Part shown: positions 1 to 64,000 of the stretch, piece by piece | Layout: every line of letters begins with the position of its first letter | Position numbering within the stretch: the stretch's first letter is position 1 | Source of the DNA: Microgenomates group bacterium | Lineage (GTDB): Bacteria > Patescibacteriota > Microgenomatia > UBA10105 > UBA927 | Direction: 5' to 3' | DNA length: 64,000 nucleotides | Assembly: GCA_049287205.1 (NCBI GenBank) | Contig: JBAQFJ010000001.1 | Location: 842,505 to 906,504 of the forward strand | Notes under the pieces: generated by a model | What the model was told of the DNA's origin: nothing | The model's database searches: none | The model's input: the letters and a program-made list of their open reading frames with translations, nothing else | Position numbers and translations under genes: made by a program

Positions 1-515
1 CATCCGTCGGCAAATCGCGATAGGTTCTAATTGGATAATGATTTGCATACCGAAGTCGTAATGCGGTAAATGCAACTTTTCCTTTTTCAGAAAATATTGA
101 ATATTCTTCAACTTCTTTAATATCAGCGCCCGGATATGCTCCGTGAATCTGTTTTTCCACAAGATCCTTGATATTTTTAGGAACTGAAACATAAAAACGG
201 ATATCTTCGCGTTTTGCCACCAATTCAAATGAAATATGATCCTGCGGTTTGATAAATGCCCACCACTTATTGTTATAAATACCGTATAAACTGGAAAACA
301 TCTGCTCAGCTGCGTCAATTTTAATTTCATTTTCCCGGGGAACGGCGATTTGGAGAAGCACGTAAGATAATGACCTAGCTTCCCGATCACGATATTTCCA
401 AAGTAAAAAAGCTATATAAACAAATCCAATAAACGCCGCGCCAAAAAATAACAGCAACAATACACTTGTGCCAAATACTTCCGCCTGTCCGATAATTTCT
501 GTAAATTGTTCCGGC
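1..515 (-). CDS. hypothetical membrane-anchored protein, N-terminal part only (CDS runs off the window start)
   Basis: Minus-strand ATG at 515. N-terminus MPEQFTEIIGQAEVFGTSVLLLLFFGAAFIGFVYIAFLLW has one TM helix. Open frame continues to position 1. Last gene of the riboswitch-1 operon. Confidence 0.45.
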
Positions 516-521
516 ATACTC

Positions 522-926
522 TTATTGTATCAATCCTAGCTTTTTAAGTTTATAGCGACACCATTCTGCGAGCCAACGGAATGAATTTGTGATATTGGTA
601 TGTAATCCTTCAGCAATCTGCACATCTGAAAGCGGCAGCACAACGGTTGTTGCAGAATGTATGGGGCTCTGTACTCCGGTAACCTTGACTCCCAAGTTCT
701 GCACAGGAGGAGGAATAGTAACTGTGGTCGGTCTCGCTCTTACGCCAGCGGCGACAACTTCTTTGGGAAGATCCATCTCTTTTCCCAAATCTTTTACCTG
801 TGATTCCGCGGCGCCTATAGGACTATGTTCCTGTTCCTTCCCAAATGAACCAATCGAAGGGGTTATCGTAGTTTTTTGAGTGGAACTATCCCCGTTATTA
901 GGCAGGTTATTCATACGTTTTATCAT
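522..926 (-). CDS. hypothetical protein (134 aa)
   Basis: Track ORF. Same strand and tightly spaced between the 561-aa gene and the downstream membrane protein. No recognisable motif. Confidence 0.4.
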   Translation of the reverse strand: MIKRMNNLPNNGDSSTQKTTITPSIGSFGKEQEHSPIGAAESQVKDLGKEMDLPKEVVAAGVRARPTTVTIPPPVQNLGVKVTGVQSPIHSATTVVLPLSDVQIAEGLHTNITNSFRWLAEWCRYKLKKLGLIQ

Positions 927-966
927 ACCACACTATGCGCTTCATTATGGGAATTTCGATGATGTA

Positions 967-2652
967 TTAACTCACCATCGCATACATATGTCTCCGCATA
1001 TGCTTTCTCTCCAACAAAGATAAATAGTATTCAATCTCCTCAAGATTTTCTTCCCGCACGTCTGTTTGTATAACCTGCATCTGCCTATGTAGGATGGTAT
1101 CTGTTCCAAACTGTTGTTTAATAACTTTTCTTAAAAAGTGCAACAGATTATGTATCCGCTGATTTTGATCTTTTGGCATTTCAACCTCAAACATTTCCGG
1201 CCGTTCGGTTGCCTCTGTAAGCGGCAAAATCCAACATAGTTTTCTAACTTTTTTTGCATCTTTTGGAGCTTTCTCCTGCGTCTGTACCTCTTCTTTCACT
1301 GGGTTGGCAAATAACTGATACACTTCAGCGGGTTCAATTTCTACAACAGATTCTTGTACGCCTGCTAAGAAATACTCTTCAAGTGTTTTCTGCACAACAA
1401 TATTTTCCTCACTATCTTCGTATTGCACTGCTTCAATGTGCTCCGATTGTATTTCCTTCATATAGGGTGGCACATCCGTCACTAATTGTGATACTTCAGA
1501 TTGAAATTCTTGGACACTTGGCCGCCAGTCTCCCACATACTCTTCCTGTAGTTTCATGTCTGCGTTTTGCACTTCCTGCATAATCACGGCATCATAGACA
1601 ATCTCCGCTTTTGTTGATTCACTAGGTACACTATCATATAGTGGTTGTAGCATTGTTGGCTCTATTTGATCGGATTGCTCATGTGTTTCTTTGTACTGAA
1701 ATAACACCGTTACCACAGAAGTCTTTTCTTGTTGCGATACGTGCGTGTCCTCCACTTCAACTATTTTCAGTACTTGCGGTTCTTCTTCCTCAATTTTTGT
1801 ATTTTTTATCATTTCTTCATTCACCGCTACTTGTTGATGTGTTTCTCCCTGACCAACAATGAAAGGAACACTGTATGGTTCTGAACCAGTATTTTCAACA
1901 ACCACATCTCTCACATCTGTTGCTGTGAAAGATACAAATGGCAAAGGAATATATGCCCTATCCCGTTCTTGTTCAATGCGGTATTTTTGCTGATTTGATT
2001 GTACAAATTGTTTTTTTGGAGCTGTAACAATATCTTTTAAAACAGGTCGGACAATTTCGTTCGCACGAGATACGGACAGTTCTTTGTCTGAAAAAATAAA
2101 TACGTTATTTGTCACAAAAACAGATGCAAGTACAGGAAAATATTCCTGCATAAACGCTTGTATAGTTTTCCCCTGCGCTTCTTGCGTCACAGCGGTATTT
2201 ATCATTGTTGTTTTTCCAACTTTTGTTATCGGGTCATACTCCATGATCACGATATCGCGACCGCCATAGCTTGTTGTAACTATCGTTGCACCCTCCTGAA
2301 ATTGGTTTTGGATTAACAGAGATGTCGCGTGTTCTTCCGGAGAATATTTTTCAGGCATTAACCGTTTTTGCCGCTCACTTAAATCCACTAATCCCACTCC
2401 CATACCATATTTCGGATACCACACTAATCCGGCATCGTCTACAGTAAACGCGGCTTCCGGAACTTCATATATCTGCAATCCTCTATTCTCCCGTTTTACA
2501 GTTACCTGCTCCGCTAAAAATTTCGGAAGTAAATCTTGTGCAGTATGCACACGAAGTTCATGCGGTTCCCATTCTGGATGGTCTTGTTGAAATGAAGCAA
2601 ATTTGTCTTTATATGCTGCGAGTGAATTTTCTTTTTCCGGTATACAGTACAT
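967..2652 (-). CDS. uncharacterised acidic (Glu/Gln-rich) cytoplasmic protein; first gene after riboswitch copy 1
   Basis: Track ORF 967..2703 begins with GTG. A better start is the internal ATG (M18, top 2652) directly preceded by AGGAGG. No signal peptide and no known domain recognised. Confidence 0.5.
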   Translation of the reverse strand: MYCIPEKENSLAAYKDKFASFQQDHPEWEPHELRVHTAQDLLPKFLAEQVTVKRENRGLQIYEVPEAAFTVDDAGLVWYPKYGMGVGLVDLSERQKRLMPEKYSPEEHATSLLIQNQFQEGATIVTTSYGGRDIVIMEYDPITKVGKTTMINTAVTQEAQGKTIQAFMQEYFPVLASVFVTNNVFIFSDKELSVSRANEIVRPVLKDIVTAPKKQFVQSNQQKYRIEQERDRAYIPLPFVSFTATDVRDVVVENTGSEPYSVPFIVGQGETHQQVAVNEEMIKNTKIEEEEPQVLKIVEVEDTHVSQQEKTSVVTVLFQYKETHEQSDQIEPTMLQPLYDSVPSESTKAEIVYDAVIMQEVQNADMKLQEEYVGDWRPSVQEFQSEVSQLVTDVPPYMKEIQSEHIEAVQYEDSEENIVVQKTLEEYFLAGVQESVVEIEPAEVYQLFANPVKEEVQTQEKAPKDAKKVRKLCWILPLTEATERPEMFEVEMPKDQNQRIHNLLHFLRKVIKQQFGTDTILHRQMQVIQTDVREENLEEIEYYLSLLERKHMRRHMYAMVS

Positions 2653-2818
2653 ACCTGCCTCCTGCTCGGGAATATATAAAGGGGAGTATCGGACTTTTCC
2701 CACTTCGCTAAAGCTTCGCGGGATTACACCGTTGCGGCACAGTGACTGAATTCCTCGCCCCGCGTAGCTTGTACTCGCGAAGTGGGGGCACAGTCTTCCT
2801 CATCCTTTATATTAGTTT
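2653..2818 (-). promoter_or_regulatory. putative cobalamin riboswitch (copy 1), RBS-sequestering type
   Basis: About 75% identical to copy 2. Contains CCACTGTGCCGCAACGG, GGGAAAAGTCCG (B12-box-like AGYCMGGA start) and CCCGAGCAGGAGGCAGG ending in SD plus ATG. Lies in a 5' leader on the coding strand. Confidence 0.45.
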
Positions 2819-3325
2819 TTAATGACCGACTTGACGCGTAGCATATTTTTTTCTGAAGGATTCCACAAGGGCAAATCCGCCAAAAAATACACCTGAATAC
2901 ATCAAATCGCCAACCAGTGTGTTTCTAAAAAATGGAATCGCCATTGCGTAACATTCCATGAGTCCTGAAAATGTTTTTGCATACATATAATTTGGAGCGA
3001 GCCATACTGCAAAATTTGTAACAACAAAAAACACAATAGACGATACCACTGTTGACCCAATAATCCACCCCGCACTATTCTTTGAAGCGATATATTTCCC
3101 GATAAATATTCCCACAATCAATGCACCATATGTCGCCCACATGACAGAATGCAGTCCTTTTATACTGTCAGCAATCAGCATGGTGGAAAGAAGGACAATA
3201 AGACTTTTTTTCACTCCATATTTTGCACCCATAAATAATGATACTGCCCCCACCGCCGTCAAATTTGGTGCATGTGGAGCGAGTCTTGAAACAACACCTA
3301 AAAGCGTAAAAATAAATAATTCCAT
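2819..3325 (-). CDS. ECF transporter S component, CbrT-like (probable cobalamin-specific substrate-binding membrane protein)
   Basis: About 170 aa, 5-6 TM helices, ECF-S-like. Immediately downstream of a DUF4430 gene and a B12-riboswitch-like leader. Internal ATG at 3325 preferred over the track's TTG at 3361. Confidence 0.5.
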   Translation of the reverse strand: MELFIFTLLGVVSRLAPHAPNLTAVGAVSLFMGAKYGVKKSLIVLLSTMLIADSIKGLHSVMWATYGALIVGIFIGKYIASKNSAGWIIGSTVVSSIVFFVVTNFAVWLAPNYMYAKTFSGLMECYAMAIPFFRNTLVGDLMYSGVFFGGFALVESFRKKYATRQVGH

Positions 3326-3329
3326 AGTT

Positions 3330-3758
3330 TTAAAAAATTGATTTTTCAAATTTCCACTCAACCTGATCCCCTGTTTTTAATTCATACACATCTGCCGCAA
3401 CGTTTCCTGATACAGTATTCACATAATAAATCCAACCATACTCTGCATTTGAAATAACATCATTAATTCCTGTAACAAATTTCCCAAAATCATATTGTTT
3501 TGTTAGCACCGTTTGTTTGTTTTGCTCCGCACCAATAATCAGTGCTTCGTATGGCGTGGTGGCGGAAACGGAAGCGGTAAACAGTTCTGTCGCCTTACCG
3601 GTGTCAATAGTGATAGAAACAGATGGTTTAGATACAGGCTTGGCAACGGCAATTTTCTCTGCATACTTTGTTTCTAATCCGTTTTTCACAAACAACACTC
3701 CGAGCACCACACACATAATAATGAGAAGAATTGTTCTGAAGTTTATTGTTTTTTTCAT
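3330..3758 (-). CDS. DUF4430-family putative cobalamin-binding lipoprotein-like protein
   Basis: N-terminal signal/TM helix, then AEYGWIYYVNTVSGNVAADVYELKTGDQVEWKF matching the DUF4430 signature (GW.Y.VN ... LK.GD.V.W.F). This family classically follows B12 riboswitches. Confidence 0.6.
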   Translation of the reverse strand: MKKTINFRTILLIIMCVVLGVLFVKNGLETKYAEKIAVAKPVSKPSVSITIDTGKATELFTASVSATTPYEALIIGAEQNKQTVLTKQYDFGKFVTGINDVISNAEYGWIYYVNTVSGNVAADVYELKTGDQVEWKFEKSIF

Positions 3759-3780
3759 AGTTTTTACATTTCCCCATTAA

Positions 3781-3968
3781 AAAACCTTCTCGTTTTTATA
3801 CATAAAACCCGAGAAGGCAGTACTCTCTATTTTTTCCTGCTCGGGATAGTCTCACAATAAAGAAAAAGTTCCGGACTTTCCTTCGACAATGCTCAGGATT
3901 ACCGTTGCGGCACAGTGGTTGAATTCCTCGCTCACGTAGCTTGACGCGAAGTGGGGGCACAACCTTCC
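3781..3968 (-). promoter_or_regulatory. putative cobalamin riboswitch (copy 2) with intrinsic-terminator expression platform
   Basis: Minus strand carries GGAATTCAACCACTGTGCCGCAACGG ... GAAGGAAAGTCCGGAAC (CACTG / GGGAAGTC-like / B12-box start). Then CCCGAGCAGG and CCTTCTCGGG, which overlaps a terminator hairpin CCTTCTCG-loop-CGAGAAGG + TTTTTT. Sits upstream of the DUF4430-CbrT operon. Confidence 0.5.
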
Positions 3969-4535
3969 TTATTCCTTATATTCGTGTCCGCTCCACACAA
4001 CATCTGGGACACCAACTGTTTTATTTATACCTCGCGCAATAATAAATAACAAGTCGGATAATCTGTTTACATACATCACCATAAGTGACATATGTTCTTT
4101 CGACACTGTACCGTTCATTTTTTTTGACCTGCTGTATGCAACCATCTGTCTTTCCACCCGCCTGGTAATACTCCGTACAATGTGAACAGTTGCCGACTCT
4201 TTTGTTCCGCCCGGCAAAACAAAATGAGAAAGAGGAGGGAGTTTTGTTTCAATCTCATCTATCCTTTTTTCCATTTCCCTAACCCGATGATTCAAAGATG
4301 ACACATCCCCTTTCCACCCCGCAAGTGTGCTACCGATAAGAAATAAGTCGTGCTGTACACAAACAAGCAGGTGTTTATTTTTCCCAATATGCGAAGTGTT
4401 GATTAATAATCCGATCCAACTATTTACCTCATCGATGGAACCGTATACTTCAACCAGACTATCGCATTTTACGACCCGTTTTCCACCAAAAAGCGCTGTA
4501 GTTCCATCGTCACCGGTCCGAGTATATACTGGCAT
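3969..4535 (-). CDS. pduO: ATP:cob(I)alamin adenosyltransferase, PduO type
   Basis: MPVYTRTGDDGTTALFGGKRV ... signature of PduO/MMAB-type adenosyltransferases. ATG at 4535 sits 2 nt after the nrdJ stop. Confidence 0.8.
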   Translation of the reverse strand: MPVYTRTGDDGTTALFGGKRVVKCDSLVEVYGSIDEVNSWIGLLINTSHIGKNKHLLVCVQHDLFLIGSTLAGWKGDVSSLNHRVREMEKRIDEIETKLPPLSHFVLPGGTKESATVHIVRSITRRVERQMVAYSRSKKMNGTVSKEHMSLMVMYVNRLSDLLFIIARGINKTVGVPDVVWSGHEYKE

Positions 4536-4537
4536 AC

Positions 4538-6958
4538 TTAACACTCACTGTATCCGCAGTTGTAGCATTTTTTACATGATTCTTCAAAAACAAGCGTGCC
4601 TTCACCGCACTTCGGACACAAATCAACCGTCACCATGCGATGCTCTTTTTCTTCAAGAGCTACCACTTTCGGTGTCGCTCCCATTTTTGCTAAAAGCGCC
4701 TGAATATCTTCTCCGGTTTTCTTTTCTTCATTGTTATTTCCTTTTTCCACCGTTACCCGATCTGGTTCTGTAACCGATGCATCAAGTCTGTGTTTTGCAA
4801 AAAATCCAAAATGCCGGTCGATAACTTTTGCAACCGCATCAGGCAAACTCCTCACACGATTTTCTCCAAATCCGAGTGACCTAGCTCCACCAATGCCGAT
4901 GAGTTCAGCGGCAACTTTTCGTGCCCTCTCCATTGGTGCAATTGGAGATGCCATACGGAGTATCAAAGAAATCAATCGTCCCATTGCCTCTGCCATTGCA
5001 GTAACATCACTTCCCGCTTTGCCAACATTGATGAATACCTCAATCGGTTGATTTCCGCCATTCGTATTTACCGTTACATATGCCTGCCCAACCGGCGTTT
5101 CCGCCCGATATGTTGACCCGTGCACTATATCCGGTCGCGGTTTCACTTCAGCGGCTTGTACAACCACTTCCTTTACCTCTTCTTTCTTTGGCTCTTCTTT
5201 TCTTGTTAAGACTCCCTGTCTGCTTCCTTCCCGCATATATGCAATTCCTTTGCATCCGAGATCATATGCGAGTGTATAAATCCGTTTTACATCCTCTACC
5301 GTGTGTACATTCGGTGCGTTTACCGTTTTACTGATAGATGCATCGACATATTTTTGAATTGCCGCCTGTACTTCAACATGATTTTCCGGTGTCAAATCAT
5401 TTGCTGATGCAAAATAGTCTGGTCTGTCTTCTTTAGTTGGTTCTCTCCCGTTTTCTGCCTTAAATTGTTCAAACCATGCGTCATACAGTTCATGCCGGAT
5501 CACATGATCACCTAACCTATCATGTCGCATGTATTCAAACTCATATACTGGTTCAATTCCACTGGAAACTCCAGACAACATAGATGTTGAACCAGTCGGG
5601 GCTTGCTGCAATAATAATGAATTTCTCACCCCGTATCTCCTCATTTTCTTTTTCAATTCATCAGGCAATTGGCTGGGAAAGTATCCTTCAACATGCTTCT
5701 TCTTATCAATTTTTGGGAACGGTCCTTTTTCTTTCGCAATCATGATGGATGACTCATAGGCCGCATCTCTGATTGTTTTATAAATTTTATCAATCACTGC
5801 CAAGCTTTCTTTTGATCCATAACGGATTTTCATCTTGATAAGTGCGTCACCCAAGCCCATGGTGCCAAGACCAATACGCCGTTCTCCTTCCAGTTGCACT
5901 TTTTTGATTTCATCAAATATATACACGTCAGCATCAACCACATTGTCCTGAAACCGAACACCGATTTTAGCAACTTCCGCAAGACGCTCATAATTCATCG
6001 TGCCATCAACACCCACAAGTGCAGCCAAATTGATGGAGCATAAATTACAAACGCCCCAATACGGCAAACCTTCCTCACCACACGGATTCACACAATTCAC
6101 AAATTCATAATAATAATTATTAAACTGTTTATTGTATCTCTCCATAAATACAACACCCGGCTCGGCACTTGTCCAAGCTGCTTTTGCAACCAAATCCCAT
6201 AATTCCCGCGCTTTTACCGTTTTAATTATTTTTGGCGTTTTCCCAAGTGCTAACCAGTTTGGCATATATCCATCCCATTTCGTGTCATAGTCAGGATCTT
6301 GCGTGTCAGGGAAAATCAGATTCCAATCTTCATCGTTTTTAACAGCGGTCATAAATGCATCAGATACACACACGGAAAGATTTGCACCGTTAATTTTTGT
6401 TAAATCTTGTTTCACTGTAATGAATTCTTCTATATCCGGATGCCAATCCCAAAGCATTAACATTAAAGCTCCACGGCGCGTTCCACCCTGCTGAATAATA
6501 TCTTTTGTTGCCACAGAAAACAATTCTGCCCAATTAATAGGACCGGAAGAAAAACCGTTCACTTTTTTTACTCGGGAGCCCCGAGGTCTCAATGTTGAAA
6601 GGTTAATTCCCACTCCTCCACCCCGCGCCATAATTTCCACCATGTTAGACAAGGTTGAAAGAATACCGCCTCTGGAGTCTTTTGGTGATGGGATGACAAA
6701 ACAGTTATAGAAGGTTACCTTATATCCGGTTCCAGCTCCTGAAAGAATTCTGCCACCTGGGACAAACACAAAGTCTTGCATGACATCGTAGAATTTTTCT
6801 TCCCAGTGTAATCGGGTTTCTGGTTTTTCGATTTTTGCCACCGCGTGAGCAACACGGTGCCACATATCCTCAGGAGTTTTTTCTATTGGAGCTCCCATCT
6901 CGTCTTTGAGTGCATATCGGTCCAAAAAGACCTTGCTACGAATTCCAGTAAGTTCCAT
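4538..6958 (-). CDS. nrdJ: ribonucleoside-triphosphate/diphosphate reductase, class II (adenosylcobalamin-dependent)
   Basis: 806 aa. RNR catalytic core motifs and a C-terminal Cys4 zinc ribbon (CPKCGEGTLVFEESCKKCYNCG) typical of NrdJ. Confidence 0.9.
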   Translation of the reverse strand: MELTGIRSKVFLDRYALKDEMGAPIEKTPEDMWHRVAHAVAKIEKPETRLHWEEKFYDVMQDFVFVPGGRILSGAGTGYKVTFYNCFVIPSPKDSRGGILSTLSNMVEIMARGGGVGINLSTLRPRGSRVKKVNGFSSGPINWAELFSVATKDIIQQGGTRRGALMLMLWDWHPDIEEFITVKQDLTKINGANLSVCVSDAFMTAVKNDEDWNLIFPDTQDPDYDTKWDGYMPNWLALGKTPKIIKTVKARELWDLVAKAAWTSAEPGVVFMERYNKQFNNYYYEFVNCVNPCGEEGLPYWGVCNLCSINLAALVGVDGTMNYERLAEVAKIGVRFQDNVVDADVYIFDEIKKVQLEGERRIGLGTMGLGDALIKMKIRYGSKESLAVIDKIYKTIRDAAYESSIMIAKEKGPFPKIDKKKHVEGYFPSQLPDELKKKMRRYGVRNSLLLQQAPTGSTSMLSGVSSGIEPVYEFEYMRHDRLGDHVIRHELYDAWFEQFKAENGREPTKEDRPDYFASANDLTPENHVEVQAAIQKYVDASISKTVNAPNVHTVEDVKRIYTLAYDLGCKGIAYMREGSRQGVLTRKEEPKKEEVKEVVVQAAEVKPRPDIVHGSTYRAETPVGQAYVTVNTNGGNQPIEVFINVGKAGSDVTAMAEAMGRLISLILRMASPIAPMERARKVAAELIGIGGARSLGFGENRVRSLPDAVAKVIDRHFGFFAKHRLDASVTEPDRVTVEKGNNNEEKKTGEDIQALLAKMGATPKVVALEEKEHRMVTVDLCPKCGEGTLVFEESCKKCYNCGYSEC

Positions 6959-6980
6959 ATAGAAACACCTCCTTTAAAGG

Positions 6981-7427
6981 TTACGAAATTTTTTTTACTT
7001 CTTTTGCTAAATCTTCAATATCAACAAATTGCTTAAATACACTCGAAAATCGAATATATGCAATCTTATCTAGTTTTTTTAATCGTTTTGCAACGAACAT
7101 ACCAATCGTATTACTTGTCACTTCATTGGTGTCTCCGCTAATAATCTCTTTCTCCACTTCATCAACAATTCTTGCTACATCAGGAGCTGTAATCGTTGTT
7201 TTCCCGCTTGCCCGCCAAATACCTCTGCTTAATTTTTCCCGATCAAATGTTTCCCGTCTATTGTCTTTTTTGATAACTGTTATCGGTACATGCTCAACGC
7301 GTTCATATGTTGTAAACCTTTTCTCACACTTTTGGCAAGCCCTTCTTCTTCGAGTAACCGTCAAATCCTCGCTGTCTCGCGTTTCAAGTACATCAGTATC
7401 TTTATTGTCGCAATAGGGACATTTCAT
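6981..7427 (-). CDS. nrdR: transcriptional repressor NrdR
   Basis: MKCPYCDNKDTDVLETRDSEDLTVTRRRRACQKCEKRFTTYERVE zinc ribbon plus ATP-cone. Lies 22 nt upstream of nrdJ. Confidence 0.9.
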   Translation of the reverse strand: MKCPYCDNKDTDVLETRDSEDLTVTRRRRACQKCEKRFTTYERVEHVPITVIKKDNRRETFDREKLSRGIWRASGKTTITAPDVARIVDEVEKEIISGDTNEVTSNTIGMFVAKRLKKLDKIAYIRFSSVFKQFVDIEDLAKEVKKIS

Positions 7428-7477
7428 AGTATTTTTATTAATTTTTTCTTTTTAATCGTGAACGTGTGTGAAAAGTA

Positions 7478-7526
7478 AAACGCTATATGTGGTGACATCA
7501 ATGATAGTAAAACACTAATTATAGGG
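7478..7526. promoter_or_regulatory. two candidate NrdR boxes upstream of nrdR-nrdJ
   Basis: aaaCGCTATATGTGGTG (7478-7494) and aACACTAATTATAGgg (7511-7526) resemble the acaCwAtATaTwGtgt consensus. Centres are about 33 bp apart, 50-100 bp upstream of the nrdR start. Confidence 0.35.
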
Positions 7527-7660
7527 GGTCAATAGAGTTCTTCTATATCAAAACCAGTCAATATTTCACTACAGCTTCAATTCAGTTTTTTTGAAGAAAT
7601 ACTACGGAAATAGTAGTACACGCGGTACACTTTTGTGTTCATTCATTGAAACTCGTCTGA

Positions 7661-8218
7661 TTATTGCAACTCTTTTGCTCGTTCGATCAATTGCGTGACC
7701 CGTGTTAAAGACTCTGTCAGTCCATTTTTTTGTTCTTCGCTCGCCGCAAGCAACATTTCAGAAAGGATCTCTTCATGCTTTGCAAGCGATACATGAAGAT
7801 GATCGATAACATACACCGGAATAGTTGCTCCGGTTTTTTGATACTCGAGCAATGTACTTACCGCCTTTTCCATATATTTTTCCGCTTTACTCGTTGTTGT
7901 TTCCGCAAGCTCATGCTTTCCCGATGTAATAAGTAGCACACTCATCTGTAACCGTTTATCTCCCTGCAAAATATAAAACTCTCCTTTTTTCACGGGCTCC
8001 GCGATAATCTGTTCCAAAATAAAATCTCTCAAGCGTTTCAGTATATATAATGGATGGTCTGGCAGTACTCCTGGATATGGCAATGCATATTCAATTTTTG
8101 TTTTTGTATTTTCAACAGTTTTTGTGTTTAATTCAGGATTTACAGCAAGCACCGTATGCCAAACGCCGGCGACAAGAAATAATATAATGGCGAAGATAAA
8201 AAGTATTCTTTGTTTCAT
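7661..8218 (-). CDS. secreted hypothetical protein (DUF5667-like)
   Basis: N-terminal TM/signal, LPYPGVLPDHPLYILKRLRD motif. Confidence 0.45.
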   Translation of the reverse strand: MKQRILFIFAIILFLVAGVWHTVLAVNPELNTKTVENTKTKIEYALPYPGVLPDHPLYILKRLRDFILEQIIAEPVKKGEFYILQGDKRLQMSVLLITSGKHELAETTTSKAEKYMEKAVSTLLEYQKTGATIPVYVIDHLHVSLAKHEEILSEMLLAASEEQKNGLTESLTRVTQLIERAKELQ

Positions 8219-8227
8219 ATTGCCTCC

Positions 8228-8791
8228 CTACTCTTGTTGTAGTATAGCGTTTTTACAAGTTTTTATCATTTCTTCTGTATCCATCCCCATCAAAGAACAT
8301 AATTCCGCCTCTATCTGCTTTGCTTTTGGATACGCTGCGCGCAATACTTTTTGTTCTTTAGGAGTTATGTGCTCTGCTTCCCACAAATGAAACCGTTCAT
8401 CTACAGAGATCACTTCATATTTAGTCATTTTATCCGCAAGATACACTATTTTTTCCTCAAGTGATTTTGGAGCAATGTTGGAATCAAGAATTGCGTGTAA
8501 TGGATGTGTACGAACGATACCCGCAACTTCATCATATCCAAGCTCAGTGAGTATCCTGACTCCACAATCAGGATGCGTTTCACCTGGAAGTCCCGATATG
8601 TTTTTATCTATGTCGTGCAACAGTCCCGCAACATATACCAGCTCTTTTGATATACAAATACCTTTTTTCTGTTCTATCTGCGTTGCTATCCACCTGGCAA
8701 CGCGGGCAACTAAAAGGGAATGTTTTTGCTTCTGTTCTGGCAACGCATACGTTTGCCACAAAGCGATCGCTTGATCAGATGTTGGAATCAT
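8228..8791 (-). CDS. HD-domain phosphohydrolase
   Basis: LLHDIDK and downstream H/D residues of the HD superfamily. Confidence 0.65.
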   Translation of the reverse strand: MIPTSDQAIALWQTYALPEQKQKHSLLVARVARWIATQIEQKKGICISKELVYVAGLLHDIDKNISGLPGETHPDCGVRILTELGYDEVAGIVRTHPLHAILDSNIAPKSLEEKIVYLADKMTKYEVISVDERFHLWEAEHITPKEQKVLRAAYPKAKQIEAELCSLMGMDTEEMIKTCKNAILQQE

Positions 8792-8797
8792 TGCTGT

Positions 8798-9433
8798 TTA
8801 TTCCTCTTTTGGTTGACCATTTGCCTGAAAATACCCAAGTGCTTGAAGAACAAGGTTCAGTGTTTCTTTTGGACCGTGTGAATATGTATTAATGATTAAA
8901 TCGTAATGTTTTGGATCCCAAAAGTCAGTTACCCCATACATCCGTTCCCATTTTCCAATATTTGCTTCTTCTCGTTCGCGTAAATGTTTCTTTGCTTCTT
9001 CGACTGATAAGCTATCACGATTGACCACTCGGTCAATACGAAGTGAATCATCGGTCATCAACAAGACCTTTAATACATGTGGCAACCCCCGCATATTCCA
9101 TCCGGCAATCCATGATTCGACTGCCACGTGGGTCTCAGGATCAGAAAGTTTTTCTCGCATGGCAGCATCAATTTGATGATCAATTTCATCACTATAATCT
9201 GTTGCTTTATGATGGGTCACATCATTTACATCATGTTTCCCGTTTTCAATTGCAAATTTTCTTGCCCAGTCGCCGCCGGAAAATATTTCCCACCCTAACG
9301 GCTCAACGATTTCTTTTAAATTTTTTAGAAGCGTCGACCTTCCCGCTCCCGGCCTGCCGGAAATTGCGACACTTGAATATTTTAGTTTAGCCGTTAAAGT
9401 GTTCATGTTCCTATTATAGAACGGGAGTTGCAA
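8798..9433 (-). CDS. cytidylate-kinase-like P-loop NTPase family protein
   Basis: Walker A GRPGAGRST, about 200 aa, Cytidylate_kin2-like layout. Confidence 0.5.
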   Translation of the reverse strand: MQLPFYNRNMNTLTAKLKYSSVAISGRPGAGRSTLLKNLKEIVEPLGWEIFSGGDWARKFAIENGKHDVNDVTHHKATDYSDEIDHQIDAAMREKLSDPETHVAVESWIAGWNMRGLPHVLKVLLMTDDSLRIDRVVNRDSLSVEEAKKHLREREEANIGKWERMYGVTDFWDPKHYDLIINTYSHGPKETLNLVLQALGYFQANGQPKEE

Positions 9434-9461
9434 TCGTCAAGTAATTGCTAGATACTAGGGT

Positions 9462-10040
9462 ATGGATATACAATATCTACCAATTACTTGGAATCGATAT
9501 CACGATCTTGCACGGAAAATTGCGGCAACCATTCTTCAACACCACGCGGAAGTCAATCAGATTGTTTCTATTTCCAGAGGCGGTCTAACGCTTGGACATT
9601 TACTCTCTGACTTTTTACGCATTCCTGTCGCAACATTTACGATTCAAAGCTATACCGATATTCAATCACAGGGAGAACTTGTGATTACAGAGCCATTAAA
9701 AACTCGCATTAACGATAAGCATGTCCTCTTGGTTGATGATGTTGCTGATTCCGGAAAAACACTGGTCCGCGCAACAAAATATTTATCACGATTTAAGCCG
9801 GCAAGTATTCGGGTTGTTACCATGTTTTATAAACCACACTCTGTGTTCCGTCCGGATTTCTTTGCCGAAAGCACAACAAAATGGATACTCTTCCCATATG
9901 AGCCGACAGAAATGATTTTAAATATTACCAAAACACTTACCTCACAGGGAAAATCGAAAAAAGACATTCAGGAACTTCTTAATTCTTTGGGGTACACAGC
10001 GGAAGAAATTCGATACGTCCGGAAATATTTTTTACCCTAA
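9462..10040 (+). CDS. purine phosphoribosyltransferase family protein
   Basis: PRPP-binding motif VLLVDDVADSGKTL. Confidence 0.7.
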   Translation: MDIQYLPITWNRYHDLARKIAATILQHHAEVNQIVSISRGGLTLGHLLSDFLRIPVATFTIQSYTDIQSQGELVITEPLKTRINDKHVLLVDDVADSGKTLVRATKYLSRFKPASIRVVTMFYKPHSVFRPDFFAESTTKWILFPYEPTEMILNITKTLTSQGKSKKDIQELLNSLGYTAEEIRYVRKYFLP

Positions 10041-10044
10041 CCTC

Positions 10045-11085
10045 TTATCCGTTAAATGCATGCATAAAGAGCGCAAGTTCAATAAGCCGACAGGAATACC
10101 CGTATTCATTATCATACCAAGCGCCGATGGAAATCATGTCGTCAGAGATCACTTTTGTCATACGGGAATCAATAATGCATGACGCATTGTCCCCAATAAT
10201 GTCTGACGACACTAATGGATCATAAGAAATCTTCATTTTTCCAACCAATGCTTTTGAAACACATGCATCTTCAATAATAGAATTCACTTCATCAATCGTT
10301 GTATTTCTCTTCATTTTAAATGTAAGGTCAGAATAAGAACCACAGATGACCGGCACTCTGATTGCAGACCCAGCAAATCTCCCTTTTGCCGGCGGGTATG
10401 CCGCAATCACCGCTTCCGCTGCGCCTGTTGCAGTTGGAACAATATTTACTGCACCAGCTCTCGCACGTCGTGGATCTTTTCCTGTTCCATCAACCATATT
10501 TTGATTGGTCGTATATGCATGGATCGTCGTCAGCACTCCTTCTTGGAAACCAATTTTTTCGTCAATAAGTTTGACGATCGGCGCCACACAATTTGTGGTA
10601 CAGGAACCGTTTGAAACCAGTGTTTCCCCATGATATGCTTCTTCATTCACTCCTAAAATATATGTTGGAATATGTGTATCTTTGGCTGGAGCAGAAATAA
10701 TAACTTTTTTTGCCCCTCCTTGTGTGTGTCCTGATGCTTTACTGTCTGTAAACTTTCCCGTGCACTCAAGGACAATATCAACACCATATTCCCCCCAAGG
10801 GATTTTCGTCGGATCATCAATTCCTAGAAGTGGAATCGATGACGTTCCGATTTCCAGTTTACCAATTTCAGCTGCTTTTTCGGGTTCAGCAAATCCAATA
10901 TGCACAGGCATGCGACCATACACAGAATCGTATTTGAATTGGAGAGCAATGCTTTCCGCTGTTGACTTCCCCCGGGTATTTATTGCCACTACCTCCGCAT
11001 CATATTTTTCTTTGATAAGCGCACGGAGAACAACAGTGCCAATTCTTCCAAATCCGTTGATGCCGATGTGCAATGTATTCCTCAT
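10045..11085 (-). CDS. gap: glyceraldehyde-3-phosphate dehydrogenase, type I
   Basis: INGFGRIGTVV NAD-binding motif and active-site SCTTNC. Track start at 11121 is TTG; the ATG at 11085 is preferred. Confidence 0.9.
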   Translation of the reverse strand: MRNTLHIGINGFGRIGTVVLRALIKEKYDAEVVAINTRGKSTAESIALQFKYDSVYGRMPVHIGFAEPEKAAEIGKLEIGTSSIPLLGIDDPTKIPWGEYGVDIVLECTGKFTDSKASGHTQGGAKKVIISAPAKDTHIPTYILGVNEEAYHGETLVSNGSCTTNCVAPIVKLIDEKIGFQEGVLTTIHAYTTNQNMVDGTGKDPRRARAGAVNIVPTATGAAEAVIAAYPPAKGRFAGSAIRVPVICGSYSDLTFKMKRNTTIDEVNSIIEDACVSKALVGKMKISYDPLVSSDIIGDNASCIIDSRMTKVISDDMISIGAWYDNEYGYSCRLIELALFMHAFNG

Positions 11086-11122
11086 ACTTTTATTGTATAC
11101 TTCATGAGATTTTCTTGCCAAG

Positions 11123-12157
11123 CTATTCCCACGCAGGCAGTGATTTTTTCGTTAACAGCTCAAGCATCATGCCGCCGCCTGAGGCAATAACAGTAATCTT
11201 TTCTTCTTCTCCTAGTCCAGAAACTGACGCTTCTGTATCCCCGCCTGCCAGAATTGTATATGCGCCACTTGCAACAACTGCTCGCGCTATCTTTTCTGTC
11301 CCCTCTCGATATTGTGGATTTTCAAAAAACCCCATTGCCCCCGCCCAGATAATAGTTTTCGATTCCTTTATGATGGAAGTAAATATTTCAATGTCATGTT
11401 TGTTTAAATCAAATCCGTCATCCGAAAGCGCGGCAATACAAAATTTATCTGTAATAATAGTGTCGCTTGATATAAGGTGCGGTAACTTCCCGCCAATTAA
11501 TACATGATCTGCAATCGCCGCTAACCCCGCCACATACGTTAGCTTGTCTTTTTTTGCTCCACCCAAAATTACTGTCACTGGGTGGGTGGGATTTTCCACA
11601 ACATGCATCAATTCCTGCACTTCCCGTATAAATGCAATGCCATAGCTTGTGGGTAAGTCATGGTGTAACTGCACAGAACGATGACGACGATGGGAAACGG
11701 CAAGTGCGTCATTCACATACCAGTCTGCGTTATGAATCAACGCCTGCAGAAACTGCGGATCATTCTGTTCTTCCCCTTCCCAAAAACGCACATTTTCAAA
11801 ACACAAAACAGAATACGTCTGACATGCAGCATGAATAGCTGCATCATCATGTACGTCTTCAATAAAAATATCAGAAACAGTCGTTGCTGTGGACTCACGG
11901 ATCAGCGGCAATAAAGCGCGATATATCGGACCTAACGAATATTGCGGATCTTTTCCTTTTGGCCTGCCAACATGACCGAGAAGCAAGAGGACACACTGTT
12001 TTTCAAGAAGCTCTTTTATTGTCGGAATGGATTTTTTTAACCGGTCGTCATCTGTAACACTACCATCTTTCATCGGCTCATCCATATCTATACGCACGAT
12101 CACATGTGCTTTTGGAGGGATATCGTGAATCGAACGCAAGACAGGTGTACGTATCAT
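11123..12157 (-). CDS. pgk: phosphoglycerate kinase
   Basis: LLLGHVGRPKG and GGGMMLELL motifs. Operonic with gap. Confidence 0.9.
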   Translation of the reverse strand: MIRTPVLRSIHDIPPKAHVIVRIDMDEPMKDGSVTDDDRLKKSIPTIKELLEKQCVLLLLGHVGRPKGKDPQYSLGPIYRALLPLIRESTATTVSDIFIEDVHDDAAIHAACQTYSVLCFENVRFWEGEEQNDPQFLQALIHNADWYVNDALAVSHRRHRSVQLHHDLPTSYGIAFIREVQELMHVVENPTHPVTVILGGAKKDKLTYVAGLAAIADHVLIGGKLPHLISSDTIITDKFCIAALSDDGFDLNKHDIEIFTSIIKESKTIIWAGAMGFFENPQYREGTEKIARAVVASGAYTILAGGDTEASVSGLGEEEKITVIASGGGMMLELLTKKSLPAWE

Positions 12158-12168
12158 ATATTCTTCTC

Positions 12169-12816
12169 CTATTTACTATAGCATCCATTTTGCAGCAACA
12201 ACACACTTCCTGTTGTCGATGGGAGTACTGCTTTTTTTGACTCGTTCAGAAAAGACACAATTTCTTCCCGCGGGAGTGACGCGAGCGAGCCAACGGCAAA
12301 CAGCAATGTGTCACCACTTGTAAAGGGGAAGGTCGCTGAAGCAAATGTCAGTGCATATCTGTCACTTCCTAATTTTGGCATCGCTTCATATTCCATATCT
12401 GCAACAATTCCCATGAGCCGTTGTTCCTGATTTTTTCGAATTTCAACAACACTTGCATCACCAAAACATCCGATCCACGCAGTTTTTTGCCCAATGATAC
12501 AACAGACACCATCAACAACCAATCCTTTGCTATATATTTTTTCCTTCCGTTTTTGCCATAGAGAAATGTTTGTCGTCCTGATAATTCTTGTTAGCAACGC
12601 TTTCTTGTCTATCCAATAACAGTGTCTTTTTCTGATTTCCTTATATCCCCAAACGGCAGTATCCGCGGCAAGTGCAGCCGCGACATATCCGTAGGAAAGA
12701 GATGCTCCATGCATAATACAGGCAAACTCTGATTGAAAATCGGATACCGCATTTGTCGGATGCTCACCAACATTTGGAAAAATTCTTGTGATCGTGATTG
12801 TTTGGGTACTTTCCAT
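12169..12816 (-). CDS. hypothetical protein (possible PPM/SpoIIE-like phosphatase fold)
   Basis: Weak resemblance (HGASLSYGYVAAALAA) to PPM-type phosphatases. Not conclusive. Confidence 0.3.
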   Translation of the reverse strand: MESTQTITITRIFPNVGEHPTNAVSDFQSEFACIMHGASLSYGYVAAALAADTAVWGYKEIRKRHCYWIDKKALLTRIIRTTNISLWQKRKEKIYSKGLVVDGVCCIIGQKTAWIGCFGDASVVEIRKNQEQRLMGIVADMEYEAMPKLGSDRYALTFASATFPFTSGDTLLFAVGSLASLPREEIVSFLNESKKAVLPSTTGSVLLLQNGCYSK

Positions 12817-12852
12817 AGGTTTTCTTTGCTTCTTCTATTATAATAGATAGAC

Positions 12853-15057
12853 ATGAACACCGAGACAAAAGAAAAAATTGGAAAGCTACGCACCACGCTA
12901 TGGAAACACCGCGCGTATAGCTTTTGGCTCATTCCTCTCTTTCTCACCCTTTTTGTCTATTTCACCCTACTCAAAGATCTTCCGTCACCAACCAAGCTTG
13001 GCGTCTATGATATACCGCTTGCAACCAAAATATATGACAGAAAAGGTGTTCTCTTGTTTGATATTTTCACTGACCAAAACAGGTCTCTTGTGCCATTGTC
13101 AGATATTCCAAAATATGTCCAGCAGGCAACGCTATCCATTGAGGACAAAGACTTCTATCATCATGGCGGTATTAATCCTATTGGGGGAATTCTTAGGGCT
13201 ATTTCAGCAACTATTCTTGGCAAACAACTGCAGGGTGGTTCAACGATTACGCAACAACTGGTAAAATCAGCGCTCCTCACCCCGCAGCAAACCATTATCC
13301 GCAAACTAAAGGAAATGATCCTCGCCTATTGGGTGGAGGCTTTATATTCCAAGGACAAAATTCTTGAAATGTATCTCAATCAAGTGCCGTATGGCGGAAC
13401 CGCTTGGGGAATTGGCACAGCGGCAGAAAAATATTTCGGCAAATCTGTTAAAGACCTGAATCTTGCCGAGGCAGCGCTTCTTGCCGGACTTCCCCAGGCA
13501 CCGACACTCTATTCCCCTTTTGGCAACAATCCGGAGCTTGCTGTTGCAAGACAGAAAGAGGTGCTTCGTCGAATGGAGGAAGATGGATACATTACTAAAG
13601 CACAAGAAGAAGAGGCAAAAAACACAACACTCACCTTTAAAAAACCAACAAATATCAAAGCGCCGCATTTTGTTATGTTCGTAAAAGAACAACTCGTCAA
13701 TCAATTTGGTGAACATACTGTGGAACGGGGCGGCCTGAAAGTGTACACAACACTTGATGCGGATCTGCAAGAATACGCACAAGCGACAGTGAGTGCAGAG
13801 GTGGCAAAACTGCAAGCCACCAATGTAACAAATGGAGCAGCGCTTATTACAAATCCTCCAACAGGAGAAATACTTGCCATGGTTGGATCAGTCGATTATT
13901 TTGCGACACCCTCCGGAGGATTTAATGTCACAACAGCCCTTCGTCAGCCAGGATCATCAATCAAACCTATTAACTACGCAATTGGCATTGACAAAAAACT
14001 TGTCACAGCGGCAACCACATTCTTAGATATTCCAACTTGTTTTGGCGTTGTAGGGCAACCTTCATATTGCCCAAAAAATTATGACGGAAAATTTCGCGGT
14101 CCGGTCCAGCTCCGCTTTGCACTTGGCAATTCTTTGAATATTCCTGCGGTTAAAATGCTGTATATCAATACTGTTTCTGATATGGTCGCATCAGCTTCCG
14201 CTTTTGGACTAACCACTATTCAAAATCCTGATAATTATGGCCTTTCTCTCACACTTGGCGGTGGTGAAGTACGAATGATTGATATGGCGGAAGCGTTCGG
14301 AGTACTTGCAAACGGCGGTATTCGAAAAAATCTAGTGGCAATTAAAAAAGTAGTTGACCGCGACGGAAAAACACTGAGCGAATATACTGATCCAAACATG
14401 GATAAAGAAGTTCCTTCACAATTGCTTTTAAAAGGTGACAGGGTTCTTTCCAATGAAACAACGTTTATTGTTTCTCATATACTTTTAGACAACAACGCAA
14501 GACAGGATGCATTCGGATCAAGCTCATCTCTTGTCATTCCAAATCACGCGGTTTCAGTCAAAACAGGAACAACGGATGATCTTCGGGACAACTGGACTAT
14601 CGGGTATACACCCAGCATGCTTGTGGCAACATGGGTTGGCAATAACGACAATTCACCAATGAATCGCTATCTTGTATCAGGTGTCACAGGAGCAGCACCC
14701 ATTTGGAATAAACTCATGACAAAAGCACTCGCTGGAAAACCTGATATTTGGCCAAAGCAGCCTGAAAATGTCGTTGGTGCGCAAATCTGCACCATCTCAG
14801 GACTCCTCCCACCAAATCCTGACGCAGGAGACAAAGGGTGCGCTACTCGATTTGAATATTTTATTAAAGGAACCGTACCGACAGAAAAAGAAAATCTAAA
14901 GCAATCGGTGGTTATTGATAAATCGACCGGTGACTTGGCGGCACCAGGTGTCACTGATAATACGGAGGTGACAGAAAAACAAATTGTAAAAGATCCGATA
15001 TCAAAATATTGTCTTGACTGTCAACATCCTGAGAATAAACCGACATTCATTCAATAA
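12853..15057 (+). CDS. class A penicillin-binding protein (glycosyltransferase + transpeptidase), PBP1A-like
   Basis: GT51 motifs EDKDFYHHGG and GGSTITQQL. Transpeptidase motifs SSIK (SxxK) and KTGT. N-terminal TM anchor. Confidence 0.9.
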   Translation: MNTETKEKIGKLRTTLWKHRAYSFWLIPLFLTLFVYFTLLKDLPSPTKLGVYDIPLATKIYDRKGVLLFDIFTDQNRSLVPLSDIPKYVQQATLSIEDKDFYHHGGINPIGGILRAISATILGKQLQGGSTITQQLVKSALLTPQQTIIRKLKEMILAYWVEALYSKDKILEMYLNQVPYGGTAWGIGTAAEKYFGKSVKDLNLAEAALLAGLPQAPTLYSPFGNNPELAVARQKEVLRRMEEDGYITKAQEEEAKNTTLTFKKPTNIKAPHFVMFVKEQLVNQFGEHTVERGGLKVYTTLDADLQEYAQATVSAEVAKLQATNVTNGAALITNPPTGEILAMVGSVDYFATPSGGFNVTTALRQPGSSIKPINYAIGIDKKLVTAATTFLDIPTCFGVVGQPSYCPKNYDGKFRGPVQLRFALGNSLNIPAVKMLYINTVSDMVASASAFGLTTIQNPDNYGLSLTLGGGEVRMIDMAEAFGVLANGGIRKNLVAIKKVVDRDGKTLSEYTDPNMDKEVPSQLLLKGDRVLSNETTFIVSHILLDNNARQDAFGSSSSLVIPNHAVSVKTGTTDDLRDNWTIGYTPSMLVATWVGNNDNSPMNRYLVSGVTGAAPIWNKLMTKALAGKPDIWPKQPENVVGAQICTISGLLPPNPDAGDKGCATRFEYFIKGTVPTEKENLKQSVVIDKSTGDLAAPGVTDNTEVTEKQIVKDPISKYCLDCQHPENKPTFIQ

Positions 15058-15125
15058 ACCGTTGTTTTCCTCCTTGTTTTTTTTACGCAGGCGAGATATA
15101 AATCAACTATTGGTTATTACAAAAT

Positions 15126-17222
15126 ATGGCACGTCCGCACGCTCCCAAAAAAACTTCTCTCTCACAAATCTTCTGTTCTGTTTGGCAATCTTTATATACA
15201 GTTCATACCAAATATAAAGAACATCTTACACAAATCAACAACCGAAACACGACTGGTAAGAAAAAATTCCATATGCAATCATTTTTGTTTGGCATACTCG
15301 CAGCCATTTTCTGCATCTTTATCCCATATACCATCAATGAATGGTTACATAATCTTCCGAACCCCTCTATGCTTTCCCGAAGAGATTTAGCTGTGTCAAC
15401 ACAAATCTTAGATCGGAATGGCGCACTATTATATGAAATTTATGCTGACCAAAACAGAACACCTATTCCCCTGACTGCCATGCCAAAGCATTTAAAGCAG
15501 GCAACACTCGCCATTGAAGATAGGGATTTTTATAAACATAACGGATTCTCCATAAAAGGAATTACAAGAGCTGCAACAGAAATTCTGTTTAATCACCAAA
15601 TTCAAGGTGGGTCAACCATCACGCAACAACTGATTAAATCTGCGCTCCTGACACCTGAAGTCTCAATCACCCGAAAAATTAAAGAGATCATCCTCGCGTT
15701 TTGGGCGGAACGAATGTACACCAAAGATGAAATACTCGAAATGTATCTCAATCAAGTGCCGTATGGAGGCACGTCATGGGGTATTGAATCAGCCAGCAAA
15801 ACATATTTCAATAAAGAACTGTCCGAATTAACCCTTGCTGAAACCGCGCTGCTTGCGGGACTTCCGGCAGCTCCCACTAATTACTCTCCATTTGGCAGCT
15901 CTCCTGAAAAAGCATTTGATCGGCAGGCAGAGGTTTTAAGGCGAATGGTTGAAGACGGATATATAACAAAAGAAGAAGCTGAAACCGCATATGCAGAAAA
16001 AATCCGCTTTGCAACTCCCGATATTTCTATTCGCGCTCCGCATTTTGTCATGTATATAAAAGACATATTAGAAAAAAGGTATGGAGCAAGAAAAGTTGAA
16101 CAGGGAGGGTTACGGGTTGTTACATCACTTGATGTTACCATGCAAGAAAAAGTGCAAAACATTGTCACTTCTAATATTGAAGGGCTTACAAATCTCAACG
16201 TCGGCAACGGTGCCGCGTTGGTAACAAATCCAAAAACCGGAGAGATTCTTGCAATGATCGGAAGTAAAAATTACTTTGACAATGAACACGATGGAAATGT
16301 AAATGTAACCACAGCACTCAGACAACCCGGTTCCTCCATAAAAGTTGTCACCTACGCCTTAGCACTGGAAAATGGATTTACTGCCGCTTCTATTTTGGAT
16401 GATTCCCCTGTTTCTTATACCATTCCCAATAACCCGGCATATACTCCGGTAAATTATGACGGAAAATTTCATGGAGCAACACCACTTCGCTATGCGCTCG
16501 CCAATTCATATAATATCCCGGCAGTAAAACTTGCTTCCCGTCTTGGTGTAAACGCAATCGTTTCTAAAGGGAAGCAAATGGGTATCACTTCATGGAACGA
16601 CGCATCCAATTATGGATTATCTATCACGCTTGGCGGTGGAGAGGTAACAATGCTTGATATGGCAAAAGTTTTTGGAACGCTCGCTAATAAAGGAATACGA
16701 CAAAATCTCCTACCGATTCTTGAAGTCACTGATTACACAGGAAAAGTGTATGAACGAAATACAGTTGATAATGGAACACTTGCTGTTAAAGAGGACGCTG
16801 CCTGGATTATGAGCAATATATTAAGCGATAACACAGCAAGAACCAACGCGTTTGGACCAAACTCAGCACTCGTTATTCAGGGAAAAACTGTTTCCGTAAA
16901 AACAGGAACAAGTAATGATAAACGAGATAATTGGACGGTTGGATATACACCTTCTCTCGTTACTACGGTGTGGGTTGGGAACAACGACAATACACCGATG
17001 AATCCTTATCTTTCCTCAGGTATTACCGGGGCAGCACCAATTTGGCATGATATCATGACAGAAATTCTAAAAGATAAACCGGAAGAAATCGCACCGAGAA
17101 GTGCAAATATCGTTTCACTCCCCTGTTATTTTGGACGAGCTGAATATTTTATTCGGGGATCAGAACCGGCAGGTGGAAGATGTCAAACAATTCCAACGCC
17201 GACACCAACAAATACTCCCTAA
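15126..17222 (+). CDS. class A penicillin-binding protein, second tandem paralogue
   Basis: EDRDFYKHNG, GGSTITQQL, SSIK, KTGT present. Start may be the ATG at 15273 (MQSFLFGILAAIF TM helix). Confidence 0.9.
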   Translation: MARPHAPKKTSLSQIFCSVWQSLYTVHTKYKEHLTQINNRNTTGKKKFHMQSFLFGILAAIFCIFIPYTINEWLHNLPNPSMLSRRDLAVSTQILDRNGALLYEIYADQNRTPIPLTAMPKHLKQATLAIEDRDFYKHNGFSIKGITRAATEILFNHQIQGGSTITQQLIKSALLTPEVSITRKIKEIILAFWAERMYTKDEILEMYLNQVPYGGTSWGIESASKTYFNKELSELTLAETALLAGLPAAPTNYSPFGSSPEKAFDRQAEVLRRMVEDGYITKEEAETAYAEKIRFATPDISIRAPHFVMYIKDILEKRYGARKVEQGGLRVVTSLDVTMQEKVQNIVTSNIEGLTNLNVGNGAALVTNPKTGEILAMIGSKNYFDNEHDGNVNVTTALRQPGSSIKVVTYALALENGFTAASILDDSPVSYTIPNNPAYTPVNYDGKFHGATPLRYALANSYNIPAVKLASRLGVNAIVSKGKQMGITSWNDASNYGLSITLGGGEVTMLDMAKVFGTLANKGIRQNLLPILEVTDYTGKVYERNTVDNGTLAVKEDAAWIMSNILSDNTARTNAFGPNSALVIQGKTVSVKTGTSNDKRDNWTVGYTPSLVTTVWVGNNDNTPMNPYLSSGITGAAPIWHDIMTEILKDKPEEIAPRSANIVSLPCYFGRAEYFIRGSEPAGGRCQTIPTPTPTNTP

Positions 17223-17228
17223 ACCAAT

Positions 17229-17480
17229 TTAGAGTTGTTTTGGGGTGCGTGCCACGTTTACTACTAATGGCCTTCCCTCAACAATAGTTCCATTAAAAAG
17301 TTCTATTGCTTTCTTGGCATCCTCCTCTGAACTCATTTCAACAAAACCAAATCCTCGGGATTTTCCGGAATATTTATCTGTCACAACTTGTGCTGATACA
17401 ACAGTTCCTGCCTGTGCAAACGTGCTTTTTAATGAAGCGTCATCAATAGTAAATGAAAGATTTCCAATAAATAAATTCAT
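17229..17480 (-). CDS. RRM-type RNA-binding protein
   Basis: RNP-2 LFIGNL and RNP-1 RGFGFVEM motifs. Confidence 0.85.
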   Translation of the reverse strand: MNLFIGNLSFTIDDASLKSTFAQAGTVVSAQVVTDKYSGKSRGFGFVEMSSEEDAKKAIELFNGTIVEGRPLVVNVARTPKQL

Positions 17481-17518
17481 ATCATATCCCTTTCTCTAGA
17501 ACGAGTATACCATAGAGG

Positions 17519-18130
17519 TTATTCCAGCACTTCTTCTTCATCATACTGACTACTATCATCTGTGCCAGTCTGAACATCCATATCTGATGTGGTTTCGGCA
17601 GCTGTAAATACAAATGTCTGTGTGATTCCTGAATGTATTTCAGTCCAATATGCTTCATCTGTTTGCATGTCTGCTTCGACAGTGATCAACACATCGACAT
17701 CAATTGCTCCAGTAATCATTTTTTTGGTTACTCCGGATAGTATGATTTTTTTAGCTTCTTTTCCACCAAGTGTTGTGTCAACTGATGGTGCCTTCTTCAC
17801 TGTACTATCCCCTTTTACCCACGCATCTATTGTCTGATACGTTGTATCTTTTGCCCAAATAATAATGTTTCCTGCATGCCCAGCACTTGTCAGTTCAACA
17901 TGCGCATAATTCTCTGTGTCTTCATCGTGTTTATTGACAGTCAAGTCGGCAGGATAGGTAAATGAAAAGCCTGCAGGATCTTCCCACAGTACCAATGCTT
18001 TCGGAGCAACAGTTACTGCAGGCTCTGTATTCTGCACACTACGTATAAATTTTGTTCTGTATACAAAAATACCGGCAACAATAATACATCCTGCAAAAAC
18101 GATACTTCCTATTACAATAGGCTTTTTCAT
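17519..18130 (-). CDS. hypothetical membrane-anchored/secreted protein
   Basis: N-terminal TM helix and acidic C-terminus. No known domain recognised. Confidence 0.4.
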   Translation of the reverse strand: MKKPIVIGSIVFAGCIIVAGIFVYRTKFIRSVQNTEPAVTVAPKALVLWEDPAGFSFTYPADLTVNKHDEDTENYAHVELTSAGHAGNIIIWAKDTTYQTIDAWVKGDSTVKKAPSVDTTLGGKEAKKIILSGVTKKMITGAIDVDVLITVEADMQTDEAYWTEIHSGITQTFVFTAAETTSDMDVQTGTDDSSQYDEEEVLE

Positions 18131-18160
18131 ATACCACTATTCTATCAAATTTCTCTCCTT

Positions 18161-18598
18161 ATGGTATATAATAGACTCAAATCTATGAAAACCTTTTTGA
18201 CTCTTTGTATTTGTATTGGTCTATTTTGTTCCACAGTGACTCCTGTGTTTGCCGCAAAAACACGGGTAAAAAAAACTACAACCTCTACAAAATCATTTTC
18301 CTATTCAACAGCGAAACTCTCACGTTCAACAAACAGTGTTATTGTGACATTTCAAAATCTTGGATCCGTTAAAAAAATTGGATACGAACTCAACTATACT
18401 GCGGGGGGTGTTTCGCAGGGTGCAATGGGCACGGTACAGACAGCAGGACTCGTCTCTGACTCAAGAGATCTTTACTTTGGTACATGCAGCCATGGTGTTT
18501 GTACACCACATCGCACTATTCAAAATGCCACACTCACCATCACTACCTATTTAACGAGTGGTGCTACAAACGTAAAACGGTATCGCATAAAAATATAA
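18161..18598 (+). CDS. hypothetical secreted protein
   Basis: Signal peptide ending VFA. No known domain recognised. Confidence 0.4.
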   Translation: MVYNRLKSMKTFLTLCICIGLFCSTVTPVFAAKTRVKKTTTSTKSFSYSTAKLSRSTNSVIVTFQNLGSVKKIGYELNYTAGGVSQGAMGTVQTAGLVSDSRDLYFGTCSHGVCTPHRTIQNATLTITTYLTSGATNVKRYRIKI

Positions 18599-18609
18599 GG
18601 AGAAATTTT

Positions 18610-18804
18610 ATGAATGTACATGTACAACAAGACAAATGTTTATCCTGTGGTATGTGTTCCTCTATTGCACCGGAACTCTTTTCCCTCGACACAGGACTGG
18701 TTACGATAAAAAAACAACCAGACACCTATATAGAAGAAGATAAAAAACTGGCGCGCGAAGCAGCAGCTGCTTGTCCTAATGACGTCATTACTGTAACGGA
18801 ATAA
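18610..18804 (+). CDS. small ferredoxin (single [4Fe-4S]/[3Fe-4S] cluster type)
   Basis: MNVHVQQDKCLSCGMCSSIAPE ... AAAACPNDVI (CxxCxxC ... CP). AGGAG RBS 8 nt upstream of ATG 18610. Shorter than track ORF 18484..18804. Confidence 0.7.
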   Translation: MNVHVQQDKCLSCGMCSSIAPELFSLDTGLVTIKKQPDTYIEEDKKLAREAAAACPNDVITVTE

Positions 18805-18814
18805 TTCCTTTTTT

Positions 18815-19588
18815 ATGAATCTTTTCCACGCTTTTATTCTTGGAATTATTGAAGGCATTACGGAATTTCTCCCTGTTTCTTCTACAGGACACATGATCCT
18901 CGCAGACACCCTTTTGTCTATTCCACAAACGGATTTTCTCACATCTTTTGAAATCATCATTCAACTGGGCGCAATTGCAGCTGTCGCCATTCTCTACGCG
19001 GACACACTTTTAAAAAAACGGTTTTTGATAAAACCACTTATTTATGCGTTTATTCCAACAGTCACTGTCGGGTTTATTTTTTATACAATCGTGAAACGCT
19101 ATCTTTTGGGGGACGCATTCATCGTCGTCTGTTCACTTGCAATTGGCGGATTAGCGTTTCTCATAATTGAACAGTATGTTAAAAAAAGAAAAACACCCAC
19201 AACATCACTTGAATCGATCACGCCAAAACAGGCAGTGTACATCGGACTTGGACAAACGTTATCCATGATTCCAGGCGTTTCCCGTTCAGCAGCTTCCATT
19301 TTTTCCGGTCTTCTTTCAGGGCTTTCAAAAGAAGCCGCGGTTGAATTTTCATTTCTTCTCGCCATTCCTACGATGCTGGCAGCCACCGGATATGACATCC
19401 TCAAAACACCTTTTCAAATTACTCCAACAACATTCCAACTCTTAAGTGTCGGTCTTATCACATCATTTGTAACTGCGCTCCTTGCAGTAAAATTATTTCT
19501 TCAGTTTGTAAAAAAACATTCTTTTTTACCGTTTGCCATCTATAGGATTCTTCTTGCGGGGCTCTTCTATTTCTATATTTTAAAATAA
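18815..19588 (+). CDS. uppP: undecaprenyl-diphosphate phosphatase
   Basis: MNLFHAFILGIIEGITEFLPVSSTGHMIL N-terminus characteristic of UppP/BacA. Confidence 0.85.
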   Translation: MNLFHAFILGIIEGITEFLPVSSTGHMILADTLLSIPQTDFLTSFEIIIQLGAIAAVAILYADTLLKKRFLIKPLIYAFIPTVTVGFIFYTIVKRYLLGDAFIVVCSLAIGGLAFLIIEQYVKKRKTPTTSLESITPKQAVYIGLGQTLSMIPGVSRSAASIFSGLLSGLSKEAAVEFSFLLAIPTMLAATGYDILKTPFQITPTTFQLLSVGLITSFVTALLAVKLFLQFVKKHSFLPFAIYRILLAGLFYFYILK

Positions 19589-19618
19589 ACATATTTACAT
19601 TCTTGCTATACTGTATAT

Positions 19619-20437
19619 ATGACAAATAAAAAAAGAATTGGATTGGCACTTGGCAGCGGCGGCCCTCGAGGACTTGCTCATATCGGCGTTATCAAAGCAC
19701 TTTTAGAACATCATATCCCCATTGATATTATCACCGGCTCAAGCGCCGGCGCGCTGATAGGTGGATTGTACGCATCACTTGGAAATATCGGGGAAGTTGA
19801 AAAAATTGCCACTTCACTTACAAAAAAAGATTTATTATGGGTTTTTTCGGATGTGGGATTGCCATCAGGAATACTCCATGGAAATAATGTTACTGAATTC
19901 ATTCAAAATTTCCTCCACCATATTCTCATAGAATCGCTTCCTCTACCATTCGCAGCAATTGCGACTGACCTTTCGTCTGGTGATCCTGTGGTGTTAACAA
20001 CCGGTAATTTAGCAACAGCCATTCATGCAAGTTTTGCAATTCCTGTTGTATTTGAACCGGTATTTTTAAACAATACCTACATGATTGACGGCGGTTGTTC
20101 ATCTCCGGTACCGGTGCGCCAAGCAAAACAACTTGGTGCTGATATCGTTATTGCAGTTAACCTTGATTTATATCCGTTACTTGACCGAGAGCAGGGAAAA
20201 GAAACAAAAAAACCAAGCGTTAAAGATGCGGGATTTGCCACAGTAAATTTTTTCCGATACAACCTTTCCAAAGAACTCTGCAAATCTGCAGATGTCACTA
20301 TTATCCCCGATGTCGCTACTGTATCATCACTTAATTTATTGCAGGTTTTTCAGGGGAGCAAGGTTATTCAAAAAGGGTATGATGCAACAATCACCCAACT
20401 GCCAGCAATAAAACGTTGCATTGGAATTTTAAAATAA
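19619..20437 (+). CDS. patatin-like phospholipase
   Basis: GSGGPRG oxyanion motif, GSSAG nucleophile elbow, DGG. Confidence 0.85.
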   Translation: MTNKKRIGLALGSGGPRGLAHIGVIKALLEHHIPIDIITGSSAGALIGGLYASLGNIGEVEKIATSLTKKDLLWVFSDVGLPSGILHGNNVTEFIQNFLHHILIESLPLPFAAIATDLSSGDPVVLTTGNLATAIHASFAIPVVFEPVFLNNTYMIDGGCSSPVPVRQAKQLGADIVIAVNLDLYPLLDREQGKETKKPSVKDAGFATVNFFRYNLSKELCKSADVTIIPDVATVSSLNLLQVFQGSKVIQKGYDATITQLPAIKRCIGILK

Positions 20438-21034
20438 TCCGATTTGCGGATTTTCTTTCTTCTTAGGATACGAAAAATCAATATCAATTGTTGTACTGTT
20501 GTTCCATTTATCAATATATTTTAACAAATTATTTTTTCTCCCAAAATCATACAGATCTCTTGTCAACGCAACATCTGCTTCACAATATGTCTGCAGTTTT
20601 TGAAGACTTACCGGATCCCCTTTTGCCCAATAAATAACCGCATTTGTTCCCACATCTGTTTTGTCATCTCCAATGGTTTCTTTTGCAAGTGCACTGAGTC
20701 CGATTCTTCTTCCCGTCTTTTGCCTGACAAGTTCCATGATGTCAAAATGATTTAATGAAAGAAAATTTATTTTGGTATACGGTTGAAGTGCCGGCACATC
20801 AAATTTTAAAGAATTGAACCCAATGATTCTATCTGCAGATTCAAAGAGTGGCCACATGTTGTCAAAGTCTTTTTCCCAAAAACTTTGCATCTCTCCGCTC
20901 AATTCATCAAACACATCATTCAGTTTTCTGCTATACACCGAGACGATAGACACTCCAAGATCTCCAGGATCATCAGTTGTGATATCGCTGAATAATTTTT
21001 TTGTCTCAACATCAAAGATAAGCTCGGAAATCAT
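20429..21034 (-). CDS. DEDD-family (DnaQ-like) 3'-5' exonuclease domain protein
   Basis: Exo I FDVET, Exo II-like NSLKFDVPAL, Exo III YCEADVALTRDLY. Confidence 0.55.
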   Translation of the reverse strand: MISELIFDVETKKLFSDITTDDPGDLGVSIVSVYSRKLNDVFDELSGEMQSFWEKDFDNMWPLFESADRIIGFNSLKFDVPALQPYTKINFLSLNHFDIMELVRQKTGRRIGLSALAKETIGDDKTDVGTNAVIYWAKGDPVSLQKLQTYCEADVALTRDLYDFGRKNNLLKYIDKWNNSTTIDIDFSYPKKKENPQIGLF

Positions 21035-21149
21035 ATAGGTAATTTTAAAAAGGTATGTTTTCTATCCTATCACACGAGTCACACGACTGTCGACGGAAAT
21101 AATTTTCCTCCATACATTTTTTTAAATATCCATGCTATAGTATGACAAT

Positions 21150-21641
21150 ATGAATACACAATCAAATGCAACCGGGTCTGAAGAGGTATGTCCAAAATGC
21201 GGAAGTAAACTCGGCGAAGTTGTTGTCACAAGTAGCGGCAAAAAACTTAAACGCTGCAGTGCGGGCATGTGGAACGCCGAAACAAAAAAAATTGACGGAT
21301 GCGACTATGTGCTGTGGCTTCCATTTGAACCGGAAACGCTTGATGAAAAATGCCCCAAGTGCGGTGCACCACTTGTGCTTACCATGACTCGATTTGGCAA
21401 AAAGATGAAAAAATGTTCCACGGGCGGATGGGATGCGACAAAAAAAGAGGCAACGGGATGTGACTTCGTCGAATGGATCAACGGAACAACCGAAGCACTT
21501 GAGGAAGAATGCCCGGATTGTGGTGCAAAACTCGTCCTTTACACGACTTCCTCTGGAAAAAAGATGAAAAAATGTTCCACCGCAGGATGGGATAGAGAAA
21601 AAAAACAAGCAACAGGATGCACCTATGTCCAGTGGCTCTAA
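21150..21641 (+). CDS. protein made of three tandem topoisomerase-type C4 zinc ribbons
   Basis: Three roughly 50-aa repeats CP(K/D)CG-x15-KKCS-x2-GW-x10-GC-x-(Y/F)V-x-W. Resembles the zf-C4_Topoisom ssDNA-binding ribbons. Confidence 0.6.
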   Translation: MNTQSNATGSEEVCPKCGSKLGEVVVTSSGKKLKRCSAGMWNAETKKIDGCDYVLWLPFEPETLDEKCPKCGAPLVLTMTRFGKKMKKCSTGGWDATKKEATGCDFVEWINGTTEALEEECPDCGAKLVLYTTSSGKKMKKCSTAGWDREKKQATGCTYVQWL

Positions 21642-22059
21642 CCCAACATCACCGATTAACAGCCCTTCAGTCATCGTAAAAGAGTCTGAATATAAAGGAC
21701 GCGGAGTATTTGCAGTCCAAACATTTGCAGCCGGCGAAATCATTGAAGCCTGCCCAGTGGTGTATATTGCACCAAAAGAACGAACGCATTTAGAAAAAAC
21801 GATTCTTGCCTATTACATCTATCCTTGGACAAGCACGCGGTGTGGTGTCATGGTGCTCGGATATGGTTCCATCTACAACCATTCCTTCACTCCTAATACC
21901 GAGTGGGTACAGGATTTCAAGGAAAAAACTATGATATATCGTGCGACGAAATCAATACAGATAGGAGAGGAAATTCTGGTAAATTACAATGGCTATGAAG
22001 ATAAAGATGCTCAAAAACCAATTGACTGGTTTAAGGAATTTGAAGAAAAATATCATTAA
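21625..22059 (+). CDS. SET-domain protein (putative protein lysine methyltransferase)
   Basis: GRGVFAV (GxG), YNHSFTPN (NHSCxPN) and EEILVNYNGY (ELxFDY) motifs in canonical order. Start overlaps the zinc-ribbon gene by 17 nt. Confidence 0.7.
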   Translation: MSSGSNPTSPINSPSVIVKESEYKGRGVFAVQTFAAGEIIEACPVVYIAPKERTHLEKTILAYYIYPWTSTRCGVMVLGYGSIYNHSFTPNTEWVQDFKEKTMIYRATKSIQIGEEILVNYNGYEDKDAQKPIDWFKEFEEKYH

Positions 22060-22062
22060 TAC

Positions 22063-22509
22063 TTACCATCCAAATTCAGAATAAAAAATAGATTTTGTAT
22101 GATTCAGAATAGCTTCTCTGATATAGGGAATCGTATTTTTTGGTAACGTATCAATAGGAAACCATTGGAGTCGACTACATTTGTCCGATTCCATGTTTTT
22201 TGGCTCTCCCTTCCACGCCTCAATAAGAAAGAAGAAATCCATACGGATATCATTGCTTTTCCTGTGCATGACATGGACCAGTTGTAGATCTTCCACCTGC
22301 ACAACAACCCCCACCTCTTCCTGAATTTCCCGTTTGGTTCCATATGTAATGGTTTCTCCGTCTTCTATATGTCCTGCGGGAAGACTAAACCAACCATCCA
22401 TATATCCGGTATTTTTCCTCTCGGAGAGTAAAATTTTATTTTTTTGATAAAAAATCCATATCCTGAAGCAATCATTCGAAATCGTTCCATATGGGAGAAA
22501 GTATAGCAT
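22063..22509 (-). CDS. NUDIX hydrolase
   Basis: Nudix box GHIEDGETITYGTKREIQEEVGV. Confidence 0.8.
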   Translation of the reverse strand: MLYFLPYGTISNDCFRIWIFYQKNKILLSERKNTGYMDGWFSLPAGHIEDGETITYGTKREIQEEVGVVVQVEDLQLVHVMHRKSNDIRMDFFFLIEAWKGEPKNMESDKCSRLQWFPIDTLPKNTIPYIREAILNHTKSIFYSEFGW

Positions 22510-22535
22510 ATCGATACTGATTTCCTTTTTTTACG

Positions 22536-23183
22536 TTATTCGATTCCATCACGAATATTCGTCAAAGACTGAAGATTGGATATGGTAATGTGTTTATAAG
22601 CAGATGAAACCAATCCCCGCTTCTGCAGATTATTCATTTCTATACTTATGGTTTCTCTTGCAACCCCAACAAAATTTGCAATGTCCTGATGTGAAATTGG
22701 CAGTTCAATATGAACCTTATTTTCTTTCAGCTGTCCAAATCTACCAGCTAACATAACAAGCGTCGCGATGGTTCGCTGGGTAACGGTACCAAATAACTGA
22801 TACTGAAGATTTTCTAATATTCCCTGCATACCTCTGCTTGTACGCCTGGTAAAATCAAGCAAAACTTCTTGATTATGATTCACAAAACCAAGTACATCAT
22901 CAACTGGAACTTGTTTCACAATGCTCTCTGTAAATGACTCAAAATAATAGGTGTTCGCACCAGCGTCTATTGCCAAAAATAATGGAAAAAATGATCTAGG
23001 TTTAAATATGGTAATTGTCAGCTCCTTGCCGCTTGCAAGAAGTTTATACATCCGGACATACCCGTTAACAAGATAAAAAATATGAGAGATATACAAATCC
23101 GGCTGCAAAATAAGTTCACCCTTTTTTACTTTTACCATCGGGTACGGATCAAAAAATGCCGTCAATTCATTTTGTACTGTCAT
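22536..23183 (-). CDS. Crp/Fnr-family transcriptional regulator
   Basis: N-terminal cNMP-binding fold plus C-terminal HTH (SHQDIANFVGVARETISIEMNNLQKRGLV). Confidence 0.8.
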   Translation of the reverse strand: MTVQNELTAFFDPYPMVKVKKGELILQPDLYISHIFYLVNGYVRMYKLLASGKELTITIFKPRSFFPLFLAIDAGANTYYFESFTESIVKQVPVDDVLGFVNHNQEVLLDFTRRTSRGMQGILENLQYQLFGTVTQRTIATLVMLAGRFGQLKENKVHIELPISHQDIANFVGVARETISIEMNNLQKRGLVSSAYKHITISNLQSLTNIRDGIE

Positions 23184-23192
23184 ACCTATATT

Positions 23193-23208
23193 TGTGAGAT
23201 TTCTTACA
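23193..23208. promoter_or_regulatory. CRP-like palindrome TGTGA-N6-TTACA
   Basis: TGTGAGATTTCTTACA lies in the 97-bp divergent region between the crp-family gene and the cupredoxin gene. One mismatch to TGTGA-N6-TCACA. Confidence 0.35.
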
Positions 23209-23280
23209 GATAGTGCACCTTATTATAGTTACTATTTATTTAGAGTCAAAAGTATACATACATTTTTTTCAATAGATACT

Positions 23281-23712
23281 ATGAATAAAACAACAAGTAT
23301 TATTATCGCATTTATCGTTATTATCGGTGGTATTTGGTATATATCTACTAGAAAGGCGTCCGTGACAAACAACATAGTAAAACAGGAAGTTCAACCAGTT
23401 GTTGTGACGCAAGCTACTTCTTTGCCAATGGCAACTAACGTAAGGGCATTTACCGTTGAAGGAGGAAATTTCAAATTTACCCCGAATACGATTTCAGTAA
23501 ATCAGGGAGATACTGTAAAAATAACGTTTAAAAATACGGAAGGGTTTCATGACTTCGTCTTAGACGAATATCAACTACGTACCAAACAAATTCCCGCCGG
23601 ACAAGAAGAGACAATGGAGTTTGTTGCCGACAAAGTCGGAACATTTGAATTCTATTGTTCAGTAGGAACGCATAGAAAAATGGGTATGGTAGGCACATTG
23701 GAGGTGAAGTAA
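23281..23712 (+). CDS. cupredoxin (plastocyanin/azurin-like blue copper protein), membrane-anchored
   Basis: Type-1 Cu ligands FHDF ... YCSVGTHRKMGM (H, C, H, M). N-terminal TM helix. ATG 23281 preferred over track start 23194. Confidence 0.7.
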   Translation: MNKTTSIIIAFIVIIGGIWYISTRKASVTNNIVKQEVQPVVVTQATSLPMATNVRAFTVEGGNFKFTPNTISVNQGDTVKITFKNTEGFHDFVLDEYQLRTKQIPAGQEETMEFVADKVGTFEFYCSVGTHRKMGMVGTLEVK

Positions 23713-23826
23713 TATGTCATGTCCAACATAAACTATATTAGTGTATCTACGAATAGCGGGTTGTTGACTCCATATCAATAACCCAAAGAACTTATTAACA
23801 ATTATACAAAAGGAGGTGAAGTGTAC

Positions 23827-23925
23827 ATGAGCTATAAAGAACAACAAAAAATTCTGCAACCAAAAGGTCGACGACCGATTCTTGCAATTTGGAGAAAACT
23901 TCAACATATTCAACAAGACAAGTAA
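23827..23925 (+). CDS. candidate small basic protein (32 aa) MSYKEQQKILQPKGRRPILAIWRKLQHIQQDK
   Basis: Not in ORF track (under 60 aa). Strong SD AAGGAGGTGAA 7 nt upstream of ATG. Lies in the 364-bp gap before sodA. Confidence 0.3.
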   Translation: MSYKEQQKILQPKGRRPILAIWRKLQHIQQDK

Positions 23926-24076
23926 ATAACCTCCCAACCGCTGCTTTTCTGTTTCCCCTTTTCCCCCCTCTTTCTTTTGTCGGGGAAGATTGTAAGGATT
24001 CTTACGGAATCAGTGGAGCACATACACTAGACTATATATGGATACGTAAAATGAAGTTTTTCTATCCATAGTACCT

Positions 24077-24658
24077 ATGTTTCAATTACCAAAACTGGCA
24101 TATTCATTTGACGCACTCGAACCTTCCATTGACCATACCACAATGGAGATACATTACAAAAAACACCATCAAGCGTATGTCGATAATCTCAATACTGTAT
24201 TGGAACGCTATCCAAACTTATCAACGCTTCCCATCCAAACACTCCTGTCCACAATATTCAACGAAGAAATGCCAGAAACAGATAAAATAAAAATAAGAAA
24301 TTTTGGTGGCGGACACGCAAATCATACATTCTTCTGGTCAATTATGGGAAATAAAAAAACTCCTGATACAGATGTAGTGAAACGAATTCTTGATTCATAT
24401 GGGTCACTGGAACACTTCAAGGAACAGTTCACCAAGTCTGCGCTTGGGCTGTTTGGAAGCGGATGGGTGTGGCTCGTAGAAAACAATGAGAAATCTCTTG
24501 AGCTATATACGTTGCCAAATCAGGATTCTCCATATCTCCTTGGACATACACCAATTCTTGGATTAGACCTCTGGGAACACGCCTATTACCTAAAATACCA
24601 GAACAAAAAAGCGGACTACATCAACAACTGGTGGAGTATCGTAACACTGTTACCTTAA
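24077..24658 (+). CDS. sodA: Fe/Mn superoxide dismutase
   Basis: LPKLAYSFDALEPSIDHTTMEIHYKKHHQAYV and DLWEHAYY motifs. Confidence 0.9.
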   Translation: MFQLPKLAYSFDALEPSIDHTTMEIHYKKHHQAYVDNLNTVLERYPNLSTLPIQTLLSTIFNEEMPETDKIKIRNFGGGHANHTFFWSIMGNKKTPDTDVVKRILDSYGSLEHFKEQFTKSALGLFGSGWVWLVENNEKSLELYTLPNQDSPYLLGHTPILGLDLWEHAYYLKYQNKKADYINNWWSIVTLLP

Positions 24659-24664
24659 CAGGAC

Positions 24665-24898
24665 TTACAACTGCAGGTAAGTCAACAACTTAAACATAAG
24701 GATTGCCGGCCAAAAGATTGACTTCCCAATGCCAATCATCACCGCTCCAAATGTCGTTGCATTCTGGAGAAAATAAAACAAAGCTCCGATAACACCAAGT
24801 CCATAGATCGAACATGGTTGTCCGCCCAGATGGTGACAACGAGGTTTACAAACTGACTTTTCCTGACAACATGTTTCTTGCGTTTCTTCTTTTTTCAT
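24665..24898 (-). CDS. small Cys-rich membrane protein (hypothetical)
   Basis: Track ORF. N-terminal CC-x6-C-x3-C-x8-C then two hydrophobic helices. Uncertain. Confidence 0.3.
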   Translation of the reverse strand: MKKEETQETCCQEKSVCKPRCHHLGGQPCSIYGLGVIGALFYFLQNATTFGAVMIGIGKSIFWPAILMFKLLTYLQL

Positions 24899-25090
24899 AT
24901 AGTTCTATTTTACATTACTCAATTATGACGTGCAAACCACAAGTAAAAAGTGATATACTACCCATTGGATGTATCATTCAAATGCTTCACATAAGGATTT
25001 TGTCTTCGTCAGACATCTTTCAGGTGTCTGACTTGTCATGCCATCATTTCCAATACTTCCATAGGAACCAAACACCGTAATCATTGTCCT

Positions 25091-25411
25091 TTGTGTCTCT
25101 GGTCGAAGCATGTTGATCAACATATTCCTGGAGACAGAAAGTCATCTTGCGGCGCAAAGATGAAACCTATCGGACTCACATATAAATCTAATGATGAATT
25201 GATGATGGTACACCTATGTCTCAATTGTGGAAAAATCTCAATAAACAGAATTGCAGGTGATGATAATCCATATACTATTACGTGTTTACTTGATGCATCT
25301 CGCGATATCGAGAAGTCTATTGCTTCTCGATTTGCTCATCGTGGAATAACGTTATTAACTCAAGAGGATCGACATGATGTTCTCACTGTTCTTTATGGCA
25401 ATACCCAATGA
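25091..25411 (+). CDS. RNHCP-like zinc-ribbon protein (hypothetical)
   Basis: CGAK ... HLCLNCGKIS Cys pairs. Start may be the internal ATG at 25160. Confidence 0.4.
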   Translation: MCLWSKHVDQHIPGDRKSSCGAKMKPIGLTYKSNDELMMVHLCLNCGKISINRIAGDDNPYTITCLLDASRDIEKSIASRFAHRGITLLTQEDRHDVLTVLYGNTQ

Positions 25412-25479
25412 AGACTATATGCAAACAAATGACTGTAAATTATAATTCGTTGCTCCCCCCAGAAAACGGATAAGGATTG

Positions 25480-26052
25480 CTATTTAAGAACTGCATTGAG
25501 CAATTCAGGAAATTTTGTTGTTTTCATGTCTTCAAAACAGAAGTGACCGAAATTGTGAAACTCCTTATATTCAATTCCTTGTATTTGTTGTTTGATAATA
25601 TCAACTGTTTTCAAAACACTTTTCTGATCGTCATCTGAATAGAAAACAGTTATTCCAGCGGTTCTTGATACGATATTTGGATCAATTTTAAAGTCGTCAA
25701 AAAAGTTTTTGGTATGTTCATGATCCGGATCAAGCCATGGAGCAACTAATATGACTTTTCCTACTTTTAGATCCGGATGAATACTTACATATTTAATCCA
25801 AAATCCTGCACCGGTACTATGACCTACAAGAATTGTTTCTGATGTAATCTCAAATCGTTCAACTTCTCTATTCCAAACAGGCCAATTTCTATCAAATGCA
25901 TGTGGAACCTCAGGAGTAGCAGCAGATATTTCGTTTTTCAGAAGTTGCCCTTGTAACCATGGAATCCAATGTGCATTGCTCATACTTGGCGCTTCCGGAT
26001 CATAATACTCTTCTTTGGATGGGCCACCATGAAGGATGATTGCATTTTTCAT
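25480..26052 (-). CDS. alpha/beta serine hydrolase, RBBP9/YdeN-like
   Basis: ILHGG ... HW ... VGHSTG nucleophile elbow. About 190 aa, typical of the family. Confidence 0.65.
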   Translation of the reverse strand: MKNAIILHGGPSKEEYYDPEAPSMSNAHWIPWLQGQLLKNEISAATPEVPHAFDRNWPVWNREVERFEITSETILVGHSTGAGFWIKYVSIHPDLKVGKVILVAPWLDPDHEHTKNFFDDFKIDPNIVSRTAGITVFYSDDDQKSVLKTVDIIKQQIQGIEYKEFHNFGHFCFEDMKTTKFPELLNAVLK

Positions 26053-26213
26053 ATGGACATTATATCAAAAGTTCAAGCATCCTCAATGAGGTTTTAGATT
26101 AATATACTCGAGAATCGTAACTCTAATATAACCTCGCAATTAGCCTGTATTATCAAGACTTTCTTTAACTTTAGGCTTGTAGCTCACATTAGAGAGGAAA
26201 TAAAAAAATGAAC

Positions 26214-27020
26214 CTATTTATTGCTGTTGATAATTAGTTGCAGTTGTTTATGTAAATTTGGAGCGGCAGCGCAAAAAGTAAAGTTCTGCTTTTCTTTTCC
26301 TAAAGGGTTTGAGTAATCGATCGGTTTTCCAAAAAAATCGGTGTATATTCCACCCGCTTCTTCTATGATTAATTGCGGTGCTACATTATCCCAAATTTTA
26401 CTAGTTCGATTTAAATACGCACCATATTTCCCCTTTGCTACCATCATATAGTCAAAAACACTATTGCTTGCTCTAAGATTGCGAATGTTTAAAACTACTT
26501 CAGATAGTAAATCACATTCATCTTTTGTTATATTAGGATTTTCTTGGTGCCCATCAATCCCATAAGCGACAAGAGTATTTATTAATTTGTTTTCTGTAGA
26601 AATATGTAGTGCTTCTTCGTTACAAAAAGCGCCTTTACCCTTCTCGGCAAAATATATTTCGGAATATTCAGGCATACTAACACCACCAATAAGAGGTGTA
26701 TCACCGTCTAACAAACCAACTAATATACCGTATGTAGGTATTCCGTTAGCAAAATTACTTGTACCATCTATTGGATCAACAACCCAAGTATATTGGGATT
26801 TATTGTCAATAATCCCTGCTTCTTCATCAATAATATTGTGATTGGGATATTTTTTATATAGAGAGGATACAATTAATTTTCCGATTTCTATATCAGTTTT
26901 GGTTAATACTTGGTTTGAGTCATTTGATTTCGAAGTGCCCGACACTTTTCCAAAGTTATTTTTAGCAATATCAGAAGCCTTTTTTAAAATTTCAATAACA
27001 AAATTTTTATAGTCGGTCAT
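26214..27020 (-). CDS. inositol monophosphatase family protein
   Basis: WVVDPIDGTSNF metal-binding motif. Confidence 0.85.
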   Translation of the reverse strand: MTDYKNFVIEILKKASDIAKNNFGKVSGTSKSNDSNQVLTKTDIEIGKLIVSSLYKKYPNHNIIDEEAGIIDNKSQYTWVVDPIDGTSNFANGIPTYGILVGLLDGDTPLIGGVSMPEYSEIYFAEKGKGAFCNEEALHISTENKLINTLVAYGIDGHQENPNITKDECDLLSEVVLNIRNLRASNSVFDYMMVAKGKYGAYLNRTSKIWDNVAPQLIIEEAGGIYTDFFGKPIDYSNPLGKEKQNFTFCAAAPNLHKQLQLIINSNK

Positions 27021-27054
27021 GCTGATTATTATAGTATATTAAGTGCCAACTCTG

Positions 27055-27126
27055 CTCCCCCGCGAGGATTCGAACCTCGAACCTTCTTCTTAACAGGAAG
27101 CCGCTCTACCATTGAGCTACAGGGGA
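27055..27126 (-). tRNA. tRNA-Asn (GTT)
   Basis: Cloverleaf UCCCCUG/CGGGGGA acceptor, D arm GCUC/GAGC, anticodon loop CUGUUAA, T loop UUCGAAU. Confidence 0.85.
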
Positions 27127-27214
27127 ATGTTAAGAATACTTTGGTATTATACCACGGCTATTTTGATTTTGGCAGTGAAAAAGTATACCCTTACTATATA
27201 AGGAGGACACCCCT

Positions 27215-27532
27215 ATGAACGGTTGTCTTACAATTGGCGGTATTATTTTTTTACTCCCCTTCATTGCGTTTATCGCATTTATCATTAAACTCATTGTCAA
27301 AGGAAAAAATGAGGCGTGGAAAGGAACGATTACTGATAAATCTCACAATACAAAACGAGGCAGTTTTGAGGATAGTCATAAAACCGAAAGTTTCTACTCC
27401 TTAAAAGTAAAAATGACTGACGGTAAAGAACGCAATATTGCTGTCTCCAGTAAATTTTGGACGGAATGTAAGGTTGGAGATACAATCGAAAAACCAAAAG
27501 GTGCGATGTATCCAACTAAATTAGTTGGATAA
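27215..27532 (+). CDS. small membrane-anchored protein (hypothetical)
   Basis: AAGGAGGA RBS. N-terminal TM helix. Confidence 0.45.
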   Translation: MNGCLTIGGIIFLLPFIAFIAFIIKLIVKGKNEAWKGTITDKSHNTKRGSFEDSHKTESFYSLKVKMTDGKERNIAVSSKFWTECKVGDTIEKPKGAMYPTKLVG

Positions 27533-27545
27533 CTTCCTTTACAGC

Positions 27546-28700
27546 TTAAAACGAAAGTAAATACTCCGCTGCACGAACCAATAAATGCGGGGAGGAAACT
27601 TTATTTTGTTGGAATTCCTCTTTCCATGCTCCATTTTTCCATACTGTAAGCGCTTTTGTGATACGTTTTATTTTTTCTTTATTCATATGAAATCCTAATG
27701 GAAAAAACAAAATATCACGAGTAGTTGACCATTTGCTGTCTGGAAATTTTGACCAAACAACAATATTTTTACGTTTAAGATAGGAAAGTAACGTTCCATC
27801 CATTTTTTTCTTCAACCCAACCGGATATACGTGTAATTTGCCATAATTACTTCGCTTCATCATGATTCGATAAAAAGGTGAGGATTTTGTATAGAGTGGC
27901 TTGAACATATGTTCGTAAATCTTTGTCTGCTCCCTCTTCACCCGCTCTACCGCTTCCCGATTAAGCCATTGCGAAACCCATGCGATCCCCCATATTCCGC
28001 GATGCGCCACAGTGTCGCCCATAATGTCGTCATGATTCTTCAAGATTTTTTTATGTGCAAACACTGCTATTGATGGTTTATTTAACACATATGACGCGAC
28101 TAATACCATCCTGAATAACATATATAAAAGCGTTGTATGTATTGTATACATAGACCAAAAACGTTTTGTCTGTGAAAATTGCATGCCCTTTTTTGTTCCA
28201 TACAGAAAACTTCCATATAACGGGGTCACTTTTCGGAGACTATCCATCAAAAAATGCTTTTCGTTTACAGGTTTCACTGTTTGCGGATCCAATAATTGTT
28301 GAACACAGTCTTCAATAAGGAGCGCCTTTTTTGTTATTTTTTGTATAACAGACAACGTACCAATTACAGTGCTCGCGATTCCTGCCGCATGAAAAATAAT
28401 GACAACTGCGGGGTGGTGACGCTGTACACTTCGAAGTAGCGCTTGTTTTTTAATCTGGAAATGCTTATCCAGCTTATAAAATGCCACGATATATCCATGT
28501 GAGCGCATATTATTAATCACGTCCGTACAATAAAAATCAGGAAGCAAGATAGTGCTCCCCTTTTCTATTTGTTTTTTTTGAAGCAAATCCCATAACCCGT
28601 CTTCCCAAGACCAGTAATAATATCGTTTTGTGAAGACATTCGGAAGACTCACGCGAGAGCTTAAAAAAGGAAATAAAAACGGTTGATAATGTTCAATCAT
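27546..28700 (-). CDS. hypothetical protein (384 aa)
   Basis: Track ORF. Weak resemblance to the DegT-like aminotransferase fold only. Unassigned. Confidence 0.4.
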   Translation of the reverse strand: MIEHYQPFLFPFLSSRVSLPNVFTKRYYYWSWEDGLWDLLQKKQIEKGSTILLPDFYCTDVINNMRSHGYIVAFYKLDKHFQIKKQALLRSVQRHHPAVVIIFHAAGIASTVIGTLSVIQKITKKALLIEDCVQQLLDPQTVKPVNEKHFLMDSLRKVTPLYGSFLYGTKKGMQFSQTKRFWSMYTIHTTLLYMLFRMVLVASYVLNKPSIAVFAHKKILKNHDDIMGDTVAHRGIWGIAWVSQWLNREAVERVKREQTKIYEHMFKPLYTKSSPFYRIMMKRSNYGKLHVYPVGLKKKMDGTLLSYLKRKNIVVWSKFPDSKWSTTRDILFFPLGFHMNKEKIKRITKALTVWKNGAWKEEFQQNKVSSPHLLVRAAEYLLSF

Positions 28701-28725
28701 ACGTTTTGAAAATAATAAGAAAGCA

Positions 28726-29859
28726 CTATTCGAGGTAGTCTTTCAACTTCTTACTCCGTGACGGATGGCGAAGTTTTCGTAAGGCTTTTGCCTCAATTTG
28801 TCTGATACGTTCACGGGTGACTCCAAACATGGCTCCCACTTCTTCCAATGTTCTCGGTTTTCCATCCTCCAGCCCGAAACGCAAAATAAGTACTTTTTTT
28901 TCTCTATCTGAAAGTGTTGTCAGTACTTCTTCCATGTGCTCTTTCAACAGTTGTTTGCTGGTCTGATCATACGGGGTTGGCCCCGGGTCGGAAATAAAAT
29001 CTCCTAAATGACTGTCTTCCTCATCGCCTACCGGTGTTTCCAGACTGGTTGGTTCCTGAGAGACTTTCATAATCTCCCGTACTTTTGTCACGTCGACTTC
29101 CATTGCTTTTGCAATTTCCTCTGGAAACGGTTCACGGCCAAGATCCTGCATGAGACGCCTTGAAATTCTTGCAAACCTGTTAATCGTTTCCACCATGTGC
29201 ACAGGAATACGAATGGTACGCGCCTGATCTGCAATTGCTCTCGTTATTGCCTGTCTAATCCACCACGTTGCGTATGTGGAAAATTTATATCCCTTTCGCC
29301 AATCATATTTTTCAACTGCTCGTATTAGCCCCTGATTTCCCTCTTGAATAAGATCCAAAAGACTCATACCACGCCCGATATATTTCTTTGCGATAGACAC
29401 AACAAGCCGAAGATTCGATTCTGTTAACTTACGTTTTGCTTTTTTATCCCCTTTTTCATACCGTTTTGCAAGATATATTTCATCTTCAAATTTAAGAAGC
29501 GGAATACGTCCAATTTCTTTTAAATACATGCGAACCGGATCTGATACGGGCTCAACACTGGAAGTTGCGAGTGATTCAATTTCCTTTTCGAGCTCTTCAA
29601 TACTTTTTCCTGCTTCTTTTTCCACATCAGCTGACGTTGTTTCAAACACGTCAACACCCGCGCGAATCAATTTATCGTATAAACTATCTATCTCAATGAT
29701 GTGTTCTTCCGGTTTTGGATAAAGGAACAGGATATCTTCCTGAGAAATGAAGCCGTTTTCTTTTCCTTCTTTTAAGAGGTCTTCTGCACTAGAAACATTT
29801 TTTGCTTTTGCCATAATTGTACCGTGAGTCCCTGCAGGCAAATGAGTACTCATTTGCAA
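28726..29859 (-). CDS. rpoD: RNA polymerase sigma factor RpoD (sigma-70)
   Basis: Region 2 [37 protein letters not shown], plus regions 3 and 4. Start may be at MAKAK (29814). Confidence 0.9.
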
Positions 29860-29898
29860 ACAATGAACTTCGCTTGGATTAGTAGGATTATAACAGAA

Positions 29899-31686
29899 CT
29901 ACGAGCTTTTTTCCAGCATGGTAAACTCTGTGGTAAGCCGAGCAAGATCTTCTTGAATGGTAGCCTCATCTTCAACGCTCGCTGTTTTCATACGGTCAGT
30001 AACATCCCGCATCTTCCTTTTTAGAATCGCTTTCTGTACTTCCTTGAGTGTTTTTAGCCATTCTTTTTTAAACAGGTCGCTTTTATCCGAATGTACAGCC
30101 AAATCCCAAAGATACGCCTCATCTAACACCGGCAAGAGTTCCTTTGGCAATGTTTTTGCAAATTCAATAACTGAAAAATCATCGTCTGGTACACCATAGT
30201 TCTTTATCTGTTCCATGATTCTCCGAACCCCCATATGTTTAAGCTCCGTAGGAGTAATCACTGAAAAAAATTCATTTGCCAACGTCTTTGTATCCCCTTG
30301 TAGTAGTAATCCAAGGCAATACAACTCCAATCGTTCCGGACCAGAAATAGCAAAGCTTTCTTTTTTACCTTCCGGCTCTTTTGATACCCGAAACGATTCA
30401 AGTGCCGGTTTTACCTTTTTCATTCCATCAATGATTGTTTCTTCTGAAACGCTTAGCTCTGTGGCAACTTTTTTAATGTAATGCCCCTGTACAATACTAT
30501 TTTCAATTTTGGAAAGTATCGGCAATAATTCTTCGCTCGCTTTCTTTTTTCCGAAGGCTGTGGTCGTGTCAAATCTTTTTTTGGATGAACTGATAAAATA
30601 ATCGTAAATTGGAACAGCGTTTTTCATTGCTTTTTTCAGCCCCACAGGATCTTCTCTTGCTGCTTCATCCGGATCTTTCCCCATTGGCATCACCGCTACC
30701 TTCATATCCATCCCTTCACGTTCCGCAATATCAATGCCGCGCCTCGCAGCCGCATCTCCCGCCACATCACTATCAAGCGCAAAAATAAGCCGTTCTGTAT
30801 ACCGTTTTAATAAATGGACGTGTCCTTCTGTAAGCGCCGCACCTTTAATTGCAACAACATTCGCAACACCTGATTGAAAAGAAGAGATAACATCAATTTC
30901 TCCTTCCATAAGAATCGCTTCATTGGCTTTTACAATTGCGTCCTGTGTAACATCCAGCCCAAAAAGCACATTACTTTTACTGTACACGGGGGTTTCTGAG
31001 GTATTGATATATTTTGCCTCTTTTATAGTAGGGTCTAACACCCGACCGGAAAATCCGACGACTTTCCCCCGATGATCACGAAGTGTAAACATCAGTCTTC
31101 CGCGAAAGCGATCATACAGTCCGCGATTACCGCGAAGCGCAAGTCCCGCTTTTTCAATAAGCGCATCACTATACTGTTTCTTTTTTAAGAATTGATACAA
31201 TGCCTCCCAACTGTTTGGACTGTATCCTAACCCAAATGTTTTAATTGATTTATCAGTTATCCCGCGGTTTTTCACATACAAAAGCGCTTTTTCTCCAAGC
31301 GGATGCTTGGTTAAAAGATATGTAAAATATGAACTTGCAAGTTCATTTATCTCATACATCGATTCTTTTAATTTTTTATCCGGAGAATCATTTTTTCTTT
31401 CCTGCAGTGCTACTCCCGCACGATTTGCCAGCTCCTCTAGCGCCTCGGGAAATTCCATATGTGTATACTCCATGACAAAATCAATGACTGATCCTCCTTT
31501 ACCGCATCCGAAACAATGGAACACTTGACGGTCAGGAGACACCATAAATGACGGGGTTTTTTCGTTATGAAAGGGACACAGTCCTTTGAAGTTTCGGCCG
31601 GATTTTTTCAGTGTTACTTTTTCACCAATAACATCAATAATATTTAATCTTGATTTAACTTCATCTGCATCGCCCATATGTGACAC
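29899..31686 (-). CDS. dnaG: DNA primase
   Basis: CHC2 zinc finger CPFHNEKTPSFMVSPDRQVFHCFGCGKGG. Toprim domain. Classic dnaG-rpoD arrangement. Confidence 0.9.
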   Translation of the reverse strand: MSHMGDADEVKSRLNIIDVIGEKVTLKKSGRNFKGLCPFHNEKTPSFMVSPDRQVFHCFGCGKGGSVIDFVMEYTHMEFPEALEELANRAGVALQERKNDSPDKKLKESMYEINELASSYFTYLLTKHPLGEKALLYVKNRGITDKSIKTFGLGYSPNSWEALYQFLKKKQYSDALIEKAGLALRGNRGLYDRFRGRLMFTLRDHRGKVVGFSGRVLDPTIKEAKYINTSETPVYSKSNVLFGLDVTQDAIVKANEAILMEGEIDVISSFQSGVANVVAIKGAALTEGHVHLLKRYTERLIFALDSDVAGDAAARRGIDIAEREGMDMKVAVMPMGKDPDEAAREDPVGLKKAMKNAVPIYDYFISSSKKRFDTTTAFGKKKASEELLPILSKIENSIVQGHYIKKVATELSVSEETIIDGMKKVKPALESFRVSKEPEGKKESFAISGPERLELYCLGLLLQGDTKTLANEFFSVITPTELKHMGVRRIMEQIKNYGVPDDDFSVIEFAKTLPKELLPVLDEAYLWDLAVHSDKSDLFKKEWLKTLKEVQKAILKRKMRDVTDRMKTASVEDEATIQEDLARLTTEFTMLEKSS

Positions 31687-31753
31687 TCCTCAAATTTATT
31701 GATACACAGCTCTTGGTTTAGAGAATACCACAAAACATAAAAATGGCAACTAT

Positions 31754-32224
31754 CTAAAGAAGAATTGGCAAAAGAAATGGAGTTTTCCGGTATTCGAGAT
31801 ATTGTCTGATCGTTTCTCCGTGGTCGAATGCGAATTCATCAAACGGAAGAAGTTTTTCAATTGGAATCCATTCCACTTTGGAAGATTCCCAATCTTTTTC
31901 GCCAGTTTTTTTAAGCGGTTTAACAATAAATTCTATGGTAATATTTTGCCTGTCTTCATGAGGCCTATTTGGATTCGTATTAATTTTAAAAAGTCGCACA
32001 ACTTCCCCTTCCCACCCTGTCTCCTCTTTGAGTTCCCGTATGGCACACTCCGCAGCTGTCTCATCACGCTCTAAAAATCCCGCAGGCAAACTCCATTTCC
32101 CTGTTTCAAGTATCGGCCCATCTCGTTTTTCCAAAAGTAAACATCCATCTTTCTCTACAACCATGTGCACGACAACATGACGAAGTGAAGCATTATTTCC
32201 GTTTTCAAAAGTACAAGTCAACAT
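31754..32224 (-). CDS. NUDIX hydrolase
   Basis: Nudix box GFLERDETAAECAIRELKEETG. Confidence 0.75.
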   Translation of the reverse strand: MLTCTFENGNNASLRHVVVHMVVEKDGCLLLEKRDGPILETGKWSLPAGFLERDETAAECAIRELKEETGWEGEVVRLFKINTNPNRPHEDRQNITIEFIVKPLKKTGEKDWESSKVEWIPIEKLLPFDEFAFDHGETIRQYLEYRKTPFLLPILL

Positions 32225-32239
32225 ATACGTAGTATAGAA

Positions 32240-33475
32240 CTATTTCTGTAGCTTTCCAGCAACCCACCCTGATGCCCACGCCCAAGACAAATTATATCCG
32301 CCAACATCGCCATCTACATCTAGCAGTTCACCTGCAATATACAAATGTGGAGCTTTTGTGGACGCAAGAGTGGATACATCAACTTCATCAGCAGATATAC
32401 CCCCTGAAGTAAATTCCGCTTCATTCCATCCACGAGTCCCTGTAATGATTAATTCGTACCTTGTCAGTGTTTCAACTAGTCTCATTTTTTCTTCACTCGT
32501 TATAGTACTTGCTGTGGTTTCTTTTTGTATATTTGAGGCTGCGCATAGTGCATTTGCAACTTTTACGGTAAACAATCCCCATAAACTTCTTGCGATAGAC
32601 TGGTTTGGATCTCTTAATAATCGCTTTTCCACGCGGTCACGAATTTCTTCTTTTCCAACACCGGGGAAAAATGACAAATACAGTGGAATGCTTTGTTCAT
32701 GCTCTCTGTTTATTTGTATAGAAATATCCCGCGAAATATCAAAAACTGCAGAACCTGAAATACCATATTGTGTAAACAACACATCACCCACACACATATG
32801 TTCCTTTGTGGATATTTCCATCGTTACCCGTTCCCCCTGAAGAAAATGACATAATACATTTTTTGTAACCAAGGGCACTGCGCTTGGAACCGGCTCTATG
32901 ATTGTGTGCCCGACACTACGCGCCAACACATATCCTGAACCATTTGACCCAAGGGACGGATATGTCATCCCGCCACAAGTAAGAATAATGCTCTGAGAAA
33001 CAATGGTAGTGTTATCAGTACTAATGTTCCAACCATTATCTTTTTGAGAAATTCCAGTTACTTCTGTGGAAATACGTATATCAATCTTATTTTTCTGCAA
33101 TTCATCGACTAGAATGTCGCGAACTGTTTTTGCGTTATCAATAACCGGAAATATTTTTCCTCTTCCTGTCTTTTGTTCCTCATAGAGCGGAATACCCATA
33201 TCTACAAAAAAGGACTTAATTTTTTTTCCGTCATATTGAGAAAATACTTCTTTCATCAAAGCTGATTTTCCATGAAAATGAGCAAGGATGTTGTCATCTA
33301 AATTGGCGTTAGTGAGATTCCCTCTTCCGGCTCCCGCCACAAGTATTTTTCTCCCCAATTCAAACGTATGGTCAATAATACAAATTGTTGCTTCTTTATG
33401 ATGCTGACGGGCTGAAAAGGCCGCCATCATACCGGCAGCTCCACCCCCAATAATACAAATAGTATAGGTATCCAT
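32240..33475 (-). CDS. HI0933/BaiN-family FAD-dependent flavoprotein
   Basis: N-terminal ICIIGGGAAGMMAA dinucleotide-binding motif. Family-typical length. Confidence 0.75.
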   Translation of the reverse strand: MDTYTICIIGGGAAGMMAAFSARQHHKEATICIIDHTFELGRKILVAGAGRGNLTNANLDDNILAHFHGKSALMKEVFSQYDGKKIKSFFVDMGIPLYEEQKTGRGKIFPVIDNAKTVRDILVDELQKNKIDIRISTEVTGISQKDNGWNISTDNTTIVSQSIILTCGGMTYPSLGSNGSGYVLARSVGHTIIEPVPSAVPLVTKNVLCHFLQGERVTMEISTKEHMCVGDVLFTQYGISGSAVFDISRDISIQINREHEQSIPLYLSFFPGVGKEEIRDRVEKRLLRDPNQSIARSLWGLFTVKVANALCAASNIQKETTASTITSEEKMRLVETLTRYELIITGTRGWNEAEFTSGGISADEVDVSTLASTKAPHLYIAGELLDVDGDVGGYNLSWAWASGWVAGKLQK

Positions 33476-33542
33476 TGCATTTGATTATAAATCAAATATA
33501 ACTTCTATACACATAGGCGTTTCCTTTGTATAATCAAACTCT

Positions 33543-34178
33543 ATGAATATCATCATGAATCTGGTCAATTTTATATTGCATATTGACACACATCTCGTTC
33601 AATTAGTTTCCACATATGGCGTCATCACCTATGCAATCATTTTCGGAATTATTTTTATAGAAACAGGTCTTGTGCTGACACCATTTTTACCGGGAGACTC
33701 ACTTCTTTTTGCAACAGGTGCTCTTGCTGCACTCGGATCATTTAATGTTTGGCTTATTCTTCCTTTAATGATCCTTGCCGCAATATTAGGCGATACATCC
33801 AACTATTGGATTGGACATTTTTTTGGAGAAAAAATGATCGCGAATCCAAAAATCCCCATCAAAAAAGAACACATCGAAAAAACGAACGCATTCTTTGAAA
33901 AATACGGAGGCAAAACAATTATTCTTGCCAGATTTGTTCCTATTGTCAGAACATTTGCGCCGTTTGTTGCGGGTGTCGGAAAAATGCACTACGGAAAATT
34001 TATTTCCTATAACATTATCGGCGGCATTGCATGGGTTTCAATATTTATTCTTGCAGGATATTTCTTCGGCAATATGGAATCTATTAAGGAAAACTTTTCA
34101 ATAGTTGTCATGGCAATTATCTTGATCTCTGTTATACCGATGGTGTTTGAAGCGGTGAAGCACAAGCTAAAAAAATAA
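33543..34178 (+). CDS. DedA/VTT-domain membrane protein
   Basis: [24 protein letters not shown] motif. Confidence 0.85.
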
Positions 34179-34187
34179 CGCTCGTTT

Positions 34188-34969
34188 TTATTTTTTCAAC
34201 TTTCGATATATATCCTCATCAATCATTGACGCTTTACAAGGGGAAACCGCGATATGACCCCTTTGTATCACTTGAACATCCGTATCCGCATCACCCATGG
34301 TCAGCATATGATCGCCTGATACATAAGAAAACATACCTGTTTTTTTATTTAACTCCATCGGTGGCCACAATCCACGCATAATTTCAAGCGGTTTAGCAAA
34401 TTCTACGATGGTCGTATGATGTGCAGGAATATTAATATTGGCAATACTTGCCCCCCAACACTTTGTACGAAATGCTTCATCTAAAATATTCTTTGCTGAC
34501 ATTCCCGGATGTTTAATGAATGCTTCAATCCCGTCTGTTTTGGTATGCCGGGTAAAATGATGTTTGGAGGAAATATCCCAACTAATAGCGATAGCCCGCG
34601 GAGCAAGACCGAGATTTATTCCGTAAAACGCTGCCGAAAATGTTCCGGAGCTACATAAACTACCACCAACATTAATACCCCAATTCATGCCGGAGACAAT
34701 ATAGTCAAATGGATGTGTATACCATGATTTAGCCGCTTCGATTGCATCAACCGGCGTACCGTTCACCCATAATGCAGGAACTCCATCAACTTTTTCCACT
34801 CCCCATTCTCCCGTTCCTGTAATTGATTTATGTCCGCCAACCCCGCTTTGTTGTTTTTTTGTTCCTGCAATAGAAAGCTTATGTGAGTTTTTCAATATAT
34901 GAATCAGGACACGAGTCCCTAAAGAATCATACCCATCATCACCGGTTAAAAGTATTGATTTTTTATTCA
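34188..34969 (-). CDS. surE: 5'/3'-nucleotidase SurE
   Basis: MNKKSILLTGDDGYDS N-terminus (SurE DDG motif). The track ORF continues upstream through the tRNA-Ser gene from a TTG and is not credible there. Confidence 0.8.
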
Positions 34970-34972
34970 TAA

Positions 34973-35061
34973 GCGGAGGAGACAGGATTCGAACCTGCGA
35001 TGAGGTTGCCCCCAAACAGACTTTCCAGGTCTGCGCCATAAACCAACTAGGCGACTCCTCC
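34973..35061 (-). tRNA. tRNA-Ser (GGA)
   Basis: GGAGGAG acceptor, anticodon loop CUGGAAA, long variable arm, T loop UUCGAAU. Confidence 0.8.
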
Positions 35062-35066
35062 AAATA

Positions 35067-35315
35067 TTAAAATTGCGAAACTATCTTTTTCTTTTCTAAA
35101 TATCCTTTTGGATGTTTTAAAAACCACTCCCTTGTATACGCCTCTTTTTTATTCTCAAAACTTTCTATATATTTCAAAACCCACGGTCTATACGGTTTCG
35201 TCGATTTTGATTTTCCTTTGTTATGTTCCTCCAACCTTCTCTCAATATTATCTGAAACACCAATATACCATCTCTTATAGATGTCGCTTTTCAAAAAATA
35301 AACAATCCAAGCCAT
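35067..35315 (-). CDS. GIY-YIG nuclease family protein (YhbQ/UPF0213-like)
   Basis: WYIGVSDNIERRLEEHNKG matches the GIY-YIG core (Y-x-G ... R ... E-H). Confidence 0.75.
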   Translation of the reverse strand: MAWIVYFLKSDIYKRWYIGVSDNIERRLEEHNKGKSKSTKPYRPWVLKYIESFENKKEAYTREWFLKHPKGYLEKKKIVSQF

Positions 35316-35359
35316 AAACCAAAGCCGACGGCTGCCCTTCGGGCCTAGGCGACTCCTCC
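35311..35359. repeat. duplicated 5' fragment of tRNA-Ser(GGA) interrupted by a 22-nt GC hairpin
   Basis: gccataaaccaa + [agccgacggctgcccttcgggc] + ctaggcgactcctcc repeats nt 1-27 of the tRNA at 35035-35061. The GIY-YIG ATG lies inside the copy. Confidence 0.5.
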
Positions 35360-35406
35360 TTGGAAAAACTTATCGAATTATATCATTCTTGCGATATAAT
35401 CGGAGT

Positions 35407-36312
35407 ATGTCGAAAAAACATCTCGCGTTCCTCGCAATTTTTGTCGCCTCTCTTCTCTGGTCAACTTCAGGTGTTTCAGCAAAAATTCTTGTTGCCGATG
35501 TTAACCCGATTGTTATCAGCATGTATCGATTTTTTATCGCCTCGTTATGCATCCTACCGTTTTTTATCAGACAAAAACATAAACACTTTCCATGGAAACA
35601 ACTGCTCATGCCGACAATTATTGGAGGACTGAGCGCTCCATTGTTTTTTCTTGGCATCAAAACAACGCTCGCTAATTCAGGAACACTCATCTATACCGCC
35701 ACTCCTCTTGTCACCGCAATACTTGCATATTTCCTTATCCGTGAAAAAAATTCCTTGTCAAAATGGATAGGGATTCTTATCGGACTCATCGGAGTTATTC
35801 TCATAATCCTGCTCCCAACTTATGAAACAAAAACTGCTATGACGGGCAATCTTCAAGGCAATATGCTTATCACAGCGGGAATGCTTTGTTGGACTGTATA
35901 TGCAATTTTATGCCGAAAACTCAGACTGAATAATCAGGTATCTTCAATTACAACGACATCAATATATTTTTTTGTATCCACCATTCTCTGTTTTCTATTT
36001 TTAACAGTCACAAACGAACCGTTATTCCCCGCCGCACTTTTTTCATCACCAACACATCTCGGGGTACTTATCTATTTAGCAATAGGATTAACGCTCATCA
36101 CATTTTCTCTTTACCAGTGGGCTATCGGTTATCTTAGCGCCACCACTGCATCATTTAAACAATATATTGAGGTGGTGTTTGCCATTATCGTCAATGGAAT
36201 ATTTCTTGGAGAAAAAATGACCACCGGATTTCTCATTGGAGCCTCTCTTGTTGTTTTAGGTCTTATTGTCGCAACGGTCGGAAAAATGAACAGTTTAAGA
36301 AGAAATAAATAA
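35407..36312 (+). CDS. EamA/DMT-family transporter
   Basis: 10 TM helices. WSTSGVSAKILV EamA-like motif. ATG 35407 preferred over 35389. Confidence 0.75.
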   Translation: MSKKHLAFLAIFVASLLWSTSGVSAKILVADVNPIVISMYRFFIASLCILPFFIRQKHKHFPWKQLLMPTIIGGLSAPLFFLGIKTTLANSGTLIYTATPLVTAILAYFLIREKNSLSKWIGILIGLIGVILIILLPTYETKTAMTGNLQGNMLITAGMLCWTVYAILCRKLRLNNQVSSITTTSIYFFVSTILCFLFLTVTNEPLFPAALFSSPTHLGVLIYLAIGLTLITFSLYQWAIGYLSATTASFKQYIEVVFAIIVNGIFLGEKMTTGFLIGASLVVLGLIVATVGKMNSLRRNK

Positions 36313-36314
36313 CT

Positions 36315-36389
36315 TGGCGCTCCTGTGCAGAGTCGAACTGCAATTACAGCCTCCGGAGGGCCGCGTTCTATCCATTGAACTACAGAAGC
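36315..36389 (-). tRNA. tRNA-Arg (CCG)
   Basis: Acceptor GCUUCUG/CAGGAGC, anticodon loop CUCCGGA, T loop UUCGACU. CCA encoded. Confidence 0.85.
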
Positions 36390-36395
36390 AAATTT

Positions 36396-36821
36396 TTACG
36401 CTATTTTTGTGATATCCCGATCAATAACCATCGGCTGCATGGAATACATCTCAATCGAATAATTCATATCAGGAACAGGATTCATCAAAAAAATCTTTTT
36501 TCCAAGTCCATAAGCATGCCCCATCTCTAAAAATGTATTCCCACCGATATAACCTTCAATGCCTTTTTTTTCGTAGTTAAGAACGAGGATTGCGTCCGAC
36601 TCCTCAATCTTCCTGAAATGTTCCCGTATAAAATCGTACTCAATTTTTGCGCTTATCTTTACTTCATCTGCAATATCCGTTCTTGCCTCAATAGGCATTT
36701 CATCACTGAATGTATCAATTGGCACTAACACTTCATGTCCGAGAATTTCTAGTCCGTCTTTCACCGCACGCATTTCCATCCAAAATGACATACTTCCACA
36801 AATAGTAATTTTCATAATCAC
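36396..36821 (-). CDS. hypothetical protein (possible nucleoside 2-deoxyribosyltransferase-like fold)
   Basis: KITICGSMSF N-terminus typical of that Rossmann-like family. Weak. Confidence 0.3.
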   Translation of the reverse strand: MIMKITICGSMSFWMEMRAVKDGLEILGHEVLVPIDTFSDEMPIEARTDIADEVKISAKIEYDFIREHFRKIEESDAILVLNYEKKGIEGYIGGNTFLEMGHAYGLGKKIFLMNPVPDMNYSIEMYSMQPMVIDRDITKIA

Positions 36822-36885
36822 CTCTCTCCTTCGCGATCCGAATGCCGACTGCGTCCGCCGTAGTCCAGCTTAAGGCGAGCGAAGG

Positions 36886-36971
36886 CGGAGGATGCAGGAT
36901 TCGAACCTGCGCCTCCCTTTCGGGAGAACAGTTTTCGAGACTGTCGCCGTAAACCACTTGGCTAATCCTCC
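36886..36971 (-). tRNA. tRNA-Ser (CGA)
   Basis: GGAGGAU acceptor, anticodon loop CUCGAAA, long variable arm, T loop UUCGAAU. Confidence 0.85.
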
Positions 36972-36980
36972 TTGTAGCAT

Positions 36981-37008
36981 GTGCGTCGCGTCAAACGCGA
37001 CAGCCACG
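36981..37008. repeat. 28-bp palindrome-containing repeat, copy 1 (gtgcgtcgcgtcaaacgcgacagccacg)
   Basis: Exact 28/28 match to 37689-37716. Contains GTCGCG-tcaaa-CGCGAC inverted repeat. Located between tRNA-Arg(GCG) and tRNA-Ser(CGA). Confidence 0.6.
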
Positions 37009-37015
37009 TTTGACG

Positions 37016-37090
37016 TGGCGCTCTCGCACAGAATCGAACTGTGATCAGAGCTTCCGCAAAGCCCTATTCTATCCGTTGAACTACGAGAGC
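37016..37090 (-). tRNA. tRNA-Arg (GCG)
   Basis: Acceptor GCUCUCG/CGAGAGC, anticodon loop UUGCGGA, T loop UUCGAUU. CCA encoded. Confidence 0.8.
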
Positions 37091-37126
37091 TAATATGCGC
37101 ATTTTACTACGAAACGAGACCTGAGG

Positions 37127-37648
37127 CTACACACCGGGTTTTTCCAGAGGAATTTTTTTAGAAAGCCAAGATGACGCATTCTCCACCCATGACCGTTCCG
37201 GATGTTCTCGGAATGGAATATACTTTTCCAACACTTCCTGCACGCTTTTTTTATCTTGTTCGCCCAATAGAATAATAATACGCGGCCCAATCATTGGTTG
37301 CAGCAACAACAACTGCTGATCCCACTGCGCCTCAAACCAAAATGCGGCTATCTCTTCCCACCGATAATAGTGTCCCGCGCTTTCAATTCCTAAACTTGTT
37401 ACCCGATGCGCAACATCTTCCGGAGGGACAGTTGATAATACATAAATCAGAAACACAATGGAAAGCACTGCGGCAACCAACACAAATTCACGGGCAAAAA
37501 TAAGAATAACAACGAGAAGAAAAACAATCGCGCCAATATTAGTAAAATACTCTTTATTCCGCCGTTTAAACAGCCTTGAGGGAGATGTCCAGCTTATATA
37601 TACTTCTTCTTTTGGATTTTTGTTTTCGGAGGCAGACGATTGATCCAT
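37127..37648 (-). CDS. hypothetical membrane protein
   Basis: Internal ATG at 37648 (MDQSSASENK...). The track's upstream extension crosses tRNA-Ser(TGA). Two TM helices. Confidence 0.45.
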   Translation of the reverse strand: MDQSSASENKNPKEEVYISWTSPSRLFKRRNKEYFTNIGAIVFLLVVILIFAREFVLVAAVLSIVFLIYVLSTVPPEDVAHRVTSLGIESAGHYYRWEEIAAFWFEAQWDQQLLLLQPMIGPRIIILLGEQDKKSVQEVLEKYIPFREHPERSWVENASSWLSKKIPLEKPGV

Positions 37649-37688
37649 ACAGTCAGTATATACTACAAAATAAAAAAGTAGAAGTAAC

Positions 37689-37716
37689 GTGCGTCGCGTC
37701 AAACGCGACAGCCACG
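37689..37716. repeat. 28-bp palindrome-containing repeat, copy 2
   Basis: Identical to 36981-37008. Lies between the start of gene 37127-37648 and the 3' end of tRNA-Ser(TGA). Confidence 0.6.
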
Positions 37717-37727
37717 GCGGACGAAGG

Positions 37728-37809
37728 CGGAGGATACAGGGGTCGAACCTGTTAGGGATTGCTCCCACGAGTTTTCAAGACTCGCGCATTACCGTCCTGC
37801 CCACCCTCC
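37728..37809 (-). tRNA. tRNA-Ser (TGA)
   Basis: GGAGGGU acceptor, anticodon loop CUUGAAA, long variable arm, T loop UUCGACC. Confidence 0.85.
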
Positions 37810-37847
37810 AGTGGTTTTTCTTACATCTCTCTTTCACGATCTACAAG

Positions 37848-37935
37848 CGGAGGAGACAGGATTTGAACCTGCGCGAGCTATTACTAGCTCAAGGGTTTAG
37901 CAAACCCTCGCAATGGACCACTATGCGACTCCTCC
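37848..37935 (-). tRNA. tRNA-Ser (GCT)
   Basis: GGAGGAG acceptor, anticodon loop UUGCUAA, long variable arm, T loop UUCAAAU. Confidence 0.85.
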
Positions 37936-38050
37936 AAAAAAATTCAGCTTACAATAACGCATTATATCAAGATTTGCCTTATTCTGGCGACTATTGTTTC
38001 TTTACCCTTCCCCTTCTGCTAGACTGTACTAAAGAAAGGAACAACCTTAT

Positions 38051-38431
38051 ATGCAACAACGTCATCAAATCTATCAATGTTCCGTCTGCAAAAATGTTGT
38101 AGAGATCTTGCGTCCAGGGAGTGAAATCACTGAAGTGTGTCATAAACCGCTCCTTGTCCCTACAAAAACAGATGACGTGGGACAAGAAAAACATATTCCC
38201 GTTGTAACAAAATCTGAATATGGCATTCATGTTGCAATCGGTTCTGTGCCTCATCCTATGGAAGAGACTCATTTTATTGAATGGATAGAAATCATCGCTG
38301 GTAAAAAAACCTATCGGGTATATTTATCGCCTGGCGAAAAACCGGAGGCAGATTTTCCAAAAATCGAAGAACCATTTATTGTCCGAGAGTTCTGTAATAT
38401 TCACGGACTTTGGGAAACAACTGTTGAATAA
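38051..38431 (+). CDS. dfx: desulfoferrodoxin / superoxide reductase (2Fe-SOR type)
   Basis: N-terminal desulforedoxin-like Cys cluster (YQCSVCKNV ... VCHKP). SOR domain EKHIPV ... HPM ... HFIEWIE ... EFCNIHGLW. Confidence 0.8.
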   Translation: MQQRHQIYQCSVCKNVVEILRPGSEITEVCHKPLLVPTKTDDVGQEKHIPVVTKSEYGIHVAIGSVPHPMEETHFIEWIEIIAGKKTYRVYLSPGEKPEADFPKIEEPFIVREFCNIHGLWETTVE

Positions 38432-38436
38432 TTCAT

Positions 38437-39123
38437 TTACTGCGCTATCGTCAACCCCCATACGGTGGGTATACCTTTTCGTTTTAATACGGAAGCCGCA
38501 CTTCTCATTGTTGCACCCGTTGTAAACACATCATCAATCAATAAAACAACGGAATGATGAGATGATATATAAATGTTCGATACATCGAAAACATCCTTCA
38601 TGTTGCCCAGTCTCTCACTTCGATTTTTCATATCGACTTGCGGCAGTGTTTTCTTCATGCGAAAAAGAGTGTGCCCTTCTACCTGTATATCTAATTGTTT
38701 TCCAATATAGTTAGCAACAATTTCGCTTTGATTAAATCCACGATAATAAAGACGTGATGCATGCAAAGGAATCGGAATAATGAGTATGTTTTTTCCCTCC
38801 ATCTTCTGTTTCCAATCCGTTACACTATCTACATTTGCAGTGTCTAATACATCTTTTACTACACGAAAGGCAAAACGATATTTCATCTGCTTTATTGCAC
38901 GCTGAATAATGCCTGTATATGGATACAGGCTCAGTAACCCATCAAGTCCGTACCTTTTTTTACATCTTGGATGTGTCTGCCCATCCATTGCAGGTTTTCC
39001 GCACTCTGGACAGGTAAGATGGTGAAGTTTTGGCATCTTTTGTACACATTGTCTGCAACAATAGATGCCAAATTTCCCACAGCCTAAACAAAACTTGGGA
39101 TACAGATAATCGAAGATGGACAT
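38437..39123 (-). CDS. comFC: ComF/GntX-family phosphoribosyltransferase-domain protein
   Basis: N-terminal CxxC-x-CxxC zinc ribbon and C-terminal PRT motif VVLLIDDVFTTGATM. Confidence 0.75.
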   Translation of the reverse strand: MSIFDYLYPKFCLGCGKFGIYCCRQCVQKMPKLHHLTCPECGKPAMDGQTHPRCKKRYGLDGLLSLYPYTGIIQRAIKQMKYRFAFRVVKDVLDTANVDSVTDWKQKMEGKNILIIPIPLHASRLYYRGFNQSEIVANYIGKQLDIQVEGHTLFRMKKTLPQVDMKNRSERLGNMKDVFDVSNIYISSHHSVVLLIDDVFTTGATMRSAASVLKRKGIPTVWGLTIAQ

Positions 39124-39210
39124 ATTAAATTAAATGTTTATTACGAAATGCAAAACCAGCACTACTGTGGCCTGCCACGCGAAGCCCTGATGCAAAATCA
39201 AGGCGGAGTG

Positions 39211-39620
39211 TGGAGATGCCGGGGGTGAGCCCGGGTCCAAAAACGTAAATAACAAACGTCTACAAGCGTAGTCTATGTGATTTCCTACTTACCTTAGAAC
39301 ATAGACAAAAAAGTAAATAGGGTGTGACTGAAATAAACTCCGAAATCGAGCCAGTCGTCTCGATCTCTGACGCTCCAGCTATATTTTCACCCAAAAATTA
39401 CTCGCTGGAAAACAGTAAAATCCGGATGATTCCTTATGCTCGTGCGAATGCAAAAGCAGGGGAATTCTTGAAAGCTAATGCCTGTTCAAGTTGAGCAAGT
39501 TTCGCTTCAAGCTTACTGAGGGTTGTATCAGCATGTATTTTTTGATACCTGATTAACGACAATGTATCCATGTCGGCTTGCTGTTTGTCAAAGTGCATTC
39601 CTGTCGAATCGTACATCCCC
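39211..39620 (-). ncRNA. ssrA: tmRNA (SsrA)
   Basis: 5' end GGGGAUGUACGAUUCGACAGG matches the tmRNA consensus. PK1 CGACA/UGUCG + GGAUAC/GUAUC. GCU resume codon 11 nt after PK1. In-frame tag ending NSPAFAFARA-UAA. 3' CAUCUCC pairs with the 5' GGGGAUG. Directly downstream of smpB. Confidence 0.65.
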
Positions 39621-39634
39621 AAAAATGAGTATCC

Positions 39635-40078
39635 TCACTTCACCTTTCCCCGAAAATCAACCTCAAGTTCCCGTTTGATATCAGCGTTTTTCTTCAATTC
39701 CCGTTTTTCGTACTGTTTTTTCCCACGCGCAAGGCCAACTTCGAGCTTAATGTGAGGACCTTTAGTATACCAAGAAAGCGGTATGAGGGTCAATTTAGCG
39801 CTATCTAGCCTGCTTGCAAGAGAAACGAGCTCACGCTTATGCACAAGCAGCTTTCTTGTCCGTTGAGGCTCAAAACTGTCGGGATCGGCGTATGTATACG
39901 GAGAAATGGTCGCATTAATAAGATATGCTTCCCCGCCCATAATCTTGACGAATGCCCCCTCTAACTTTCCGTGTCCTAATCGAAGTGATTGCACCTCTGC
40001 ACCCACAAGAGCAACTCCGGCTTCGATCCGGTCAACAATGGTATATTCAAATGAAGCTTTTTTGTTTTGTATCAACAT
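39635..40078 (-). CDS. smpB: SsrA-binding protein
   Basis: FEYTIVDRIEAGVALVGAEVQSLR ... typical SmpB sequence. Confidence 0.9.
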   Translation of the reverse strand: MLIQNKKASFEYTIVDRIEAGVALVGAEVQSLRLGHGKLEGAFVKIMGGEAYLINATISPYTYADPDSFEPQRTRKLLVHKRELVSLASRLDSAKLTLIPLSWYTKGPHIKLEVGLARGKKQYEKRELKKNADIKRELEVDFRGKVK

Positions 40079-40082
40079 ATAC

Positions 40083-41924
40083 CTACTTAATATCTAGGCT
40101 ATACACTGTGTCATTGCCAAGAAGCAGTATTTTACCGTGTTTTTCAGAAACTGCCAAATGAGTGAATGGTATTTCACTCTCCCAGATATATTGCGACATA
40201 TACATTCCATCTTTATCTAAGACAACAACCCGCTTATTATTGTTATCCAAAACATAGATATTATTCACTTCATCACTGGTGTATATTACCAGTTGTAAAC
40301 CAAATGCAGGATCTACTCCTTTGGGATAAAATGAGTTCTCTTTTCCCTGCGTAAATCTCATAATCTTCCCGTCATTCGTACCAATCCAAACCGATCCGTC
40401 AATGACCATACTCGTACTTTTTGATAAATCAGGAAGTGTATCTGGATTTAAGTATTCTCGGATTTCAGAAAACCCTGTTTCTGTCGCAACATATTTCCAA
40501 ATTCTGCTTTTCCCAGAATCAAGCAAATATATATTCCCTCCAAAAGAAACCATCGAAGAAATAACTCCCCAATCCTCACTTTTTTTTATAACATTTTGTT
40601 TTGTTTGCTTTTGATTTATAGCAATCGCATTCACTCCTTCAGAAAGAAGCGCATATCCGGTTGCTCCGTGTACTGCAACTAGCTGCACCGTTTCATATCC
40701 TGTACCACCACCAATAATTGATCCATTTTTCCCAGGAAGCGAAAGACTATATATTGCTTTTTGTTTTGCGTCTCCTAAAAGTACAGTATCATTTTCAATT
40801 GCTATCCCTGATACCGCTCCATCACTTTTTAGAAGTCCTGCGTCGTAAAACATCTGTGGTTCACCGCTATACGCATGCATTGCAGCAATAAGTGCATCAT
40901 CAATTTGACTATATAGTTCAAGAACCCGCCGACCTTCTTTTGTTTTATTGGTCACTGCATCTTTTGCAGGTTGCAGTGTTGTTTTTGCACTCACTAATCG
41001 CTCTCTTCCTTTTACCGGATTGAGTTCCATCAGCGCCGTTCCCTCCTCAAACATCCGATTTGCCTCTGTCATAACGGAGGTAATCTGCTTATCTTGTTTT
41101 GTCGTCAACTCCTTTTGCACTCCAAATAATACGCTTATTCCGAAACAAATAAGAAGAATCATGGTAATACTTACTTTTGGATTTTTTAACCGGTGACGCC
41201 ACAAGACAACGTGTCTATGCATTGTCGACAATTTATCCTTGGAATTAGCATGAATAAATCGATGAATCTTTCCCGCACCAGTATTCAGCTGAATCCTATC
41301 CACTAATACACCCAGTCTTGACGTTTGCTTTATTGGTGTTTGCGATACTGTGCTCATCTGTTCAGAAGCAATAATCGCGTCCACTTCCAGTAATATTGCT
41401 GCACACCCCGACGAATCTGACTCCTCATTGAGCACCATTGCCAGTTTTTCTGCCGATTCAATTGCAGACGTTTGCTCTACAAGAGCAATAAGTTTACTTT
41501 CCTCAATCACATGTCCAAATGCCCCTGAAATAAGAATAACAATGTCTCCTATAGATCCCTGCCCCGATATACTTCCTTCGTGGTCAAGAAGTTTTGCGTA
41601 TTGCCCATTCCGTTTTAGAAAAACAGTTCCAGATCCGCGAACAACAATATAGAACACTGATCCGACCGGAACAACGAGCACAATAGACTGGATACCGTCA
41701 TGGACTCCTTCATTTGCTATTAGTTCAACTTCATGTAGACCAACCGGCGCTCGCTCCAACGCTCTTGTTATTTTTCCAATAGCCTGCATACCGACGGTTT
41801 GGGCAATCCCCGCGTCATCTGTTACTTCCACAATTCCATAAGCGTTGGGAGTTTTAATTGTTTGCGCCCAATGAACAGAAGAATTCGTTCCTACTACCGA
41901 CCCGATGGATGTTTGAATCTGCAT
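40083..41924 (-). CDS. multidomain membrane protein: N-terminal cytoplasmic domain (possible PPM-like), one TM helix, C-terminal beta-propeller-like repeats
   Basis: Central TM helix ITMILLICFGISVLFGV. C-terminal repeats with NIYLLD / NIYVLD (NHL/YVTN-like). Domain assignment tentative. Confidence 0.4.
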   Translation of the reverse strand: MQIQTSIGSVVGTNSSVHWAQTIKTPNAYGIVEVTDDAGIAQTVGMQAIGKITRALERAPVGLHEVELIANEGVHDGIQSIVLVVPVGSVFYIVVRGSGTVFLKRNGQYAKLLDHEGSISGQGSIGDIVILISGAFGHVIEESKLIALVEQTSAIESAEKLAMVLNEESDSSGCAAILLEVDAIIASEQMSTVSQTPIKQTSRLGVLVDRIQLNTGAGKIHRFIHANSKDKLSTMHRHVVLWRHRLKNPKVSITMILLICFGISVLFGVQKELTTKQDKQITSVMTEANRMFEEGTALMELNPVKGRERLVSAKTTLQPAKDAVTNKTKEGRRVLELYSQIDDALIAAMHAYSGEPQMFYDAGLLKSDGAVSGIAIENDTVLLGDAKQKAIYSLSLPGKNGSIIGGGTGYETVQLVAVHGATGYALLSEGVNAIAINQKQTKQNVIKKSEDWGVISSMVSFGGNIYLLDSGKSRIWKYVATETGFSEIREYLNPDTLPDLSKSTSMVIDGSVWIGTNDGKIMRFTQGKENSFYPKGVDPAFGLQLVIYTSDEVNNIYVLDNNNKRVVVLDKDGMYMSQYIWESEIPFTHLAVSEKHGKILLLGNDTVYSLDIK

Positions 41925-41952
41925 ACTTCTTCCATCGTATCACGTTCTTTGC

Positions 41953-42174
41953 TTACAGTAAGATAAGCGCAAGAATGATAACAAATACTGCTGCAACAAG
42001 GTGTATGATGGTGAGCAAACGCAGTACCGCTTCAGAAGTTTCAGCTAATACTTTTGACATCAACTGTTCTTGTCTCACCATAATCCATGCATAAATCGCA
42101 TATAAAACCAAGCTGATTACGATAAAAACTTTCGCTATTAAAAACCCGATGCTGGTATAGTCTTGCGGTATCAT
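41953..42174 (-). CDS. small two-TM membrane protein (hypothetical)
   Basis: Track ORF with two hydrophobic helices. Confidence 0.35.
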   Translation of the reverse strand: MIPQDYTSIGFLIAKVFIVISLVLYAIYAWIMVRQEQLMSKVLAETSEAVLRLLTIIHLVAAVFVIILALILL

Positions 42175-42728
42175 ACTTGCTTTTTATTTTTTGTTTTTGC
42201 CTCATCGCTGATGATGTCAACAACTTCACTCGGTTTTGGGACACGTTCAAACATAAAATTTGGCATTTCTCCTGCGGTCTGTATAGTCACATCTCCAAAA
42301 TTAAACATGGTGGCAAGAATGCCGCTCGTCTTATATGAAATGTCCTGAACCCGTTCGAGTTGCGTTTCTGAAATATCTTTATGCAGTAAATTCACAAAAT
42401 CAATATCCACGATGCGTTCGTTCGTCACGATAAAAATATTAAAAAACCAGAATAAAAATTTTGAAAGAACAAACCCAAACGCTAAGACGTACCAAAATAC
42501 GGTACCGACAATCATATATCCGGTTGGTATACTCCATGACTGAGAGAAAAATCTGTATAACACCGGAAAAAGAATTGTCGGCGTGAAAAACAAAATAACT
42601 CCGATAATGAGCCATGGCACCAATACAATAAGATGTTGCCTAAGAAAAAGAATAATCACTTCTTGTTTTTCCTGCGTTTCAAAACGAAGATGTTTTGGGG
42701 TTTTGGCAAATGCAGTTAATAGATTCAT
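42171..42728 (-). CDS. membrane protein with bacterial PH (bPH_2/YdbS-like) domain
   Basis: Two N-terminal TM helices followed by a PH-like domain. Confidence 0.45.
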   Translation of the reverse strand: MNLLTAFAKTPKHLRFETQEKQEVIILFLRQHLIVLVPWLIIGVILFFTPTILFPVLYRFFSQSWSIPTGYMIVGTVFWYVLAFGFVLSKFLFWFFNIFIVTNERIVDIDFVNLLHKDISETQLERVQDISYKTSGILATMFNFGDVTIQTAGEMPNFMFERVPKPSEVVDIISDEAKTKNKKQV

Positions 42729-42766
42729 GGGCGTATTAGTTTGGGCACTCTAGTAACAGTATTGTA

Positions 42767-44521
42767 CTACTTCCGTTCAACATTGAACAATGGTCCGACT
42801 ATTTGAATATTTGCAGGTGCCCGCAAGTTGAAATAGGTTTTAAATTCATCACCGGCAAATGAATTCGATTTTCCGTCCCCTGATACATTTACTGAGGTAA
42901 CACGACCAATACCAAAATCTGCGCTGACAGAAATATTGGAAACTGAATTATATGGTGTTACACCCCGTGAACTTAATTCACTTCGAACCCGACCTGCATC
43001 CCACGTGTCGGTACCATCAGGATTCGTTTTATCCGTCTGTACCAAATGACTTTGTGTGCCGCCGTCAGCTTTTGCCAATAACATAACGTTAATTATGTCA
43101 GCAACCTCTTCAGGTCTAAGCCATGCAGTTCCACCAGCGCTACTTCGTCCTCCCCAATCACAGTAAAACCACGGACTATCTTTATCATACGCGGTATTTT
43201 TAAGATCAGAGAAGCTCGAAACAGACCCAGACGTCGTGTCTACCACGCGTTTTGTATATGGTGTTTGCGTCCACCCTGACAGATCACCAGTGTTAAATAC
43301 ATATCCTCCATGCGTTGAAGAAAAGAACGCTTTAATTGGGTTGCCTCCTTGAATCATTACCAATCCAGCTGTCGCATCAACGGCATTTATCCAAGCATTA
43401 TTATTATCGGTTTTTGGCTCAGGTTTGAACACCTGACACTGTTGCGTGGTACATATGGAGCCCTGACCGTTATTCGTATAGGCAAGAGCATAAGATCTAA
43501 TCGCAATAGCTTGAGCTTTGAGTGCGGCGGATTCGTGGTCTGTCCATGAAGCAGGAACTTCATAAACACGTTTGACATAATCATCAAGGGAATAACCTTG
43601 ATATCCCTGAACATTAATCGTTGCATCTCGACGCTCTATAGAATCAAAACTATAATAGGCTTTAAGTATTGTGTCATAATCCTGATTTTGTTTTGCGCGT
43701 CCCCAAGCTCCATATTGGTTAAGCCCTACACGATTAGGCACTCCAAATGTAAAAAATCCAAATCCTCCGCTAAACCCAGGGTCTTTCCCATTCGTCAGAT
43801 CACTCGAGCACCCGCCACCACTCATCGCATACAAAGGAATACCGAGACCTGCTAGTTTTGCGCCTAAAAAGGCCTGTTGCTTTGCGCTAAGTGATGCAAT
43901 TGTACTTGAAAGTTGTGCCTCATATGCATTTGCATCGGCAACCAATTTACGCACAGATACAGCCCGTTTATCCACATCCTCTTTCATTGCTGCAAGTGTC
44001 GCTCGCTCACCTTCCAGTTTTTTCTTCTTATCTTCCAAATCTTTCACCATAACAGCAGTCTGTGTGATTACCCGTTTATCCTCGTTTGTAATTGCCTGCT
44101 GGTATCCATAATTTCGTAAGGTTGCGCCAATATCAGATGACGTCAAAAGTGATGCCAACAGGTTAATATTTGATGAACGTATATAGAATGACCGAATACG
44201 ACGATTTGCAACAATTAGCAATGCGCCTAGTTCTTTTTCCCCTTCTGCAATTGCTTTACTTTTTATCACCATTTCAACTTCAATTGTCTTAATTCTATTT
44301 AAAAATGCGGCAATATCCGCTTCCATCTTTCTGAGGGCGTCAACATGCGGTTTTTTTGCCACCTCCATCTGATCCCACGCTTCCTGACATTTTGCCATTT
44401 TTAACTTGCATTCCTCAGTGCTTGAACAGGAAGAATCACATGATTGTGCATACACTGGTCGTGTCGACCATAATAATACGAAGGAAAAACAAAAGCTAAT
44501 TACAATACGAAGAAATTTCAT
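42767..44521 (-). CDS. secreted coiled-coil protein with C-terminal SpoIID/LytB (lytic transglycosylase-like) domain
   Basis: Signal peptide and long coiled-coil. C-terminal ALKAQAIAIRSYALAYT ... SICTTQQCQVF motif of SpoIID/LytB. Confidence 0.55.
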   Translation of the reverse strand: MKFLRIVISFCFSFVLLWSTRPVYAQSCDSSCSSTEECKLKMAKCQEAWDQMEVAKKPHVDALRKMEADIAAFLNRIKTIEVEMVIKSKAIAEGEKELGALLIVANRRIRSFYIRSSNINLLASLLTSSDIGATLRNYGYQQAITNEDKRVITQTAVMVKDLEDKKKKLEGERATLAAMKEDVDKRAVSVRKLVADANAYEAQLSSTIASLSAKQQAFLGAKLAGLGIPLYAMSGGGCSSDLTNGKDPGFSGGFGFFTFGVPNRVGLNQYGAWGRAKQNQDYDTILKAYYSFDSIERRDATINVQGYQGYSLDDYVKRVYEVPASWTDHESAALKAQAIAIRSYALAYTNNGQGSICTTQQCQVFKPEPKTDNNNAWINAVDATAGLVMIQGGNPIKAFFSSTHGGYVFNTGDLSGWTQTPYTKRVVDTTSGSVSSFSDLKNTAYDKDSPWFYCDWGGRSSAGGTAWLRPEEVADIINVMLLAKADGGTQSHLVQTDKTNPDGTDTWDAGRVRSELSSRGVTPYNSVSNISVSADFGIGRVTSVNVSGDGKSNSFAGDEFKTYFNLRAPANIQIVGPLFNVERK

Positions 44522-44580
44522 GCGTATTCCTATTCTATCATGCTCTTTTCTTTAAACTCACGCTTTGGTACACTTAAGAG

Positions 44581-45144
44581 GTGAAAAAAGCCATCTCTAT
44601 TATCTTTTTCATTCTTGCAACGTTTCTTTTTGTGCCAAAATTCTCTCCTATATATGCGGAGTGCATCCAAACCGGATCATGTAAAATGGTCGGACAAGAA
44701 TGTTGCAATGGCAAAGCTCCTATATCTGCTAATGAATGTTATCAAAAAATGAAATGTTCTGACGCAGGCGCCGTGTTGACACCTACACCAGTAGCAACAG
44801 CCAACACATGTTCGCTCCTGAGTGGTACAGCAAAAACAACCTGTGAAGGTTGTATGAATGACGACAAACATGTGTGGACTGCCATCGGATGTGTTGAGGC
44901 AACATCAACAGGACTCCTCAATAAATTCCTTCCATTTGCTATCGGTATTGCAGGAGGAATCGCATTCTTGCTCATTCTCTTTGGCGCACTCCAAATGATG
45001 ATGTCTGCAGGAAATCCCGAGAAATTAAATGCCGGAAAAGAGCTAGTCACTGCAGCTATTACAGGGTTGCTGCTTATCATCTTTTCCATTTTCATTTTGC
45101 AGCTTGTCGGCGTAACAATATTAAAAATTCCTGGATTTTCATAA
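44581..45144 (+). CDS. VirB2/TrbC-like pilin-like protein (signal peptide + Cys-rich ectodomain + helical hairpin)
   Basis: Signal peptide. Ectodomain with about 11 Cys. C-terminal hydrophobic helix - SAGNPEKLNAGK - hydrophobic helix. Confidence 0.45.
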   Translation: MKKAISIIFFILATFLFVPKFSPIYAECIQTGSCKMVGQECCNGKAPISANECYQKMKCSDAGAVLTPTPVATANTCSLLSGTAKTTCEGCMNDDKHVWTAIGCVEATSTGLLNKFLPFAIGIAGGIAFLLILFGALQMMMSAGNPEKLNAGKELVTAAITGLLLIIFSIFILQLVGVTILKIPGFS

Positions 45145-45145
45145 T

Positions 45146-45484
45146 ATGCACCTTTTAGCACAAAAATTAACATTGCCGGGAAGTGAAATAAATCCAACTC
45201 CAATCGTAGGGCCATTGGGAGATAAAACAATTACACTTGGAGGAATTGTTTCTTCACTCTTTACCATTGCGCTTCCTCTTGCAGGTATTGGATTGTTAAT
45301 CATGATCTTAAGTGCAGGTTTTACTTTGCTTACCAGTGCAGGAGACGCAAAAAAAATGGAAAAAGGGAAACAAACACTTACCTATGGCATCGTCGGATTT
45401 TTAGTAATTTTTGTCGCGTATTGGATAACACAATTTTTTGGAACTGTATTTGGTATCACTGCGATTACCGAAATTTTCAAATAA
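45146..45484 (+). CDS. VirB2/TrbC-like pilin-like helical-hairpin membrane protein
   Basis: TM - TSAGDAKKMEKGK - TM hairpin. Same family as the six-gene array at 54.7-57.0 kb. Confidence 0.45.
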   Translation: MHLLAQKLTLPGSEINPTPIVGPLGDKTITLGGIVSSLFTIALPLAGIGLLIMILSAGFTLLTSAGDAKKMEKGKQTLTYGIVGFLVIFVAYWITQFFGTVFGITAITEIFK

Positions 45485-45487
45485 CAA

Positions 45488-46174
45488 TTATTTTCCAAAC
45501 CTTCGCTGTCTTGTTTGATACTCTTCAATCAGCTCATCCAATTTTTCGGGTGTGAAGTCCGGCATATACCACGTCGGAAATGCAAACTCCGCATATTCTA
45601 TTTGCCAAAGTAAAAATCCCGAAAGACGCTGTTCTCCGCCGGTTCTGATGACAAATTCCGGATCTGGAATTCCTGCCGTATCCAACTTTTCTTCGAGCAT
45701 TTTTTCAGTCACAACATCCACGTCCCGCAATATATTTATTGCTCGCACTATTTCATCCCGCCCTCCATAATTTAACGCAAAAATTGTTGTAATCTTTGTG
45801 TTATTTTTTGATTGTTCCACTACGTTTCTTAATGATTCCTGAATGTCCTCAGGAAACCGAGACAGATCACCAATTACCCGAATGCGCACTCCTTTTTCCT
45901 GCAGTCGTTGCCATCGTTTGTTAATAACGTGCCGAAATATTGACATGATTCCTTTTATTTCTGCTTCTGATCTATTCCAATTCTCTGTTGAGAATGCCCA
46001 AAATGTCATATACTTCACTCCTAATTTTGCGGCGTGTTCTATAAGAGGCTCCAGCGTCTCTTCCGCTACTTTTCTGTGCCCTTCAACAGATGGAAGCCCA
46101 TGTTCATGAGCCCACCTGCGATTCCCATCCATGATAACGGCGATATGTTGCGGAACTGAAATTTTTTTATCCAT
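45488..46174 (-). CDS. uppS: undecaprenyl-diphosphate synthase (cis-isoprenyl transferase)
   Basis: HIAVIMDGNRRWA motif. ATG 46174 is 2 nt after the MVD stop. Confidence 0.9.
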   Translation of the reverse strand: MDKKISVPQHIAVIMDGNRRWAHEHGLPSVEGHRKVAEETLEPLIEHAAKLGVKYMTFWAFSTENWNRSEAEIKGIMSIFRHVINKRWQRLQEKGVRIRVIGDLSRFPEDIQESLRNVVEQSKNNTKITTIFALNYGGRDEIVRAINILRDVDVVTEKMLEEKLDTAGIPDPEFVIRTGGEQRLSGFLLWQIEYAEFAFPTWYMPDFTPEKLDELIEEYQTRQRRFGK

Positions 46175-46175
46175 A

Positions 46176-47156
46176 TTAAAATAAATGTTGCTGTATACAA
46201 TGTGTTCCACGAGCCGGAGCATTGACTATAACTGATTGTACACCAAACACATTTTTCAGTGCGCTATGTACAATTTCCTCATTTTTCTCTTCACACAGAA
46301 TGTGCACATTTGGACCGGCATCCATTGTGTAATATGCGGGCGTTCCATTTTTCCGTAACTCATAAACCGCATCCATCACACGAAGTGTTGCGTCGTTCCA
46401 GTAAAACAGTGGCGGTTTCTGCGTCATCATGACACAGTGCATAGAAATTGCATCTTCCTCAATGAGTGCTCCAAACGCGTGTATATTTTTCGTTGTGAGT
46501 GCCTCTTGCATCGCAATAATTTTCTCAGGAATTTGCTGTACACGAGTGCGCCAATTTGGACTTGTCTTTATGGCATCCATCCCTTCGGTACTTGATATTT
46601 TTTTCGTCTCTTTTGAAACAACACAAACCATATCGCACATATTCCACCATGTAGAAGGGAACAAGGATTCAGCATATGAATCAGCAGATTTTTTTCCTGC
46701 ATGCCACCAAACAAATCCATCAGGGATACTTCTTGCCGCAGAACCTGAACCGATTCGTGCGAGTATTGTCAATTCTTTTTCAGAAAGAGCTAATCCAATG
46801 GCACGAGAAGCAGCGAATGAAAGTGCTGCAAATCCAGATGCGGATGAAGCAATCCCCGTCCCTTTTGGAAATGAATTTTTTGTCACAACATGAGCGTATA
46901 TTTTTTTTCGCGCGAGTCGTCGAAGCCGGTCAAGATGATTTTTAATCCGTTTACTTTCACTTTCAGAAATTGATTCGCCAACAAACGAAATATCGTCGCG
47001 GGTAAACGCCGAGGAAAATTCCACCGTTGTCATTGTCACTGCTCCGCTTAAATTCATAGAAATTGAATCGTTCAGCGGCAGACGAAATTTACCCGATCGT
47101 TTTCCCCAATATTTGATGAATGCGATATTTGCAGGAGCTACAGCAGTTATTTTCAT
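46176..47156 (-). CDS. mvaD: diphosphomevalonate decarboxylase
   Basis: GHMP-fold, MKITAVAPANIAFIKYWGKR N-terminus typical of MVD. Confidence 0.85.
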   Translation of the reverse strand: MKITAVAPANIAFIKYWGKRSGKFRLPLNDSISMNLSGAVTMTTVEFSSAFTRDDISFVGESISESESKRIKNHLDRLRRLARKKIYAHVVTKNSFPKGTGIASSASGFAALSFAASRAIGLALSEKELTILARIGSGSAARSIPDGFVWWHAGKKSADSYAESLFPSTWWNMCDMVCVVSKETKKISSTEGMDAIKTSPNWRTRVQQIPEKIIAMQEALTTKNIHAFGALIEEDAISMHCVMMTQKPPLFYWNDATLRVMDAVYELRKNGTPAYYTMDAGPNVHILCEEKNEEIVHSALKNVFGVQSVIVNAPARGTHCIQQHLF

Positions 47157-48577
47157 ACGAGTACCCCCGCCTGACGAAGTGATATGAGAGCGCCTTCCGT
47201 AAGTATCATTGCGCCTGATGCCACTTTAAACTTCAATTCTCTGGTGTCAAAAAAATCCACCTCCTCCACCTCATCTTTACTTATAATAAAGGGGCCTTCT
47301 GATTTTGCAGTATATAGACACGCCATTTCAGTTTCATTTGTTCCTTCAACAATAAATTTTTTAAAAAATATAATCGGCATATCAACACCAAGCTCTTCCA
47401 ATAACTCACGATGCATCGCCTCTTCATTTGTCTGCCCTTTCGTCACATGACCCGCGGAAGAAATTCCCCATTTACCCGGTTCCATGTCTTTTGTATGACT
47501 TCGTTTCTGCAACAATAATTTCCCTTGTTTATTATAAATAAGTACTCCAACCGTTCGGTGCATCAATGATTTATCATGATGGCATACATACCGAGACGCA
47601 TATCTGATAACAGTATCATCTGTATCCACAACAATGAACTGTTCTGACTGGTCATCCGTCGTATCGACACGAACTCCTTCTGTATTTACCGAAACTGATA
47701 CAACTGTTCCAATTTGAGCGATTGCCTTTTCTACTGCTTCTTTTTTTTCTTTCGAAACCAGTGCAATCATACAATCTCCTCCACCCGCCCCTGATAATTT
47801 TGCTCCAAACGCACCTGCCTGTTTTGCCGCATAAATCATGCTTTCCAACTTCTCTGTGCTCACACCAAGATCACGCAAATATTCCTGATTAAAGTTCATT
47901 AATTTCCCGACTGTTTCCCAATCTTTTTTGTCCCCTGCAACTTTTGCCTGCAGCACCAATTTTCCTATTGCTTCAAAAATTCGGTTTACCAATTCCGGCT
48001 GCGCATCTTTTTTCTTAGCGATATCTTTCACAATCGACGGAGTGTCAGCTTTTATACCGCTATATCCGACTACGAGCGATACATCGTCGTTCATATCCCA
48101 TGATAATTGCTGCAGTGTATCTCCGCCTTTGGTATACAGCAATGTACCCCCATGTGTTGCGGCGGCAACATCAAATCCGGAACCAACACCCTGTATTGTT
48201 AACACCGTCTTGTACGCTTGTTCAAACAAATTTTTTTTATCAATATTCTTATGAAACGTTGTTGCTAATGCCTCAAGTGTCGCAACTGTAACCGCAGAGG
48301 ATGATCCGAATCCGTAACAATTGGAAAAATTGCTATGCGTTTTTATGTGCAAACCATGGTGGGTAATTCCAAACGCACGACACCCATCAAAAATAGCCTG
48401 ATCAACAAACCGTGTGTCTTTCACTTGTGGTGCATCAATCGTGATTTTATTATCTTGTGTCTCTTCAATGGAAACAGCAAGTCGTTCAGACACTGCAGTC
48501 ACAAGACACGGGTACCCATACACTACCGCGTGCTCTCCCATAAGCATAAGTTTTCCCGGTGCAGAAATTGTCATCAT
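47153..48577 (-). CDS. GHMP kinase (mevalonate/phosphomevalonate kinase family) fused to type-1 IPP isomerase-like Nudix domain
   Basis: N-terminal SAPGKLMLMGEHAVVYG. C-terminal domain parallels E. coli Idi (HRTVGVLIYNKQGKLLLQKRS ... PGKWGISSAGH ... NEEAMHRELLEELGV) but has Ala where the catalytic Cys aligns. Confidence 0.7.
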   Translation of the reverse strand: MMTISAPGKLMLMGEHAVVYGYPCLVTAVSERLAVSIEETQDNKITIDAPQVKDTRFVDQAIFDGCRAFGITHHGLHIKTHSNFSNCYGFGSSSAVTVATLEALATTFHKNIDKKNLFEQAYKTVLTIQGVGSGFDVAAATHGGTLLYTKGGDTLQQLSWDMNDDVSLVVGYSGIKADTPSIVKDIAKKKDAQPELVNRIFEAIGKLVLQAKVAGDKKDWETVGKLMNFNQEYLRDLGVSTEKLESMIYAAKQAGAFGAKLSGAGGGDCMIALVSKEKKEAVEKAIAQIGTVVSVSVNTEGVRVDTTDDQSEQFIVVDTDDTVIRYASRYVCHHDKSLMHRTVGVLIYNKQGKLLLQKRSHTKDMEPGKWGISSAGHVTKGQTNEEAMHRELLEELGVDMPIIFFKKFIVEGTNETEMACLYTAKSEGPFIISKDEVEEVDFFDTRELKFKVASGAMILTEGALISLRQAGVLV

Positions 48578-48578
48578 A

Positions 48579-49514
48579 TTATTTTTTTTCGAGTTTTACC
48601 CCGTCTCCCCCCAACAATACCGGTTGTGTGGCATATCCGAACTTTTTCCCGATTTCTTCCACTACACTCTGTTCTTTATGATAGCAAAGCAGAAATCCTA
48701 CGCCATCTCTTTTCCCTCCGCCACCTAAAATTTTTGTAGCACCTCCATTTTTTTCAACCGCTCGTATAAAAGGAATAACTTTTTTTCCGACTACACCCAT
48801 TCGTTCAAGCGTCTCCTCACCCTTACTCATTGCGTTTAGTAATTGTTCTTCGTTTTGATCCTTAAGAGCTATTGTGATATTTTTTGCTTGTTCTTCGTTC
48901 TGAAAAAATACGTTTCTCATTTTTCTTCTATTTTTTTCAAACCGTTTTCTTACCAGCGCCACCATATCACCTGTTGTTTCTGTTGGCCTACCAGTATTTA
49001 TCAGAAAAAAATGGTTGACTGATGATGGTATCTTTATATCCAATTGCCACATGCTCTTCAAAAATTCCAATTCCTTCCGAAACCACAATATCCCCCCCAT
49101 TGTTACAATTGTATTATCGCCGCCGGATGGATTTCCATGTTGTTTTTTTTCCGCTTCATACGCTATCTGGTTAAACAATGTGGGATTCCAAATTTTTTTC
49201 AAAAAATATGTTACTGCGGCAACGGTTGCAACGGCTGTGGCGGCGGACGATCCCAAATGAAACCCCGCCGGAATATCTGAATCAACAGTAATTCGCATAG
49301 CGGGAATGGACGAGAGATGAAAATGTTCCTTCACTTTTTGCACTGCATACAATACATATTCAGGTGATTCAGTTGAAATAACTTCCATTTTCTCAGATGC
49401 TTCGACAGCAACCCGCATACGAAGATTTATTGCGGCAAGAAGCGCAGGTGTACCATATACAACTGCATGCTCTCCCATCAAATGGATTTTTCCCGGAACG
49501 GAAACAGTAATCAT
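48579..49514 (-). CDS. mevalonate kinase-like GHMP kinase
   Basis: SVPGKIHLMGEHAVVYG. Ser/Gly-rich ATP loop. Confidence 0.75.
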   Translation of the reverse strand: MITVSVPGKIHLMGEHAVVYGTPALLAAINLRMRVAVEASEKMEVISTESPEYVLYAVQKVKEHFHLSSIPAMRITVDSDIPAGFHLGSSAATAVATVAAVTYFLKKIWNPTLFNQIAYEAEKKQHGNPSGGDNTIVTMGGILWFRKELEFLKSMWQLDIKIPSSVNHFFLINTGRPTETTGDMVALVRKRFEKNRRKMRNVFFQNEEQAKNITIALKDQNEEQLLNAMSKGEETLERMGVVGKKVIPFIRAVEKNGGATKILGGGGKRDGVGFLLCYHKEQSVVEEIGKKFGYATQPVLLGGDGVKLEKK

Positions 49515-49810
49515 ATTGGTTTTACTTTAATGCCGTATGGAATAACCCCATCTGCTGCCGCGTCAATAGTTCTGCGAACAACAGTGAATACTTTTTGGTT
49601 TGTCCTAAGTTGGTCTTTTTCCCAATCAACAACTTGCGCTGTTATTTGCATACCACCATCCAGACGCACCACTGCAAGTGGATATGGTGCCTGTTCACTA
49701 AACCCATCAGGCGGCACCCGAATCATCGTCCACGAAACAATGCGTCCCGTTTTACCGATCAGCTTTGTAAAATGTTTTTGATTACGCCAAATTTTAACAG
49801 GACTAATCAT
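49511..49810 (-). CDS. DUF35 OB-fold/Zn-ribbon protein (archaeal thiolase-HMGS complex scaffold-like)
   Basis: About 100 aa OB-fold protein between thiolase and the kinases, as in archaeal-type mevalonate clusters. Confidence 0.65.
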   Translation of the reverse strand: MISPVKIWRNQKHFTKLIGKTGRIVSWTMIRVPPDGFSEQAPYPLAVVRLDGGMQITAQVVDWEKDQLRTNQKVFTVVRRTIDAAADGVIPYGIKVKPI

Positions 49811-49814
49811 AAAA

Positions 49815-50960
49815 TTATTTTTTTAAAATATGCACTACTGCTGTTGCACCGGACCCTCCAACATTATGAGCAAGTCCCAGCCTCGCATTTTTTACCTGCC
49901 GTTTTCCACACACTCCCCTGAGTTGATTTGTAATTTCCACAATTTGTTTTACACCTGTTGCACCAATCGGATGCCCACATCCTTTCAGGCCCCCTGAGGA
50001 ATTAATAACAATATGCTCAGCAGTTCCAAGTGTGTATGCTCCTTTTTCCATGCGCATCCCCACATCACCTTTTTTTTCAAATCCCATATCTTCAATTGCT
50101 AAAATTTCCGCAATGGTAAAACAATCATGCACCTCTGCAAGATGTATATCTTTTTGTCCGACACCCGCTTGAGTAAACGCTTGGAAAGCTGCCTGTTTTG
50201 TAGCCTGAAGTTCCGTTAAATTTTTTCGTCCGGCAAGTCCCAATGTGTCTGTTGCGACGGCGGAAGCAATAATATATACGCCGGATTTTTTACTTTGGTG
50301 TTTTGTAAGAATAATTGCTGCGGCACCGTCTGTAACAGGAGAACAATCAAGAAGCTTTAAGGGATCAGCAACGCAGGAACTTTTCATTACTTGCTCTACC
50401 GTAATTGGATGCGTAAATTGTGCAAGAGCGTTTAAACTTGCATGAAAATGATTTTTAACTGCTACACTTGCGAGTTGTTGTTCTGTGGTTCCATATTTTT
50501 CCATATGACTTCTGGCAAGAATTGCATACAGCCCGGGAAATGTTGCGCCTGCCAACCGCTCTTCATTAGATCCTGCTCCCATAAGCGCGGAGCTGACAAG
50601 CTCTGGTTTATGATCTGTCATCTTCTCTACTCCTAATACACACACCGTGTCATATTGACCCGACAAAATACTCATGATACCCGCGTGCACTGCAAGACCA
50701 CCGGACGCACATGCTCCTTCCACTGTATATGCAGGAATGCCAGATAAACCTAGCTCTTCTGCAAGAAGTGCACCTAAGTGCCCCTGCATACCAAGCATTC
50801 CCGATAACATGTTTGCAACAAATAATCCTTGAATTGATTTTTTCTCTATTCCACTGTCTTTTATCGCGGCTGCAACTGCAACACTTGCCAACCATCGTGG
50901 TGATGCCGCCCACAGCTCTCCAAATTTTGTCATTCCAATTCCTGCAACAGTTATGTTCAT
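49815..50960 (-). CDS. acetyl-CoA acetyltransferase (archaeal-type thiolase)
   Basis: Thiolase fold, active-site Cys region GACASGG ... CGHPIGATG. Confidence 0.85.
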   Translation of the reverse strand: MNITVAGIGMTKFGELWAASPRWLASVAVAAAIKDSGIEKKSIQGLFVANMLSGMLGMQGHLGALLAEELGLSGIPAYTVEGACASGGLAVHAGIMSILSGQYDTVCVLGVEKMTDHKPELVSSALMGAGSNEERLAGATFPGLYAILARSHMEKYGTTEQQLASVAVKNHFHASLNALAQFTHPITVEQVMKSSCVADPLKLLDCSPVTDGAAAIILTKHQSKKSGVYIIASAVATDTLGLAGRKNLTELQATKQAAFQAFTQAGVGQKDIHLAEVHDCFTIAEILAIEDMGFEKKGDVGMRMEKGAYTLGTAEHIVINSSGGLKGCGHPIGATGVKQIVEITNQLRGVCGKRQVKNARLGLAHNVGGSGATAVVHILKK

Positions 50961-52000
50961 ACTTTGTGTGTTTGTTTTAAATACCCAAGATAATCAACGT
51001 AGGTTTTATTTGCTATTTGTTGACTCACTAACCCCCGTAGGTTTTTTCGTTTTTTTTGAATCGTTACTAATGCATCTGTTGTCTTCCAAACAAAGGCGTC
51101 GCTTCCCGCCCCTGATCCATAGGAAACCATGCAGATTTTTTTATTTGGTTTTACCACATCAAGAACCGCTGAGAGACCCATCATAGAAGAAGCAGAATAG
51201 GGATTTCCAATATGATCAACGGTAAGTGAGGCGCTAAGTTGTTCACTGGTAAACCCCAACCGTTTTGCAACCTCCCGTGGAAATTTTCCATTTGGCATAT
51301 GAAACACACAATAATCAAAATCTTTTGGCTGCAGTTTTGACTTTTGAAACAGTAGTGTCGCCGCGCCCATAACATGTGCAAAATACGCAGGTTCTCCTGT
51401 AAATCTTCCTGCATGTGATGGATATCTGATCCCGTCTCTTCGCCAAAAATCAGGTGTATCTGATGAATAAGATGTGTATGAAAGAAGTGAGGCAATTACA
51501 TTTGTACTTCCCATCAACAAGGCAGATCCCGCTGACGCTGATGTATATTCAAGTGCATCATGCGGCTTACTCTGTGCAGTATCTGCACCAATCGCCATAC
51601 CGTAGGTAATTTGTTTTGCAGACAATAACCCTGCAATCATTTGCACTCCGGCAGTGCCTGCTTTACATGCAAACTCAAGGTCTGCCGCAAGATATGACGT
51701 TCCGACTCCTAAAAGTTCACCGATAATAGTCGAGCTTGGGTTCACGGCATACGGATGACTTTCTGATCCGACAAATAACGCCTCTATTGCTGATGGTTTA
51801 CCTTTAAAATACGACAGACTTTGAAGTGCGGCCTCAAGCGCAATCGTTACCGCGTCTTCATCAACACCCGGAACTGTTTTTTCGGTTACTCCCAAGGCTC
51901 CAATAATTTCCATGGGGTTTTTCTTCCACGCAGTGGCAATATCCTCTGTGTGCACCCGATATTTGGGAATATATGTTCCATATGACACAATGCCCATCAT
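50957..52000 (-). CDS. hydroxymethylglutaryl-CoA synthase (archaeal-type)
   Basis: MGIVSYGTYIPKYRV N-terminus. HMGS/KAS-III-like fold. Confidence 0.85.
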   Translation of the reverse strand: MMGIVSYGTYIPKYRVHTEDIATAWKKNPMEIIGALGVTEKTVPGVDEDAVTIALEAALQSLSYFKGKPSAIEALFVGSESHPYAVNPSSTIIGELLGVGTSYLAADLEFACKAGTAGVQMIAGLLSAKQITYGMAIGADTAQSKPHDALEYTSASAGSALLMGSTNVIASLLSYTSYSSDTPDFWRRDGIRYPSHAGRFTGEPAYFAHVMGAATLLFQKSKLQPKDFDYCVFHMPNGKFPREVAKRLGFTSEQLSASLTVDHIGNPYSASSMMGLSAVLDVVKPNKKICMVSYGSGAGSDAFVWKTTDALVTIQKKRKNLRGLVSQQIANKTYVDYLGYLKQTHKV

Positions 52001-53148
52001 AGTTGTTTCCCCCGTGCTAATTTTTGATGTGCCCGAGCAAGTGACCCTTCTGAAAGACTTGCAAGAAGCGAAATCTCGCCTGCAAGTACGGAAGCGCCAA
52101 GAATTTCCACAAATTTATTTTTATTTTTTTCTCCGTAGCACCCAAGAATTTGCAACGCCTCTTTTTGCGCACCAAGCCCTGTTCCTCCACCCACAGTTCC
52201 CACCATAAGATCAGGCATATACACACTCATATACAACTCTTTTTTGCGTACTTCTGCCGTCGTGACTCCAATGCTACATTCTCCAACGTGTGCAATATCC
52301 TGACCTGTTGCCAAAAAAACTGCCGCAAGCACATTTGCAAATTGCGCATTATTTCCCATTGATCCGCTCATAACACTTCCCAACATGCATTTAGAAATCC
52401 AAACATCATAGAATTTTTGCGCTGTTGTTTTCAACGTTTCCTGTAATACTTCTTCAGTCAACACAACTTCTGCCCACACTTTTGCTCCTCGTCCTTCTAT
52501 AAAATTCATCCATGATGGTTTTTTGTCCGTACAATAATTTCCGGAAAGTGCAACACATGAAATATGTGTCTGTTCTTGAATATACCGAGCGATTGCTTCT
52601 GTTGCGATAGTTACCATGTTGAGTCCCATTGCGTCTTTCGTATCATATTGAAACCGAACATACCGATATTGGCCAACGCCTCGGGAAAATATCTTAGTAA
52701 GTGTTATGTGATTGGAGGTAAACGCTGCAATTTTTTGCATTGCAGCCAAATGTGTATCCAAAAAGATACTTAACCTATCATTTTCAGCAAGACTTCCCAC
52801 GTAAAATACCGGTCCGCGCGTTGCGCCGACACTATACGAATCAACAATTGCACCACCACTTTGTGCAATGGCTTTACATCCCCGATTCACTGATGCTACG
52901 AGCGCGCCCTCTGTGGTTGCAAGCGGAATATATGCGGAGTGTTTTTTTGAGGATTTAATCGTTTGATACACAATGGGACCCGCAATACCAAGCGGCACTT
53001 GTGTTACTCCAATCATATTTTCGCAATGTCTCGTTGATGCAACAAATTCATCTATTGCACCCTCACTTATAGCGGACAATGGAATCTGTAATTCATGTTC
53101 CAGTTTTCTTCGCCTAACTGCAACTGCATCGTTTTTATCAAGCGTCAT
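51997..53148 (-). CDS. hydroxymethylglutaryl-CoA reductase catalytic domain (class I-like)
   Basis: DAMGLNMV and GTVGGGT motifs. Confidence 0.85.
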   Translation of the reverse strand: MTLDKNDAVAVRRRKLEHELQIPLSAISEGAIDEFVASTRHCENMIGVTQVPLGIAGPIVYQTIKSSKKHSAYIPLATTEGALVASVNRGCKAIAQSGGAIVDSYSVGATRGPVFYVGSLAENDRLSIFLDTHLAAMQKIAAFTSNHITLTKIFSRGVGQYRYVRFQYDTKDAMGLNMVTIATEAIARYIQEQTHISCVALSGNYCTDKKPSWMNFIEGRGAKVWAEVVLTEEVLQETLKTTAQKFYDVWISKCMLGSVMSGSMGNNAQFANVLAAVFLATGQDIAHVGECSIGVTTAEVRKKELYMSVYMPDLMVGTVGGGTGLGAQKEALQILGCYGEKNKNKFVEILGASVLAGEISLLASLSEGSLARAHQKLARGKQL

Positions 53149-53151
53149 ATA

Positions 53152-53769
53152 TTAAATAAATGGAATTTTAAATATTCCTAAGTGGTACATGCCAATGCTA
53201 TAAAATAGCATACTTCCTCCGACAACACCAAATACAGCGATAATACGCCATAAATCTAATTTCATCCCAAACCGTATGGTCAAATACGTCAACATCGCTT
53301 TCCAAAAAAATAATACTGAGGAAAAAATTAAAAATATTGCGCTGAATACCATACCTAATGGCCTACCGGTTCTTGGTGGAGGAAACAACACATACAAAAT
53401 TGATGTACCCAAAAACCATAAAAGCGTTGGAAGTAATGTGTACCCCCATGAAAGAGCAAGAACACGAAGACTTCCTTTTCCACCCATACATTTTCCAACA
53501 ATGAAAAGAAGCGATACTATCACGGCATACGTCACCACCACAGAAAGCGCGATGAGGATAAATTGTTTGGTTAAGACAAAGGGTCTGAATGCAGCAGTTT
53601 TTACCAATGACGCAATCGCAAAATAACAGGAAAGCAACACCCCAAGCGGAACAAGTTCCCATAAAGAACCGTGGTGAACAATACGTCTATATGCTTCGTA
53701 TGGTTTTGTCGCCAGTCCTACACTTGACCTGAAAAACGCAACACATCCGATAAGGAGTGAACCCGTCAT
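53152..53769 (-). CDS. polytopic membrane protein (Yip1-like, hypothetical), last gene of mevalonate operon
   Basis: 5 TM helices. 3-nt gap to the HMGR gene. Confidence 0.4.
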   Translation of the reverse strand: MTGSLLIGCVAFFRSSVGLATKPYEAYRRIVHHGSLWELVPLGVLLSCYFAIASLVKTAAFRPFVLTKQFILIALSVVVTYAVIVSLLFIVGKCMGGKGSLRVLALSWGYTLLPTLLWFLGTSILYVLFPPPRTGRPLGMVFSAIFLIFSSVLFFWKAMLTYLTIRFGMKLDLWRIIAVFGVVGGSMLFYSIGMYHLGIFKIPFI

Positions 53770-53794
53770 ACTGAATTAGTCGTACAAATTCGCT

Positions 53795-53859
53795 AAAACC
53801 CTCGCCCGCCTGCATCGCTTATGCGAAGCATTGCAGGCAGGCCCCGCCTGCTCTCGAGG
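53795..53859 (-). terminator. GC-rich intrinsic terminator hairpin after sigma/anti-sigma pair
   Basis: Minus strand CCTCGAGAGCAGGCGGGGCCTGCCTGCAATGCTTCGCATAAGCGATGCAGGCGGGCGAGGG followed by TTTT. Confidence 0.45.
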
Positions 53860-53876
53860 CAAGTTGTAGATGGAGA

Positions 53877-54107
53877 CTAAAAACCCTTTTGTAATAAGGT
53901 CACGATCGTTGTTATAGAAGGACCAAACCACAATACAAGCACAATGACCAACAATGCACTAATGATTACGAGTGCGGGAATAGGCATGATTTTCAGCTGA
54001 TGGGTGATGCGTTTATACAATCCGGTAAACGGCCCCACTGTCTGTGGAGACAATTCCATTGTTTCTTTCCATCTGGATACCAGCTTATGATAATTAGCTT
54101 TGGACAT
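53877..54107 (-). CDS. putative anti-sigma factor (single-TM small protein)
   Basis: 76 aa with one TM helix. Overlaps the 3' end of the ECF sigma gene. Confidence 0.4.
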   Translation of the reverse strand: MSKANYHKLVSRWKETMELSPQTVGPFTGLYKRITHQLKIMPIPALVIISALLVIVLVLWFGPSITTIVTLLQKGF

Positions 54108-54633
54108 GGTGTTTTACAAACGCTTTTTTTGCCCGAAACAGCATAGATTCAGCGCCTTTGAGAGTAATTGCTAATTTACGCGCAATTTCAGCAACCGGCA
54201 TGTTTAAAATATATCTGGCGTATAAGACTGTTTTATATTGCGGAATGAGTTTATTCAACGTTTTATGCAACTCTTCCTTCAATACTCGCTCATCAAGCGC
54301 AGCTTCAGGATTTAACAGTGGAGACACTAATTCTTCAATCTCAGGCATTTGGGAAAATACAAGTTGTTTTATCTTCTTTTTCCGATAAAAATCAATAATC
54401 TTATGATTGCAGATGGATTGCAAAAATGTACGAAGGTTGCAATTCCCCCGAAAATCACGGAGCGCATCTAAAAATGCATACAGCGTTTCCTGCATGATGT
54501 CCTCAACATCATGCGGATTCTGCACTTTCATCTGAATAAACCGTTTTAACGGCGGGGTGTACGTATGGTAAAACTCATACAGCGCCCGTTCATCCCGAGC
54601 CAGAATTCGCTGCAATAACTCAGATTCTTCCAT
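54094..54633 (-). CDS. ECF-type RNA polymerase sigma factor
   Basis: Sigma-70 region 2 (DVEDIMQETLYAFLDAL ... IIDFYRKKK) and region 4 HTH (LNMPVAEIARKLAITLKGAESMLFRAKK). Internal ATG 54633 preferred. Confidence 0.75.
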   Translation of the reverse strand: MEESELLQRILARDERALYEFYHTYTPPLKRFIQMKVQNPHDVEDIMQETLYAFLDALRDFRGNCNLRTFLQSICNHKIIDFYRKKKIKQLVFSQMPEIEELVSPLLNPEAALDERVLKEELHKTLNKLIPQYKTVLYARYILNMPVAEIARKLAITLKGAESMLFRAKKAFVKHHVQS

Positions 54634-54722
54634 ATATATGCTGTAACTATACCATGGAACGAAAAACCAAGGCAATAAAGCCAAGCCTTGTGTTTACCTG
54701 CAATATTTCGTACACTTTTCCT

Positions 54723-55043
54723 ATGGAACGCATTTTCGCGCAAGATTCGGTCGACATAAAAGACATTTTTCAACCTGCAGGTTCATTTGCGACACTTGGA
54801 GATCTTGTTTCTGTCCTACTAAAGAATGCGTTCACTATTGCAGGGGTTATTTTTTTCGTTTTGTTGATTTTTGGCGGATTTACATTTATAGTATCAGCAG
54901 GTGGTGGCGATGCAAAAAAGGCAGAACAGAGCAAAAAGACCATTACAGCAGCTGCCACAGGGCTTGTTCTCATTTTTGCATCCTATTGGATCATTCAACT
55001 CATTGAAATTATTACAGGTGTACCAATTTTAAATTTGAACTAA
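54723..55043 (+). CDS. VirB2/TrbC-like pilin-like helical-hairpin protein (array member 1)
   Basis: LLIFGGFTFIVSAGGGDAKKAEQSKKTITAAATGLVLIF core. ATG 54723 preferred over track start 54654. Confidence 0.45.
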   Translation: MERIFAQDSVDIKDIFQPAGSFATLGDLVSVLLKNAFTIAGVIFFVLLIFGGFTFIVSAGGGDAKKAEQSKKTITAAATGLVLIFASYWIIQLIEIITGVPILNLN

Positions 55044-55044
55044 T

Positions 55045-55419
55045 ATGCATTTTTTAGAAAAAGTTTTTGCTGAAGGTGCAACCGATATCATTGGGACGGT
55101 CACCAATCCTATTACTCCAAAATATGGAGGTCTTGAAACAGGACTTATCCCTTTTTTCAGCAATGTGCTTCGGTTAGTATTTGCGGTTGCAGGTGTGTAT
55201 GCCTTCATTAACCTTATCCTTGCAGGATACGGCTACATGAGCGCAGGTGGAGACGCAAAAGCAGTTTCCAAAGCATGGGACAAAATCTGGCAAACACTTA
55301 TTGGACTTGCCATCATCGCAGGATCATTTGTCATTGCCGCATTGTTTGGTTACCTCATCTTTGGTGATCCGATGTTTATGTTAAAACCAACAATTTATGG
55401 CCCAGGTGTAACACAATAA
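55045..55419 (+). CDS. VirB2/TrbC-like pilin-like helical-hairpin protein (array member 2)
   Basis: LILAGYGYMSAGGDAKAVSKAWDKIWQTLIGLAII core. Confidence 0.45.
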   Translation: MHFLEKVFAEGATDIIGTVTNPITPKYGGLETGLIPFFSNVLRLVFAVAGVYAFINLILAGYGYMSAGGDAKAVSKAWDKIWQTLIGLAIIAGSFVIAALFGYLIFGDPMFMLKPTIYGPGVTQ

Positions 55420-55420
55420 T

Positions 55421-55795
55421 ATGAAAACGCTTGCAGACGTACAATTACAACAAATAGGTGAAGGCGGCGGCGGTTTAGGAACTTTCGGCGGACAAACTTT
55501 TACAGCTGACAGTGCCCTCTCATCATTTACCCATACGATATCCGCAATCATCGGTCTTTTAACAGCTGTAGCTGCAGTGTGGTTTCTTGTACAAATTACC
55601 TTGGGTGGCATCAGCTGGATAACTGCTGCAGGAGAAAAATCAAAACTTACAGAGGCACGTGACAAAATCACTCATGCGTTTATTGGACTTATCATTGTCG
55701 TTGCAGGCTGGGGAATTCTCGCGCTTGCAGGACAATTCTTTGGATGGGACACCATATTATTACCGTCGTCTGTCGGAGAATTAATTAAATTCTAA
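55421..55795 (+). CDS. VirB2/TrbC-like pilin-like helical-hairpin protein (array member 3)
   Basis: ITLGGISWITAAGEKSKLTEARDKITHAFIGLIIV core. Confidence 0.45.
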   Translation: MKTLADVQLQQIGEGGGGLGTFGGQTFTADSALSSFTHTISAIIGLLTAVAAVWFLVQITLGGISWITAAGEKSKLTEARDKITHAFIGLIIVVAGWGILALAGQFFGWDTILLPSSVGELIKF

Positions 55796-55800
55796 TTTCT

Positions 55801-56142
55801 ATGAACCGCATACTTGCACAAATCACCAATCCGGTTCTTCCAGCCAGTCTTGGCACAGGAACTGTGGAACAAGGCGGAACAGTTATCGGCAAACTCATCA
55901 GCAACATCGTTGGACTGTTGTTTATGTTTTCTTTTCTTTTAACACTACTCTATTTAATCATGGGTGGTCTTCAGTGGATCACAGCAGGCGGAGACAAAAC
56001 ACACTTGGAATCAGCGCGTAATAAAATTACAAATGCAATCGTCGGACTTATTATAGTTGCCGCCGCGTATGCGATATTCACCCTTGTCGGAGAATTTTTG
56101 GGACTTGATGTTGCAAACCTGCAAATTCCTTCTTTTAAGTAA
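55801..56142 (+). CDS. VirB2/TrbC-like pilin-like helical-hairpin protein (array member 4)
   Basis: LIMGGLQWITAGGDKTHLESARNKITNAIVGLIIV core. Confidence 0.45.
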   Translation: MNRILAQITNPVLPASLGTGTVEQGGTVIGKLISNIVGLLFMFSFLLTLLYLIMGGLQWITAGGDKTHLESARNKITNAIVGLIIVAAAYAIFTLVGEFLGLDVANLQIPSFK

Positions 56143-56289
56143 AAAGGCGGATTGATTGTAGATTTGCCACACGTACCGTATAATTAACATAGTATAAATT
56201 ATCTTCCTCAGCCCATGAAGGTTGTTGGAAGATTCAAGAAATTGATTTACTCGTACTAACTCGTAAGCAATTTCTAGAGGAGGTGACGT

Positions 56290-56622
56290 ATGTTAGAAAA
56301 ACTATTCGCAGCAGATTTGACAATTGCACAACCAAGTAATGTTAAAATTACTGACGTTGGACAACTTATCAGTGCAGCAGTTGGCACAATCCTTATTCTT
56401 GCGGCACTTCTCGCATTTATATTTTTGATCTTAGGCGGTATTCAGTGGATTACTTCCGGTGGAGACAAAGCAGCTATGGAAGCGGCACGGAATAAGATTA
56501 CACATGCAATCGTCGGACTTATTATTGTCGGAGCAGCATGGGCAATCATGATGTTGGTACAGAATTTCTTAGGCGTCAGCATCATTGGTTCACAAGGAGT
56601 TACACTCCCGAAACCATTCTAA
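56290..56622 (+). CDS. VirB2/TrbC-like pilin-like helical-hairpin protein (array member 5)
   Basis: LILGGIQWITSGGDKAAMEAARNKITHAIVGLIIV core. GGAGGTG RBS. Confidence 0.45.
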   Translation: MLEKLFAADLTIAQPSNVKITDVGQLISAAVGTILILAALLAFIFLILGGIQWITSGGDKAAMEAARNKITHAIVGLIIVGAAWAIMMLVQNFLGVSIIGSQGVTLPKPF

Positions 56623-56647
56623 TTTTTTGAAAATATATTGTATATTC

Positions 56648-56672
56648 AAAAGCCCCCTTTGGGGGGTTTTTG
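56648..56672 (+). terminator. intrinsic terminator
   Basis: AAAAGCCCCCtttGGGGGGTTTTT directly after the array-member-5 stop. Confidence 0.6.
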
Positions 56673-56699
56673 ATTTCTGGTATACTTATCAGTACACAT

Positions 56700-57050
56700 A
56701 TGCGTCTACTTGCAGCAACAAATTGGCAAAACCTTGAAAAAGCGAGTCCAACGGACAGCACTGCTGATGTTGCGACCATCGGATCACTCGTTACTGTATT
56801 TTCTAATGTCATTCAAGCGGTCACTGCGCTCGCGGGTATTGTGCTATTTATTATGCTTGTGACAGGCGGCTTCACGTTTCTTTTCTCAGGCGGCGATCAG
56901 AAAAAGTTGGAAAAGGCAAAAGGAACACTGACAAGCGCAATCATCGGACTTGTTGTTTTGATATGCAGCTATCTCATCCTTATGCTTATCCAAAAAGCGA
57001 CAGGAACAACGGCAGATCTTACTAAATTTCAATTGAATATCGGACAGTAG
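56700..57050 (+). CDS. VirB2/TrbC-like pilin-like helical-hairpin protein (array member 6)
   Basis: LVTGGFTFLFSGGDQKKLEKAKGTLTSAIIGLVVL core. ATG 56700 preferred because the track start overlaps the terminator. Confidence 0.45.
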   Translation: MRLLAATNWQNLEKASPTDSTADVATIGSLVTVFSNVIQAVTALAGIVLFIMLVTGGFTFLFSGGDQKKLEKAKGTLTSAIIGLVVLICSYLILMLIQKATGTTADLTKFQLNIGQ

Positions 57051-57088
57051 CTGTTGACGCATAACAAAAAGTAACGGATAATACCAGT

Positions 57089-58504
57089 ATGAAACGGGTG
57101 TTTCTCTCATTATTTTTAAGCTTCGTTACCTCTTTTTGTTTCCTCTCGCCTATCCACGCTTCCTGGGTAGATGAAGGATATGACGAAGCCATGAAGGCTG
57201 CGGAAAACGGCGATGTAAATTCAGCAGCATATATCTCAAACGCTGACAATAACACAAAACTAAATCTTGTAAGACAAGTTTTTGGCGCAGTGGAAGGATT
57301 AACCGTCATGAAAGGCGACTTGAATGAACCCTACGCCAAGAAAATGAATAACCAAAGCGCAATATCAGGATTGTCTACATATATCGGCTACATGTACACC
57401 AATCCTCCAGCTTCCACATATGCATTCGTCCAAGATATGGGGCAAACACTCGGATTTATTCCAAAACAAGCCTATGCACAAGGTATAGGTTTTTCAGGTC
57501 TTTCTCCCCTGCTTCCAATTTGGAAAATGTTTCGCAATATTAGCTATGCCATTCTTGCTCTTGTTATGGTTGCTATTGGATTTATGGTCATGTTCCGAAA
57601 AAAAATTGACCCAAAAACTGTTGTGACTGTACAAAATGCACTTCCAAAAGTTGTGGTTACACTCATTCTTATCACTTTTTCTTATGCAATTGTGGGTCTT
57701 ATGATTGATTTAATGTATATCGTTCTCTATGCAGCGCTACAATTAATCGTCACATCAGCTCCAAGTGGCATGTTTGATGCAGATCATGTTTCAGTATTTA
57801 CGAGCAGTAGCTTTGGCGCAGTGTGGAAAGGAATGTTTGGAGGATTTGAAACCTTCCCAATAATGATTAACAGTATCATGCCGGGAGAAGCATCTTGGAT
57901 TACTAAATTAACTCTTGCTACTATTTTCAGCGGCGGCGTGGCTGGGGTACTCAGTATTTTAGTTGCCCTTATTATGGCTATTGCATTTCTTTTTGGTGTT
58001 GTTCGATTATTTTTTATGCTGCTATCCGCATATATTCAAATTATTGTTGCAGTACTTATAGGACCCATTCAAATTTTGTTAGACGCAGTTCCTGGTGGAC
58101 AAGGATTTTCAGGATGGATAAAAAACCTTCTATCCAATCTCGTCGTATTTCCTATAACATCTGTTATGCTAACTCTTGCATATTTTTTAATTAAATCAGC
58201 AGATAAAACCTGGACGCCACCACTACTTGGCTCAGGTTCAAGTGGTATCAGTTCACTCATAGGATTAGGATTTCTTTTTATCATTCCAAACACAGTCAAA
58301 GGGCTCCAAGAAGCACTCAAGGCAAAACCAATGGTTAATGCTGGACTTGGGGCAATTGCAGGACCAATGGGTTCAGGCGTAGGACAGGGCATGCAACTTG
58401 TTTACCAAGGGGCTATGATCAAAGAAGGACTATTTGCAAGAAAACCAAACACAAATACATTGCAAAGTACCATTGATTCAGCAAAAGCGGCTGAAAAAGG
58501 TTAA
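57089..58504 (+). CDS. VirB6/TrbL-like polytopic membrane protein (putative)
   Basis: Cleavable signal peptide and about 100-aa periplasmic domain. Five or six TM segments. C-terminal tail. Topology typical of T4SS VirB6/TrbL. No sequence signature verified. Confidence 0.4.
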   Translation: MKRVFLSLFLSFVTSFCFLSPIHASWVDEGYDEAMKAAENGDVNSAAYISNADNNTKLNLVRQVFGAVEGLTVMKGDLNEPYAKKMNNQSAISGLSTYIGYMYTNPPASTYAFVQDMGQTLGFIPKQAYAQGIGFSGLSPLLPIWKMFRNISYAILALVMVAIGFMVMFRKKIDPKTVVTVQNALPKVVVTLILITFSYAIVGLMIDLMYIVLYAALQLIVTSAPSGMFDADHVSVFTSSSFGAVWKGMFGGFETFPIMINSIMPGEASWITKLTLATIFSGGVAGVLSILVALIMAIAFLFGVVRLFFMLLSAYIQIIVAVLIGPIQILLDAVPGGQGFSGWIKNLLSNLVVFPITSVMLTLAYFLIKSADKTWTPPLLGSGSSGISSLIGLGFLFIIPNTVKGLQEALKAKPMVNAGLGAIAGPMGSGVGQGMQLVYQGAMIKEGLFARKPNTNTLQSTIDSAKAAEKG

Positions 58505-58508
58505 CACT

Positions 58509-61500
58509 TCATTTCTTCTTCTTCTCATCATTTATGGACTCCATCGTTGCTAATGTAACGGTTGCTACTGGTATCACCCACCAGTATTTCCGAGGCAATC
58601 CATATAATACTCTCCATGGCATTGTCGAGTGCGTTTCCCTCCGTAACTTATTCAATAAATGAGGAGAATTGTCAAATAAACCAGCTCGTTGAATTTTATT
58701 CAGAAATGCTGCCATTTTAAATTCATCCCACGCATTGCCCTCTGGCCCCTGGAACCGAACAGAAAGTGAAACGAGCTCAGAAAGACTCAATGGGACGTCT
58801 TTAATTTTTCTTCCAAAAAGTTTATTTTTGTCCGCCCATTTTTCAAGAGCATTTACCCCACCCCTCTTCTTTTTCCCAATCTCGCCAAGTAAATGAAACG
58901 GCTGTAAATGATCGATTTCTACTTCACCAATATTTTTTAACAACGATGTCATACCCGGAATCCAACCAATAGGATTTAAAAATCTTGTGCCTCGATTTTC
59001 ATTAAATAAGCAAATTACTTTTAATAAACTATAGGTGGCTTGTTCCGCTCCATCACGGGTTGAGTAATTGTTAATGGCTGATTTATATTCTTTCAATTTT
59101 TTAACCAGATCATCAAATTTTTCCGGGCCCAAAAGATCAGCATCAGTAATAATTTGAAGCATTGTGTCGCGAGCCTGTGCCATATTCATCATATCTCTCC
59201 CACGACGATCAAGCGCAGCAGTACCAAGTTTAGCAAAATTCGAATCTGACCAATCAATCCCTGACAAAGCCAACGATATTGGGAATTTACTTTTAGACCA
59301 CTGAGGAATTACCTTTTTTGCCTCCGCTTGAACATCTAGGAGTACGGCTCGGAACAATTCCTTTTTCCCTGCGGTCACTGGACCTAATTTATCCATAAAT
59401 GGAGCAATCACTTCATTAAAATCATCTACCTTACTCAAATTTATTGTTCTCTCAAGGTACTTCTTATCATGCCACAATTTCGTTTGTCCTTTTGCTAATA
59501 ATTCTTGAAACAGTCGTTGATCTTTCACGCTTAGACCGTGACGTGCAAACACTTCATTCATTCGTTTTCCAGCCATCACTTCAATATAAGTAAGCGGCAT
59601 ACGATCAACCATTTTTTCTAAAATCCGCTGTCGAGCTGTCGCATTAGGTGCAATAAGTAGCTGTAACCCTAATGCAGCATTTTCCCAAGCCTCAGGCGAA
59701 AGCTTTGATTCAATCATTGCATGCTGAATTTGTGTAAGTAATCCTTCATCCAGTCGCCAAGCCGTCGCATCAAAATCTGCTCCTGTTCTCATAAAACCAG
59801 ACCCAAGCATTTCACTAAAAGAAATACCCATATCCTGTTCCGCAACTTCCATAAATCGGCGCAGACGCAGCGCTTCTGGATTTTCCTCTCCTTCCCAAGC
59901 TGAGAACCAATCTTTCGTGGTTGTTAACTTGGTCCCCTCTGGATATTGCGATGTTCGCAACATCGAAAGGACACGTTCTCCCATCGCGCCTCCAGTTTTA
60001 AATCTATATGCAAACAGTTCTGGATTGATAATCCGTTGAATATCCTCCATAAAAGGAGATACCATAACATATTTTCCGGATTGGTTATCTGTATATTTAT
60101 AGGATTTTAATTCCACATTTCTTGGACGAGTCACCATGAATGCTCCTCTGTCTACCATATATCCGGATCCAATTGTATGCAGACGAGCTGCCCATATTGC
60201 GTCTCTTAATTTCCAATGAATTTTTGCCAAATCATCTTCACTCATATTTTTCTGAACAGATAGATATTCTTCCATCATGTCAAACACTCGTGCCTCAAGT
60301 GGAGAAAACTCTTGATATCGCTCAACAGTAGACATTTTCGTCGGATCTTCTAATCGATCTCTTTCCTTAAGCCGGGTTTGTTGTTCAGCTTTTTTTGCGA
60401 TAAAATCTGGAAGTCTTTCCAATTCCTGCAGCTGGTTAGGTGTCAACTTATCCAAAGGAATTGATTTCAACTCTTCGAGATGGTGCGTAGCTTCAATCCA
60501 AGAAATACGCGCTTCACTGTACACAAGCACATCGTCGTCGTATAATCCAACCCCAAAGCCCACTGTATCAATGCCATCTTTTACCGTAGAGTTCATTTTA
60601 GTTTTGAATGCGTCTAATTCTGCTTTTTGCCCGAGTGCAAGATTTATTATTTGATTCCCTTCAAGTTTTCCTGCAATCGTTGCCTCCATATATCGACAAT
60701 ATAACTCATCAAAATTTAACACTTCATTCTTTTTAATAAGCAATCGTTCTTGAAGCCACTCCGGAATTGTTTGAAGATCCACATTACTCAAAATAAATTG
60801 TAATCTTTCGTTATACACCCCTTGTTTATCTCCTAACAACATTGGCGTCGCTTCATTCATAAATCCAATTGCTAATGAGGAATATTCATTATAATTGGCG
60901 TATGAATCCAAATCTGCACCCAATAATTTTCGGTAGGCCAATAACTTATCTTTAATATCACCCGGTATATAAGCCAACGCTTTTAATGTATATTCTTGTT
61001 TTCCACGATCTGACCATGCCATTTCAAATGGAACTTTTATTACTTTTGCTTTTTCTCCAAATATCCATTCAAGCGCTGTTTTAAATCGATCATATTTTGT
61101 CTGATCAGGTAGTTCTGGATGTTTTTGCTCTCTTCCGACTCCATAAATGTCCGCAATAAAGTCAGAAAAAAACTCTTTTATTTTTTCTAAATCTCCAGAC
61201 AGTAATAATTCTTGTTCTCTTGGATTAAATCCATATAAATTTAACGGTTCGCTGTCTGGATGCTGTGTAATTTTTTGCTGTTGCTCTTTAGATAATTGCG
61301 ACCAAACAACATCTCTTCTCTCTTGTGACAAATTTTTGTCGTTTTGCAACTCTTTCACTCTTCTGTTTGTCCTGTCGATATATTTTTTCAACTCCTCTTT
61401 CTTAACCTTAAAAAATTTCCTTTTCCCCTCATCATCAATCTTTACTCCATCTCCTTTTGTCATTTCTTTTGCAATATCCTCAAGATATCTAATTTCTTGA

Positions 61501-62246
61501 TCAAGCGTTATGTCTCCACGAAAATCAATTCTTTCCTGATATTCTTGTAAAAATCCATGTAAGTCTGAACTCATTCCACCACCATCTAACATTTCATCGT
61601 ATAGACGGAATCCCCGAAGCGAATATGTTAAATCTTCATCATTCAAGGGGAATGCGACGTTTTTATTTGTTTCTTTCAAATCCCGTATGTGCAAAATTGC
61701 CTTATTTACTAAGTTGATTTCTTCGGCTCTTGCCTTTACGTTGTCGCTCATTGACGCAGAAAGCTCTGACGTCAAATGAAAAAGAACATTGGGATCTTTA
61801 GCAAGATCTTCTGGTAACAAAGAAACCTTCTCAACAAATTTCGCGGCAGCTGCGCTATTTTCTATTTCCGCGGGTGTAAATGTCGAACCTAACCAATCAG
61901 GTTTATCCTTTGCCAAATTCCAAGCCGTTTCACACCGTTTATGCATCGTTTCAAATGAAGATAAATTTTTATAACGCAACGTTTCATTCAATTCTTTCAT
62001 CGCCATTGAAACATTGCCCTGATTAACATTAACTATTTCTGTGAGTTGCTTCGCTTTTAGCTGTTCTTGTTGAATGTATGTTTCATCACTTTCAATTGGA
62101 GTATGCTTTCTTTCAGCTAATTTCTGAATTTTCTCTTTCAGATATTCAGGCTTAACCTTCTCAATTTTTTTTGGTTCAGCGTCTGCGATTGCGGCGACCC
62201 ATTTTGACACTATCTCCGGAAGTGGTTGTTGACTACGTTCTGACAT
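58509..62246 (-). CDS. very large uncharacterised protein (1245 aa)
   Basis: Single uninterrupted ORF. No signal peptide. C-terminal hydrophobic segment WWVIPVATVTLATM. No motif recognised. Confidence 0.5.
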   Translation of the reverse strand: MSERSQQPLPEIVSKWVAAIADAEPKKIEKVKPEYLKEKIQKLAERKHTPIESDETYIQQEQLKAKQLTEIVNVNQGNVSMAMKELNETLRYKNLSSFETMHKRCETAWNLAKDKPDWLGSTFTPAEIENSAAAAKFVEKVSLLPEDLAKDPNVLFHLTSELSASMSDNVKARAEEINLVNKAILHIRDLKETNKNVAFPLNDEDLTYSLRGFRLYDEMLDGGGMSSDLHGFLQEYQERIDFRGDITLDQEIRYLEDIAKEMTKGDGVKIDDEGKRKFFKVKKEELKKYIDRTNRRVKELQNDKNLSQERRDVVWSQLSKEQQQKITQHPDSEPLNLYGFNPREQELLLSGDLEKIKEFFSDFIADIYGVGREQKHPELPDQTKYDRFKTALEWIFGEKAKVIKVPFEMAWSDRGKQEYTLKALAYIPGDIKDKLLAYRKLLGADLDSYANYNEYSSLAIGFMNEATPMLLGDKQGVYNERLQFILSNVDLQTIPEWLQERLLIKKNEVLNFDELYCRYMEATIAGKLEGNQIINLALGQKAELDAFKTKMNSTVKDGIDTVGFGVGLYDDDVLVYSEARISWIEATHHLEELKSIPLDKLTPNQLQELERLPDFIAKKAEQQTRLKERDRLEDPTKMSTVERYQEFSPLEARVFDMMEEYLSVQKNMSEDDLAKIHWKLRDAIWAARLHTIGSGYMVDRGAFMVTRPRNVELKSYKYTDNQSGKYVMVSPFMEDIQRIINPELFAYRFKTGGAMGERVLSMLRTSQYPEGTKLTTTKDWFSAWEGEENPEALRLRRFMEVAEQDMGISFSEMLGSGFMRTGADFDATAWRLDEGLLTQIQHAMIESKLSPEAWENAALGLQLLIAPNATARQRILEKMVDRMPLTYIEVMAGKRMNEVFARHGLSVKDQRLFQELLAKGQTKLWHDKKYLERTINLSKVDDFNEVIAPFMDKLGPVTAGKKELFRAVLLDVQAEAKKVIPQWSKSKFPISLALSGIDWSDSNFAKLGTAALDRRGRDMMNMAQARDTMLQIITDADLLGPEKFDDLVKKLKEYKSAINNYSTRDGAEQATYSLLKVICLFNENRGTRFLNPIGWIPGMTSLLKNIGEVEIDHLQPFHLLGEIGKKKRGGVNALEKWADKNKLFGRKIKDVPLSLSELVSLSVRFQGPEGNAWDEFKMAAFLNKIQRAGLFDNSPHLLNKLRRETHSTMPWRVLYGLPRKYWWVIPVATVTLATMESINDEKKKK

Positions 62247-62300
62247 AACTTTCGCTTTCTTACAAGAAGTATACTATACACAAGATGGCTTCAACAAGCA

Positions 62301-63035
62301 TCATTCCTCAATTTTAAATGGAAGATGCTGTTTAAAATCAGTGTTGTCTTTTCTTTGTATTATCTTTTTTTCTTTCGCATCTGTTGCGTTTCCGTTTTCC
62401 AATACCTCATCTGCCTCACTATATGTAAACCCTAATTCATTTTCATCCGTCTGCTCCGGCCACAAATCTGCTGATGGTGGCTTTGTGATAATCACTTCAG
62501 GAATCAGTAGATATTTGGCGAGCTCAAACACTTGTGTTTTGTATAAATGCACAATCGGCTCTACATCACTTGCCTCATCGCCAAACCGGGTAAAATATCC
62601 AAGTTCATGTTCACTTTTGTTTTCCGTCCCCATGACGAGTGCATGGTGTTTTTTTGCATGATCAAATAGGTAAGTCATACGAACACGCGCCATGATGTTT
62701 CCTTTTCTTATACGATCCATAAATGGATCGATTCTGACAATTTGATCTACTGTAGGTTTAATATCAATCCGTACAATATGACTTATGGGAATTTTTATCT
62801 TCTCGACAAGCTCCATCGCGTCTATGACTCCTTTTGTATTTAATGGTCCATACGGCAACAGTATCGGGTAAACGTGTTCTAGCCCTAATGCGCGAACCGC
62901 AAGGACACAGGAAATAGCTGAGTCAACACCACCTGATAGACCGATCACAGCGTCTGTAAATCCGGCTGTTTGAAATGATTGTTTAATAAATGCGATGATG
63001 CGTTCGACTTCTTGCTCTGGATTAATCTGTTTCAT
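62301..63035 (-). CDS. nadE: NH3-dependent NAD+ synthetase
   Basis: PP-loop SGGVDSA motif. Confidence 0.85.
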   Translation of the reverse strand: MKQINPEQEVERIIAFIKQSFQTAGFTDAVIGLSGGVDSAISCVLAVRALGLEHVYPILLPYGPLNTKGVIDAMELVEKIKIPISHIVRIDIKPTVDQIVRIDPFMDRIRKGNIMARVRMTYLFDHAKKHHALVMGTENKSEHELGYFTRFGDEASDVEPIVHLYKTQVFELAKYLLIPEVIITKPPSADLWPEQTDENELGFTYSEADEVLENGNATDAKEKKIIQRKDNTDFKQHLPFKIEE

Positions 63036-63586
63036 ACATATAATTTGTGTTCTTTAATATATTCACTGACACCTTTTGGCACAAAGTTTTCAATGGATAG
63101 CCCACGTTTTACCCGCTCCCTGATTTTTGTGGAAGAAAGATTGGAGGCAATGAGTGCCGTGTTTGACAACACACGCATATGTTCATAAACCGGTTCATTC
63201 GGATACCCATAGCGCGGGAAAATAATAAAAGGCAATTGTTTTAACAGTTCTTTATATTCTCCCCATAAATGAAACGTTGCGAGCTGATCAGAGCCAATAA
63301 TGAATGTGTATTCATGTTCTTTTGGAAGGTGTGGTAACAAATGAATTGTTTTCCCATCTAGTTTATTATCAATTTCAATCGTGGATATCTTTGTGCGTGC
63401 AAGCGTCAAACACTGCGTCATCGCAAGTCTGTCTACAACAGACGCAACGGGTTCATGAAAACTCTGCCCATAATTTGGCACAAACCATATCTCGTCAAAC
63501 CCGCCAAAATCCAAACACTGCTGGGCGATGAATATGTGTCCTATATGTGGCGGATTAAATTTTCCTCCGAAGAGTCCTATCTTCAT
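63032..63586 (-). CDS. nadD: nicotinate-nucleotide adenylyltransferase
   Basis: MKIGLFGGKFNPPHIGHI (HxGH nucleotidyltransferase motif). Confidence 0.85.
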   Translation of the reverse strand: MKIGLFGGKFNPPHIGHIFIAQQCLDFGGFDEIWFVPNYGQSFHEPVASVVDRLAMTQCLTLARTKISTIEIDNKLDGKTIHLLPHLPKEHEYTFIIGSDQLATFHLWGEYKELLKQLPFIIFPRYGYPNEPVYEHMRVLSNTALIASNLSSTKIRERVKRGLSIENFVPKGVSEYIKEHKLYV

Positions 63587-63609
63587 AATGGCTAAGTATA
63601 GAGGATTAC

Positions 63610-64000
63610 TTACGACTTCTCAATTGTTTTAGTATAGCGCTCACGGCTAGACCTGATCACCTTTTCCCTGCTTTGGTTGTGGCTTCTTGGAAGCGGTAGA
63701 GTTGTGGCCGAAAATGGGCTTGACGTGTGATTATCAATCGAAAGCTTTAACACGATCTGATAATTGCCAAGTTGCACCAATTCTTCTTCTTTATATTTGA
63801 GCCCGAACTCACGGGCAAGCGGTCTGGCATCCGTGGCTCCCACACAAAACGAAATGATAGATCCTGCATTTCCAAAAATAGCATTTTGCACATCCTCATC
63901 GATTTGCCCGATATATTGGTTGGCAAGTGTCAGATTCAACCGATATTTTCTTGCTTCAGAAAGAATTTTGATAAATGAACTCGTTGCAAAATTTTGGAAT
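63610..64000 (-). CDS. FtsK/HerA/VirD4-superfamily ATPase, C-terminal fragment (CDS continues beyond window end)
   Basis: Frame stays open to position 64000. ARKYRLNLTLANQYIGQ ... AIFGNAGSIISFCVGATDARPLAREFG resembles the C-terminal RecA-fold segment of FtsK and T4SS coupling/VirB4 ATPases. Confidence 0.45.
   Translation of the reverse strand, partial: FQNFATSSFIKILSEARKYRLNLTLANQYIGQIDEDVQNAIFGNAGSIISFCVGATDARPLAREFGLKYKEEELVQLGNYQIVLKLSIDNHTSSPFSATTLPLPRSHNQSREKVIRSSRERYTKTIEKS

What the first reader, a model, noticed from the sequence alone, without database searches (positions are those of the whole stretch)
34973..35359. GIY-YIG gene wedged between tRNA-Ser(GGA) and a hairpin-interrupted duplicate of the tRNA 5' end
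The first 27 nt of tRNA-Ser(GGA) (35035-35061) reappear at 35311-35359, split by a 22-nt GC-rich hairpin. The GIY-YIG ORF initiates inside this copy. A duplicated tRNA end flanking a nuclease gene is the scar expected from a small insertion or homing-type event, or from an ancestral tRNA duplication disrupted by the hairpin. GIY-YIG genes are frequent passengers of such events.
Basis: seen in the sequence. Interest (0 to 1): 0.55.

Follow-up and report, generated by a model that had tools for sequence, protein, structure and literature searches.

The report
Nuclease cassette inserted in tRNA gene
A tiny nuclease gene has inserted into the front end of a serine tRNA gene, bringing a replacement front end so the tRNA still works and leaving the old front end, split by a conserved double hairpin, as its own promoter-linked leader; the same three-part design recurs next to many different tRNA genes in two bacterial phyla and I found no published description of it.

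Summary
tRNA-Ser(GGA) nt 1-15 and 16-27 reappear exactly at 35359-35345 and 35322-35311 (minus strand). A unique 22-nt insert separates them, and the ATG of an 82-aa GIY-YIG ORF lies inside the copy. The chance expectation is 0.00.

It is one instance of a widespread composite element: promoter, tRNA 5' stub split by a GC-rich double hairpin, small SLX1/UPF0213-like GIY-YIG gene, then the intact tRNA.
- In 51 of 69 homologous loci (Patescibacteria, Bacteroidota) the stub copies that locus's own tRNA (Ser, Arg, Asn, Tyr, Glu, Cys, Gly). A control region gave 0 of 69.
- A syntenic relative (L098) is an empty site: the same promoter abuts an uninterrupted tRNA.
- The GIY-YIG tree follows tRNA target, not host taxon.
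- Tandem arrays exist.
- The hairpin pair shows compensatory changes (100% paired, 0/500 shuffles). It diverges far less than ORF third-codon positions.

The best reading is a homing-like mobile cassette that copies itself into tRNA genes and uses the tRNA promoter. The hairpin is a conserved module, not an accidental disruption. How the cassette moves and what the hairpins do are inferred, not shown. Phage SegB is the closest described analogue. I found no description of this architecture.

The parts
35377..35385 (-). Extended -10 promoter element TGATATAAT, 17 nt upstream of the stub. This is the native promoter of the tRNA-Ser(GGA) gene and now also drives the GIY-YIG gene (inferred).
   Evidence: Read from the sequence. 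It is conserved in L010, in the empty-site allele L098 (TGGTATAAT at the same distance from tRNA position 1) and in L011. Equivalent promoters lie just upstream of stubs in other loci. No transcript data are available.
35345..35359 (-). Stub segment A: an exact copy of tRNA-Ser(GGA) nt 1-15, sitting where the tRNA 5' end sits in the empty-site allele.
   Evidence: Across 60 loci, segment A has 14 mismatches in 720 nt against the locus's own tRNA.
35323..35344 (-). Double-hairpin module: hairpin 1 at 35344-35334 (GCCCGAAGGGC) and hairpin 2 at 35333-35323 (AGCCGTCGGCT). It is inserted cleanly between tRNA positions 15 and 16 (D-loop) of the stub.
   Evidence: Covariation across 15 distinct family versions: 100% of cells paired, 21 cells changed on both sides, 0/500 shuffles. 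The single long hairpin model is not supported. The module has 0-1 changes in 22 nt among window, L010 and L011.
35311..35322 (-). Stub segment B': an exact copy of tRNA nt 16-27. It contains the ATG (35315-35313) of the GIY-YIG ORF.
35067..35315 (-). 82-aa GIY-YIG nuclease gene. It is a bare catalytic domain of the UPF0213/SLX1-like type.
   Evidence: Pfam PF01541 E=2.3e-15. Invariant Y17, G19, R27, H31, N32 and E63 in 18 homologues. PDB profile hits to 1zg2, 1ywl and SLX1. AF2 pLDDT 92.4. Foldseek SLX1 TM about 0.72. Against L010 there are 14 synonymous and 8 non-synonymous codon changes.
35062..35066 (-). 5-nt A/T-rich spacer (TATTT) between the stop codon and the intact tRNA. In many homologues the ORF instead runs into the tRNA and stops at the D-loop TAG.
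34973..35061 (-). Intact tRNA-Ser(GGA), the functional copy. Its allele is strongly divergent from that of relatives that lack an insert in this tRNA.
   Evidence: ARAGORN. Rfam 55.7 bits. It is 74% identical to L098 and 70% to L096, while tRNA-Arg(CCG) and tRNA-Ser(CGA) are 100% identical over the aligned length.
34188..34970 (-). Context only: surE, whose start codon lies 3 nt after the tRNA 3' end. It served as the syntenic anchor to find relatives.
35407..36312 (+). Context only: an EamA-family transporter transcribed divergently from the promoter. It is the syntenic anchor on the other side.

Best explanation
This is a small mobile cassette that lives inside the 5' part of tRNA genes.

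Anatomy, read 5' to 3' on the coding strand:
- the tRNA's own promoter;
- a stub, the first 27 nt of the tRNA, split at D-loop position 15/16 by a 22-nt double hairpin;
- an 82-aa stand-alone GIY-YIG nuclease gene, whose start codon here is supplied by the stub;
- a complete tRNA-Ser(GGA).

Shown:
- The stub occupies the place where the tRNA 5' end sits in an empty-site relative.
- The same design recurs at many different tRNA genes in different genomes and neighbourhoods.
- The stub always copies the local tRNA.
- The nuclease is under purifying selection.
- The double hairpin is structurally conserved.

Inferred:
- The cassette spreads the way a free-standing homing endonuclease gene does. 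The nuclease breaks a tRNA gene. The break is repaired by homologous recombination from an occupied allele, in which the stub supplies the left homology arm and the intact tRNA the right arm. This copies hairpins, ORF and a fresh 5' end into the target and tends to convert the whole short tRNA to the donor allele.
- The cassette is then transcribed from the tRNA promoter, and the tRNA is released from the transcript by normal 5' processing.
- The double hairpin is a required part of the cassette. Either it keeps the stub from being an intact nuclease or recombination target, or it is the DNA structure that the SLX1-like nuclease acts on. Which of these holds is not resolved.
For: Split repeat:
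- It is exact, with a chance expectation of 0.00.

Empty site:
- In L098 a homologous promoter abuts tRNA position 1 and there is no GIY-YIG gene, in the same synteny.
- The occupied arrangement is present in L010, and in L011 within a different neighbourhood. The shared block runs from the -10 element to the tRNA 3' end.

Recurrence:
- The GIY-YIG gene is followed by a same-strand tRNA in most of about 90 loci.
- 51 of 69 have an exact copy of at least 10 nt of their own tRNA start upstream of the ORF, against 0 of 69 in a control region.
- This holds for Ser, Arg, Asn, Tyr, Glu, Cys and Gly tRNAs.
- In 34 of 48 loci homology upstream of the stub stops at tRNA position 1 (within 2 nt), and promoter motifs sit just before it.

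Signs of mobility:
- The GIY-YIG phylogeny follows tRNA target, not host taxon.
- Tandem arrays have the unit [hairpin-B'-ORF-leader-A] with the intact tRNA last.
- The window's tRNA-Ser(GGA) is 74% identical to the empty-site allele, while two neighbouring tRNAs are identical.

Nuclease:
- Catalytic residues are invariant. The fold is SLX1/UPF0213-like. Against L010 there are 14 synonymous and 8 non-synonymous codon changes.

Hairpins:
- 100% of cells pair, with compensatory changes and 0/500 shuffles.
- Stub plus hairpins differ at 1 of 49 nt, against about 20% divergence at third-codon positions (P about 2e-4).
- The CPR hairpin motif has 50 hits in about 13 kb just upstream of GIY-YIG starts, against 11 in about 391 kb elsewhere. 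Eight of those 11 lie next to recognisable tRNA sequence.

Precedent:
- Phage GIY-YIG SegB cleaves inside tRNA genes, is enriched next to tRNAs, and drives amplification that depends on homologous recombination (PMC2330249 abstract; PMC13096335).
Against: - No cleavage activity or target is known for this protein. It is only a catalytic domain with no DNA-reading domain, so sequence-specific homing is not assured.
- The intact tRNA next to the cassette keeps the presumed target sequence. A nuclease specific for it should cut its own host, unless the linked allele is resistant or expression is low.
- The cassette is stably inherited in the closest relative (L010), so recent mobility in this lineage is not shown.
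- tRNA allele turnover is not confined to the cassette-bearing gene. tRNA-Arg(GCG) is 73% identical between window and L098, and tRNA-Ser(CGA) is 73% between window and L092, with no GIY-YIG homologue detected near them in the window. The divergent Ser(GGA) allele is therefore only suggestive of co-conversion.
- The window's allele has no close match among the other cassette-linked alleles sampled (at most 77.5%).
- Segment B' has no obvious role in a simple homing model.
- There are only two weak hits in viral contigs.
Confidence: 0.7

Rival explanations
1. Domesticated, vertically inherited operon. The small GIY-YIG protein is a host gene with a cellular role (for example repair, or something tRNA-related) that has long been co-transcribed with the tRNA. 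The stub is an old duplication kept similar to the tRNA by gene conversion. Nothing is mobile now.
For: The closest relative has the identical arrangement and synteny. The ORF is under purifying selection. The protein belongs to the UPF0213/YhbQ-like group, which includes ordinary chromosomal genes. Linkage to the tRNA is extremely tight, with frequent ORF-tRNA overlap.
Against: There is an empty-site allele in the same synteny. The same block occurs in a different neighbourhood in L011. Related proteins sit at at least 10 different tRNA species, and the tree follows the target rather than the taxon. Tandem arrays exist. One copy is frameshifted (L011). A host function does not explain why a stub with a hairpin is regenerated at every tRNA.
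Confidence: 0.12
2. There are two independent elements. The GIY-YIG gene inserted with a simple 27-nt duplication. The 22-nt double hairpin is a separate miniature mobile palindrome that later landed in the dispensable stub, and survives there only because insertions into functional tRNA genes are lethal.
For: Some stubs carry two hairpin modules at different positions, or nested or tandem ones (L003, L018, L066, L076, L072, L075, L090). Modules also occur in ORF-less partial tRNA copies and in a mirror arrangement (L024, L054, L083, and the L003 orphan at 2789-2840). GC-rich double-hairpin elements of fungal mitochondria behave like this (own knowledge: Paquin et al. 2000).
Against: The module is almost never found away from tRNA copies: 50 hits lie next to GIY-YIG starts, and only 3 of the other 11 are unrelated to tRNA sequence. 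There is only one copy in this 64-kb window. The insertion position is specific to each GIY-YIG clade and stays at 22/23 across five different tRNA-Arg genes. Nearly every cassette has one.
Confidence: 0.13
3. It is an intron-like or split-tRNA arrangement. The stub is the real 5' exon, and everything up to the second copy must be removed from the RNA to make the tRNA.
For: Deleting 35344-35047 would give a perfect tRNA. Group I introns are common in Patescibacteria tRNA genes (PMC13011429).
Against: A complete, high-scoring tRNA lies immediately downstream and needs no splicing. No Rfam family other than tRNA and tmRNA reaches its gathering score in the window, so no intron family does. The non-coding part is only 22 nt. 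Many stubs reach no further than tRNA position 20-30, and B' is often mismatched.
Confidence: 0.02
4. It is a chance repeat or an assembly artefact.
For: None beyond the low complexity of A/T-rich DNA.
Against: The chance expectation is 0.00. The same structure is found in independent assemblies from different samples.
Confidence: 0.01

Closest known systems
Free-standing GIY-YIG homing endonuclease SegB of T-even phages
   Same: It is a GIY-YIG nuclease gene embedded among tRNA genes. SegB cleaves inside tRNA genes, is statistically enriched next to tRNAs, is inherited together with flanking tRNA DNA, and drives tandem amplification of a tRNA-plus-nuclease unit that depends on homologous recombination (PMC2330249 abstract; PMC13096335). 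Tandem arrays of cassette units are seen here too.
   Different: SegB is a phage protein, and the cited paper treats it as having a C-terminal part beyond the catalytic domain (a C-terminally truncated form is discussed there). Here the protein is 82 aa and catalytic domain only, is SLX1/UPF0213-like rather than I-TevI-like, and is chromosomal in Patescibacteria and Bacteroidota. The sections and abstracts I read describe no stub of the tRNA 5' end, no double hairpin and no use of the tRNA promoter for SegB.
Mobile intron-less GIY-YIG ORF in Allomyces mitochondrial atp6, and fungal mitochondrial double-hairpin elements
   Same: A GIY-YIG ORF inserts inside an essential gene and brings a duplicate of the gene's end, so the gene stays functional and the displaced end is left as a fragment. 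The same genomes hold short GC-rich double-hairpin elements with compensatory changes.
   Different: That case is organellar, involves a protein-coding gene and duplicates the 3' end. Those double-hairpin elements are dispersed in many copies. Here the target is a bacterial tRNA gene, the 5' end is duplicated, and the hairpin module is confined to the cassette's tRNA fragments.
UPF0213 / YhbQ-like and SLX1 GIY-YIG nucleases
   Same: These are the best sequence and structure matches: 1zg2 at E=6e-12, and the SLX1 nuclease domain at TM about 0.72 with about 30% identity. SLX1 is a structure-specific nuclease for branched DNA (titles of entries 6seh and 7cq4).
   Different: No partner protein or extra domain is present. 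No link to tRNA genes, stubs or hairpins appears in the PDB entry names, or in the literature searches that included 'UPF0213' and 'YhbQ'.
Integrase-borne genomic islands and prophages that insert in tRNA genes
   Same: They insert into a tRNA gene and leave a partial duplicate, so an intact tRNA is preserved.
   Different: By established knowledge those use a tyrosine integrase and usually duplicate the 3' end. Here there is no integrase, the 5' end is duplicated, the cargo is about 300 bp, and the duplicate is split by a hairpin module.
[quoted passage not shown]
   Same: They occur in the same phylum, have the same kind of target and sometimes carry homing endonuclease genes.
   Different: Those are ribozymes, and the positions quoted in the passages I read are in the anticodon loop. 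The paper contains no occurrence of 'GIY-YIG'. Here there is no ribozyme, and the tRNA is restored by duplication rather than splicing.

Membership tests
GIY-YIG nuclease superfamily (Pfam PF01541) | A profile match above the curated cut-off. | tested here: met
   57.1 bits against a cut-off of 22.6, E=2.3e-15, covering residues 3-70.
GIY-YIG nuclease superfamily (Pfam PF01541) | Conserved catalytic residues: the Tyr of the GIY and YIG motifs, Arg, His and Glu. | tested here: met
   Y17, I18, G19, R27, H31, N32 and E63 are invariant, and Y6 is nearly invariant, in 18 homologues. Their catalytic role is inferred by homology. The Y17/G19 positions are the ones mutated to inactivate SegB.
GIY-YIG nuclease superfamily (Pfam PF01541) | The alpha/beta GIY-YIG fold. 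| tested here: met
   AF2 pLDDT 92.4 with strand-strand-helix-strand-helix-helix order. Foldseek hits are to UPF0213, SLX1, I-TevI and UvrC nuclease domains.
UPF0213 / SLX1-like branch of GIY-YIG | Closer to UPF0213 and SLX1 than to I-TevI or UvrC. | tested here: met
   The profile search of PDB listed only UPF0213 and SLX1 entries. Foldseek gave E about 3e-4 for these against about 0.5 or more for I-TevI and UvrC.
Free-standing homing endonuclease gene (SegB-like) | Presence/absence polymorphism at a homologous site. | tested here: met
   L098 is empty while the window and L010 are occupied, in the same synteny and with the same promoter.
Free-standing homing endonuclease gene (SegB-like) | The nuclease cleaves the allele that lacks it. 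| not testable with these tools
   This needs purified protein and DNA substrates.
Free-standing homing endonuclease gene (SegB-like) | Co-conversion of flanking markers. | tested here: inconclusive
   The cassette-linked tRNA allele is 74% identical to the empty allele, while two neighbouring tRNAs are identical. However, two other tRNAs without a cassette also show about 73% alleles.
Free-standing homing endonuclease gene (SegB-like) | A DNA-binding domain that gives long-site specificity. | tested here: not met
   The 82 aa are fully accounted for by the catalytic domain.
Group I intron in a tRNA gene | A ribozyme core and a tRNA that is interrupted unless spliced. | tested here: not met
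   At gathering thresholds Rfam matched only tRNA and tmRNA in the window, and no intron family. An intact tRNA is present.
Integrase-mediated tRNA-targeting island | An integrase gene and att repeats that duplicate the tRNA 3' end. | tested here: not met
   Only one 82-aa ORF lies between the repeats, and the 5' end is what is duplicated.
Double-hairpin / GC-cluster miniature palindromic elements | Two adjacent GC-rich stem-loops kept by compensatory changes. | tested here: met
   100% of 120 cells pair, 4 of 8 pairs change on both sides, covariation score 0.463, 0/500 shuffles.
Double-hairpin / GC-cluster miniature palindromic elements | Many dispersed copies in intergenic DNA of the same genome. 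| tested here: not met
   There is one copy in the 64-kb window. In about 404 kb of related loci, only 3 of 61 motif hits lie outside tRNA-derived sequence. Whole genomes were not available.

The most novel reading that the evidence does not exclude
The stub, double hairpin and mini-nuclease form a previously unrecognised class of minimal selfish element. It is specialised on tRNA genes and present in thousands of bacterial lineages. In this reading an SLX1-like, structure-specific nuclease acts on the DNA hairpin or cruciform structure (or on tRNA-gene DNA structure) rather than on a long sequence. Its hit-and-run activity would drive the mosaic replacement of tRNA alleles seen between close relatives.
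Probability: 0.3. Interest if true: 0.85.

Novelty: new variant of a known kind. Interest (0 to 1): 0.7.

Why it matters
If this reading is right, very many genes annotated simply as "GIY-YIG nuclease family protein" are parts of a defined mobile cassette with a recognisable non-coding signature. The protein family has about 4,600 clusters at 50% identity with E ≤ 1e-10.

That would matter in several ways:
- It would give genome annotators a rule: small GIY-YIG gene, plus a tRNA stub, plus a hairpin module, all upstream of a tRNA.
- It would explain pseudo-tRNA fragments and tandem tRNA-linked repeats in Patescibacteria and Bacteroidota.
- It would offer a mechanism for the abrupt replacement of single tRNA alleles between otherwise near-identical tRNA sets.
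- It would provide a very small nuclease-plus-DNA-structure pair to test for structure-guided cleavage.
- It would extend the phage SegB-tRNA story to cellular chromosomes.

Tried and rejected
- Exact-protein look-up of the window ORF found nothing. The cluster members had to be reached through the homologue search and cluster listing.
- The EamA anchor in metagenome contigs returned only two loci, neither covering the tRNA side. The SurE route worked instead.
- Folding the 86-nt 5' region as RNA gave no stability signal beyond shuffles (z = -0.05). The case for structure therefore rests on covariation, not energy.
- A permissive palindrome scan was uninformative: 500 hits, mostly noise. It was replaced by motif-specific scans.
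- The idea that the hairpins cut the direct repeat below the length needed for recombination, and so prevent deletion of the cassette, was considered and downgraded. Uninterrupted matches of 23-42 nt remain in many loci.
- The single 9-bp hairpin / 22-bp dsDNA palindrome model was rejected for lack of covariation.
- A terminator role for the hairpins was rejected. Most versions lack a T-run, and the tRNA lies downstream.
- The comparison of mismatches in A and B' is confounded by the variable end of the stub, so it was not used to place the cassette boundary.
- Viral contigs gave only two weak hits, so a phage origin is not supported.
- Five literature searches found no description of this bacterial architecture. 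The library misses most subscription journals.
Full report
**1. The observation**

On the minus strand the sequence reads as follows:
- a TGATATAAT element (35385-35377), then 17 nt;
- GGAGGAGTCGCCTAG (35359-35345);
- GCCCGAAGGGC AGCCGTCGGCT (35344-35323);
- TTGGTTTATGGC (35322-35311).

The ATG at 35315-35313 opens an 82-aa ORF that ends at 35067. After 5 nt comes a complete tRNA-Ser(GGA) at 35061-34973, whose first 27 nt are GGAGGAGTCGCCTAG+TTGGTTTATGGC. The start codon of surE follows 3 nt after the tRNA.

The split pattern occurs once in the window, against 0.00 expected. The 22-mer is unique even with three mismatches allowed. ARAGORN and Rfam both call the downstream tRNA, and Pfam calls the ORF GIY-YIG at E=2.3e-15. 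One correction is needed: the insert is two adjacent 11-nt hairpins, not one.

**2. The host**

The identical protein is on record from a Microgenomates-group (Patescibacteria) assembly, on a 1.02-Mb contig.

**3. The arrangement recurs**

Homologues at 63-67% identity lie in unrelated gene neighbourhoods, yet each is followed at once by tRNA-Ser(GGA). Reading those loci showed that each also has, upstream of the ORF, a copy of its own tRNA 5' end interrupted in the D-loop by a GC-rich double hairpin. The tRNA sequences differ between loci and each copy tracks its own tRNA.

A scan of one genome per species gave 80 more loci, mostly Patescibacteria with about 25 Bacteroidota.
- Most GIY-YIG genes there are followed on the same strand by a tRNA within about 60 nt.
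- In Patescibacteria this is mainly Ser(GGA), with other Ser isoacceptors, Asn, Tyr, Ala, Glu, Cys and Met.
- In Bacteroidota it is five Arg isoacceptors and Pro.
- Many ORFs run into the tRNA and stop at its D-loop TAG, which explains C-termini such as ...GGFA and ...GEVA.

By a strict test, 51 of 69 loci have an exact copy of at least 10 nt of their own tRNA start within 172 nt upstream of the ORF. A control region 1 kb further upstream gave 0 of 69. Several of the misses are stubs that fail the strict test through a mismatch or a later start (L011, L020, L026, L032, L072).

**4. The hairpin module**

In Patescibacteria the insert is about 22 nt with consensus NCCC(G/A)AAGGGN NCCCTT(C/T)GGGN. 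In Bacteroidota it is a different 20-nt palindrome, CCTGCCTGCCGGCAGGCAGG. That sequence is nearly identical in several families and sits at position 22/23 of different tRNA-Arg genes. A few loci use other GC-rich double hairpins.

For 15 distinct 22-mers, the two-hairpin model pairs in 100% of 120 cells. Twenty-one cells change on both sides, and 0 of 500 shuffles reach the observed covariation. A single long hairpin, which is equivalent to a 22-bp dsDNA palindrome, shows no covariation.

The motif is concentrated. There are 50 hits in the roughly 13 kb just upstream of GIY-YIG starts, against 11 in the other roughly 391 kb. Eight of those 11 lie next to recognisable tRNA sequence. None lies in an intact tRNA in the loci I read.

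Among the window, L010 and L011, the module has 0-1 changes in 22 nt. Between the window and L010, stub plus module has 1 change in 49 nt, while ORF third-codon positions differ by 20% (17 of 83). This gives P about 2e-4 for the 49 nt and 0.04 for the module alone. The module is therefore a conserved part of the element, not decay.

**5. Insertion rather than old duplication**

Using SurE as an anchor, I found L098. It has the order EamA, promoter, tRNA-Ser(GGA), one extra gene, SurE, DedA, one further ORF, NUDIX, DnaG. It has no GIY-YIG gene, no stub and no hairpin.

Its promoter region aligns with that of the window and L010 right up to the first tRNA nucleotide. In the window, that position is the first nucleotide of the stub. 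The stub therefore marks the ancestral tRNA start, and everything from the hairpins to the new 5' end is extra.

L096, a closer relative by SurE, also has an uninterrupted tRNA-Ser(GGA), in a rearranged neighbourhood. L011 carries the same block as the window, from the -10 element to the tRNA 3' end, in a different neighbourhood.

In 34 of 48 loci the homology between the two copies stops within 2 nt of tRNA position 1. Promoter motifs sit just upstream of the stub: TGnTATAAT-like in Patescibacteria and TAnnTTTG-like in Bacteroidota. This is what is expected if the tRNA sequence itself is the only homology used. It also means the ORF is placed behind the tRNA promoter.

**6. Signs of mobility**

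A neighbour-joining tree of the proteins groups them by tRNA target. There is an Asn clade, Ser clades with switches to other Ser isoacceptors and to Tyr, and a Bacteroidota Arg clade spanning five isoacceptors. The groups do not follow host taxon, and the hairpin position is specific to each clade.

Nine loci have tandem copies. In L057 the repeating unit is exactly [hairpin-B'-ORF-leader-A], with the intact tRNA only at the end.

There are further variants:
- L083 is a mirror form: an intact tRNA-Pro, then the ORF, then a 3' tRNA copy carrying two modules.
- L024 and L054 have tandem 5'-truncated tRNA copies with a D-loop module downstream of the intact tRNA.

**7. The tRNA allele**

The window's tRNA-Ser(GGA) is 74% identical to L098's and 70% to L096's. 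Those two are 91% identical to each other. tRNA-Arg(CCG) and tRNA-Ser(CGA) are identical between the window and L098 over the aligned length. The stub matches the window's allele at 27 of 27 positions but L098's at only 21 of 27.

This fits conversion or replacement of the whole short gene together with the cassette, but two cautions apply:
- tRNA-Arg(GCG) (window against L098) and tRNA-Ser(CGA) (window against L092) are also about 73% identical, with no GIY-YIG homologue detected near them in the window.
- No close donor allele was found among the cassette-linked alleles sampled (at most 77.5%).

Allele turnover at tRNA genes is thus mosaic in this lineage, and its link to the cassette is only a hypothesis.

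**8. The protein**

Y17, I18, G19, R27, H31, N32 and E63 are invariant in 18 homologues. Against L010 there are 14 synonymous and 8 non-synonymous codon changes.

The closest solved relatives are UPF0213 proteins (1zg2 at 6e-12; 1ywl) and then SLX1. The AlphaFold model is confident (pLDDT 92.4) and superposes on the SLX1 nuclease domain at TM about 0.72. I-TevI and UvrC match far more weakly.

There is no extra domain. It is a bare catalytic domain of the branch that includes a structure-specific nuclease. The family is large: 4,576 clusters at 50% identity with E ≤ 1e-10. The window holds only this one copy.

**9. Mechanism**

Shown:
- the anatomy;
- the empty site;
- the recurrence at many tRNAs;
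- the tracking of the local tRNA by the stub;
- the conservation of the nuclease and of the double hairpin;
- the arrays.

Inferred:
- A double-strand break in a tRNA gene is repaired from an occupied allele, with the stub as the left homology arm and the intact tRNA as the right. This copies in the hairpins, the ORF and a new 5' end.
- The cassette is expressed from the tRNA promoter, and the tRNA is cut out of the transcript by normal 5' processing.
- Arrays arise by re-cutting or unequal exchange.

Phage SegB gives a worked precedent. It is a GIY-YIG nuclease that cuts within tRNA genes and is enriched beside tRNAs. It drives amplification of a tRNA-plus-nuclease segment that depends on its nuclease activity and on recombination (PMC13096335; PMC2330249, abstract).

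Open questions:
- How does the host's own intact tRNA escape cutting? It may be a resistant linked allele, or expression may be low.
- What is segment B' for?
- What does the hairpin module do?

Three candidate roles for the module remain open, and I cannot choose between them:
- It may break up the reconstituted target in the stub.
- It may be the DNA structure on which an SLX1-like nuclease acts.
- It may stabilise or throttle the mRNA leader.

The near absence of G-U pairs (1 of 120 cells) means both strands can form the hairpins. This is compatible with a DNA-level role but does not prove one.

**10. Comparison with what is known, and novelty**

The protein is a member of the GIY-YIG superfamily, on its UPF0213/SLX1-like branch (tests met). 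The element works like a free-standing homing endonuclease gene. However, one usual feature of those, a DNA-binding domain, was tested and is absent, and cleavage could not be tested. I therefore do not file it as a SegB-type homing endonuclease.

It is not a group I intron: no Rfam intron family reached threshold. It is not an integrase island either.

The design of inserting into an essential gene while carrying a spare end, together with double hairpins, recalls the Allomyces mitochondrial atp6 element and fungal double-hairpin elements (from my own knowledge; not read here).

Five full-text searches found no description of the bacterial stub-hairpin-GIY-YIG-tRNA architecture. The recent survey of tRNA introns in Patescibacteria contains no occurrence of the term 'GIY-YIG', nor of 'hairpin', 'palindrom' or 'duplicat'. 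The library does not cover most subscription journals, so an earlier description cannot be excluded.

I rate it a new variant of a known kind, with interest 0.7.

Noticed in passing
L096 1239-1493; L011 about 5200-5352 (contig end); L003 3474-3872: A second, different small GIY-YIG type (for example MFYYVYILQSQKDNSFYIGYT..., 38% identical to the window protein) lies about 120 nt downstream of tRNA-Ser(GGA). In L096 and L011 it is preceded by a conserved leader rich in inverted repeats (...GTAATATCTTAGCGA...GAGCTTAGAGATTACG...). tRNA-Ser(GGA) thus seems to attract GIY-YIG genes on both sides.
   Followed up: partly
window 36981-37015 and 37689-37723: A 35-nt repeat (91% identical) containing a 9-bp inverted repeat (CGTCAAACG...CGTTTGACG) lies directly after the 3' ends of tRNA-Arg(GCG) and tRNA-Ser(TGA) on the minus strand. 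It could be a shared processing or termination hairpin, or a duplicated tRNA flank.
   Followed up: no
window tRNAs 36884-36971 and 37016-37090, compared with L098 and L092: tRNA identity between close relatives is mosaic. Most tRNAs are 99-100% identical, but Arg(GCG) (window against L098) and Ser(CGA) (window against L092) are only about 73%, with no GIY-YIG homologue detected nearby in the window. These may be replaced alleles.
   Followed up: partly
L003 2789-2840: An orphan stub: a different tRNA-like 5' end (GGAGAGATGTTCGA), a double hairpin (TGCGCCCAAGGCGCA TCCGCCTCGGGCGG), then GGTGGTTTG. No ORF follows, and it lies about 110 nt upstream of the Ser(GGA) stub.
   Followed up: no
L024 2950-3260; L054 2875-3000: Downstream of the intact tRNA there are tandem repeats of a 5'-truncated tRNA copy (from about position 9 to the 3' end) plus spacer. 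Each copy carries the double hairpin in the D-loop and has no ORF. ARAGORN calls some of these copies as extra tRNAs.
   Followed up: partly
L083 2411-2862: A mirror-image arrangement: an intact tRNA-Pro(CGG) with encoded CCA, 5 nt, the GIY-YIG ORF, then a 3' copy of the tRNA (about position 12 to the end) carrying two hairpin modules, one in the D-loop and one in the T-loop.
   Followed up: partly
L011 about 4516-4545: This near-identical relative of the window cassette has a 1-nt insertion a few codons into the ORF. The reading frame from the stub ATG therefore stops early. The database model starts later and lacks the GIY tyrosine. This is either decay or a sequencing error.
   Followed up: no
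L075 about 2444-2479; L090 about 2173-2216; L072 about 2425-2468; L042 about 2433-2476: Nested or tandem hairpin modules (36-44 nt) occur, as if one module had inserted into or next to another.
   Followed up: no
Proteins P0166, P0167, P0181, P0184: Some database proteins of 160-214 aa match the 82-aa profile in two separate stretches. These are probably tandem cassette ORFs fused, or called as one gene.
   Followed up: no
window 39208-39620: A tmRNA gene on the minus strand (Rfam 103 bits). It lies about 1.3 kb beyond a cluster of six tRNA genes (36315-37935) that are all on the same strand as the cassette.
   Followed up: no
L062 and L090, 30 nt upstream of both the stub and the intact tRNA: In these two Bacteroidota loci the duplication also includes the promoter-like region (23 of 30 nt identical, with TAaaTTTGca in both copies). 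The intact tRNA may therefore keep a promoter of its own.
   Followed up: no

Follow-up and report, generated by a model that had tools for sequence, protein, structure and literature searches.

The locus directly downstream of smpB in the 64,000-nt stretch of DNA analyzed here (the window) is very probably a functional ssrA gene of an uncultured member of Candidatus Gottesmanbacteria (Microgenomates, CPR), judging from its sequence conservation. Comparison with other tmRNAs shows two changes specific to its lineage, a remodeled tRNA-like elbow and a long, three-part tag, on an otherwise standard four-pseudoknot tmRNA. At the level of sequence, the tmRNA interior is swapped in a cassette-like manner among related Gottesmanbacteria genomes, and at least two interchangeable versions of it circulate in the clade, of which the window has one. 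CPR ribosomes are known to be unusual, and tmRNA is generally taken to be a housekeeping RNA that is conserved and passed on vertically. These findings leave the basic mechanism of trans-translation unchanged.

The Rfam tmRNA model RF00023 matches positions 39620..39208 on the minus strand over its full length (model positions 1-374), with a score of 103.4 bits (E 2.6e-39), above the gathering score of 47 bits. The ssrA gene itself (39211..39620, minus strand) consists of 410 nt in one piece that begin with G1 and finish with the discriminator A. The gene does not encode CCA: the bases next to the discriminator A at 39211 are CAC. At a distance of 14 nt from its 5' end lies smpB (39635..40078, also minus strand), which encodes a full-length SsrA-binding protein of 147 aa, including the C-terminal tail. 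This protein matches Pfam PF01668 with 150.8 bits, and its residues 3-146 align with Aquifex SmpB 1p6v (E 4e-32). The two genes are most likely co-transcribed; a scan for promoters and terminators gave counts no higher than chance, with no clear terminator 3' of the tmRNA gene. In about 72 related loci, too, smpB is directly followed by a homologous tmRNA, and the nearest named SmpB homologs are from Candidatus Gottesmanbacteria. A preliminary description of this DNA had proposed a tmRNA adjoining smpB in a CPR organism, and had suggested a search with RF00023; the full-length model match, the intact smpB 14 nt upstream and the origin of the SmpB homologs bear this out. Its lower bound of 39211 coincides with the discriminator A, and the strand, which it did not give, is the minus strand.

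The comparison set comprises 66 related tmRNAs from Gottesmanbacteria (CPR) and that of the window, 67 sequences in all, with 17 tmRNAs from other phyla as controls for the loops. The relatives were gathered mainly by a metagenome scan with an SmpB alignment, which was far richer than a scan of genome contigs with a single SmpB query; the latter yielded only 4 close relatives. A 74-aa ORF is inserted upstream of the tmRNA in one locus (L126); it has no homolog among the loci compared and is not a conserved passenger. In the literature searched, nothing relevant was found on CPR tmRNA with respect to its T-loop, to long or helical tags, or to mosaicism of ssrA. ARAGORN, which is built into many annotation pipelines, had also been suggested as a check; it reports no tmRNA in the window. 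The program misses 53 of 60 clade homologs and detects 7, and its miss reflects what the tool can recognize and does not count against the gene. Clade genomes annotated with ARAGORN would thus wrongly seem to lack tmRNA, while Infernal with the Rfam model recovers the gene easily.

The secondary structure of the tmRNA is supported by covariation (all features below are on the minus strand). In the acceptor stem, the 5' strand GGGGAUG (nt 1-7, 39614..39620) forms 7/7 pairs with nt 403-409, including G3·U407, the 3' strand CAUCUCC (39212-39218) being followed by the discriminator A410 at 39211. The stem is 7/7 paired in all parsed clade sequences, with variation from GGGGAUG/CAUCUCC to GGGGACG/CGUCUCC, and the RNA has both G3·U and A73, the identity elements for alanine. 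The 5' strand of helix 2 (nt 16-45, 39576..39605) pairs with a 3' strand with a GGAC end (nt 354-386, 39235..39267), in which the GACUACGCUUGUAGA core is nearly invariant; the three sections of the helix are 79-99.5% paired, with compensatory changes in 15/18 pairs. Pseudoknot 1 (PK1; nt 46-77, 39544..39575) consists of stem 1 (46-50/60-64) and stem 2 (53-57/73-77), in which 90-100% and 93% of cells, respectively, are paired; compensatory replacement, for instance of A-U by G-C, is seen in 30/67 sequences. Over the acceptor stem, T stem, helix 2 and PK1 combined, pairing is 91%, a value reached by 0/500 shuffles.

The minimum free energy (MFE) fold of the mRNA-like domain has z = -3.0 relative to shuffles, and places the final tag codons and the stop codon within a helix 5 region (nt 156-192, 39429..39465), for which covariation is weak (62-67% of cells paired). 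Pseudoknot 2 (nt 193-246, 39375..39428) has covarying stems, the outer stem 96.7% and the second 100% paired, with compensatory changes in both. Pseudoknot 3 (nt 254-295, 39326..39367) is formed in the window sequence by a 9-bp hairpin and a loop-to-downstream stem; across the clade its second stem is 88.9% paired, and its first stem only 45%, because a second structural form exists. Pseudoknot 4 (nt 300-350, 39271..39321) shows many compensatory changes, pairing being 70.5% in one stem and 73.9% in the other. Pseudoknots 2-4 together are 74% paired, and again 0/500 shuffles are as high.

The D-loop GG and T54/A58 are treated as near-universal features of the elbow, and both are altered here. 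The D-loop analog UACGAUUC (nt 8-15, 39606..39613) contains one G instead of GG and is 2 nt below consensus length, with a gap relative to 'cuGGaUUCGAC' in the Rfam alignment. The GG is absent clade-wide, as opposed to its presence in 17/17 control tmRNAs of other phyla. Of the 'canonical 5' end and PK1' first described for this RNA, PK1 therefore stands, with both stems covarying, and the 5' end does not, as its D-loop is short and has no GG. The T arm (nt 387-402, 39219..39234) has the stem CCGGG/CCCGG and a 6-nt loop, CUCACC (39224-39229). Its 5-bp stem is 100% paired in the 67 sequences, with compensatory changes in 4/5 pairs. The 6-nt loop characterizes the sublineage of the window and was seen in 18 contigs, drawn from at least 12 datasets; elsewhere in the clade the loop has 7 nt and is mostly CUCAnnA. 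The clade as a whole follows the pattern NUCRnn(A), in which U55-C56-R57 is kept, position 54 is C (sometimes U), and A58 is not conserved, versus UUCRAYU in 17/17 control tmRNAs; the CUCACC loop, previously noted as unusual, is thus confirmed and belongs to a clade-wide departure from the canonical loop. Canonical UUCRANN T-loops are found in the window's 7 tRNAs. Because the tmRNAs of other CPR lineages (Uhrbacteria, L036) also have canonical T-loops, the remodeled loop is not a general CPR trait. Inspection by eye of D-loop/T-loop covariation gave no clear pairing rule.

A T-loop that is one base short, in a gene to which ARAGORN is blind, might point to an assembly or sequencing artifact, affecting the 6-nt loop or the whole locus, or to a decaying pseudogene. 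This reading is highly improbable and is refuted by the comparative data: the 18 contigs with the identical loop come from at least 12 independent datasets, the T stem is fully paired with compensatory changes, all helices covary, the tag frame is unbroken and evolves under purifying selection, and smpB is intact. For a functional tmRNA, the elbow would then have lost the T54·A58 and G18·Ψ55 contacts throughout the clade, and would be held by SmpB together with a single G·C56-type contact. In E. coli, elbow contacts are reported to be needed for SmpB binding, in the account of Barends 2002 given by PMC3968760. Since the elbow of the window tmRNA is devoid of such contacts, the argument for its function is drawn from conservation alone. 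A whole clade that works without the D-loop GG and T54/A58 offers a natural experiment on the ways of building a tRNA-like elbow, and makes the SmpB-TLD complex in CPR a target of structural work.

The mRNA-like function of the molecule is marked by an invariant resume codon. The GCU at 39530-39532 (nt 89-91) lies 11 nt 3' of PK1, after U-5 and A-4, and opens a frame of 32 codons, ADTTLSKLEAKLAQLEQALAFKNSPAFAFARA (39437..39532), that ends in a UAA stop codon (39434..39436), unpaired inside the predicted helix 5. GCU, A-4 and U-1 do not vary among the 67 sequences, and U-5 hardly does; U-5/A-4 match U85/A86 of E. coli (PMC1168896). The homologous resume codon is called by ARAGORN in the 7 relatives that it detects. 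The frame is open in 67/67 sequences, and the stop codon is UAA in 65/67 relatives and UGA in 2. The tag has a pN/pS of 0.30, helical part included, computed over pairs that are not phylogenetically independent, and the differences at the three codon positions (74/62/158) display third-position bias. Given the z = -3.0 fold, part of the sequence constraint in the tag region may act on the RNA. These data agree with the GCU resume codon and the 32-aa tag running to UAA that the preliminary description had read from one sequence, and the alignment of relatives that it had called for fixes the resume codon. The two observations that it had named as counting against the gene, a missing model match and a frame that is not conserved, were not made, as RF00023 matches and the frame is conserved in 67/67.

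The tag frame also belongs to a TTG-initiated ORF of 62 aa (39434-39622, minus strand), which could be taken for a small protein gene in place of a tmRNA tag. Its supposed start is inside the acceptor stem of a 103-bit RNA, conservation before the GCU tracks the pairing of PK1 and helix 2, not codons, and codon-type conservation starts at the invariant GCU. A small protein gene, whose probability we consider negligible, is rejected on its start position and on the RNA-type conservation upstream of the GCU. As a tmRNA, the transcript would be cut by RNase P at G1 and receive CCA after the discriminator A, and its conserved anatomy suggests that it would be charged by AlaRS via G3·U and A73, and brought to stalled ribosomes by SmpB and EF-Tu. 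With U-5/A-4 setting the position, translation would restart at GCU 39532-39530 and stop at UAA, so that the rescued peptide would acquire Ala plus 32 residues.

The tag is laid out as a Leu-heptad stretch of about 20 residues, a basic/Pro hinge, and an aromatic/Ala C-terminus, AFAFARA. The heptad periodicity of bulky hydrophobic residues is significant in the window tag (p = 0.007), and has p < 0.05 in 23/45 long tags. The Leu-heptad stretch is predicted to be a helix: AlphaFold2 places one at residues 3-22 with a pLDDT of ~75, which is of moderate confidence with single-sequence input. The Kyte-Doolittle hydrophobic moment of the tag is not above that of shuffles (p ~0.3), and the helix proposed here is limited to the heptad spacing of bulky residues, rather than strong amphipathicity. 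Clade tags vary from 18 to 40 residues in length. At their C-terminus, position -3 admits only A, L or Y, -2 is free, and -1 is A in 55/67, giving ~27 different C-terminal triplets, of which 'ARA' is a local variant. The window tag does end in ARA instead of LAA, the feature first singled out as unusual, and this ending falls within the clade rule of [A/L/Y]-x-(mostly A). The C-terminus would be the degron proper. As for the helix, it may act as a spacer, or as a docking site for an adaptor or for an AAA+ protease, be it Lon-like, FtsH or ClpX.

Genomes with 90-99% identity in their flanking DNA exchange the tmRNA interior (the tag, helix 5, PK2-4, and often helix 2). In some cases the flanks are 99% identical, yet the tmRNAs are 72% identical or unalignable. 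The nearest relatives of the window have either a 32-aa or a 25-aa tag form on the same tRNA-like domain, and short-tag and long-tag forms substitute for each other beside SmpB proteins that are 82-99% identical. The exchanged segment spans 0.3-0.7 kb; outside it the T arm at the 3' end is conserved, as is the 5' end in many cases. The interior forms were told apart by tag length and by the breakpoints in one all-against-all BLAST. A more far-reaching proposal is that of a modular, recombining tmRNA, in which the tRNA-like domain co-evolves with SmpB and interchangeable cassettes carrying very different tags of 18-40 aa, the Leu-heptad tag of the window among them, are exchanged, with exchange maintained by selection (through protease or adaptor specificity, or phage conflict) and not by neutral recombination, and the helix acting as a docking or self-association module. 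We consider this proposal as a whole unlikely. If selection does drive interior exchange, it would represent an unrecognized pressure on proteolysis tags.

The same variation may instead be read as neutral. According to this explanation, the RNA is an ordinary tmRNA, and the odd elbow, the long tag, the helix and the 'ARA' end are products of neutral drift in a reduced genome: the elbow contacts became dispensable because the domain is held in place by SmpB, the tag was lengthened by in-frame expansion of no selective effect, and the helix and 'ARA' end are only an unstructured or hydrophobic tail. We regard this as a tenable possibility, with a less than even chance of being correct. It accords with the variation among near relatives at T-loop positions 54 (C/U) and 58 (A/U/C), with the 27 C-terminal triplets and tag lengths of 18-40, with the non-significant Kyte-Doolittle moment, and with the interchange of short and long tag forms beside 82-99% identical SmpB, which replace one another, so that both evidently work. 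Drift accounts less well for the pN/pS of 0.30 over the whole tag, including its helical part, for the recurrence of the heptad spacing in tag subfamilies of different sequence, and for the retention of U55-C56-R57 and the [A/L/Y]-x-A end throughout.

Among known systems, the E. coli SsrA type shares the greatest part of the anatomy described above: the G3·U acceptor stem and discriminator A, the 5-bp T stem, the long helix 2, PK1, U-5/A-4, the GCN resume codon, UAA within helix 5, PK2-4, and smpB. By contrast, the window tmRNA has a D-loop without GG, the T-loop CUCACC (C54, no A58) in place of UUCRANY, a tag of 32 codons versus ~10 with an ARA rather than an LAA end, no encoded CCA, and escapes detection by ARAGORN.

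The Lon-directed tags of Mollicutes, such as those of Mesoplasma florum (AANKNEENTNEVPTFMLNAGQANYAFA) and Mycoplasma pneumoniae, resemble the window tag in their length, in their occurrence in reduced genomes, and in their aromatic/Ala-rich C-terminal end. This raises the possibility of a degron of the same type, in which a lineage without ClpXP evolved a long, aromatic/Ala-ended tag for Lon, as in Mesoplasma and Mycoplasma. The tag of 32 aa is long in comparison to the 27 aa of M. pneumoniae (PMC8403727), its end resembles the ...ANYAFA of M. florum, which is specifically recognized by Mf-Lon (PMC9097571), and two of the 67 clade tags end exactly in ...FAFA or ...YAFA. However, [FY]A[FY]A motifs also occur in canonical ClpXP-type tags (e.g. 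ADDYAYAVAA) and are present in only 30/67 clade tags, and the window tag itself ends in ARA, not FA. Mollicutes tags are Asn-rich with a polar middle, unlike the window tag with its predicted Leu-heptad helix and ARA end, and there is no sequence homology between them. A Lon degron of the Mollicutes type is considered doubtful. The preliminary description had closed with the idea that the RNA may reflect a divergent CPR proteolysis-tag system, and this stays a conjecture: a search for the protease found no Walker-A ORF and no AAA+ protease gene within the 64-kb window and no ClpX, ClpP, Lon or FtsH motifs near smpB in the clade loci, and the literature on ClpX, Lon and FtsH in CPR was uninformative.

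Genomic islands and prophages are known to integrate at ssrA ('Traffic at the tmRNA gene', Williams 2003; Dehalococcoides vcr islands, PMC3146451), and the clade ssrA is likewise a site of repeated DNA exchange. For the ssrA islands, crossover takes place in the 3' end, for which they supply a substitute fragment along with an integrase, whereas in the clade the interior changes and the 3' end is kept, and no integrase or repeats were seen at the exchanged tmRNA loci. Natural departures from the 'highly conserved' T-loop also have precedents, in the tmRNAs of the Reclinomonas americana mitochondrion (UU to GG) and of Caulobacter crescentus (U342 to G) (PMC1168896). Each of these is a base change confined to one lineage, in a tmRNA that is reduced or made of two pieces, in contrast to the remodeling in Gottesmanbacteria, which extends over a whole clade of one-piece tmRNAs, with position 54 changed, A58 and the GG lost, and a 6-nt loop in one sublineage.

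The ssrA gene of the window lies on the minus strand, where the Rfam tmRNA model RF00023 matches 39620..39208 with the whole model covered (103.4 bits, well over the gathering score of 47; E 2.6e-39), so that the tmRNA identification in the preliminary description, which had suggested this search, was correct. The RNA starts at 39620 with GGGGAUGUACGAUUCGAC and ends at 39211 with ...GGAC CCGGG CUCACC CCCGG CAUCUCC A, the lower bound first proposed being exactly the discriminator base; since the latter is followed by CAC, CCA is not encoded. ARAGORN, also suggested as a check, finds seven tRNAs in the window and does not call the tmRNA. A full-length smpB ORF on the same strand (40078..39635; Pfam PF01668, 150.8 bits), whose product is alignable with Aquifex SmpB (1p6v) across residues 3-146, ends 14 nt upstream of the tmRNA, in agreement with the position downstream of smpB first described. 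The source-named SmpB homologues are from Candidatus Gottesmanbacteria or Microgenomates, a lineage within the Patescibacteria/CPR group, and the guess of a CPR host was right. Directly 5' of smpB is a 613-aa ORF (40083-41924, minus strand) with only a weak NHL-repeat match; counterparts of 609-611 aa, without Pfam annotation, occupy the same position in the related loci L161-L164.

Related smpB-ssrA loci (L numbers) were collected by a genome scan with SmpB (four close loci, L001-L004), a scan of metagenomes that used 72 aligned SmpB sequences (80 more loci, SmpB identity 62-93%) and exact-protein look-ups (four further loci). In about 72 of the related loci an nhmmer profile located a tmRNA of full length directly 3' of smpB, and 67 distinct tmRNA sequences, that of the window included, were aligned (alignment A3). 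smpB and ssrA share a strand in all loci other than L004 (UBA10118, SmpB 56% identical), where the tmRNA (L004:3458-3878) is convergent on the opposite strand. Three loci come from MAGs titled ‘uncultured Gammaproteobacteria bacterium’: L001 (CAZSTG010000004.1), L002 (CAZKLT010000002.1) and L010 (CAZSLA010000004.1). The first two are of Gottesmanbacteria type, with SmpB 90% (L001) and 63% (L002) identical to that of the window and the same non-canonical tmRNA, and they are therefore probably mislabelled; in L010 the tmRNA is canonical and lies beside a tRNA-Ser cluster, so that mislabelling is less clear there.

In its anatomy the window gene is a one-piece tmRNA of standard type, with all four pseudoknots. 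In tmRNA numbering (window coordinate = 39621 minus the position), it comprises an acceptor stem (nt 1-7/403-409, with G3·U407 and discriminator A410), a D-loop analogue (nt 8-15, UACGAUUC), helix 2 (nt 16-45/354-386), PK1 (nt 46-77), a GCU resume codon (nt 89-91) opening a tag ORF of 32 codons (nt 89-184), a UAA stop codon (nt 185-187), helix 5 (nt about 156-192), PK2 (nt 193-246), PK3 (nt 254-295), PK4 (nt 300-350) and a T arm (nt 387-402, loop 392-397). Standard pairs fill 91.3% of the alignment cells of the acceptor stem, T stem, helix 2 and PK1 together, compared with 77.4% in shuffles (none of 500 as high) and 37-48% after sliding of the partners; PK1, as first described, is present. The T stem is 100% paired across the clade, with compensatory changes at four of its five pairs and variants including CCGGG/CCCGG, CCGAG/CUCGG, GAGAG/CUCUC, GAGGG/CCCUC and CCCGG/CCGGG. 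The unpaired acceptor-stem cells in the A3 scoring reflect a column shift in 13 rows, and direct parsing gives 7/7 pairs in every correctly parsed clade sequence. PK2-4 and helix 5 are jointly 74% paired (0/500 shuffles), PK2 being the best supported (97-100%) and helix 5 weakly paired (62-67%), as in published comparative analyses (PMC1168896). Two relatives, whose tmRNAs are otherwise ordinary for the clade, carry small insertions within structural elements: 24 nt within PK1 of L135 (A3 columns 74-97) and a 19-nt GC-rich hairpin in the helix 2 3' strand of L143 (A3 columns 491-509).

The GCU resume codon proposed in the preliminary description is invariant in the alignment (67/67), as are A-4 and U-1, with U-5 almost invariant; the U-5/A-4 context matches that of U85/A86 before the resume codon in E. 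coli (PMC1168896). From this codon a frame is open in every sequence of A3, with 18-40 codons and a UAA (65) or UGA (2) stop, and in the seven relatives detected by ARAGORN the homologous resume codon is chosen, with identical peptides. Over 26 equal-length tag pairs, which are non-independent and all point in the same direction, pN/pS is 0.30 and differences at codon positions 1, 2 and 3 number 74, 62 and 158; for the window versus L081, L001 and L085, pN/pS is 0-0.2. The low pN/pS and the third-position bias thus confirm, at the level of codon comparison, the 32-aa tag ADTTLSKLEAKLAQLEQALAFKNSPAFAFARA, earlier put forward as a possibility, as the translated frame. Our core reading, based on the conserved anatomy, is that the window ssrA would encode a functional tmRNA acting in ordinary trans-translation. 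Readings of the locus as an artefact, a pseudogene or a small-protein gene are ruled out by the comparative data.

The tag has an N-terminal AD, Leu at positions 5, 8, 12, 15 and 19, then K-N-S-P and AFAFARA. Its bulky hydrophobic residues have a 3.5-residue periodicity above that of shuffles (p = 0.007), as in 23 of 45 long tags (p < 0.05); its Kyte-Doolittle moment is not above shuffles (p about 0.3). Single-sequence AlphaFold2 predicts a helix at residues 3-22 (pLDDT about 75). The mRNA-like domain (window 39429-39543, minus strand) is predicted to form three hairpins and to be stabler than shuffles (z = -3.0), suggesting that part of the constraint on the tag may act on the RNA. One of these hairpins spans the helix-coding segment by pairing CUUGAA (Leu-Glu codons) with UUCAAG (Phe-Lys codons), and the peptide repeat and RNA structure may constrain each other. 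At the C-terminus, clade tags always have A, L or Y at -3 and mostly A at -1 (55/67), with -2 unconstrained (T, A, R, N, Y, V, among others). The ARA end, one of 27 different end triplets and found eight times, is indeed unusual. In this data set, tags from other phyla have the usual 9-13 residues and end in LAA, VAA or FAA. We infer roles for the tag helix and for a C-terminal degron. The tag might be a Lon degron, an analogy that draws on its length (PMC8403727) and on a resemblance of its end to the tag ...ANYAFA of Mesoplasma florum (M. florum), which is read by Mf-Lon (PMC9097571); however, ordinary tags also carry similar aromatic/Ala motifs.

The 6-nt T-loop CUCACC of the window, singled out in the preliminary description as unusual, is part of a clade-wide departure. 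Six-nucleotide T-loops (CUCACC, CUCACU, CUCAUU, UUCAAC, UUCACC or UUCAAU) recur in 18 contigs, drawn from at least 12 datasets, and are therefore not an assembly error; the remaining members have 7-nt T-loops, mostly CUCAnnA. Constancy is limited to U55, C56 and R57; position 54 is C, sometimes U and once G, and 58 is A, U or C, and the canonical bases U54 and A58 never co-occur in a 7-nt T-loop of the clade. The D-loop GG is absent in every member, with a 2-nt gap there in the Rfam alignment. By contrast, all 17 tmRNAs of other phyla in the loci, CPR Uhrbacteria included, have UUCRAYU and GG; a Wildermuthbacteria tmRNA (L029), parsed by eye, has CUCAUC with a single G. In published comparative work the tmRNA T-loop has been called ‘highly conserved’, apart from two exceptions, each in a single lineage (PMC1168896). 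Because the seven tRNAs of the window have canonical T-loops and the D-loop GG, the elbow change is specific to the tmRNA. ARAGORN detects 7 of 60 clade tmRNAs, and none in L001-L004. The T54·A58 and G18·Ψ55-type contacts would be lost, with SmpB possibly compensating; neutral drift of the elbow, as well as of the tag, is a serious alternative. The gene combines the standard tmRNA plan with a non-canonical elbow found throughout the clade and with a long tag that is predicted to be helical; this is useful for annotation, is of interest to tmRNA specialists and leaves the known trans-translation mechanism unchanged.

Six tRNA genes lie 3' of ssrA (34973-37935, minus strand: Ser-gga, Arg-ccg, Ser-cga, Arg-gcg, Ser-tga, Ser-gct), and in many relatives (L001, L002, L086, L089, L093, L095, L111 and others) ssrA is likewise followed by tRNA-Ser(gct) and tRNA-Ser(tga), so that the order smpB-ssrA-(comF-like)-tRNA-Ser is conserved. 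The window also contains a mevalonate-pathway gene run (45488-53148, minus strand) with HMG-CoA reductase, HMG-CoA synthase-like, thiolase, diphosphomevalonate decarboxylase, undecaprenyl-diphosphate synthase and two GHMP kinases, of which one is a fusion with a NUDIX domain. Small T4SS_pilin proteins (PF18895) are encoded by six paralogues in tandem (54654-57050, plus strand) and by a seventh copy 9 kb away (45146-45484, plus strand); after the tandem genes come ORFs of 471 aa (57089-58504, plus strand) and 1245 aa (58509-62246, minus strand) with no Pfam match. A superoxide-detoxifying pair consists of an Fe/Mn superoxide dismutase (24077-24658, plus strand) and a desulfoferrodoxin-type superoxide reductase (38051-38431, plus strand), the latter gene also being syntenic in L162.

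Within the clade, tmRNA identity is only weakly correlated with that of SmpB (r = 0.29, 2211 pairs; r 0.10-0.33 by tmRNA region), and flanks may be 90-99% identical, yet the tmRNA interior (tag, helix 5, PK2-4) unalignable between genomes, the exchanged stretch sometimes being everything but the tRNA-like ends. For example, L118, L122 and L126 share upstream DNA at least 99.4% identical over 0.7-1 kb; the L118 and L122 tmRNAs are 72% identical, and that of L126 is alignable to neither. L126 and L122 are 99.2% identical over 2212 nt, up to tmRNA nt 19, after which 670 nt and 472 nt are unrelated before 98.6% identity resumes to the contig end; L126 retains 19 nt from the 5' end of the other form, then an orphan 74-aa ORF (L126:2245-2466) and a complete, different tmRNA. 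A similar pattern is seen for L125 versus L132 (98.8% identical upstream) and L157 versus L154 (92%), and the difference is confined to the interior for L104 and L139 versus L113 and for L150 versus L136.

In the sublineage of the window, the 32-aa form is carried by the window, L081, L001 and L161 (SmpB 90-95% identical) and a 25-aa tag, in most cases ADNEELEAAQYAPAWAARAAYAYAA, by L082, L084 and L162-L164 (SmpB 82-88%). The two forms differ in helix 2 and PK2-4 and have in common the D-loop (UACG or UAUG) and the same type of 6-nt T-loop. Between the window and the 25-aa loci, DNA similarity of 72-76% extends over 2.7 kb of upstream sequence as far as about tmRNA nt 95, is lost for about 285 nt (window 39241-39525) and returns at 97-100% in the last 31 nt of the tmRNA; in L162 it goes on at 70% into 2 kb of downstream DNA. 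These patterns are most simply read as homologous exchange, which would be anchored on the conserved gene ends, and on these comparisons the clade is one in which the tag-coding interior of ssrA is exchanged. No description of ssrA interior exchange was found in the literature searched. The exchange described at ssrA is island integration at the 3' end, whereas in this clade it is the interior that appears to be swapped.

Follow-up and report, generated by a model that had tools for sequence, protein, structure and literature searches.

A mevalonate kinase fused to an IDI-like Nudix domain in a Microgenomates mevalonate operon: a candidate prenyl-diphosphate phosphohydrolase

The window analysed here, a 64-kb stretch of DNA from a Microgenomates group bacterium, contains a single open reading frame (ORF) of 474 amino acids (47153-48577, minus strand) in which a mevalonate kinase (MVK) is fused to a paralogue of type 1 IPP/DMAPP isomerase (IDI-1). 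We tentatively read this second domain, the family of which is named type A here, as a prenyl-diphosphate phosphohydrolase and not as a canonical isomerase, putting the chance that this is correct at slightly below even. The protein that routinely goes by the name of isomerase in these bacteria is, judged from its sequence, probably another enzyme.

A fused gene in a tightly packed mevalonate operon

The ORF comprises a mevalonate kinase (residues 1-304) followed by an IDI-like Nudix domain (305-474), where the preliminary description had recognised a GHMP kinase joined to such a domain, and Pfam (GHMP_kinases_N and GHMP_kinases_C at 66-287, NUDIX at 340-450) and NCBIfam agree on this architecture. 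The kinase portion scored 207.6 bits against the NCBIfam mevalonate kinase model TIGR00549, above the cut-off of 163, and residues 1-305 matched the archaeal MVK structures 8teb, 6mde, and 4hac over their full length with 144-150 bits. A frameshift or assembly artefact was ruled out as the source of the fusion, since an uninterrupted MVK-Nudix ORF of 457-504 aa recurs in 10 further species-level genomes, as well as in one metagenome contig; it is a genuine fusion conserved in the lineage. To form it, the MVK gene would have lost its stop codon, along with the short spacer that separated it from an adjoining stand-alone Nudix gene. The nearest relatives were Gottesmanbacteria and other Patescibacteria genomes.

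Pfam and NCBIfam assignments gave the order Yip1, HMGR, HMGS, thiolase, DUF35, kinase, MVK-Nudix, MVD, and uppS for the minus-strand operon (Table 1), bearing out the gene order from HMGR to uppS given previously, and the gene junctions, 4-nt overlaps or 1-4-nt gaps, make the operon tightly packed. The membrane protein previously said to trail uppS does not belong to the operon, as the downstream membrane-protein genes (44581-45484) lie convergently on the plus strand and the co-oriented membrane protein is Yip1, at the operon head. The label "archaeal-type" holds for the upper half of the pathway (thiolase/DUF35/HMGS and class I HMGR) and fails for the lower half, which is the classical route of MVK, second kinase, and diphosphomevalonate decarboxylase. 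The HMGR scored 398.9 bits against TIGR00533, under its cut-off of 441.8, and the MVD scored 177.7 bits against the phosphomevalonate decarboxylase model NF040704, under its cut-off of 475. The stand-alone kinase gave partial matches to solved MVKs (83 bits) and 49-51 bits with phosphomevalonate kinase (PMK) models. Both kinases are nearer to MVK than to any PMK model, with close orthology to MVK confined to the fused one; by elimination, the 311-aa protein is a candidate phosphomevalonate kinase.

Table 1 Genes and domains of the mevalonate operon in the window
Feature	Position	Strand	Support
Yip1-family membrane protein, leads the cluster, 3-nt gap to HMGR	53152..53769	-	Pfam Yip1 37 bits
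HMG-CoA reductase (HMGR), class I	51997..53148	-	Pfam HMG-CoA_red 370.6 bits
HMG-CoA synthase (HMGS), archaeal type	50957..52000	-	NF003274 466.9 bits (cut-off 244), TIGR00748 426 (cut-off 353)
Archaeal-type acetoacetyl-CoA thiolase	49815..50960	-	NF004720 458.6 bits (cut-off 420); Pfam Thiolase_N, Thiolase_C_1
DUF35/OB-fold partner of the thiolase/HMGS pair	49511..49810	-	Pfam OB_ChsH2_C 60.4 bits
Divergent MVK-like GHMP kinase, 311 aa	48579..49514	-	TIGR00549 172.5 bits (cut-off 163)
MVK domain of the fusion, residues 1-304	47666..48577	-	TIGR00549 and archaeal MVK structures
Type A IDI-like Nudix domain, residues 305-474; final codon is the stop	47153..47665	-	Pfam NUDIX 66 bits
Diphosphomevalonate decarboxylase (MVD)	46176..47156	-	TIGR01240 286.1 bits (cut-off 171)
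Undecaprenyl-diphosphate synthase uppS (cis-prenyltransferase), final operon gene	45488..46222	-	TIGR00055 226.3 bits (cut-off 109.6), Pfam Prenyltransf 248

This operon type has already been published for CPR/Microgenomates, with the Nudix gene counted as "IDI-I" (Hoshino & Gaucher 2018, PMC6107057), a point missed in the preliminary description. The published CPR operon, which the operon of the window fits, contains archaeal AACT, HMGS, HMGR-I, MVK, a second GHMP kinase, DPMD, and "IDI-I", syntenic with cis-IPPS, and its mix of an archaeal-type upper half with a classical lower half was described there too (PMC6107057). In the same study, "IDI-I" was defined by BLASTP at E<1e-5, synteny of IPK with "IDI-I" was noted, and the CPR IDI-I sequences were not monophyletic (PMC6107057). 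As far as its main text goes, the study does not use the words Nudix, cysteine, or fusion, and has "fused" once (PMC6107057). Our search of the literature found no paper on the missing Cys in CPR "IDI-I". What is new, on comparison of the sequences, is that CPR "IDI-I" mixes two paralogues, the common one of which is without the isomerase residues.

The type A domain combines an isomerase metal site with a hydrolase Nudix box

The type A family was represented by 401 cluster representatives (50% identity) at E<=1e-30, most members being stand-alone proteins. In alignment with E. coli Idi, Ala375 (codon 47453-47455, minus strand) occupies the position of the catalytic Cys67, as had been claimed, and the alignment is unambiguous (WGISSAGHV versus WTNSVCGHP); the register was the same in PDB sequence alignments. 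No Cys was found at this position here or in the other family-like domains among 233 examined, where the column reads G82/S63/A49/T21. Only five of the 233 have Cys: E. coli Idi itself and, in each of four tandem proteins, the first domain. Those first domains whose sequences were read, two in number (P0040 and P0042), are true IDIs. The column equivalent to Cys24 reads C95/A71/V30.

Type A resembles IDI-1 (E. coli Idi and human IDI1) in its Nudix sub-fold, its pathway neighbourhood, and its metal site, the IDI-type His3Glu2 site being present (H333, H340, H377, E415, and E417, corresponding to Idi His25, His32, His69, Glu114, and Glu116) and conserved across the family. The equivalents of Idi Lys21 (as Arg), Arg51, Lys55, and Glu87 are kept as well. 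Beyond the replacement of Cys67 by G, S, A, or T, type A differs from IDI-1 at Tyr104 and Trp161, which line the carbocation pocket and are Y and W in 13 of 13 true IDIs, whereas in type A both are variable (Y3/F3/I3/V2 and others at Tyr104; F4/G3/W3 and others at Trp161), with I and G, respectively, in the window protein. Arg83, a diphosphate contact, is R in all 13 true IDIs and E in all 15 type A sequences compared, and the Tyr86 position is likewise E in 15 of 15.

The Nudix box of the window protein, RELLEELG (R390, E391, E394, E395, and G397), is the canonical hydrolase box REUxEExGU. In the full signature GX5EX7REUXEEXGU (G376-x5-Q382-x7-R390), the first Glu, present in 136 of the 233 domains, is Gln here, while the R, E, E, E, and G of the box are each kept in 199-224 of them. 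IDIs are without the canonical Nudix box that hydrolases retain, having RRxx[AYE]ExG in its place (PMC5389931). The window domain failed both NCBIfam IDI models, scoring 86.8 bits with PRK03759 (cut-off 127) and 63.2 bits with TIGR02150 (cut-off 105.8), whereas four Cys-containing proteins encoded in the same operons as type A genes pass both (144-237 and 118-156 bits).

Fold and phylogeny

The AlphaFold model of the domain (pLDDT 96.9) has a Nudix fold, and Foldseek, which matched it to many Nudix structures, returned human and E. coli IDI-1, YfcD, and DR0079 as the best folds, with a TM-score of about 0.80 to the IDI structures 2i6k and 1hx3. The domain lies within the IDI/YfcD/DR0079 sub-fold and does not group with unrelated Nudix hydrolases. 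The best superpositions were with E. coli YfcD (PDB 2fkb), an uncharacterised Nudix hydrolase, and D. radiodurans DR0079 (rmsd 1.9 Å, TM 0.82/0.86), and the best sequence match among solved structures was YfcD, which bears a Nudix box, with 59.5 bits versus 46 bits for Idi. C67A IDI structures were also among the PDB sequence matches. YfcD has the complete Nudix box in common with type A, but unlike type A it is without equivalents of His25, His69, Glu114, and Glu116, and the window domain scored 76.5 bits against the NCBIfam YfcD model NF011922, under its cut-off of 152. To our knowledge, YfcD has no isoprenoid gene context, and no functional study of it was found in the literature. In a neighbour-joining tree, the true-IDI clade was supported in 169 of 200 replicates, and type A was placed firmly neither as sister to IDI nor to YfcD-like proteins.

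The closeness of DR0079 and YfcD, together with the fusion of a distant family member (P0189) to MazG, would suit a house-cleaning nucleotide diphosphatase like DR0079 (CDP/CTP) without a specific isoprenoid role. We regard this as highly improbable given the systematic isoprenoid linkage of the core family, through operons and fusions, in three pathway types and more than 20 genomes.

Gene context across genomes

In syntenic loci, the type A gene comes immediately after a module for MVA, MEP, or IPK and ahead of uppS, with a stop/start overlap with uppS in L001 and L006. In related genomes, as here, Yip1 heads the syntenic isoprenoid locus, and its place ahead of the MVA, MEP, or IPK module is conserved in ten loci (L001, L006, L011, L013-L017, L020, and L026). 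The Nudix gene goes with uppS and with whichever module produces IPP, and has no particular tie to the mevalonate route, a linkage absent from the preliminary description. In MVA gene clusters of L033 and L034, type A is joined to a HAD-type phosphatase in one protein. An IP kinase was seen in loci of the L006-L008 type only.

The operons of L006/L007, L019, L025, and L029 contain a genuine, Cys-containing IDI-1 as well as type A, and in P0040-P0044 (L032) the two are fused, one of these proteins having been seen in an MVA context; the true IDIs next to type A are of three sequence types, CTHP, CCSHP, and CCGHP. No other IDI was found within 10 kb in most MVA-type operons, nor in the 64-kb window, and none was nearby in eight of the ten other fusion-bearing loci, the exceptions being L019, with its true IDI-1, and L012, which is too short to judge. 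A search of six-frame ORFs of the window with the family HMM and of candidate ORFs with Pfam returned two generic Nudix genes only (22066-22530 and 31757-32239), and no FMN-type IDI was found among the ORFs of the window checked with Pfam, a result for these 64 kb and not for the whole genome. With the L019 IDI-1 as query, a weak test, no contig of a length matching a genome with a type-A-only operon, such as the chromosome OY969569.1, appeared among the 120 matches listed.

These observations bear on whether type A is instead a working IPP/DMAPP isomerase without the Cys/Tyr/Trp triad, in which, for example, the Glu116 equivalent and a metal-bound water would do the chemistry, and in which the MVK fusion would simply bring together the soluble steps at either end of the lower pathway. 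The main argument for this reading is that a mevalonate-only organism needs DMAPP, because the MVA route gives only IPP and uppS needs an allylic primer, and that most operons show no other IDI. It is also consistent with the retained metal ligands, Glu116 equivalent, and diphosphate-binding residues, with the position of the gene between IPP-making genes and a prenyltransferase in three operon types, and with the scarcity of IDI-II in CPR (PMC6107057). Against it, three catalytic or pocket residues are gone together with no alternative conserved thiol or acid in their place, selection preserves the complete hydrolase Nudix box, which has disappeared from every real IDI, the scores fall short of the curated IDI cut-offs, and a genuine IDI-1 is kept beside or fused to type A in five independent contexts. 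Cys67 mutants of canonical IDI are, moreover, essentially inactive. Overall, we consider an isomerase unlikely, though a serious possibility. Somewhat less likely again is the stronger form, in which type A would be the only isomerase of most mevalonate-using Microgenomates and a third mechanistic kind of IDI, the neighbouring true IDIs being later horizontal additions, as their three sequence types hint by suggesting late, sporadic acquisitions. Type A could also represent a surviving intermediate form that links Nudix hydrolases to IDI-1, perhaps with both activities.

The constancy of uppS as a neighbour, including the overlaps in L001 and L006, raises the question of whether the substrate might be a longer prenyl diphosphate (FPP or undecaprenyl diphosphate), the enzyme supplying a monophosphate lipid carrier on the cytoplasmic side. 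Such a step would be productive in all three contexts (MVA, MEP, and IPK), the site could be opened by the absence of the residues that shut the C5 pocket in IDI (the Y104 loop and W161), and a PAP2 phosphatase follows MVD in L004. We nevertheless find this improbable, since the fold is that of a soluble small-molecule enzyme with conserved C5-diphosphate contacts, the fusion partners MVK, IDI-1, and HAD all act on soluble C5/C6 compounds, type A lies between MVK and MVD and away from uppS in MVA-type operons, and BacA is encoded in the window (18815-19588).

Many MVKs are feedback-regulated by downstream diphosphates, and the MVK fusion is the commonest multi-domain architecture of the family (11 species-level genomes), so the domain might act mainly as an IPP/DMAPP sensor feeding back on the attached kinase with little or no turnover. 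Most family members stand alone, however, the catalytic-type residues are strongly conserved, and MEP and IPK loci, where there is no MVK, carry the domain as well, which makes a sensor very unlikely.

A putative prenyl-diphosphate phosphohydrolase

The preliminary description had left a choice between a mechanistically divergent isomerase and another Nudix activity, such as an IPP/DMAPP phosphohydrolase. The evidence favours the second option because the Nudix box is complete, Tyr104 and Trp161 are not conserved, the IDI cut-offs are failed, and a true IDI-1 is found alongside type A or fused to it. In the proposed phosphohydrolase, an IDI-like pocket of the domain would hold the substrate, a C5 or short prenyl diphosphate, as suggested by the conservation of the Idi K21, R51, and K55 equivalents and the His3Glu2 site. 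The Nudix-box glutamates E391, E394, and E395 would hold Mg2+ on the diphosphate and the terminal phosphate would be hydrolysed, converting IPP/DMAPP to IP/DMAP and Pi, so that the enzyme may control, as a valve or regulator, the pool of precursors for undecaprenyl-phosphate synthesis. The substrate is predicted from gene context only, the family having no characterised enzyme within it.

The Methanosarcina mazei protein MM_2582 reportedly has prenyl-diphosphate Nudix hydrolase activity, in work said to be that of Ishibashi and co-workers in 2022. The window domain scored 44.5 bits, against a cut-off of 300, with the NCBIfam Nudix hydrolase model NF041653, whose name points to Methanosarcina and which we take to be built on MM_2582. 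Neither this protein nor any of the plant Nudix enzymes is known to us to be fused to MVK or to carry the IDI metal site. The plant enzymes AtNudix1, RhNudix1, and TcNudix1 share the proposed chemistry, prenyl diphosphate to prenyl monophosphate and Pi (PMC7194074), but belong to a Nudix subfamily other than type A; TcNudix1, considered as a characterised relative, was ruled out since it falls in the AtNudix1/RhNudix1 subfamily. In plants, such prenyl-diphosphate hydrolases are paired with an IP kinase or with a second phosphatase, the latter giving a two-step, Nudix-then-phosphatase removal of prenyl diphosphates (PMC7194074), a scheme that the type A-HAD fusion matches.

Several points weigh against the phosphohydrolase. 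Destroying the product of the pathway looks wasteful in a reduced genome, and the IP kinase that would close the cycle was seen in the L006-L008 locus type alone. The IDI-specific His3Glu2 site and the Glu116 equivalent are strongly conserved, and a plain hydrolase would have no obvious need of them. A real IDI alongside is also compatible with both proteins having the activity, two IDIs being found in many organisms.

Implications

Reconstructions of isoprenoid biosynthesis in CPR, and arguments about the ancestral mevalonate pathway, count the type A gene as IDI-I. Because the hydrolase box and the isomerase metal site are both retained, type A looks like a link between Nudix hydrolases and IDI-1, whichever reading holds, and as a small soluble protein the domain is directly testable. 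If it is a hydrolase, most mevalonate-using Microgenomates would be left without a recognised source of DMAPP, a concrete gap in the pathway, and the "enigmatic" CPR IP kinase would acquire a partner with which to run an IP/IPP cycle like that of plants. If it is instead an isomerase, its catalysis would do without residues thought essential for the type 1 enzyme.

The MVK-Nudix fusion and its operon

The preliminary description had proposed a kinase fused to an IDI-like Nudix domain with alanine at the catalytic cysteine, and this was borne out by a single 474-aa open reading frame with Ala375 at the aligned position. Residues 1-304 form a mevalonate kinase (MVK; NCBIfam TIGR00549, 207.6 bits; cut-off 163) with full-length matches (144-150 bits) to three archaeal MVKs of known structure, 8teb, 6mde, and 4hac, and residues 305-474 form a Nudix domain (Pfam, 66 bits), whose Cys-less family is here called type A. 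Membership of the minus-strand cluster was confirmed with Pfam and NCBIfam, and its gene junctions are overlaps of 4 nt or gaps of 1-4 nt. The diphosphomevalonate decarboxylase (MVD) scored under the cut-off of the phosphomevalonate decarboxylase model. A membrane protein previously described as trailing uppS was not upheld, as the membrane-protein genes there lie on the opposite strand and a co-oriented Yip1 gene heads the operon. The small membrane-protein arrays on both flanks, known in the window by position, have counterparts in syntenic loci that match Pfam T4SS_pilin, an arrangement kept in related loci. No polyprenyl (FPP) synthase was found within the window; one adjoins the corresponding slot in the homologous loci L006, L015, and L026.

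Features of the window and of homologous loci (L-numbers)
Feature	Locus	Position	Strand	Remark
Yip1 membrane protein	window	53152-53769	-	first in cluster
HMGR, class I	window		-	second
HMGS, archaeal-type	window		-	third
Thiolase, archaeal-type	window		-	fourth
DUF35	window		-	fifth
Divergent MVK-like kinase	window	48579-49514	-	
MVK-Nudix fusion	window	47153-48577	-	between divergent kinase and MVD
Ala375 codon	window	47453-47455	-	
MVD	window		-	after fusion; TIGR01240, 286 bits
uppS	window		-	last in cluster
Syntenic slot	window	45488-53769		7-gene MVA operon
Small membrane-protein arrays	window	44581-45484; 54654-56142	+	both operon flanks
BacA/UppP undecaprenyl-diphosphate phosphatase	window	18815-19588	+	Pfam, 231 bits; ~26 kb from uppS
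384-aa ORF	window	27546-28700	-	no Pfam family at E<=0.001
Syntenic slot	L001	4382-11211		6-gene MEP operon
Syntenic slot	L006	3201-7204		
IDI-1, 185 aa	L006	3777-4331	+	recorded call: only 92 aa, 4056-4334
292-aa protein	L006	4331-5209	+	no Pfam match
IDI-1, 185 aa	L007	1347-1901		
Divergent kinase pieces	L014	8270-9164		
271-aa ORF	L020	8182-8994	+	between both kinase genes
Operon lacking MVK and MVD	L021	3-4842		
HAD-type A fusion	L033	1542-2777		between MVD and GHMP kinase
HAD-type A fusion	L034	98-1333		directly upstream of GHMP kinase

Active-site residues, fold, and phylogeny

The alignment of E. coli Idi (WTNSVCGHP) with the window protein (WGISSAGHV) is unambiguous and places alanine at the Cys67 position. 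A wider comparison revealed further absences. Among 13 true IDIs, Arg83, Tyr104, and Trp161 were invariant and Cys67 was present in 12, whereas none of 15 type A members had Cys67, Glu replaced both Arg83 and Tyr86 in all 15, and the Tyr104 and Trp161 positions varied. Common to both groups were His25, His32, His69, Glu87, Glu114, Glu116, Arg51, and Lys55, and the window Nudix box is complete and of the hydrolase kind (R390, E391, L, L, E394, E395, L, G397), indicating that type A combines the His3Glu2 metal site and diphosphate contacts of IDI with a hydrolase Nudix box that real IDIs have lost (PMC5389931). The window domain fell below both NCBIfam IDI cut-offs (86.8 vs 127; 63.2 vs 105.8) and that for YfcD (76.5 vs 152).

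A confident AlphaFold model (pLDDT 96.9) fitted IDI-1, DR0079, and E. coli YfcD (rmsd 1.9 A) equally well, and YfcD was the better match by sequence among solved structures (59.5 bits, against 46 for Idi), although it lacks the His/Glu site present in type A. Mean identity of type A was 27% to IDI and 29% to YfcD. In a neighbor-joining tree, the true IDIs formed a supported clade (169/200) arising from within an unresolved grade of YfcD-like and type A proteins, which fits, without proving, a type A that may be intermediate between hydrolases and IDI.

With a profile from close homologues, representatives of 401 clusters formed at 50% identity were retrieved at E<=1e-30, most of them stand-alone proteins of ~165-175 aa. 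Across 233 domains, the Cys67 column held G (82), S (63), A (49), and T (21), and the Nudix-box residues were kept in 199-224. Three other architectures recurred: MVK-Nudix as in the window (P0054, P0055, P0061, P0080, P0090), HAD phosphatase-Nudix (P0137, P0154, P0183), and tandems with Cys in the first domain (P0040, P0041, P0042, P0044). In P0043 and P0047, an IDI-like second domain retaining Arg83 lies behind the type A domain; that of P0043 also keeps the Tyr and Trp, with Ser for the catalytic Cys (ISFSSHP).

Recurrence of the fusion and of its syntenic slot

A scan of species-representative genomes gave 21 loci. Of these, 19 are Patescibacteria/CPR by record title or bear the same CPR-type syntenic operon, among them Pacebacteria, a Roizmanbacteria, and two Gottesmanbacteria, one of which is represented by a complete chromosome of 995 kb; the other two loci come from a Fibrobacteria MAG (L030) and an unclassified bin (L031). 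The fusion is real: an uninterrupted ORF of 457-504 aa recurs in L011-L017, L019, L020, and L023, and metagenome contig L005 also carries it in a gene call split by an N-gap. The two genes are separate yet adjacent in L004, L025, L026, L028, and L029, so the fusion arose when the stop codon of MVK and a short spacer were lost. On the complete Gottesmanbacteria chromosome OY969569.1 (L014), matches to the divergent kinase, the PMK candidate, are confined to three short ORF fragments, which suggests frameshifts or a pseudogene. An otherwise standard operon in L020 contains an ORF that reads as methyltransferase-like, and L021 has HMGS, thiolase, DUF35, divergent kinase, type A Nudix, and uppS.

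The slot has a conserved order (sigma factor, Yip1, precursor module, Nudix, uppS, pilin-like genes, SpoIID, bPH_2, SmpB), and it holds the MVA operon in the window, ispH, dxr, ispD, ispF, ispE, and ispG in L001, and nothing but two small genes and an IP-kinase-like gene in L006-L008. In L006 the two encode IDI-1 and a 292-aa protein, the latter located between IDI-1 and the IP-kinase-like gene. In L001 and L006-L008, type A and then uppS directly follow the module; the window differs in that the MVK gene carries the Nudix domain as its C-terminal half and MVD intervenes before uppS. The IPP-supply module looks to have been swapped in place among related CPR genomes, and three modules in one slot tie type A to uppS and the supply of C5 precursors rather than to mevalonate chemistry. 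The 292-aa protein has a loosely Nudix-like stretch (GSLPAESRGENEALVDTTVRLFDEELSL) and could belong to an isoprenoid salvage route in a locus with no MVA/MEP genes.

Hydrolase or isomerase

Type A is a paralogue of real IDI-1, and Cys-containing IDI-1 genes share an operon with it in four cases: L006/L007 (full-length, open from stop to stop), L025 (downstream of MVD), L029 (directly upstream of type A), and L019 (where IDI-1 separates DUF35 from the first kinase). All four IDI-1 genes passed both IDI equivalog cut-offs. Both tandems read, P0040 and P0042, consist of a textbook IDI-1 (NSCCSHP, RRLxEE, YQA, SPW) followed by type A, with a GHMP kinase downstream of P0040, and the HAD partners in L033 and L034, both in an MVA setting, carry a DxDG motif. 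This coexistence, together with the selected hydrolase machinery and the phosphatase partner, makes a phosphohydrolase the best explanation. We infer a prenyl-diphosphate phosphohydrolase in chemistry, substrate, and physiological role; hydrolysis of some isoprenoid diphosphate is fairly probable, and IPP/DMAPP-type substrates are a tentative choice at somewhat below even chances. M. mazei MM_2582, an IPP/DMAPP Nudix hydrolase, is a precedent. In plants, Nudix enzymes remove phosphate from IPP, DMAPP, or GPP, a step that IP kinase reverses or a second phosphatase completes (PMC7194074).

An isomerase working without the catalytic Cys is a live rival, if a less likely one, because the MVA route yields only IPP while uppS needs an allylic primer, no other IDI was seen within reach in the window and most fusion-bearing operons, and IDI-II is reported to be sparse in CPR.

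The window operon was already known: Hoshino and Gaucher (2018; PMC6107057) described the CPR operon, its archaeal/bacterial mix, and cis-prenyltransferase and IPK-"IDI-I" synteny, with IDI-I set by BLASTP at E<1e-5 and not monophyletic in CPR; in the main text of that paper the words Nudix, cysteine, and fusion are absent and "fused" occurs once. The fused type A domain is a newly recognised variant; within the portion of the literature covered, no description was found of its missing catalytic residues, intact Nudix box, coexistence with true IDI, or MVK/HAD/IDI fusions. The usual IDI annotation of this domain is probably wrong, and whether type A is an isomerase or a hydrolase is a directly testable question.
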